Shown: piece by piece, positions 1 to 33,109 of the stretch
How positions within the stretch are numbered: the first letter of the stretch is position 1
How the letters are laid out: each line of letters starts with the position of its first letter
Assembly (NCBI GenBank): GCA_002269645.1
Contig: NIVC01003964.1
Location: 1 to 33,109, forward strand
Origin: Macrostomum lignano
Taxonomy: Eukaryota
Direction of reading: 5' to 3'
Length of the DNA: 33,109 nt
The notes under the pieces: generated by a model
Seen by the model: the letters and a program-made list of their open reading frames with translations, nothing else
Database searches by the model: none
What the model was told of the DNA's origin: nothing
Made by a program: the position numbers and the translations under genes

Positions 1-65
1 ACACCACTAATCGGTTGTGCAACCTGCAGTCATATGTCAGCACCAAAAACTAAAAAAGTACACAA

Positions 66-126
66 AAATTCGAACTCCTGACCTGCAAGATCCCAGCCAA
101 CGCACGCAACCTGTAGACCACGCATG
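66..126 (-). mobile_element. Possible tRNA-derived SINE head (Pol III A and B boxes)
   Basis: The minus strand has TGGTCTACAGG (A-box-like) and GAGTTCGAAT (B-box-like) at tRNA-like spacing. The stems do not pair, so it is not a tRNA gene. Confidence 0.35.
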
Positions 127-946
127 GTCAGCTGCAGTGTTGAACAATGCGAGCATATTTATTCACCTATGTAACAGGCATCACGAACTTATCAGCCAGT
201 CGCCAAAACCTCTTTTGCCAAAGTCACATTCACCGAAACCTCTTGTTACCCTATCGCCTATAGCCGAGTCACGCTATTAAAAGCATATAAAATGTAGTTT
301 TCTCAGCAAGCAGCCTGTATTTGTTGTTAGAAAGGAAATAAAGATACTTTAAATTAGTTGACGATTTTGCAGGGGCCTACGGCATAGCCGCTTAACTTCG
401 ATAGAGTTGCTAGTTTCTGACTTCTTCCTTTGATAAGATATGATTGCGAAATTGTTTTTGACTAGGTTAGATAGTCCTAATGTCGTTGCTTTAACTTTAG
501 CCTTAACTTAGAATCAGATATTGCAGTAGCTTTGCTATGACTGGTAGTAATAATAAAACAAACATCAAATTGATATCAATTGCTAAATAAAAGTGTTTTT
601 TTCTTCATCAAGAGAATAGATCTAAATAAATTACGAGCATATGTTAAATTCTATACCAGCAACCAGTTGACAAACTAAAAATGTACTTGCGACAACAACG
701 CACGAATTTCAAAGAACACAAACAAGAATAATAAATTAAAAACTAAAAAAAGAAACAGTTCTAGCAAAGAAAAATACATACCAACGCTTTATTTCTTTTA
801 CGAACTAATTAGTTTAAATGTGTAGCGCTACAGGGACTAGTACATATGCTTTAAGGACACCATACTAGGCCTGTTAACTTGGCTTGTATATCGACTCTAT
901 AAGAAATAAGATTTTAATATTGCCTAAATCTGGCGCTCAATCGCAG

Positions 947-3900
947 ATTGCCCAGCGTCGATGGTATGCTGTACCCTTCGATGATCCCGCTATCGACATT
1001 GCGACATTCGGTAACAGCACTCGTCAAGTCTCAGGAGCGTTTACACTTCAGCAAAGAACGTCTGTCATTGTCGACATCTCGTCGAGAGGCTGTCGTCCCG
1101 CAACTCGGGTTCTAAGAGTAAGAAAAAGCAGCATTTCTGCCAACTGACACAATCATTGACTATAATATCACACTAACCTAAATTTTAGGTTTGCATAGCT
1201 GGAAACGTTGCTCAAGCATTTGTTCTGGTGCGATTCAACACAGACGTGATTCCCTACCTGATCCCTGACTCGGCTACGCTCACTGCAAAGGAAGGAGAAA
1301 TTCTGTGCATTGATGTAAACAGAGATGTCATCAGTGTTCAGGTAGAACCGCAGCTATTAAAGACGACAGCAAGTTCCTACTACTTCTTCTTATCGATCTA
1401 TGGCTGCTTCAGCAACTTAAACGCGTCCTGTCTTACAACGACTACGACGACATCAACAACGTCAACTACAACTACTCCCACAACCTCAACACACATCAAC
1501 CACAACAACACCAACGACATCGACTACAACAACACCGACGACATCGACCCCAACAACCACTACACCGACGACAACACCAACTTCAAGCACAACAAGCACA
1601 AAACATCAACAACAACAAAAGAACCAACAACAACCCCTACAACTCCTACAACAACCAGTACAGCTACAACCACGCCTTCAACTACTTCAACGACAACCAG
1701 CACAACGACAAGCACTACTCCGACGACACCGACAACAACTTCTACTACTACAACTACACCTACGACCTGTAAGAATTAGTAGTAATAGAAATCTAACCCT
1801 TTCGTTTCATTTTATTGTTTTTTGTTATAATCATCATTTGTCTGTAAAAATATGATTTTTAGACTGTCCTGTGGTCGACGGAATGACAAGCGCGCAGTTT
1901 ATACCAGATCAAGACATTTCTGGGGCATCTATTAATCGAGCAGGAGCATTCGTTGTTCAACCACTTGGTTCTATTGTGGTGGATATCTCTGCTCGCGGAT
2001 GTCGTGCGCCAATTCGAATTTTTAGCGTCTGTCTCGGTGGAAATGTGCAAACGACTCTGATTTCAGTACAGAACAATCTGGATTCTAGGCTTGTGCTTTT
2101 CCCTGCATCCGTTACGGGTGGAAACGGGCTGCTTTGTCTTCAAGTGAACAGAGACATCACCGGTTTGCAGCTGATGCCACAGACAATGACTCCTGGAACA
2201 GGATCAGATTTCACATTTTATATGAATATCTACGGCTGCTTCACTGCCTTAAATGCCAGCTGTCTCACTACTACGACTACAACAACCACCACCACAACAA
2301 CGACACCCACGACGACGTCAACGACAACGACACCCACGACGACGTCAACCACAACTACACCAACAACATCGACATCGACTACTCCTACTACCACTACAAC
2401 TCCAACGACGACGTCTACCACAGTCGCACCAACAACCTCCACTTCAACATCTACATCTACCACTTCAACCACTCCAACTTCGAGTACTACAAGCACAACT
2501 ACAACGCCTACTACAACTAGTAGCACTACCACAACACCGACGACTACTTCAACAACCACTACAACACCTACAACTACCAGCACAACTACAACTCCTACGA
2601 CAACGTCAACGACAACAACGTCTACAACTACTGTCAAGCCTACAATTTGTCCAGCACTCAATGGCCTTAGTGATAGAAAGTACATACCTGATTGGGCCAT
2701 TACCGGCGCCACTTATGTAACTGGTCGATACGAGATGCCAGTGAGTCCGAGACGAGATCTTATCATAGATTTGACTGCTGGAGGATGTAATCCTGTTCCT
2801 ACATACCTAACGAGAGTTTGTGTGACAGGAAATGTAAGGCAGGTAACGGTGTCTACCCAGACGACTTATCCGACCGGTCGGTTCGATCTTGTCTTGGAAT
2901 CCAATTTGGTATCTGTCTCGTCTTCGTTGACTCCTCTTTGCATAACTCTCGCGGGCAAACATATCTAGCATTGCAATCACGCCAGTCGCACTACTGAACA
3001 GCTCGTCGCTGGAAACGAATTATTTATTCTTCCTGAGCCTTGAGGGCTGTTTCGCGCCTCTAACTACAGCCTGTCAAACTCAACCTGTAACGACGTCGAC
3101 AACGACGACTTCTACAACGTCGACTACTTCATCCACAACAACAACTCCCACAACTACTAGCACAACGCCGACATCGACCACAACAGCAACTAGCACTACT
3201 ACAACCACTCCGTCGACAACAACATCCTGTTTGGTGAACGGACTCAACGGCGTCTTGATTCCTAGTTCTTCTATCAATGCTCCTAGTTATAATCCGTTAA
3301 CAGGATATAATGTACCCAGAGGCTCAGTGGAAGGCGTCTATGTGGACATTTCTGTATCCGGTTGCCGCACACCGATCCTAATTAATAGGGTATGTAACTT
3401 GTTCTTTTCTTGATATTTAAATAAAATAGCAATTTCAAATGCTAAAATCAGATGCGTTCCGTTTTAGATTTGTCTGTTCGGCGGTAATGTAAAACGAGCT
3501 GATCTTATCATCCGTCAAGGCTCCACCCTCTACTGGGACTTCTTCGAGCAGTCGCTGTACAATACAAGTGACACTGCTACACCGCTGTGCTACTACCCAA
3601 TGCTTCCCATTTCCGAGCTGAGAATTGTTCCGAAAGAGTTTAAAAGCGCAGCCTCAGGCGATTCGTTGTATCAGTTTTTCCTTTCCATCGAGGCCTGTTT
3701 CACTCCTCTGCCAGTATCGTGTACTACGACGACTACCTCAACGACAACTTCAACACCAACCACTTCGACGAGCACAACAACGACTGCGACTACACCGACG
3801 ACAACATCAACAGCGACAACTACACCCACCACGTCGACATCAACGACGAGCACGACGACGAGCACAACGACCACTGCTACTACAACTACGCCTTCATGTG

Positions 3901-6900
3901 CAGTTGATGGCTTGTCGGATGAGCGCTTTATTCCATCATTTGCAGTCAGTGGAGCCAATTACACTGCTTCAGGGTACATGATTCGAACTGGTGGTACCTA
4001 CACAATGACAGTGGACATCTCCGTGTTTGGCTGCCGCATGCCAATTACTGTTGAGAGCGTGAGTATTGAGCAGGAATTTCGTTACAACGTGACACTTTGC
4101 TAATACATTTCAGACATACCACTAGACAATACCCATTGTGTACCACACAACGGTTTTTGCAGATTTGTCTACTAGGAAACATTCAGAGTTCCTACATCCT
4201 GTATCAAACTACATACGGAGGACCATTCAGTCCGAATCTTCCGTCTGCAAGCCAGTCAGCTACTGGGGTTTCCGATCCGTTGTGCTTCACTCCGCCTACA
4301 GGAATGATGCTCACTGGTGTGCGCATCTCACCGCAACAGTTGAAGAGCGCTTTCAGCTCCGACACGGCATTTCGAGCTTACATCACAATCAAGGCTTGCT
4401 TCACACCTTTGAATAATACCTGCTTGACAACTCCGACAACAACGACCACTACTACAACAACTACAACACCCACAACAACCACAACAACTACACCGACAAC
4501 GTCGACCACTACCACTACAACTACTCTGACAAGTACAAGTACTACAACAGTGCCCACAACAAGTAAATAAGATCGTTACATGATTCTTTTAAGTGCTCAA
4601 TTGTCATTGAGAGCTGTATTCGAGAAGTAGTGTATTAATAACTTAATAAATAAGACATTTTCACGTTGTCATTACAGTTTGTCCCGTCGTTAATGGTTTA
4701 TCGAGTCCTGTGTACTTGCCGCAATTTACGATCACTGGTGCGACGTTTGACGGCGCTACTGGCTGGAACATTCCAGTTTCCAGCGGTGGATACATAGCGA
4801 TTGACCTCACAGCTCGTGGATGCCGGGGAGCCTTGACTGTTTATCAGGTACGTATATTACAGAGAAACGAAAGATGTGCCAAGCAAGGAGTACTATTGCT
4901 GACTGTTAAAAAGAGTAATGTTGTGTCTCGGCCTAATGGCCGCTGGACGGGTCATGGTTCGGGCCCTCCCGCCTGAGACACCCCGGTCCCAGCCCTCCCC
5001 TGGCTACTCCGACGACCGCCTCGCTCGGTTCGGCGAGAGTTCGCCGGACCGACCACCCTGGGATCAGCGAGTGTTCACCGGTCCCAGGTCCCTACAGATC
5101 CGGCCCCACGCGGCAACCCGAAAGAAGAAAGCACGCGCTCACCTCTTCTTGATGTATCGACTTATTAACAAGGCGTTAGAATTGGCGGAACGTTTATTGG
5201 CAAAAAGCAGTTATTGGCACGAAGCAGTTATTGGTACGCAAAGGGCAGAGGTACGCCGAAGAACGGAAAAATCAGAAAGAACGAAAAGCGTGGAGCGCAG
5301 CCCGCTCAGGGCTAGCCTTTACATAATATTTACACAGAAAAGGGGAGGGGTGGGCAGAATGGAGAGGGCGAGCCAAACCCTGGGGCCCAGCCGGCTTATC
5401 AGCCAGCCAGCCAATACGAGCAGCCCTAGGGTGAGGCGGGCAAAGAGGGAGGGGGTAGGGTCAGCAACCAGATTGGACAGAAGTTGGGCCGGGGGCTGGG
5501 TGCAGAAAGGGCTAGGCCAGGGTTGAGGCTTACGCCTCTCACAAACCCTGGCCCGGGCGCGAGACGGGGGACGGGGCGGGGCGGCATGAAAAAATGAAAA
5601 CAAGACAAAGTACACAAGCACTGGAAGGGCGCAGCCCAACAGTAATGAGAAAACGTCCTAAGACGTTTTGAACACCCTCGTAGTACTATTAAGCAATTAG
5701 TATAAAGTACTATTTAGTACTTTAACTCTTATAGTTTTTGTTCGACAGTTAGTGTTGAGAGCAAACCTAAACAGTTTATCACGTAAAACTATTTGAATAT
5801 TTTTTGTTTCTGAGTTTTGTTACGAATGATGTAGTAGTTTTACCAGCTAAGCAGTGTGCTTACTATAGACTACGAGAATTTTGTCTTCAGATACTCCGTT
5901 TAAAACGCTTGGAACATTTCAGGTTTGCTTGATAGGAGGAAATGTAAAAAGATCAAACGTGGTTTATCGAAGAACATATTCCGACTATCCGGTTATCTTC
6001 GCCGACTCAATAAACTATGAAACTAGTAGTTCTCAACTGTGCTACAATTTGAACATCGACATGGTCGAGCTCCAAGTCAAGCCTACTGCTCTTCAAGCTC
6101 CTGCAGTGAACTATCAGTTTTTCTTGACTATACAAGCTTGCTTCTTGCCGCTTAACGACACATGCCAAACAACACCAACAACCACAACCACAACGACTAC
6201 AGCCACTACTACTACCACAAGTACCACAACTCCCACTACAAGCACAACAACAAGCACAACAAAACCGACCACAACTTCAACAACTACAACGCCAACAACA
6301 ACTCCTACAACAACTCCAACAACCACAACGCCAACAACCACAACGCCAACTACTCTACCAACGTCATCTACAACTACAACAACGCCAACATCGACAAGCA
6401 CCTCTTCGACTTCCACTACAACAACTACACCTACCACTACTAGAACTACAACTACGCCCACCACGACTGTGACGACGACTCCAACAACTACAATAACAAC
6501 CCCGACTACTACTACTTGTAAGTTAAAACAACGTTTAAAAAGAAACATTTTAGTTTTTGTTCTCGAGTTTCTTTGGAAACCCAGCTTACAAAATGCGATT
6601 AATCATTTTTTAAAACTGACTACTTGATTTTCAGCATGCCTCGTTGATGCCTTCAGTCGTTCGGACTTGCTGCCATCATTCGCAGTCACTGGTGGCACAT
6701 ACAGAGAGCTTTTTGGATACATTCTTCCCCTCAAAGCCGCATTGAAAATCGATCTTACTGTCTTTGGCTGCCGACCCGCTGCTGTGATTTCAAGGGTAAA
6801 GTTTAGATGTTGTATTCCTGTTTTCGACATGGATATGCTTACTCGCTTAGTAACTACGCTCGTATATAACATTAATCTAACTAATCGTCAACGATCGTGA

Positions 6901-9900
6901 TTGCAGCTGTGCATCGCTGGAAACGTGTTCAATGCACAAATCTTGATCCGAGAGCCAACCAGCGACAAACTGGTACCCGACTTCAACACGCCAGGAAAGA
7001 CTTCTTCAACTGGAGATCCTCTGTGCTATGATCTTAATAGACTCACCTCTGAACTAGTGATTGTTCCTCAAGCTACAAAGCCTGGCTACAACTCAACCGA
7101 GTACCAGTTCTTCGTGTCTCTCATGGCCTGCATCAATCCTCTTAACTCCACGTGTCTGACCACGCCGACCACAACGACCAGCACCAGCACTACCAGCACG
7201 ACTACAACTACTACAACGCCGACCACGCCGACTACTGTTACAACAAGCACTACTACAACTACACCGACTACATCTACCACTACGACGACTCCAACGACCA
7301 GCACTACGACATCGACGACAACAAGAACTACTCTGACCACAACACTGGAAACCACAACGTCTTGCGCTATTGACGGCTTCTACCAGTCCAACTTGATTCC
7401 TTCATTCGCTGTAACTGGTGGAGAATACGACCCATTCTATGGCTACAGACTTCCTCTGAAGAACGGAAGCCTTGAGATTGATCTGACTGTAAACTCATGT
7501 CGGCCGCCAATAGTCGTTGATAGGGTACGCGTTTGTATGTCATTTATGACGTGTCTTGAACTATATTTTCCTCACATGTTTCCATACACTGGAATGTCCG
7601 CTTATTCTTTCAGATTTGTCTGATTGGTAACGTGCGAGAAGCCAACTTGCTGTTTGCAAGATTAAGCACTGAAAAGTACTCACCTGATTTGTCTGCTTCG
7701 AGCATCTCAGTTGACACTACGAGTCCGTGGTGCTACACAGTTCTCAACAAAGAGACTGTAGCTAAAATAGCAATTGTGCCTCTGCGACTCAAATCGTTCT
7801 CGACCGACAGTATGTTCAATTTCTTTGTTAGAGTCGATGCCTGCTTCACGCCTCTAACAAGCGCCTGCCTCACGACTCCAACGACTACCACCACAACTAC
7901 TACTCCAACGACAACTTCAACCACGACTTCAACAACAACGAGTACGACTACAACACCCACAACGACGACTCCAACAACCAGCACATCGACTACATCTCCA
8001 ACAACTTCGACCTCTACTACAACTTCAAGCACATTGACACCATCAACAAGTTCTACAACTACAACTACACCAACAACGACGAAAACTACTACACTGCCAA
8101 CATCTTCCACAACTACAACACCAATTGCTTCCACAACGGAGACAACAAAGTCAACTGCAACAACAACACCAACTACTTCAACAGCTTCCACCACATCGAC
8201 AACAATAAGTTCAACTACGACAGCAACTACTACACCAAAGCCAACATGTAAGTACTTTGGCTTAATTTCTTTTAAAACTTTTTGTTATCGTATACTGAAC
8301 TTGAATATTTCTCTTAGTTTGTCCTGCTGTCGATGCGATCGCTGATACATCGTTGCTGCCTTCCTGGGCCATCAGTGGAGCAACATTCTCTCCTGTATTG
8401 GGCTACACAATGTCTAGAGCACCCGGCGAAGGACTTTTCATCGATTTGACATCCAACAACTGCCGCAGACCAGAATACATCACACAGGTACAATTAGTCT
8501 CTGTAGCATTGATTTAATTGGTCATTAGAGTCGCGTCACGATTCAATCTGTAACCGAAAAATCCTTGCACTTTTTAGGTTTGCCTTATCGGCGGTAATGT
8601 AAAGAGAGCTGACCTCATCTACCAGACATCGGCATCTCAGTCATACCTGCCACTGGTTCAGTCCACAACTATTATTCAAGACGGTCCAGGACTTCTGTGC
8701 TACGACCTGAACTTCAACGTGAGCTCTATCATCATCGCACCGAAGGAACTGAAGTCTTCTGCAGCCACCGGATCTAGCACTTACAACTTCTTCCTGTCGG
8801 TGTATGGCTGCTTCATGCCGATTCCGGGATGCACTCCAACGACCAGCACGAGGACAAGCACTAGCGCAACCACGTCAAGCACGACGACCAGCAGTTCATC
8901 TACTGCCAAAACCCCCACGACCGTTACGACTGTGGGAACCACGTGTAAGTCAAATGCACTATCCTTTATGTAAAGACAAAATTGTTTGTTTATTCTGAAC
9001 GCTAACGGCTAAAAGCAAATTGTTTATTCAGTCTGTCCAATGGTAAACGCTCTGTCGAACTCATCGCTCCTGCCAATGGACTATATCACGGGGGCCACCA
9101 GCTTCAGTGATGCTACTGGCTTCAATATTCGCACCGGTACGGATGGATATTTGACTGTGGATCTTACCATTAATAACTGTCGTAGTGGAATTTATATTGA
9201 CAGGGTAAGCTTTTTTAGCTTTATTTCTCTAAGCAGTGCAGAGAACGCATCGGTCTTAAATGCTCTACCCTGCCATAATTCTAGTTGTGTCTCTCTGGAA
9301 ACGTTAGAGAGGCTACGATTCGATACAAGCAGTTCTATGCGGCACCTTTCCAAAATCTTGCTAGCTTGGTATCCTCAGACACTGCGGCGGATCTGTGCTT
9401 CGACATCGGCTTTCCAGTAGCTCAGTTCATAATTTTGCCGCGCACACTCAAGACGGCTTCAGCAACGAGCACGAATTTCCAAATGTACCTCATCATTAAC
9501 GGCTGCTTCACGACAGTTCCAGCAGTGTGTTTGACAACGACTACATCAATAACCACTACTACCACAACCACTCCGACTACTACCACAACCACTCCGACTA
9601 CTACCACAACCACTCCGACTACTACCACAACCACTCCGACTACTACCACAACCACTCCGACTACTACCACAACCACTCCGACTACTACCACAACCACTCC
9701 GACTACTACCACAACCACTCCGACTACTACCACAACCACTCCGACTACTACCACAACCACTCCGACTACTACTACAACCACTCCGACTACTACCACAACC
9801 ACTCCGACTACTACCACAACCACTCCGACTACTACCACAACCACTCCGACTACTACAACAACCACTCCGACTACAACCACAACCACTCCGACTACAACCA

Positions 9901-11251
9901 CAACCACTCCGACTACTACCACAACCACTCCGACTACTACAACAACCACTCCGACTACTACCACAACCACTCCGACTACTACCACTACTACTCCAACTAC
10001 AAGCACCACAACAACAACGACTACTTCCACCACTACTACAACTCCGACTACAACTACGACTGTTGCGCCCACAACGACGTCTTGCATCTGTCCGTCCAAC
10101 TACCAGCCTGTGTTTAAGAACGTCAAGACCGTGCCGTTCTCGTTCCGCTTTTCAAATTTGCAGTGGTTCGATGACTATGCAGACCCGAACAGTTGGCGCT
10201 ACAAGCAGCTGGCTAACTACGCCTTTGAGACCATTATGAAATCATCCAGGTCAACTTCGCTTTATGGTGAACTGCAAAACGCAGTAAACTTACAGTTTAA
10301 GTCGGGAAGTGTTGTCATCAGTGGAAACCTTGTGGTTCGAGACACGTCTACAAACACAGCAGCTTCTATTATCGAGCTTCTCACAAAAGGTTTGAAAGCA
10401 ACAGATCTGGGTGGTGTCATCATCGATAACATTGGATCTTCGGGTGAGCAAAGCAGCTTAAATTGCAAGCGCTTTTTGTGCCTTTGACATGTATATACCA
10501 TATGAAATAATTTCGAATGGTTCCCTAAATTCACAGCCGTCACAAGCCTCACCAGTACCAGCTCAACGACAACGGCCGTCGAATCCACCACTCGGGCAGC
10601 GGCCACGACTGCGGCAGCCAGTGCCGGCACAGCCACAAGCGGTGGCCCTGAGGCCGTGTCGCAGGATTACACCATCCTGATCATTCTGGTTGCAGTAATT
10701 GGCGGACTTTTCCTGCTTGTCCTCGTCATCTTTATCATCGTAAGCGACTTGAATGCTGCTGTATGCAATACTGCACAAGCGCTTGTGCCCATTAGCTGTG
10801 TTTCTTTGCTTATACCGACTAGTACTAAAAATGAGTTGTCTGTCTCTATCTATCTATCTATCTAGCTATGCGATAGATTTCAGAAAAATTGGCTCAACCG
10901 ATTTTCTTCAGACTTGCACCATTTGATCAGAAATTTTCCTGGCACGGTACATGCATCTTGGCTAAGAAATGGCTCAATGTTAAATATACCGACTAAGTAG
11001 CAGTCGGGGACAACTTAAAATCCTTGTTTTAGTTACATGAAGTTGTTCTTGTTACATGAAGAAGCTCGCGGAAGCTATTACCTAAGCAACTGGGTGATAT
11101 GGGAAGTCCGCTAAAACCGCACAAACCCTCCTAAAACCTGCAGGTCTACGCTGTGCAGACCAGGCGCCTGAGGGACGAACTGAACTTGAAGACGAACTAC
11201 CGGATTGAGGAGCCGTACGGACCAGGTTGGGGACTCAGCGTGGGGATTTAG
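947..11251 (+). CDS. Gene 1: 3' part of a giant membrane-tethered mucin-like glycoprotein (10 six-Cys modules with PTS linkers, VNTR, SEA, TM, cytoplasmic tail); the 5' end lies upstream of the window
   Basis: Hand-derived GT-AG exons with compatible phases: 947-1117, 1189-1768, 1863-3389, 3468-4058, 4163-4562, 4678-4847, 5923-6517, 6635-6795, 6907-7524, 7614-8247, 8318-8487, 8578-8944, 9032-9204, 9285-10443, 10537-10739, 11144-11251. Each module reads CxxxNG..IP..IDL..CR|VC..GNV..LCY..P..LK..GCF.PL..C and is followed by a Thr-rich linker. A few small indels interrupt the frame (~952, ~987, ~1495-1600, ~2954). Confidence 0.9.
4919..5641 (-). mobile_element. Solo LTR (723 bp), probably Ty3/Gypsy-type, in a gene 1 intron
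   Basis: Termini are TGTTG (4919) and CAACA (5641). The 4-bp target-site duplication GTAA lies at 4915-4918 and 5642-5645. It is a GC-rich island in an AT-rich intron. A minus-strand AATAAA at 5193-5198 lies downstream of an AT-rich TATA-like patch (~5320-5332), so the orientation is tentative. Confidence 0.85.
9555..9995 (+). repeat. Coding 21-bp VNTR, (TTTTTTP) x 20-21
   Basis: The unit is ACTACTACCACAACCACTCCG. CCG codons recur every 21 nt from 9573 to 9972 (20 units), followed by one CCA unit. Variation between units is synonymous only. Confidence 0.95.
10125..10443 (+). other. SEA domain of gene 1 with a G/SVVI autoproteolysis motif
   Basis: [28 protein letters not shown]...[15 protein letters not shown] matches SEA hallmarks (F.F..N..Y/F...L/A.DP.S..Y..L and F..G^SVVV as in MUC1). 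FKSGSVVI lies at 10296-10319, in the membrane-proximal position typical of SEA domains. Confidence 0.85.
10537..10739 (+). CDS. Gene 1 exon: S/T/A-rich stalk and transmembrane helix
   Basis: The acceptor is TTCACAG|10537. Translation: [68 protein letters not shown]. The donor is GTAAGC at 10740. Confidence 0.85.
10811..11008 (+). mobile_element. Short Helitron/HINE-like element of the same family in the last intron of gene 1
   Basis: TACTAAAAATGAGTTGTCTGTC..TATGCGATAGATTTCAGAAAAATT matches 21881-21936, and GGCTCAACCGATTTTC..ACGGTACATG matches ~21553-21615. It has an internal (TCTA)n run, the 11-bp direct repeat TATACCGACTA (10811, 10985) and the hairpin CCGACT..AGTCGG (10989-11007). Confidence 0.6.
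11144..11251 (+). CDS. Terminal coding exon of gene 1: end of the TM helix and cytoplasmic tail
   Basis: The acceptor CTAAAACCTGCAG|11144 is phase 0, matching the donor at 10740. It reads [35 protein letters not shown], with basic stop-transfer residues right after the TM helix. It is not in the ORF track. Confidence 0.7.
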   Translation, partial: VYAVQTRRLRDELNLKTNYRIEEPYGPGWGLSVGI

Positions 11252-11803
11252 ATTGTTCTTTCTTAACCTTGGTTACAAGCAAGCCGCTAGAAACTAGCTG
11301 CACCTTTTAGGATGTCTACACTTTAAAAACGAAGCTATATCTCCATACATATGCTTGCGTTAATCATTTTTGTCAAAACTGAATGCACAGCTTCAAAATT
11401 GAAAGTAAAACCTTTAGCTTTTTCCACAGCCAGCAATTGAGAATGGAAGCTTCACTATTAAGCACAGCTCAATTTCGAATTGGAATGAAAATTTTCTTTA
11501 TTGCTCCACCGACAGCAAGTTCTTTACGGGTCATCCAGCTGCCTTTCTTCTATAAAATAGCCTTTGCGTTCTTCCTTTTGCTACTGAAAGCAGAGAAACA
11601 GCGAACTGCGACACCGAAATTTGGGTTTGAAAATAGGACAAATGGGAAAATAGTGCCGGAATGGAATCACAATTCTTCTTTCTATATTTATGTTCTGCCG
11701 GGACTCAGCTTTTAGTCCCTAGCTTCAAAAGCCTTGAATTTAAAGTACTGCTTCATGCAGGCGAGCAAGGTTTTCTTCTTTGCTGTTTGATGTTTGATTA
11801 AAA

Positions 11804-12445
11804 TGAGTGAGTGAGTGAGTGAGTGAGTGAGTGAGTGAGTGAGTGAGTGAGTGAGTGAGTGAGTGAGTGAGTGAGTGAGTGAGTGAGTGAGTGAGTGAGT
11901 GATTGGGTGAGTGAGTGAGTGAGTGTGTGAGTGAGTGAGTGAGTGAGTGAGTGAGTGAGTGAGTGAGTGATTGGGTGAGTGAGTGAGTGAGTGAGTGAGT
12001 GAGTGAGTGAGTGAGTGAGTGAGTGAGTGAGTGAGTGAGTGAGTGAGTGAGTGAATGAGTGAGTGAGTGAGTGAGTGAGTGAGTGAGTGAGTGAGTGAGT
12101 GAGTGAGTGGGTGGGTGAGTTAGTGAGTGAGTGAGTGAGTGAGTGAGTGAGTGAGTGAGTTAGTGAGTGAGTGAGTGAGTGAGTGAGTGAGTGATTGAGT
12201 GAGTGAGTGAGTGAGTTAGTGAGTGAGTGAGTGAGTGAGTGAGTGAGTGAGTGAGTGAGTGAGTGAGTGAGTGAGTGATTGAGTGAGTGAGTTAGTGAGT
12301 GAGTGAGTGAGTGAGTGAGTGAGTGAGTGAGTGAGTGAATGAGTGAGTGGGTGAATGAGTGAGTAAGTGATTGGGTGAGTGAGTGAGTTTGTGAGTGAGT
12401 GAGTGAGTGAGTGAGTGAGTGAGTGTGAATGAGTGAGTGAGTGAG
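11804..12445. repeat. (GAGT)n tetranucleotide microsatellite, ~640 bp
   Basis: Direct reading; there are occasional GATTGG, GAAT and GTTA interruptions. Confidence 0.98.
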
Positions 12446-13398
12446 GTAGCACTTCATGAAAGCTAGCTCAATAAACTTGTGAGCTCACCTCGAACAAAAC
12501 TTAGATTTGTTCGATTTGCGATTCGGATGTTCAGAAGGTGAAATATTGAGAATTGATGACAAAATCTGAGAGTTTCCCATTTTGCCAATGCGTTCTGCAG
12601 CCACAGCCGGCCTCCAGGGTTGGCGCTATCTGCCAGTGCAGCAGCCATCCGCTTTACATGCCCTACATGCCCATGTCAGATTATTTCTATTTCTTGTTAT
12701 GTCTAGCATTTGTAATATCCTAAATCTGGTGAACAAGCCATGATAAATCGATGAATCTTAAGACAGTCAGATCAAGGACACAGTCACTATTCACTAATAC
12801 AGTATAATTAGTAACTATAATAGCAAACAATTTTTCCCAACATTGCAGACAGGGCTCAGTTCTACGACCCAGTGGACGGCCCCGGCACCAATAGGCCGGA
12901 CAGCCACGCCGCCTGAAGGTCCCGGACGTGATTAACAAAGCGAAAGAGCAGAGACTAATTATGATGAGCGTTCAACATTTCTGCACTCTGTACTCTGCAT
13001 CTGCTCATGTTGAAACTAAAATAGCCCACACAAACCAATTTTTATAAGACTATTTAGACATTTTACTACCATATTTCTACTGTAAGTTTCATCCTGCTGA
13101 CACAGCACGTTTATACACGGGTCTGACACCTGCCTTCATCGCGTTGTCGCCGCCCCAGTTAGCAGAACTTTTTCCAAAAAGGCTTGACGAAAGTTTAAAT
13201 GCGTAAATGTTTTTTAATTTGTTTATAAAATTTCTAATAATAAATCAAGTTGTTTACGATTTCAAAGGCTGAAATAGCTGCGCTGAACTCTAAGGAGGTC
13301 CAATTATTTCAATAATCAAATGCGCCACCATGCTTGACAACAGCCTTTCTACAAATTTTATTGTCTGCCACCGATACTATAAACTACTCGTGTTTTAA

Positions 13399-13531
<133 letters not shown>

Positions 13532-14093
13532 ACGGAGGCGGTCTCGCCGGCCACTGGCCGGACTCGGCTGATCGCAACACCTTGGACAGCACGGGGTCCG
13601 TCCTTGTTCATGCTCGAATGTGTCGTGCCGTCACCGGAACTTCGTCCAGCATGTCCATGAGCAGCACGAAATCCGCTGGTACCAGTGAACTTTTCGGCCT
13701 CTCTGGCAGCGGCAGACGGCTGAGAACATCCGCACGCAGCAGCGATCTGCCCGACCTGTGCACCATGGAGTAGCTGTAGGCGGCCAGGGTGAGCGCCCAC
13801 CGCTGGATTCTGCTGGAAGCCATGGCAGGAATCGGCTTCGACTCATGCAGCAGCCCCAACAACGGCTTGTGATCGCTGATCAGCGTGAACTGCCGGCCGT
13901 ATAGATACGTGTGAAACTTCTTCACTCCGAACACCACTGCCAGCGCATCGTTCTCCAGATTCGATGGCTGATGACAGCACCGATGCCGTATGGAGAAGCG
14001 TCGCACTCCAGCACTAGTGGCTGCCGCTCATCGAAATGTGCGAGCACCGGCGCCCTGCTGAGCAGCTCCTTGCACTTACGGAAGGCAGCATCC
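13532..14093 (-). mobile_element. Degenerate Ty3/Gypsy (K02A2.6-like) pol fragment: RT connection, RNase H and start of the integrase linker
   Basis: The minus strand reads AAFRKCKELLSRAPVLAHFDERQPLVLECDASPYGIGAVISH, then after an internal deletion and frameshift LENDALAVVFGVKKFHTYLYGRQFTLISDHKPLLGLL..RIQRWALTLAAYSY..ADVLSRLP..PVTARHIRA*TRTDPVLSKV. The CDAS, DHKPL and ADxLSR RNase H motifs are present, and a TGA replaces the expected Trp. Confidence 0.92.
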
Positions 14094-16607
14094 CTAAAAA
14101 TGTTAGAAAAGAAACAATTAAAAAGTGATAATAATTACCCAGTGTTGGGAACGATACTCGAAAAAAGTATCGGTTAAAAGCGATACTTTGATGCCCTTTC
14201 TGAAAAAAGTACAGCTCTTCAATACATATCGGCTGTTTTGTGACTTTAATTTACAGTTGCTCAGGTTGTACTAAAGTCGCAACGCACCGCAATCAACCCG
14301 CAGGTGACAGAATCCGCTGCCAGCAGACCTGGCTGGCTAGCCGTGGTTTGGCCACTCGGGACGCTGTTCACCTCCCCGACTGAGCGAGGCCATCGCTGAT
14401 TTTGTCCGCTAAGATGGCCGGCCGGCGGCCACGTTCTGATGCTTGGCGGTGCCGCCTAGTGAGTCATTGCATCCTACCACAACAGATAAGCGCATTCCAT
14501 CCATAATTGACTCGTCTAAAGCAAATACCCCCAGTCGGAATCCATAAATCCTTATCTGATTTCAACTGTAACGCAAATTCTGAATTGTAAATTGAATTGT
14601 AAAAGTTCAGTAAAAACAGAATTAACTGACTAAAAATGAGACTTTTAAAATTTTTCGCAACAGCTGTAGCCGGGCGCGGATTAAGGGGTCCTGTGTGAGC
14701 GCCACTCTTCCCAGCGCTCCCTAGGAACTTTTATTACCTGGATACCTATGAAGAGTTCGCTTATAGCACACTAGAGAGAGGGAAAGAGAGAGAGAAAGAG
14801 AAGAGAGAGAGAATTTATTCTAGTGTCTAAACGCACGAACTCCCACTTCCAGACCTCAAGCCTGGGAACAAAGTTCGGTGTTCACTTACTGATGCGGGCT
14901 CCTCTTCTTTGTCGGGCAGGTTTTCCGAGCTCGTCTCTTCAAATATGCTTCCTCCGGAGTAGTTTTCTTGAATTCTAGAATCGGCAGAATATGAGAGCTT
15001 AATAACTTAGTCCGTCAACGTCAATATATTCCTCGAGTGCAGAGATGCGCCCTAATAACAAAGTCAACTCTATAACAATAACGAGGTCCTCCGAAAGGGC
15101 GTCTTCTTCTAGAAATAACGGAATCGGAGTCGTGTGCTCCTATCGGTTACTCTAGGGTACCAAAATCAATCAATCAGTAATCGACTAAGAGTATCGGAAC
15201 CGGTCCGCCGATCCTATCCAATCCCTTAGAAATAGGGAGGCCTCAAATTCAATAACTCAATAAATCGACTGATCAGTAACGGCCGGCAATGACAAAGCTC
15301 TCAATAATCGAGTAACAAAGACTCAAATAACAAAGACTCTAACAACGGCTTACCAATTGGTATTTGTCTCTCTCAGAGATATAGCCTTGCTTGGTAGCTC
15401 TGGCTAAGCCTAAGATCTCTTAAGACTGCTCCGATTCTGAGGTTTCAGCTCGGATTTTTGCTTGTATTTATACACGATTTCATTCGACCTTGAGCTTAAA
15501 ACCGGTTTTATTGATAAGAATCAAAAGATGGACTTTGTCTCGTGACCGGTGGGGTTTTACAAAGAAAAGGGGGGAAGCTTGGGTCGCATTTAAATTGACA
15601 TTTACCATATTTGGAAATATAGGTTGAAAACCGGTTTTTCGGACTATGGAACGATCACTCGCTGTTTACGTGATATTGCATGCATTACTGAAAATAGAGT
15701 ATGACGCGTGTTAGTTTTAAATAGTATTCGTGTTTTTATCTTACTACTTTTAGTAGCCAACTAGGCTTGAAGATCTCTACACCTAGGTACTTCTTCCTAG
15801 GTACTAGAATTTACTTTGGCTAGTAATCGACATACTGTAATTTACTTTGCTAAAATTCTACAGTTTTTGACGCAAGCAACGCTGGGCCGTTAAATCATTG
15901 ATGAAACAAGTTACAACCCTAGAAACTGTAAATTAATATCACAAAACAGCCGACATGTATCGAAGCAACGAAACTAACCAGTCAAAAACACATTTTGCAC
16001 TCTCATTCAGATTCTGCCCGATCGCTACGAGGGCTTCCAGCGCGCTCTGCCGTTGCCGGAGTGCAGCGGGCGAGATTGCCGCCTGGCCACTCGGCTGCCG
16101 GCATTCTTTGTCCAGCCGGACCTGGGGCCCAAGAATGTACAACGCCTGGCCGCTGCGATGCCATAGGGTACCACAAACCTGCACCTGGATATCGCCTGGA
16201 TACCTGGATACTTTGGTCAACATGGCAACATGAGTAGAAAATGAGAAGCAGATAAATGTTTATTTAAAACCATTTTGATTACTTTTACCCCAGAATTAGA
16301 CTATGAAACACCCGATATGATATGAACTAAGTGTTGTTATTTTTTTTGTTTTAACTGCTCCTGTCTTTTCGTAGTTAAGTTCATATTTTCAGAATTTAAT
16401 TAGAAATCAGCGCCCCCTGTTGGGGAGCCAAAAAAATGCAGTACAATTTTTTTTATTAAAGAGTGTCTCTTTGCTATAACCTCAGCAATCGCTTGTAAGC
16501 GTTGACATCTCAGCAATTCCTCCCCCACAAGTCTTAACATATCAAACTCCCCCCTTGACATCTGAGCGATGACCCCCATAAGCCTTGAAACCTTAAAAAA
16601 TCTGTCA

Positions 16608-16654
16608 ACCCTAACCCTAAGCCTAACCCTAACCATAGCCCTAACTATAACCCT
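16608..16654. repeat. Degenerate interstitial (CCCTAA)n telomere-like tract
   Basis: AACCCTAACCCTAAGCCTAACCCTAACCATAGCCCTAACTATAACCCT. Confidence 0.6.
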
Positions 16655-16988
16655 GAAGCATTGCAATTTCAGTAATTCTCCCCCAGAGTCATTATAGCAT
16701 TACAGCATTATAGCAATTCCCTCCAAGCCTTGACATCGTAGCGATTCCCAAATGAATCTCCTAACTTCGACATGACTCTTCTTTTATATCTACTTTCATC
16801 TTTTTAAGATGACGCTTTTTCTACCAGCGCCCCTCGTGGGGAACCAACAAATCTCAGAGATCCCTCATAAGCATTTATATCTCGGTTATTCCCCGTGAGC
16901 CTAACATTTTAGTAATTCTCCCCAAGAATCACAGCACAGTTTCACGTGACGCTTCTTTTATTTTGACATGACACTTTATTTGATTTTT

Positions 16989-17552
16989 ACATAACGCTTC
17001 CTTTATGTTTTGCATGACGTTTCTTTTGTGTTTTACATGATGCTTCCTTTATGTTTTGCATGACGTTTCTTTTGTGTTTTACATGATGCTTCCTTTATGT
17101 TTTGCATGACGTTTCTTTTGTGTTTTACATGATGCTTCCTTTATGTTTTGCATGACGTTTCTTTTGTGTTTTACATGATGCTTCCTTTATGTTTTGCATG
17201 ACGTTTCTTTTGTGTTTTACATGATGCTTCCTTTATGTTTTGCATGACGTTTCTTTTGTGTTTTACATGATGCTTACTTTATGTTTTGCATGACGTTTCT
17301 TTTGTGTTTTACATGATGCTTACTTTATGTTTTGCATGACGTTTCTTTTGTGTTTTACATGATGCTTCCTTTATGTTTTGCATGACGTTTCTTTTGTGTT
17401 TTACATGATGCTTACTTTATGTTTTGCATGACGTTTCTTTTGTGTTTTACATGATGCTTCCTTTATGTTTTGCATGACGTTTCTTTTGTGTTTTACATGA
17501 TGCTTACTTTATGTTTTGCATGACGTTTCTTTTGTGTTTTACATGATGCTTC
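16989..17552. repeat. 46-bp minisatellite, 12 full copies (dimer of two 23-bp subunits)
   Basis: The unit is ACATGATGCTTCCTTTATGTTTT+GCATGACGTTTCTTTTGTGTTTT, with a 46-nt period from 16989 to 17541. Confidence 0.95.
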
Positions 17553-17689
17553 TATCATTTTTTACAAGACTTGAAAAAGCAAAAAGGCTTGACATCTCAA
17601 AAATCCCCGTAAACCTTAAAATCTCAGTAATTCGTCCAAAGAGTCACAGCAGAGTTTACGGGAGGCTTATTTTATTTTCAATATGAAGC

Positions 17690-18620
17690 TTTTTCATTTT
17701 ACATGACGCTTTTTAAGTTTTGAAATGACGCTCCTTTTTGAAATGACGCTTCTTTTTACATGATGCTTATTGATTTTTACATAAAGCTTATTTTCTTTTT
17801 TACAAGACGCTTATATAATATCTGACATGACGCTTCTGTTATTTTTTCAAGACGCTTCTTTTACTTTTTACATGACGCTTCCATGATTTTTACCTGACGC
17901 TTCTTATAGTCTGACATGACGCTTCTTTTACTTGTTACATAACACTTCTATGATTTTTACCTGACGTTGGTATGATTTTTACATGACGCTTCTGTGATTT
18001 TTTACATGACGCTTCTTTTCTTTTTTCATGACGCTTCTTTTACTTGTTACATAACGCTGCTATGATCTTTACAAAACGCTGCTATGATCTTTACATAACG
18101 CTGCTATGATCTTTACATAACGCTGCTATGATCTTTACATAACGCTGCTATGATCTTTACATAACGCTGCTATGATCTTTACATAACGCTGCTATGATCT
18201 TTACAAAACGCTGCTATGATCTTTACATAACGCTGCTATGATCTTTACATAACGCTGCTATGATCTTTACATAACGCTGCTATGATTTTTTACATGACGC
18301 TTCTAAGATTTTTTACACGACGCTTCTAAGATTTTTTACATGACGCTTCTAAGATTTTTTACACGACGCTTCTAAGATTTTTTACATGACGCTTCTAAGA
18401 TTTTTTACACGACGCTTCTAAGATTTTTTACATGACGCTTCTATGATTTTTTACATGACGCTTCTAAGATTTTTTACACGACGCTTCTAAGATTTTTTAC
18501 ATGACGCTTCTAAGATTTTTTACATGACGCTTCTAAGATTTTTTACACGACGCTTCTATGATTTTTTACATGACGCTTCTTTCATTTTACATGACGCCTC
18601 TTTCATTTTACGCTCGTACA
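17690..18620. repeat. Related 22/23-bp minisatellite: degenerate stretch, 22-bp sub-array (~18049-18290, ~11 copies) and 23-bp sub-array (~18292-18590)
   Basis: The units are ACATAACGCTGCTATGATCTTT (22 nt) and ACA(T/C)GACGCTTCTAAGATTTTTT (23 nt, mostly alternating T/C). Both share the ACA..ACGCT..TTT core with the 46-bp array. Confidence 0.92.
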
Positions 18621-18928
18621 TGACGCTTCTATTTTTCGCTTTTATTAGTTTTGTTTTGATATTGGAATACACATACAGGCGCAGTCCCAAGGCTCTTTGC
18701 CGAATTTTGCGGACACGTTTGTGGACAAGTCTGGCTTGAATTTATGGTTTCACTTCTTATTTTCTTCTACCGAAAACCGATTAAGCTTTCAAACCTTTCG
18801 GAAAAAAGGTGGCATATAAATTATGCGAAGACTACATGCATATTTACATGTATAGCTGAAGCAACTCGGTCGTCAGAAGCTTCCCCTCACCATTCCCCTC
18901 TGAGGGATATAAAAGAGTGCGTCTCATC

Positions 18929-19370
18929 AGGGATAGGGAATTAAGAGTCGTGGATTCGGATTTCAACACGAGGAATCAGAGTTAGGGAATTAAGAATCGG
19001 GGATTCGGATTCCAAAATGAGGAATAAGGGATAGGGGATTAGGACTTGTGGATTCGGATTCCCATATGAGGAATCAGGGATAGGGAATTGAGAATCGAGA
19101 TTGAGATAAAAAGATGAGCTTCTCTCGGTTCTATGATAGCTGGCAGTCTTTCAAACATTTAGAAAAAGGTGCCATAAGCTCCTCTCTGCCGTATGAATTA
19201 TGATAGCCGACCCAGTCTTTCAAGTTTCTTGCAAAAGGTGCCATATGCCCTATCTGGAAAAGGGAATTAGGAATCGTGGATTCGGATTTCACATGAGGAA
19301 TCAGGGATAGGGAATTAAGAATCGGGGATTGAGATTAAAAAATGAGCTTCTCTCGGTTCTATGATAGCTT
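18929..19370. repeat. ~49-bp tandem repeat block, partly duplicated
   Basis: GGGATAGGGAATTAAGAATCGGGGATTCGGATT..ATGAGGAATCA occurs ~3.5 times. A second block from ~19261 ends in the same GAGCTTCTCTCGGTTCTATGATAGCT tail seen at ~19116-19141. Confidence 0.8.
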
Positions 19371-20020
19371 TTAGACATTCAGACATCAAACATTCTTTCG
19401 AACATTATATATACTACACCGGGTTGGCCTATTCAAAGGCTTAATAAACTTCATAATGAAGATTTCCGTCTGCGAAAACTCTGATTCCTGCCCTCATGCG
19501 CCCCATCTCTCCCCCCCTTACTCCTGTAGGTTAGGGTGATGAAAGATTAGAAGAGTGATATACTGTAAAGGAGAGGAGATAGGACAATAGGTAGATATAC
19601 AGAGAGGGGGGTAGGACGAGAGTAGCATGACTGAATGACCTGGATTAAGGTGATAAAAAGCGATAAAAGCGATATGGGTGATTCTAAGTGGCACTCATCG
19701 CTATTCATCGCTAACAGTGCATCAAGTGAGTAAAAGATTAACACAAAGGCATTACACAATTAAGTCGTGAAAGTAAACCATACCTCAGGCATAATAACAA
19801 GGTAGTAGATATCCAGTAGATCCTGAGTCGCATAAAATGAAACAATCAACTCTCAGCAAATAGTCATCTAATAAAAATTAGATGAGTCATCTATTGAAAA
19901 ATAATCAATAACAAAACAATCAACAATCAATAACAAGTCCAAAAATGACACTTATGATTTTTATAGTGCCAAATTGATATAAATCAGTGCTGATCCCTGA
20001 AGCCATGCCTAGAAAGCCCA

Positions 20021-20176
20021 AACCAGCGCCGAAAAGCTCAAATTTGCGCCGGAAAATCTCAAATTGGCGCGGCAAACTTCGAATTGGCGCCGAAAGCCAA
20101 ATTTGGCGCCAGGATCCCCAAATCAGCGCCAGGATGCCTAAAAAAGCGCCAGGATCCCTAAATCAGCGCCGGAACG
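20021..20176. repeat. Degenerate ~20-bp tandem repeat with a GCGCC core, ~8 copies
   Basis: GCGC(C) recurs at ~20-nt spacing (for example AAATCAGCGCCAGGATCCCT) immediately 5' of the CTAT run. Confidence 0.75.
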
Positions 20177-20179
20177 CTG

Positions 20180-20531
<352 letters not shown>

Positions 20532-21491
20532 CAACCACATTGTAGTACCCTACATGCTCGTAGGGTCGCGCGATTGCATTGGTCAAATTAGAAAATTTCA
20601 CTACTGTCTCTCATTCACCTGGGCTCACGCCCAGCCCAGTCAGAGATTGTCAACTTGAGTTTGGCGCTATTCTGCCCTCTTTAATTTTCTTTTCGAGGTA
20701 AATTGTACACTGCTTAGGTAAAGGGGGAAGGTCTATTGTCTGATTTCAGCTTGAAGGGTTAGCTGGATTGATAGGATTCGGCGCCTTATGCAGCTTGTCG
20801 AATCTTTTTCTGTACCCGCATAAATTCTTTAATATTTGTTACTCGTCGGGAGAGCAGGAATTTCAGGTTTGACGAGAAGAAGAAAAGTTATTCCTTCACC
20901 CAGTTCGTTTATTCAAGTCACAGCGATTCCGAAGGGCTGACTGCACCGGACGGCCCCTGCGCCAAACTCTGAGATGCCACTCGCTGATCGATCTGCGCTG
21001 CTTGGTAGGCAATTTTCTAGTTTTTACTAATTATTGTCAGTAAAGCTTGTTGCTGGAGGAACTGTTATTCTGTGCATAGAATTTTGATCGGTAAGGATCG
21101 CTAAATTATTTAAAGGCCCAGTCTCACGGGTTGCAGACAATTAGTGCCAAGAATTTACGTCTGGGTCAGTTGCTTCACTCAAGGACAAGGAACGCGGTCC
21201 GAACATTGAGAACTTCCTGCTTCTCGTTGTCCTCACCTGCTAAGGGCAGAGCAAACTCCCACCGAATTTGTTTTAGTGTAATTACATAATTTTTACTCAC
21301 GCTATTTACCCATATTTAGCAAGTACTCGTATTTATTGTTGTAGGTGCTGTTAAATGTGCCAGCATTTAACGGTTCTGTTTCAACTACTTCTGTCGTTAG
21401 CATTCGTGGCCCTCCAAAACAAGCTGCTAGTTTAAGAACATAAGTCAGAAGATTTGACACTTGGAAGGTGGAAGCAGTGAGAAAACAGGAC

Positions 21492-22139
21492 ACATATACT
21501 AAAAATGAAAAAATTGCTTGCTTGCTTGTATGCAATCGATTATCTCCCGAAAGGCTCAACCGATTTTCTCCGTTTATTCGCCAAAAGATGTCAAATGTGC
21601 CCAGGACGGTACATGTAATTTTATTAAGCTCTAGCTCAATGCCAAGGGGATTAAATATTCGAAAAACTGTTTTAAATGGGCTTTTTCAATGCAAAATTCT
21701 ATCAGCGAGAAACTTCACTGCCAATTTTAATGATTGCGCCAGAGCCAACTGATAAGAAAACTCACCCCGCCCCACTGCCCAGATAATTACTATATTTAAC
21801 TTGCGTAACCAATTAAAGGGGGGGGGGTTATAATAAAAATTCTGGATGCTGGCAGGCAGCCTACCCCAGCTAGTCCAATATACTAAAAATGAGTTGTCTG
21901 TCGGTAGGTATATATGCGATAGATTTCAGAAAAATTTCCATATACTAAAAATGGTTCGTTGGTATACGAGCGTATGTGTGTCCACTGAACGCGGCAGATG
22001 CTTCTCTATGACATATGCATGCAGCACATTAAAACGTGGCAGTTTGGTCTCCAATGGAAAAGATCACAATGGCAGTTTTTTTCTTTCTGCCTCAGCGCAG
22101 GGCTACGGTGCAACCCGTAACCCCTGCCTTACAAGCTGA
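21492..22139 (+). mobile_element. Cluster of three head-to-tail non-autonomous Helitron-like elements (~21492-21873, 21874-21936 truncated, 21937-22139)
   Basis: A shared 5' motif (TCC/A)ATATACTAAAAATG occurs at ~21494, 21874 and 21937. A short microsatellite and GGCTCAACCGATTTT follow the first head. The 3' hairpin GCTGG..CCAGC is followed by CTAG|T at 21870-21874, and a second hairpin at 22097-22127 is followed by CTGA (CTRR). Confidence 0.6.
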
Positions 22140-23146
22140 CGATGAGAAGTTGAGAAATTTGTAGAAATTTCTAAGAAATTTACCATTGCAGAAAACTTTC
22201 GTTTTTGTAAAAAAAACCGGCAAACCATCCACCCTGCAAGCCATATAAAGTTCGTAATGTCTGAGAAAAAACCCGTGGGCGTAGAAGCTTTTGAAAGATT
22301 CGAAGAAACGCACGCCGATGACCCACAGTCAGTGCGCTTTATAAAAAACACTTTGGATTTTAGCAACTTGAGACGCAGGAAAAGTTTAACAAGCGAAGAG
22401 CGGCGGATAAGTTCTCTATTCATTCGCATCTTTAATGGCACAACAGGAGCGCGGGGTGTTGCGCACCAGCCGGCATGGCGCCAGTCGGGCAACGCCCAAC
22501 TTTGCGAGGGCCATTCCTGTCCCCGCACTTAATAAACTCGACGAAATGCTTTTTAAGCTTGCGAACTCGCCGCCCTCACAAGCAGGTCGGCATGGAGTTC
22601 TACCATGGATTTCTGGAAATAGAATCTGGAATTTGGATATCATTCCAGATGTGAATAGTGAAAATAATAAACTCTACCTACTAAACATTTGACGCAGATG
22701 TTCCTTCAATTCATCAGACAGCCTACTAACAAGTAGCAAGCGAAAAATATTGGAACATAACATTAACGACTTCAAGAGTAGTCCCGTGTACCGCCCCGAC
22801 ACATTAGAACGTTGAGCTGAATTTGTACAAGCCAATGCTTGCGCAATATACGAAGTTTATATTGGGATCAGTCAGTCAGGTGCAGTAAAGCGTCAATTAG
22901 TGCTGACACACCTCGAATTTTGGACTTCACTCGTCTGGTTGAAAGTCCCCTAATGCTTGATGGCATCGTTTGAAAACCTTTTAATAGCAATACAGAAGTC
23001 GAGTTGAAAAGCTAAGAGTACAGTACATGTACCGTAAGTACATGTCTTTTAAGGTATTAAAAGAAAAATTGAGCGTAAAGATATTGATTTATGAAATGCA
23101 GTCATTCCACAAGAACTAGTTTCAGTACCACTAAATCATGCACCCT

Positions 23147-23401
23147 ATGACTTTATAACTCCATTATCAGCAGGAATATTTGCCGCGGCAGCCCTTCTAG
23201 CTGTCCTGACATTGCCGGTTGCCGGCTTCACAACGACAGCGGATCCCTTCTGCTCGTGCGTGCCGCTCACCACCAAGTACTTCTTCACCACCCCAACTCC
23301 AACCACTCCCACCACCACGGTCACTACAACGACGCCCACGACAACTTCAACTACGACGCCAACTACAACTACAACAACACGGCTGCCGACAACCACACCA
23401 G
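23147..23401 (+). CDS. Putative first coding exon of gene 2: signal peptide, CSC motif and Thr/Pro linker
   Basis: The frame from 23161 reads PLSAGIFAAAALLAVLTLPVAG-FTTTADPFCSCVPLTTKYFFTTPTPTT..., a hydrophobic h-region with a small-residue VAG cleavage site. It ends at a G|GTGAGT phase-1 donor matching the next exon. The ATG at 23147 is off-frame by one base (a 3-T run where 4 T are needed). Confidence 0.75.
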
Positions 23402-26400
23402 GTGAGTGCGGCACCGCTGATCATTCATGATCATTATTGTTGTATATTCTTGCAACTAAATAAATTTTTATTACGAGTAATTTAGCGATTCGACAAAAAG
23501 CCCTGAAAAGTTTGCGTCAACGGTGTAGGAGGTACCTGTAGGAGCCGTGACGGGTGTCAACTGAAGCATTCGAATGGAGCCCTATAAGTAAAGGTCTGGA
23601 CAAAAAAATCCATTACTTGATAGACTTTTTATCCCCTGGTAGCCCATGAGAGACCTGCATAGGATGTCTCGACGTCTCTAATCTCCCGTTCTCGAGTTAT
23701 CGATCTCCTAAATCTCAAATTTTAAGGTTTAGATGCAGAAGGTTTTCATACTAATAGGCTAAAAATTCTAATTTAAAAAAAATCTTCAGTCTGCGACTAC
23801 GTGAACGGTCTGTCGCAGAAGTCTTACATCCCGGACAAATCCATCTCTGGTGGACGGCCGGGAGTCACCGGCAGCTTTCTTATTAATTTCAACGATCAGA
23901 TGGAGTTTGACTTCATTGTCGATGGCTGTCGAACTACTGAAATTTTTGTGAACACTCTGTGCATGACTGGAAACGTGATGCGAGCAGTAGTGCAGTACAT
24001 GCCGACCACCAGTAGCCGCTACGTCCCATTTGAGCCGTCCAGCTCCCTGTTTTCTGATGTAACTGGCGCCAGGCTGTGCTATGAGCTGAATACGAGGATG
24101 GCTCGGCTTGCCTTTTATCCAGTCGCACTGAAGTCCGGAGCCCTCTCGGCCACCAACTACCAGGTATTCCTCACCATCGACGGCTGCTTCACACCGGTTA
24201 ATGACAGCTGCCAAACTACCTCCACAAGCACTACAACTTCTACTACCACTACCAGCACTACTACGACCCCGACGACTACATCTACTACTACTACAACGAC
24301 GCCGACAACACCCACTACAACTCCGACGACATCCACCACAACCACCAGCACAACACCGACAACCACCACAACAACGACGCCTACCACTACGACTTGTAAG
24401 TTCAGTGTTAGTAAATCAGTTATCAAAAGTTAATGATTTATAACTGATACAGATATTAATTTTAAGACATAACTTTCATTAGAACTCTTTTAGTCCCGGC
24501 CCCTTAAGAAAATAGCGCATCTCAATGCCTCTTTTCAACTACAGATTGCCCCAGTGTCGATGGTATGCTGTACCCTTCGATGATCCCCGCTATCGACATT
24601 TCGACATTCGGTAACAGCACTCGTCAAGTCTCAGGAGCGTTTACACTTCAGCCTAGAACGTCTGTCATTGTCGATATCTCGTCGAGAGGCTGTCGTCCCG
24701 CAACTCGGGTTCTAAGAGTAAGAAAAAGCAGCACTTCTACCAACTGACACAATGATTGACTATAATATCACACTAACCTAAATTTTAGGTTTGCATAGCT
24801 GGAAACGTTGCTCAAGCATTTGTTCTGGTGCGATTCAACACAGACGTGATTCCCTACCTGATCCCTGACTCGGCTACGCTCACTGCAAAGGATGGAGAAA
24901 TTATGTGCATTGATGTAAACAGAGATGTCATCAGTGTTCAGGTAGAACCGCAGCTATTCAAGACGACAGCAAGTTCCTACTACTTCTTCTTATCGATCTA
25001 TGGCTGCTTCAGCAACTTAAACGTGTCCTGTCTGACAACACCGACAGCCACTACTAGCAGCACTACCAGCACATCAAGCACAACCAGCAGCACCAGCACT
25101 ACTTCGACCACGACAACATCCACTTCTACGACGACGACACCGACAACGCCAACAACAACTCGGACAACCTCAACCACAACCAGCACAACACCGACAACCA
25201 CCACTGTAACGACACCTACCACTACGACTTGTAAGAATTGCTGCACTAATATTTTCAATATCAGTAAAAAACTAATCCTCACTTATTGCATGACTAAGCT
25301 GCATACAATATGCTCGAAAGAGAGCAGAAACGTCTAAAAATGAAAACTTTTAACAAATTTCGCTATATGAAAGTTTATCTTATTTTAGCTTTTCATTGAC
25401 TTTTATGTTTTTTGGCACATAACCATTTTAGACTGCCGCATTGTGAACGGCATGTCGGACTACTCCTATATTCCGCTCACCGCCGTGAATCACGCGACGA
25501 ATGATCCGCTTCGCGGCTGGCTGGTTCACCAAAATGACGTCATGCAAATTGACCTGGTACTTGGATCTTGTCGTGCCCCGATTCGAATCGAAACAGTGAG
25601 TTTGATATTTTACAAGCGATTCAACAAATTCGAATTCTCACGACTTTGGTTTAAAAATGATATTTATTTAAGAAATTTCTTCACCTAACAATAACTCGTT
25701 TCAGATCTGTATCAGTGGCACTGTAAAACGGGCCAACATTTTGTACGGGGAAACATTCGATAAACCGTTCGTTCCCGTGCCGAGATCAGCATCCGTATCG
25801 AGCGATGTTGGAGATCTGTGCTACGACATTAAACTAGTTGCGGCCAAGATTGGAATTTTTCCATTGGAGTTCAAGTCGTCGGCACCGAACAAAACCCAGT
25901 ACCAGTTCTACCTCACGATCAACGCGTGCTTCTTGCCGCTTTCCGCAGTGTGTCTGACAACGCCAACAACAACTACAAGCACTACCACTACCCCAACAAC
26001 ACCAACGTCTACTAAAACCACATCCACCACATCAACGACTCCAACTACAACCAGCACGACAGCATCTACACAAACTACTTCAATATCGACATCAACTCCA
26101 ACAACAGTTTCTACGACGACACCTGCGACAACTACAACTGGCACAACTTCTTCATCCACAACGCAAACGACTGCCACACCGACCACGAGCACCACTGGAA
26201 CAACCACTACGACAACTTCTACGACTCCTAAGCCAACAAGTAGGTTTTATACTGCTGAGCATTTTTCATTCGAAGCCATGTGATTTTTATGGGTTTCAAT
26301 TGTTTTAATTCGGGGCTCCGAACTACAGCAGTTCTATGAGGGTAGTTAAATCTCTTCACTACCCTCATTTAGTCTCTGCTCTTAGTCTATCCAGCTGCAC

Positions 26401-29400
26401 TAAATACTTTTAAGCCCTTTTTAGCACCCAACTTCTATGTAATCCCTTCTGAACCAAAAGGATTGTTCCTCAAAAATAACCAAAAGGTTAAAGAGGGATT
26501 ACCAAAAGGTTATCCCTCTCTGCAAAACAGATAAATTTACAAAATAATCTTTACGCTGAAGATAACTACTGAGATAAGCATATAATGTGTTAATGTTAAA
26601 AATGATATATATGTATATTGGACCAGATGTACGTATAGATAAAGTATCTCATGGCGTGGACAGCTGAAGTAGAAGGATGTTACACAAGAAAATCATGTAA
26701 ATTTCATAGGAAACCAGTTTTTTTCTGCAAAAATGCATTAGCAACATAAGAAGCTGTCACTAATTTTAGGACTAAATTCATAATATCTCATATTATGGAT
26801 TTCCGAATTCGGAATTAAGCGAGCAGGGAGTGGTTTCGTTCAAGGAGAAAAATCCGTCTAGAACAATACATTAGAAATACAAACAGGTGAAATTTTCTCC
26901 GTAACTTTGCTTGCCGACGAGTCCCCCCCTAGTAAGTATTTCATAAAACAATAGCTTGTTAATTTATGAGTGAGTGAACCCCAGGAAATGTCGACTTGTT
27001 TACTTGTCAGAAAGGGAGCTATTCGGATTTTTTAGAACTAAAAAGCGAACACCTCCTTATATCGCCAATGAATTTTGCAATGAAAATCGGCCCCCATTTC
27101 AACTTGTACGATTTGCAAAGAAACGCGTCATTTTACTTCGGTTGGCCATGTTCTACAATGAATGGTTCATTGCAGATCTGTGGTATTAAAGCGCTCTAAA
27201 ACAGTTTCTAAATTTAAAACAGATATAACTTCTGCTAAGTAGAAGTTCTGTTTTACACAGCAGAGTTAACAAATCAGTTTGAAGGATTTATGTTGCTACA
27301 GATAAAAACAGGGTCAACAATTTTCAATAGGACTTGAAATTCAGACTGGTAAACCTCTTCGGGAAAACCTCGCTGCGGGAAAATCTCGGCGGGGAAAACT
27401 CGGCAGGAAAGACTCGGTGGGAAAACCTCCCGTGGAAAAATTTTCCTGCCGGAAGGAAGAGAGGAGAGAGGAGAAAGAAGGTTAGAGAGCAGAGCGCTGG
27501 GTAGAGATGTATACATTGAGTGGGCCGGATTGCTAATTGTGAAGTTTCAAAGGACCCGAGGGCCGGATAGAGAGACTTTGCGGGCCGCATGTGACCCACG
27601 AGCTGGCGTTTTCCGACCCCTGATTTACAAAAATTCGATGTGACTCTATGTGACTGCAAGCAAAATCAAACCCATTGCATGGACATGCGAGGGAGCAAAA
27701 TTGGAATGTATCACCTCTAAGCTACACCTCGCAGGGAATTCTGCATCCTTTGTGTATCGTTTATAAAAGTTAACTTGCCTTGTTAACTTGCTTGTCAACA
27801 AGTTAATTGGAAATAAGGACCACAATACGAGAAGTAGAAGTCCTCTCAGACAATAAATTTGGCAGCATTACATTTAAGCGAGAAGGGAGAATGGGGCATT
27901 ACTACACAGCACCTCAGAGGCCGTCAGGGCCACTATGAGCGGCGCGGCAAAATTCTAATACCAAGTCAGGCATCCCGCCACAGATGATCACAAATGGAGT
28001 TGAGAATGTGATGGAGAAAGCTTTACTGACCCAGAGAGTGAATTTCACGAATTCAACCAAGCCAATAAAAAAGTGAGCCGAAAAGGATACTCCAGTCAGG
28101 TACTCACAGCCAGCTAGCAGCATTACGAAAAACATCAATTCTTACAGAATGAAAAATCAATGACTAAAATTATTTACTATAACTACGAGCTACTCTGATT
28201 TTTAAGTATTTCTCAATAACTTTCAAAACGGTACATTTAGACTCATAAAAGTCCAATGCTTACTTTTTTGCCTCATTTTCAAGTAATTAGGAGTAATTAA
28301 AAACAAAGGTCTAAACGAAATATTGGAAACGTATGTACCGATTTTATTGCAGTCTGCCCACTGATCAATGGACTGACCAGCAGTACCTACATCCCGTCCT
28401 ACTCTATCAGCGGAGTCTCGTCTGACCCCACATTTGGATACAGCATTTTAAGGTCCACCTCTGGTTTTATGGATATCGATCTGTCTGCCGTGAACTGCCG
28501 ACCAAATCCAGTCTACATTGAAAGGGTAGAGCTTTTTGAATAAAACTATTGTTAATAAACAATTATTAAGCAATTTCTTTAGAATTCCATTTTTCCATTA
28601 AAAAATTCAGATCTGTCTGTACGGAAACATCAAACAAGCTAACATTCACTTAAAAAGAAGCGTCACTGGAAATCTGGTCTTTTCTGAGCTATCTTTCACA
28701 ACCACCGGCGACGCCATGGCCGACTCGCTTTGCTACTCGATCGGATTCAACATATCGGCAGTGAGAATTGCTCCTCAGTTGGTAAAGTCGTATGATTCGG
28801 CTGCGACAAACTTCCGGTTTTCCGTCACCATTGAGGGTTGCTTCGAACCACTGCCGAGCACTTGCACTGCGCCAACGACTACGACGTCAACTACTACATC
28901 AACTACTGCACCTAGAACTACCACAAGTGCTACGACATCGACTTCAACAACGACCACCACACCGACCAGTTCGACGACTATAACTACTCCAACAACAACA
29001 TTAACAACAACGACTACATCAACAACTCCAACAACAACGTCGACGACCACGACAACGACGCCGACCACAACGACACCAACAAGTACGACTACAACATCCC
29101 GAGTACAACCTGTGAGTTCATTTCTAGACAATTAAATTGTAAATCCATTTACAAAACTGTTGACTGTCTTTTCTATCGATTCTGTATGGGCATTGGAATT
29201 TTATATTGCATAAATCTGGCGCTCAATTGCAGATTGCCCCAGTGTCGATGGTATGCTGTACCCTTCGATGATCCCCGCTATCGACATTGCGACATTCGGT
29301 AACAGCACTCGTCAAGTCTCAGGAGCGTTTACACTTCAGCCTAGAACGTCTGTCATTGTCGATATCTCGTCGAGAGGCTGTCGTCCCGCAACTCGGGTTC

Positions 29401-32400
29401 TAAGAGTAAGAAAAAGCAGCACTTCTGCCAACTGACACAATCATTGACTATAATATCACACTAACCTAAATTTTAGGTTTGCATAGCTGGAAACGTTGCT
29501 CAAGCATTTGTTCTGGTGCGATTCAACACAGACGTGATTCCCTACCTGATCCCTGACTCGGTTACGCTCACTGCAAAGGAAGGAGAAATTCTGTGCATTG
29601 ATGTAAACAGAGATGTCATCAGTGTTCAGGTAGAACCGCAGCTATTCAAGACGACAGCAAGTTCCTACTACTTCTTCTTATCGATCTATGGCTGCTTCAG
29701 CAACTTAAACTCGTCCTGCCTTACAACAACCACAACTACTACAACGACATCAACAACCACGCCAACAACAAGTACAACAAGTTCGAAGACATCAACAACT
29801 CCTACAACAACCAGTACAACTACAACCACGCCCTCAACTACTTCAACGACACCCAGCACAACGACAAGCACTACTCCGACGACACCGACAACAACTTCTA
29901 CTACAACAACTACACCTACGACCTGTAAGAATTATTAGTAATAGAAATCTAACCTTTTCGTTTCATTTTATTGTTTTTTTGTTATAATTCATAATTTGTC
30001 TGTAAAAATATGATTTTTAGACTGTCCTGTGGTCGACGGAATGACAAGCGCGCAGTTTATACCAGATCAAGACATTTCTGGGGCATCTATTAATCGAGCA
30101 GGAGCATTTGTTGTTCCACAACTTAGTTCAATAATGGTGGATATCTCAGCTCGCGGATGTCGGGCGCCAATTCGAATTTTTAGCGTCTGTCTCGGTGGAA
30201 ATGTGCAAACGACTCTGATTTCAGTACAGAACAATCTGGATTCTAGGCTTGTGCTTTTCCCTGCATCCGTTACGGGTGGAAACGGGCTGCTTTGTCTTCA
30301 AGTGAACAGAGACATCACCGGTTTGCAGCTGATGCCACAGACAATGACTCCTGGAACAGGATCAGATTTCACGTTTTACATGAATATCTACGGCTGCTTC
30401 ACTGCCTTAAATGCCAGCTGTCTCACTACTACGACTACAACAACCACCACCACAACAACGACACCCACGACGACGTCAACGACAACGACACCCACGACGA
30501 CGTCAACCACAACTACACCAACAACATCGACATCGACTACTCCTACTACACTACAACTCCAACGACGACGTCTACCACAGTCGCACCAACAACCTCCACT
30601 TCAACAACATCTACCACTTCAACCACTCCGACTTCGAGTACTACAAGCACACTACAACGCCTACTACAACTAGTAGCACTACTACAACACCGACGACTAC
30701 TTCAACAACCACTACAACACCTACAACTACCAGCACAACTACAACTCCTACGACAACGTCAACGACAACAACGTCTACAACTACTGTCAAGCCTACAATT
30801 TGTCCAGCACTCAATGGCCTTAGTGATAGAAAGTACATACCTGATTGGGCCATTACCGGCGCCACTTATGTAACTGGTCGATACGAGATGCCAGTGAGTC
30901 CGAGACGAGATCTTATCATAGATTTGACTGCTGGAGGATGTAATCCTGTTCCTACATACCTAACGAGAGTTTGTGTGACAGGAAATGTAAGGCAGGTAAC
31001 GGTGTCTACCCAGACGACTTATCCGACGGTCGGTTCGATCTTGTCTTGGAATCCAATTTGGTATCTGTCTCGTCTTCGTTGACTCCTCTTTGCATAACTC
31101 TGGGAGCAAACGCGACAGGAATTGCAATCACGCCAGTCGCACTACTGAACAGCTCGTCGCTGGAAACGAATTATTTATTCTTCCTGAGCCTTGAGGGCTG
31201 TTTCGCGCCTCTGTCTACGGCCTGTCAAACTCAACCTGTAACGACTTCTACAACGTCGACTACTTCATCCACAACAACAACGCCCACAACTACTAGCACA
31301 ACGCCGACATCGACCACAACAGCAACTAGCACTACTACAACCACTCCGTCGACAACAACATCCTGTTTGGTGAACGGACTCAACGGCGTCTTGATTCCTA
31401 GTTCTTCTATCAATGCTCCTAGTTATAATCCGTTAACAGGATATAATGTACCAGAGGCTCAGTGGAAGGCGTCTATGTGGACATTTCTGTATCCGGTTGC
31501 CGCACACCGATCCTAATTAATAGGGTATGTAACTTGTTCTTTTCTTGATATTTAAATAAAATAGCAATTTCAAATGCTAAAATTAGATGCGTTCCGTTTT
31601 AGATTTGTCTGTTCGGCGGTAATGTAAAACGAGCTGATCTTATCATCCGTCAAGGCTCCACCCTCTACTGGGACTTCTTCGAGCAGTCGCTGTACAATAC
31701 AAGTGACACTGCTACACCGCTGTGCTACTACCCAATGCTTCCCATTTCCGAGCTGAGAATTGTTCCGAAAGAGTTTAAAAGCGCAGCCTCAGGCGATTCG
31801 TTGTATCAGTTTTTCCTTTCCATCGAGGCCTGTTTCACTCCTCTGCCAGTATCGTGTACTACGACGACTACCTCAACGACAACTTCAACACCAACCACTT
31901 CGACGAGCACAACAACGACTGCGACTACACCGACGACAACATCAACAGCGACAACTACACCCACCACGTCGACATCAACGACGAGCACGACGACGAGCAC
32001 AACGACCACTGCTACTACAACTACGCCTTCATGTGCAGTTGATGGCTTGTCGGATGAGCGCTTTATTCCATCATTTGCAGTCAGTGGAGCCAATTACACT
32101 GCTTCGGGGTACATGATTCGAACTGGTGGTACTTACGCAATGACAGTGGACATCTCCGTGTTTGGCTGCCGCATGCCAATTACTGTTGAGAGCGTGAGTA
32201 TTGAGCAGGAATTTCGTTACAACGTGACACTTTGCTAATACATTTCAGACATACCACTAGACAATACACATTGTGTACCACACAACGGTTTTGCAGATTT
32301 GTCTACTAGGAAACATTCAGAGTTCCTACATCCTGTATCAAACTACATACGGAGGACTATTCAGTCCGAATCTTCTGTCTGCAAGCCAGTCAGCTACTGG

Positions 32401-32975
32401 GGTTTCCGATCCGTTGTGCTTCACTCCGCCTCCTACAGGAATGATGCTCACTGGTGTGCGCATCTCACCGCAACAGTTGAAGAGCGCTTTCAGCTCCGAC
32501 ACGGCATTTCGAGCTTACATCACAATCAAGGCTTGCTTCACACCTTTGAATAATACCTGCTTGACAACTCCGACAACAACGACCACTACACAACTACAAC
32601 ACCCACAACAACCACAACAACTACACGACAACGTCGACCACTACCACTACAACTACTCTGACAAGTACAAGTACTACAACAGTGCCCACAACAAGTAAAT
32701 AAGATCGTTACATGATTCTTTTAAGTGCTCAATTGTTATTGAGAGCTGTATTCGAGAAATAGTGTATTAATAACTTAATAAATAAGACATTTTCACGTTC
32801 ATTACAGTTTGTCCCGTCGTTAATGGTTTATCGAGTCCTGTGTACTTGCCGCAATTTACGATCACTGGTGCAACGTTTGACGGCGCTACTGGCTGGAACA
32901 TTCCAGTTTCCAGCGGTGGATACATAGCGATTGACGACAGCTCGTGGATGCCGGGGAGCCTTGACTGTTTATCAG
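23147..32975 (+). CDS. Gene 2: 5' part of a tandem paralog (signal peptide, 9 complete six-Cys modules plus half of a tenth); continues beyond the window
   Basis: Exons: ~23147-23401, 23790-24395, 24545-24717, 24789-25230, 25432-25595, 25705-26239, 28353-28525, 28611-29111, 29233-29405, 29477-29924, 30021-31524, 31603-32193, 32297-32694, 32808-32975. Same module consensus as gene 1. 29233-32975 is near-identical to gene 1 947-4847. Several small indels are present. Confidence 0.88.
27358..27450. repeat. Short degenerate ~16-bp GGAAAA-core repeat in the long intron of gene 2
   Basis: CGGGAAAACCTCG, CGGGAAAATCTCG, GGGGAAAACTCG, CAGGAAAGACTCG, TGGGAAAACCTC. Confidence 0.6.
27520..27622. mobile_element. 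One end of a hAT (Charlie/Buster-like) non-autonomous element
   Basis: GGGCCGGAT..GCGGGCCGCATGTGACCCACG..TTTTCCGACCCCTG; the reverse complement of the end, CAGGGGTCGGAAAA, resembles hAT-Charlie TIRs. I found no convincing partner TIR. Confidence 0.45.
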
Positions 32976-33109
32976 GTATGTATAATAGGGTACAACGTAA
33001 GATGACGCAGCTTTTATTTTTAATCTTCTCTGGCTTAACAGTGAGAGTCTATTAAACCAGAATTTTGTTATATTTTATTTTGCTTTTGCGCTGTAGTGCC
33101 TTTGTATGT

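What the first reader, a model, noticed from the sequence alone, without database searches (positions are those of the whole stretch)
947..9530. Beads-on-a-string mucin built from an unassigned ~140-aa six-cysteine module
Seen: after splicing, the window holds 19.5 copies of one module (10 in gene 1, 9.5 in gene 2; 14 distinct positions if joined), each followed by a ~35-130 aa Thr/Ser/Pro linker. The consensus is C-x3-(N/D)G..(I/L)P...(I/V)xG..(I/V)D(L/I)xxxxCR..(V/I/L)CxxGNV..LC(Y/F/I/L)..P..LK..(Y/F)xFxLxIx(G/A)CFxPLxxxC. All six Cys are kept in every complete copy while most other positions vary strongly. Established: F5/8 type C (discoidin) domains begin CxxPLGM..IPDxQI.ASS, contain an IDL strand and end ELYGC, with a disulfide joining the termini. 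Here [25 protein letters not shown] and IYGC echo these features. Inference: this is a divergent discoidin/lectin-like fold with two extra disulfides, deployed as a diversified array of binding or cross-linking heads on a glycosylated rod. It could be a surface adhesion, glycocalyx or microbe-recognition system. I do not recognise this architecture from a described family.
Basis: partly seen in the sequence, partly recalled or inferred. Interest (0 to 1): 0.82.

Follow-up and report, generated by a model that had tools for sequence, protein, structure and literature searches.

The report
Flatworm membrane mucin with discoidin-fold beads
This Macrostomum lignano (flatworm) contig carries two copies of a gene for a cell-surface mucin whose sugar-coated rod is interrupted 14 times by a 140-residue, six-cysteine module; the module matches no catalogued family by sequence but is predicted to fold like the discoidin (factor V/VIII C) binding domain, so it is a new variant of known parts and not a new kind of system.

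Summary
On the + strand there are 10 modules (947-9530) and 9.5 modules (23792-33109). Each is about 135-142 aa with six conserved Cys, and they are separated by linkers that are 89% Thr/Ser/Pro. The window is a whole 33,109-bp contig of the flatworm Macrostomum lignano.

Gene 1 ends with a (PTTTTTT)n array, a Pfam-significant SEA domain carrying a GSVVI motif, a transmembrane helix and a short tail. It is therefore a membrane-tethered, SEA-type mucin. Gene 2 supplies the probable signal-peptide start. Its last 5.5 modules are a 97%-identical duplicate of gene 1's first 5.5.

The module has no Pfam or PDB sequence hit. AlphaFold models (pLDDT 94) have F5/8-type-C discoidin domains as their best structural neighbours. 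Only about 20 relatives turned up among 1.84 billion representative proteins. They include a chiton "mucin-2-like" protein and an unidentified invertebrate contig with the same bead/linker layout. These distant relatives keep only the canonical terminal Cys pair, so the flatworm modules added two disulfides.

Family membership by sequence is not met, and ligand binding is untested. Frameshifting 1-2-bp indels in both copies look like assembly errors (dN/dS 0.23).

Verdict: new variant of a known kind, moderate interest.

The parts
947..1431 (+). Gene 1 module 1 (array position 5). A exon about 947-1117, phase-0 intron 1118-1188, B exon 1189-1431. The A exon has 1-bp deletions at 951 and 986 relative to the gene 2 copy, so Cys1 is lost as assembled.
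1432..1772 (+). Thr/Ser/Pro linker 1. It contains an out-of-frame stretch reading H/N/D/Y, and 103-nt and 29-nt indels relative to the gene 2 copy.
1865..2263 (+). Gene 1 module 2 (position 6), intronless, followed by a 128-aa PTS linker (2264-2647).
2648..3074 (+). Gene 1 module 3 (position 7), intronless. A 1-bp insertion at 2950 breaks the frame.
3228..3722 (+). Gene 1 module 4 (position 8). A exon 3228-3389, intron 3390-3467, B exon 3468-3722.
3897..4423 (+). Gene 1 module 5 (position 9). A exon 3897-4058, intron 4059-4162, B exon 4163-4423.
4680..6165 (+). Gene 1 module 6 (position 10). A exon 4680-4847, unusually long intron 4848-5922 (1075 nt), B exon 5923-6165.
6637..7155 (+). Gene 1 module 7 (position 11). 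A exon 6637-6795, intron 6796-6906, B exon 6907-7155.
7363..7868 (+). Gene 1 module 8 (position 12). A exon 7363-7524, intron 7525-7613, B exon 7614-7868.
8320..8832 (+). Gene 1 module 9 (position 13). A exon 8320-8487, intron 8488-8577, B exon 8578-8832.
9034..9530 (+). Gene 1 module 10 (position 14). A exon 9034-9204, intron 9205-9284, B exon 9285-9530.
9531..10082 (+). Terminal mucin array, 184 aa and 98% T/S/P. It includes a 21-nt (PTTTTTT) tandem repeat of 21.2 copies at 9555-10000.
10083..10443 (+). SEA domain (Pfam PF01390, E 6e-9, 36.4 bits against a cut-off of 26.4). The candidate autoproteolysis motif G|SVVI is at 10305-10319. The donor G|GTGAGC is near 10443.
10537..10742 (+). Exon with a short Ser/Thr/Ala stalk and the transmembrane helix ([24 protein letters not shown], 10668-10739). 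The donor GTAAGC is at 10743.
11144..11251 (+). Last exon of gene 1: cytoplasmic tail [35 protein letters not shown], then stop. It matches the tail of paralogue P0021.
23027..23033 (+). Inferred first coding exon of gene 2 (ATGTACC, then donor GTAAGT).
   Evidence: inference from sequence; no transcript evidence
23171..23420 (+). Gene 2 exon 2. It holds the rest of the signal peptide (PGIFAAAALLAVLTLPVAG), the conserved PFCSCVPLTTKYFF motif and the first PTS stretch.
   Evidence: the motif is shared with P0001/P0021
23792..24211 (+). Gene 2 module 1 (position 1), intronless.
24547..25031 (+). Gene 2 module 2 (position 2). A exon 24547-24717, B exon 24789-25031. It is about 88% identical in DNA to position 5.
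25434..25953 (+). Gene 2 module 3 (position 3). A exon 25434-25595, B exon 25705-25953.
28355..28865 (+). Gene 2 module 4 (position 4). A exon 28355-28525, B exon 28611-28865.
29235..29719 (+). Gene 2 module 5 (copy of gene 1 module 1, with an intact frame). A exon 29235-29405, B exon 29477-29719.
30023..30421 (+). Gene 2 module 6 (copy of gene 1 module 2). The following linker has 1-bp deletions at 30549 and 30651.
30801..31225 (+). Gene 2 module 7 (copy of gene 1 module 3), with a 1-bp deletion at 31027.
31364..31857 (+). Gene 2 module 8 (copy of gene 1 module 4). The A exon is frameshifted at 31451. B exon 31603-31857.
32032..32560 (+). Gene 2 module 9 (copy of gene 1 module 5). A exon 32032-32193, B exon 32297-32560.
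32810..32975 (+). Gene 2 half-module 10 (copy of the gene 1 module 6 A exon), with a 2-bp deletion at 32936. The contig ends in the following intron.

Best explanation
The window is a complete contig of the flatworm Macrostomum lignano. It carries two tandem, recently duplicated copies of one gene. Gene 1 lacks its 5' end and gene 2 lacks its 3' end. The full product is a type-I membrane-tethered mucin laid out as follows: signal peptide, a short PFCSCVPLTTKYFF motif, 14 units of [about 140-aa six-Cys module plus heavily O-glycosylatable Thr-rich linker], a (PTTTTTT)n array, an SEA domain with a G|SVVI autoproteolysis-type motif, a transmembrane helix, and a tail of about 35 aa.

The module is a strongly diverged descendant of the discoidin / F5-8 type C jelly-roll. 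It keeps the terminal Cys1-Cys5 disulfide and has gained two more disulfides. It belongs to a small, uncatalogued module family that also forms bead/linker mucins in a chiton and in unidentified invertebrates.

Likely mechanism (inferred):
- The protein projects from an apical epithelial surface as a stiff glycosylated rod and contributes to the glycocalyx.
- The SEA domain provides a non-covalent break point that can shed under force, as in vertebrate membrane mucins.
- The 14 disulfide-locked beads each have their own conserved sequence. They act as multivalent lectin-like or cross-linking heads towards glycans, neighbouring mucins or microbes, and at the least as rigid, protease-resistant spacers.

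Shown: architecture, splice structure, fold class, homologues, purifying selection. Inferred: signal-peptide exon, SEA cleavage, disulfide pairing, surface location, any ligand binding.
For: **Organism and contig.** P0005 is PAA49141.1, BOX15_Mlig023086g3, on a 33,109-bp contig.

**Modules and linkers.**

**Gene structure.**
- The intron sits at the same phase-0 position (...R|VC...) with GT-AG in all 13 split modules for which both junctions could be read. For G2M8, whose A exon is frameshifted, only the acceptor was read.
- The same junction is used in deposited gene models P0003 and P0005.

**C-terminal anchor.**
- The SEA domain scores above the Pfam cut-off. GSVVI, the TM helix and the tail exon were located.
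- The SEA-TM-tail part aligns with paralogue P0021. P0021 and P0001 have the same N-terminal signal peptide and motif.
- The 14 positions map collinearly onto P0021 at 46-54% identity, against 23-42% between positions.

**Fold.**
- AlphaFold gives pLDDT 94.5 / pTM 0.88 and 94.0 / 0.89.
- The top Foldseek hits are FA58C domains.
- hhalign of flatworm against distant modules gives 98.2%, E 4e-14.
- Distant modules align collinearly over their full length with canonical FA58C, E 0.0018.
- Distant members keep only Cys1 and Cys5.
- P0025 carries a Pfam-significant canonical F5_F8_type_C domain directly next to a diverged module.

**Selection.** dN/dS is 0.23 between the duplicate copies over 692 codons.

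**Same architecture elsewhere.** It is seen in L001 and in chiton P0007.
Against: - No transcript or protein data were available here.
- Both copies contain frameshifting indels, and neither is complete on the contig.
- Pfam F5_F8_type_C and the PROSITE-type signatures fail on every module.
- hhalign probability to FA58C is low: 14.7% for distant members and 0.9% for the flatworm modules.
- In the hhalign alignment the loop corresponding to FVIII C2 'spike 3' is essentially absent. The canonical membrane- and ligand-binding surface may therefore not be conserved.
- Model coordinates could not be inspected, so disulfide pairing and surface features are unverified.
- The start codon and first exon of gene 2 are inferred from sequence only.
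Confidence: 0.6

Rival explanations
1. The beads are purely structural. They would be disulfide-locked spacers that interrupt and stiffen the PTS rod and resist proteases, like the repeated SEA modules of MUC16 or the CysD domains of gel-forming mucins, with no specific ligand.
For: - The invariant positions are almost entirely Cys, Gly, Pro and core residues.
- Mean column entropy is about the same in strands (1.74) and in non-strand segments (1.91), so no conserved surface patch stands out.
- The loop aligned to discoidin 'spike 3' is missing.
Against: - Each array position is individually conserved between paralogues at 46-54% identity, and dN/dS is 0.23. This is more constraint than a generic spacer needs.
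- The closest structural neighbours are all binding domains: neuropilin b1, FV/FVIII C and CBM32.
Confidence: 0.25
2. The locus is a decaying pseudogene pair or an assembly artefact, for example redundant haplotigs joined head-to-tail, and not two working genes.
For: - There are eight frameshifting indels across the two copies.
- Gene 1 has no 5' end and gene 2 has no 3' end on the contig. The contig's end repeats its start.
- Transposon fragments and satellites fill the 12 kb between the copies.
- The deposited protein from this contig is only a 290-aa fragment.
Against: - The indels are 1-2 bp and mostly in short C or T runs. They hit different sites in the two copies, and there are no in-frame stops within module exons. 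This is the pattern of long-read consensus errors.
- dN/dS is 0.23 with dS 0.035.
- All splice sites are intact.
- Near-identical gene models from another assembly (P0003) and full-length paralogues (P0001, P0021) exist.
Confidence: 0.1
3. The module is not discoidin-derived. It would be an independent member of the broad galactose-binding-domain-like jelly-roll superfamily (CBM32-, APC10- or IFT25-like), or a convergent beta-sandwich, and the N-terminal 'C..DGM..IPD' echo would be coincidence.
For: - No sequence method reaches significance against FA58C.
- The Foldseek lists also contain CBM32, CBM86, APC10 and IFT25 at only slightly worse scores.
Against: - For both models the best-ranked hits are animal FA58C domains.
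- The hhalign alignment to FA58C is end-to-end and in register. It aligns the start motif, the 'W' region, the '...DL' strand and the terminal '..GC'.
- The only two Cys of the distant members are at the positions of the FA58C disulfide.
- A canonical FA58C domain sits next to a diverged module in P0025.
- FA58C domains are reported as characteristic of lophotrochozoan mucin-like proteins (PMC4948705).
Confidence: 0.15

Closest known systems
F5/8 type C (discoidin) domain, Pfam PF00754 (neuropilin b1, FV/FVIII C1-C2, lactadherin C2, CASPR2, DDR1)
   Same: - Predicted all-beta jelly-roll, with these domains as the top structural neighbours.
- Similar size, about 140-150 aa.
- Cys at the very start and in a C-terminal '..GC' motif.
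- An N-terminal 'C..(D/L)GM...I(P).D..I' echo.
   Different: - It fails the Pfam HMM and both signature patterns.
- Profile-profile probability is only 0.9-14.7%.
- It lacks the conserved W...WLQVDL...TQG and R.E..GC motifs.
- The spike-3 loop is absent.
- Flatworm copies add four Cys (two extra disulfides), and 6 of 13 copies carry an N-x-S/T-C sequon before the last Cys.
SEA-type transmembrane mucins (vertebrate MUC1, MUC3/12/13/17, MUC16; 'mucin1-like' SP-PTS-SEA-TM proteins reported in the sea anemone Actinia tenebrosa, PMC9080433)
   Same: - Signal peptide, long PTS region, an SEA domain with a G|SVV motif, a single TM helix and a short cytoplasmic tail.
- MUC16 also alternates globular modules with PTS stretches (own knowledge).
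   Different: - The globular beads are discoidin-fold modules, not SEA.
- There are no EGF domains.
- There is no sequence similarity outside the SEA domain, so orthology to any vertebrate MUC gene is not implied.
CysD domains of gel-forming mucins (MUC2, MUC5AC, MUC5B)
   Same: Cys-rich globular domains that interrupt PTS regions and are thought to give non-covalent cross-links (own knowledge). The 'bead on a glycosylated string' logic is the same.
   Different: - The fold and the Cys count are different.
- Those mucins are secreted VWD-C8-TIL-CK polymers. No VWD, C8, TIL or CK domain is found in the flatworm gene or its paralogues.
Hemolectin-type / lophotrochozoan VWD mucin-like proteins with canonical F5_F8_type_C domains (Lang et al. 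2016, PMC4948705)
   Same: - Discoidin domains within mucin-like proteins are described as characteristic of Lophotrochozoa.
- P0025/P0014 combine TIL/VWC domains, one canonical FA58C domain and many diverged modules.
   Different: - There the discoidin domains are few, canonical, and embedded between VWD units.
- Here a diverged module is the repeating unit of the mucin region itself, and the flatworm protein is SEA-anchored and has no VWD domain.
Insect intestinal mucins / peritrophins (six-Cys CBM14 chitin-binding domains alternating with PTS linkers)
   Same: Small six-Cys carbohydrate-binding modules alternate with mucin linkers (own knowledge). This is a functional analogy for multivalent glycan binding.
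   Different: - The fold is unrelated and the modules are 60-70 aa.
- They are secreted into a chitin matrix and are not membrane anchored.
Liolophura sinensis 'mucin-2-like' XP_064614628.1 (P0007), and the exon array on ENA contig ERZ25069853 ctg28616l (L001)
   Same: Homologous module (hhalign 98.2%, E 4e-14) alternating with Thr/Pro-rich linkers.
   Different: - Only two Cys per module.
- The 'RP..GW.V' and 'V.GNV' motifs are kept more clearly.
- No SEA or TM domain is detected in P0007.
- In L001 most module hits lie within single open reading frames of 153-185 codons, without the internal phase-0 intron, though some hits cover only part of the module.

Membership tests
F5/8 type C (discoidin) domain, PF00754 | Match to the Pfam F5_F8_type_C HMM at or above the gathering score | tested here: not met
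   There was no hit even at E<=10 for 3 window modules, for the full-length paralogues and distant homologues, or for 13 distant modules. As a positive control, 7 of 7 canonical domains hit at E down to 2.5e-35.
F5/8 type C (discoidin) domain, PF00754 | PROSITE-type FA58C_1 and FA58C_2 signature patterns (patterns written from memory) | tested here: not met
   The patterns matched 0 of 13 flatworm modules and 0 of 13 distant modules. On canonical controls they matched 7 of 7 and 6 of 7.
F5/8 type C (discoidin) domain, PF00754 | Distorted jelly-roll beta-barrel fold with discoidin domains as the nearest structural neighbours | tested here: met
   AlphaFold models have pLDDT 94.5 and 94.0. Top Foldseek PDB hits are neuropilin b1, CASPR2 discoidin, FV/FVIII C and lactadherin C2, with E from 3e-6 to 7e-4 and TMq 0.54-0.71.
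F5/8 type C (discoidin) domain, PF00754 | Disulfide joining the N-terminal Cys to the Cys of the C-terminal '..GC' motif | tested here: inconclusive
   Cys1 and Cys5 occupy these positions. They are the only Cys kept in distant members, and the '..AC' motif aligns to '..GC'.
F5/8 type C (discoidin) domain, PF00754 | Statistically supported profile-profile homology | tested here: inconclusive
   hhalign of distant modules against 7 FA58C domains gave 129 aligned columns, collinear, with E 0.0018 but probability 14.7%. Flatworm modules against FA58C gave probability 0.9%. The control alignment had only 7 sequences.
F5/8 type C (discoidin) domain, PF00754 | Ligand binding (lipid, glycan or peptide) through loops at one end of the barrel | not testable with these tools
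   This needs recombinant protein. In the alignment the spike-3 loop is absent.
SEA-type transmembrane mucin | Long Pro/Thr/Ser-rich (PTS) regions suited to dense O-glycosylation | tested here: met
   The ten linkers of gene 1 total 950 aa and are 89% T/S/P and 68% Thr. There is a 21-nt tandem repeat of 21.2 copies. Glycosylation itself was not tested.
SEA-type transmembrane mucin | SEA domain next to the membrane | tested here: met
   PF01390 scores E 6e-9 and 36.4 bits, against a cut-off of 26.4. It lies about 75 residues before the TM helix.
SEA-type transmembrane mucin | G|SVVV-type autoproteolysis motif in the SEA domain | tested here: met
   GSVVI is at 10305-10319 within the SEA match. 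Paralogue P0021 has EGSVKA at the same place. Cleavage itself is not testable here.
SEA-type transmembrane mucin | Single-pass TM helix and cytoplasmic tail | tested here: met
   The hydrophobic stretch [24 protein letters not shown] is at 10668-10739. It is followed by donor GTAAGC, and the tail exon starts at 11144. These align to the P0021 TM helix and tail.
SEA-type transmembrane mucin | N-terminal signal peptide | tested here: inconclusive
   Hydrophobic ...GIFAAAALLAVLTLPVAG precedes the conserved PFCSC motif in gene 2. The Met exon (23027-23033) is inferred from ATG plus GTAAGT only. Paralogues P0001 and P0021 have a clear signal peptide, MPRRCLQTAFVALAACLLCAVQHAAC.
Gel-forming (VWD-C8-TIL-CK) mucins | VWD, C8, TIL and cystine-knot domains flanking the PTS region | tested here: not met
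   Pfam finds none in the window's C-terminal region or in the full-length paralogues P0001 and P0021.

The most novel reading that the evidence does not exclude
The ~140-aa module would define an uncatalogued, spiralian-wide (possibly wider) domain family descended from the discoidin domain. It would be the signature bead of a previously unrecognised class of mucins. In Macrostomum the 14 position-specific, triple-disulfide versions on an SEA-anchored rod would form a multivalent 'lectin ruler', in which each bead has its own conserved ligand specificity for glycans or microbes.
Probability: 0.3. Interest if true: 0.7.

Novelty: new variant of a known kind. Interest (0 to 1): 0.5.

Why it matters
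Mucin biology outside vertebrates is poorly charted, and surveys rely on Pfam domains (VWD, SEA, F5_F8) to find and classify mucins.

This module is a well-folded domain that is invisible to those profiles, yet it is the main non-PTS component of large mucins in a flatworm, a chiton and at least one more invertebrate. Adding a profile for it would let such proteins be found and typed.

M. lignano is a transgenic and RNAi-tractable model with a well-studied surface and adhesion biology. A membrane mucin carrying 14 individually conserved lectin-fold heads is therefore a testable entry point into how soft-bodied marine animals build and use their glycocalyx, for example as a barrier, for microbe handling or for adhesion and release.

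It also gives a clear case of a discoidin domain drifting beyond sequence recognition while gaining extra disulfides.

Tried and rejected
**Sequence searches that gave nothing**
- Pfam on the modules found no hit. Weak chance matches (Hint, HMA, DUFs) were discarded.
- PDB sequence searches with one module and with the distant-member profile gave only chance hits such as MetQ, E>0.3.
- phmmer of the SEA region against PDB found nothing. SEA rests on Pfam alone.
- The word-indexed search of 5.8 billion proteins gave nothing with the flatworm alignment and 3 short unnamed fragments with the distant alignment. Only the exhaustive HMMER scan found relatives.
- In that scan, P0012 and P0015 are repeat-driven, per-domain insignificant matches and were set aside as false positives.

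**Annotation and literature**
- The UniProt auto-names of the M. lignano paralogues (ZP-, PKD-, CUB-, REJ-, DUF3707-domain-containing) are mutually inconsistent. The Pfam scans of P0001, P0004 and P0021 gave no match to support such names, and the other named paralogues were not scanned.
- Rfam found nothing in the window.
- The literature search for the locus tag returned nothing. Papers on M. lignano adhesion and mucins did not mention this family.

**Limits of this work**
- Disulfide connectivity could not be read because model coordinates are not exposed.
- Row 8 of alignment A1 carries two intron-derived residues ('VR'). This was recognised after the splice analysis and does not affect the conclusions.
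- A VWD-type gel-forming mucin reading was rejected because no VWD, C8, TIL or CK domain is present.

Full report
**1. What is in the sequence**

The window is eukaryotic. It has short GT-AG introns, microsatellites and a retroelement fragment.

Three-frame translation of the + strand and pattern scans show a repeated protein module. In most copies it is split into an N-terminal 'A' exon (C-x3-[ND]G...IP...[ILV]D[ILF]....C[RN]........) and a C-terminal 'B' exon ([VIL]C[ILMV]xGN[VI] ... LC[YF] ... P..LK ... [GA]CF.PL...C). Each module is followed by a Thr-rich stretch.

- Gene 1 holds 10 modules between 947 and 9530.
- Gene 2 holds 9 modules and one A-half between 23792 and about 32975.
- An alignment of the 13 distinct modules (A1) has six invariant Cys plus P14, D43, G62 and P111. 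Identity to the first module is only 23-42%.
- The ten gene 1 linkers total 950 aa. They are 89% T/S/P and 68% Thr.
- The last linker contains a 21-nt (PTTTTTT) tandem repeat of 21 copies.

**2. Gene structure**

- All 13 split modules for which both junctions could be read have the intron at the same phase-0 position (...R/Q/S/T | [VIL]C...). Donors are GTA/GTG and acceptors are YAG. For G2M8, whose A exon is frameshifted, only the acceptor was read.
- Intron lengths are 71-111 nt, except for one of 1075 nt in gene 1 module 6.
- Three modules (two in gene 1, with copies in gene 2, and gene 2 module 1) have lost the intron.
- The same junction is used in deposited gene models, for example P0005 '...ITVES|ICLLGNIQ' and P0003.
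- Downstream of the last module, gene 1 continues as follows:
  - An SEA domain: PF01390, E 6e-9, 36.4 bits against a cut-off of 26.4. It contains GSVVI at 10305-10319, which is the G|SVVV-type autoproteolysis motif of membrane mucins. That assignment is from established knowledge, and cleavage was not tested.
  - A short intron.
  - A Ser/Thr/Ala stalk.
  - A 24-residue hydrophobic helix at 10668-10739, followed by donor GTAAGC.
  - A final exon at 11144 encoding [35 protein letters not shown].
- Gene 2 begins with a hydrophobic leader and the motif PFCSCVPLTTKYFF. Its Met exon (ATGTACC|GTAAGT at 23027) is my inference.

**3. Origin and the duplication**

Protein P0005, encoded in the window, is GenBank PAA49141.1 (BOX15_Mlig023086g3) of Macrostomum lignano, on a contig of exactly 33,109 bp. 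The window is therefore a whole contig.

Self-BLAST shows that 1639-4876 matches 29795-33004 at 97.2%, and 871-1595 matches 29157-29909 at 87.5%. Nothing matches upstream of 871. Gene 2 modules 5-9.5 thus duplicate gene 1 modules 1-5.5, and a full gene should have 14 modules.

Comparing the copies base by base gives 137 mismatches and 23 indels. Eight small indels shift the frame:

- in gene 1 at 951, 986 and 2950;
- in gene 2 at 30549, 30651, 31027, 31451 and 32936.

They fall mostly in short C or T runs, and at different sites in the two copies. Over 692 unshifted codons, dS is 0.035, dN is 0.008 and dN/dS is 0.23.

I read the indels as long-read assembly errors and not as gene death. This needs re-sequencing to confirm. 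Whether the two copies are true tandem paralogues or redundant haplotigs cannot be decided here.

**4. What the module is: sequence**

- No Pfam family matches any module, even at E<=10.
- No PDB chain matches by sequence.
- An exhaustive HMMER scan of 1.84 billion representative proteins with A1 found only 20 proteins. They fall into these groups:
  - M. lignano paralogues: P0001-P0006, P0008 and P0009. P0001 and P0021 are near full-length: signal peptide, PFCSC motif, modules, SEA-like region, TM helix and tail.
  - A chiton protein annotated 'mucin-2-like' (Liolophura sinensis XP_064614628.1, P0007), with 7 modules between Thr/Pro-rich linkers.
  - Unnamed proteins from metagenome-labelled contigs.
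- One of those contigs (L001, ENA ERZ25069853) shows alternating PTS exons and module exons on one strand. This is the same architecture in an unidentified invertebrate.
- hhalign of the flatworm modules against 13 distant modules (A2) gives 98.2% probability and E 4e-14, so they form one family.
- The distant members have only two Cys. These correspond to Cys1 and Cys5 of the flatworm module.

**5. What the module is: structure**

- AlphaFold2 on A1 gives pLDDT 94.5 and pTM 0.88, an all-beta model. On A2 (the chiton module) it gives pLDDT 94.0 and pTM 0.89.
- Foldseek against the PDB ranks F5/8-type-C discoidin domains first for both models.
  - Flatworm model: neuropilin-2/-1 b1, CASPR2, FVIII C2 and lactadherin C2, with E from 8e-5 to 7e-4 and TMq 0.54-0.66.
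  - Chiton model: NRP2 b1b2, FV, FVIII and CASPR2, with E from 3e-6 to 1e-4 and TMq 0.65-0.71.
- Bacterial CBM32 and other galactose-binding-domain-like folds follow.
- Against a control alignment of seven canonical discoidin domains (A3; all hit PF00754), the distant modules align end-to-end and in register. 'DGM..IPD..I' aligns to 'LGME.G.I.D.QIT', 'RP..GW' to 'ARL..NAW', '..I.LDL' to 'WLQVDL', and '..V.AC' to 'R.EL.GC'. Support is weak, however: E 0.0018 and probability 14.7%.
- The flatworm modules alone give only the N-terminal motif, at probability 0.9%.
- PROSITE-type FA58C patterns match 0 of 26 modules, against 7 of 7 and 6 of 7 controls.
- One giant relative (P0025, 4511 aa) has a Pfam-significant canonical F5_F8_type_C domain immediately before a diverged module. 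About 25 shorter related modules separated by PTS linkers follow, with TIL/VWC domains further on.

My conclusion is that the fold is discoidin-like and descent from FA58C is likely, but formal family membership by sequence is not met. Cys1-Cys5 corresponds to the canonical terminal disulfide. Cys2, 3, 4 and 6 are flatworm additions, giving two extra disulfides. Their pairing could not be checked because model coordinates are not exposed.

**6. Array organisation**

The 14 positions map collinearly onto paralogue P0021. Positions 3, 4, 5, 9, 11, 13 and 14 each find their own counterpart at 46-54% identity. This is higher than the 23-42% seen between positions within one protein.

The array is therefore old and position-specific, not homogenised by concerted evolution. 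The exception is positions 2 and 5, which are about 88% identical in DNA.

Column entropy is only slightly higher outside strands (1.91) than inside them (1.74). Length variation is concentrated in the 82-95 loop. Six of 13 modules carry an N-x-S/T-C sequon just before the last Cys.

**7. Mechanism**

- **Shown:** a type-I architecture with PTS rod, SEA domain, TM helix and tail; disulfide-rich beads of a binding-domain fold; purifying selection.
- **Inferred:** the protein stands on an apical surface as part of the glycocalyx.
- **Inferred:** SEA self-cleavage gives a force-sensitive, sheddable ectodomain, as in vertebrate membrane mucins.
- **Inferred:** the beads act as multivalent lectin-like or cross-linking heads, or at the least as rigid spacers.
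- **Rivals:** spacer-only beads; pseudogene or assembly artefact; non-discoidin jelly-roll. These are weighed in the dedicated fields.

**8. Comparison with the known, and novelty**

- SP-PTS-SEA-TM 'mucin1-like' proteins have been reported in a sea anemone (PMC9080433).
- Canonical F5_F8 domains are noted as characteristic of lophotrochozoan VWD-type mucin-like proteins (PMC4948705).
- Globular beads interrupting PTS regions are familiar from MUC16 (SEA) and MUC2/5 (CysD) (own knowledge).

Three things are new here. The first is the module family itself, which is absent from Pfam as of 2025. The second is its use as the repeating unit of the mucin region. The third is the flatworm-specific triple-disulfide form on an SEA anchor.

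I found no paper on this locus. I rate it a new variant of a known kind, of moderate interest.

Noticed in passing
window 871-4876 vs 29157-33004: The end of the contig repeats its beginning (97.2% and 87.5% identity), so each gene copy is incomplete on the contig. This could be a true tandem duplication or redundant haplotigs in the polyploid-like M. lignano assembly.
   Followed up: partly
window 951, 986, 2950, 30549, 30651, 31027, 31451, 32936: 1-2-bp indels, mostly in short C or T runs, shift the reading frame at different places in the two copies. The pattern suggests long-read consensus errors.
   Followed up: partly
window 1465-1640: Part of linker 1 reads His/Asn/Asp/Tyr-rich in the open frame, while the Thr-rich reading is in another frame. 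There are 103-nt and 29-nt indels relative to the gene 2 copy. This is either a compensated frameshift inside a mucin repeat or an assembly error.
   Followed up: no
window 4848-5922: The intron of module 6 is 1075 nt, against 71-111 nt for all the others. It contains a GC-richer segment with reversed GC skew and a 202-codon ORF with no Pfam hit and no other copy in the window. It may be an inserted element.
   Followed up: partly
window 23242-23290 (PFCSCVPLTTKYFF): A short Cys-containing motif directly after the signal peptide is conserved with paralogues P0001 and P0021. Its role is unknown.
   Followed up: no
window 13608-14006 (- strand): A fragment of an LTR-retrotransposon pol gene (Pfam RT_RNaseH, E 1e-13) lies between the two mucin genes.
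   Followed up: yes
window 11804-12445, 13399-13531, 20180-20531: Long tetranucleotide microsatellites are present: (TGAG)x161, (CTAT)x33 and (TATC)x88. They create long spurious ORFs.
   Followed up: no
window 16939-17552 and 17753-18609: Two adjacent AT-rich satellite arrays are present, one of 46 nt x 13.4 copies and one of 23 nt x 38 copies, with related units.
   Followed up: no
window 10823-10890 and 21881-21936: A short dispersed repeat (75% identity) sits next to CTAT/TATC microsatellites. One copy is in the intron after the TM exon.
   Followed up: no
L001 (ENA ERZ25069853 ctg28616l), 1-20507, + strand: An unidentified invertebrate contig filed as metagenome carries the same design. 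Module hits, most of them within single ORFs of 153-185 codons with two Cys each, alternate with PTS exons and are separated by (TA)n-rich introns.
   Followed up: partly
P0025 (JGI metagenome protein, 4511 aa): A giant mucin-like protein has VWC-like domains and one canonical F5_F8_type_C domain (171-285) abutting a diverged module (312-453). About 25 shorter 121-aa 'CxKxMK' modules between PTS linkers follow, then TIL/VWC domains and three more modules. The organism is unknown.
   Followed up: partly
modules, last 8 residues (e.g. window 1417-1431, 2249-2263): An N-x-S/T-C sequon immediately before the last Cys occurs in 6 of 13 distinct modules. It is a possible conserved N-glycan next to the added C-terminal disulfide.
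   Followed up: no
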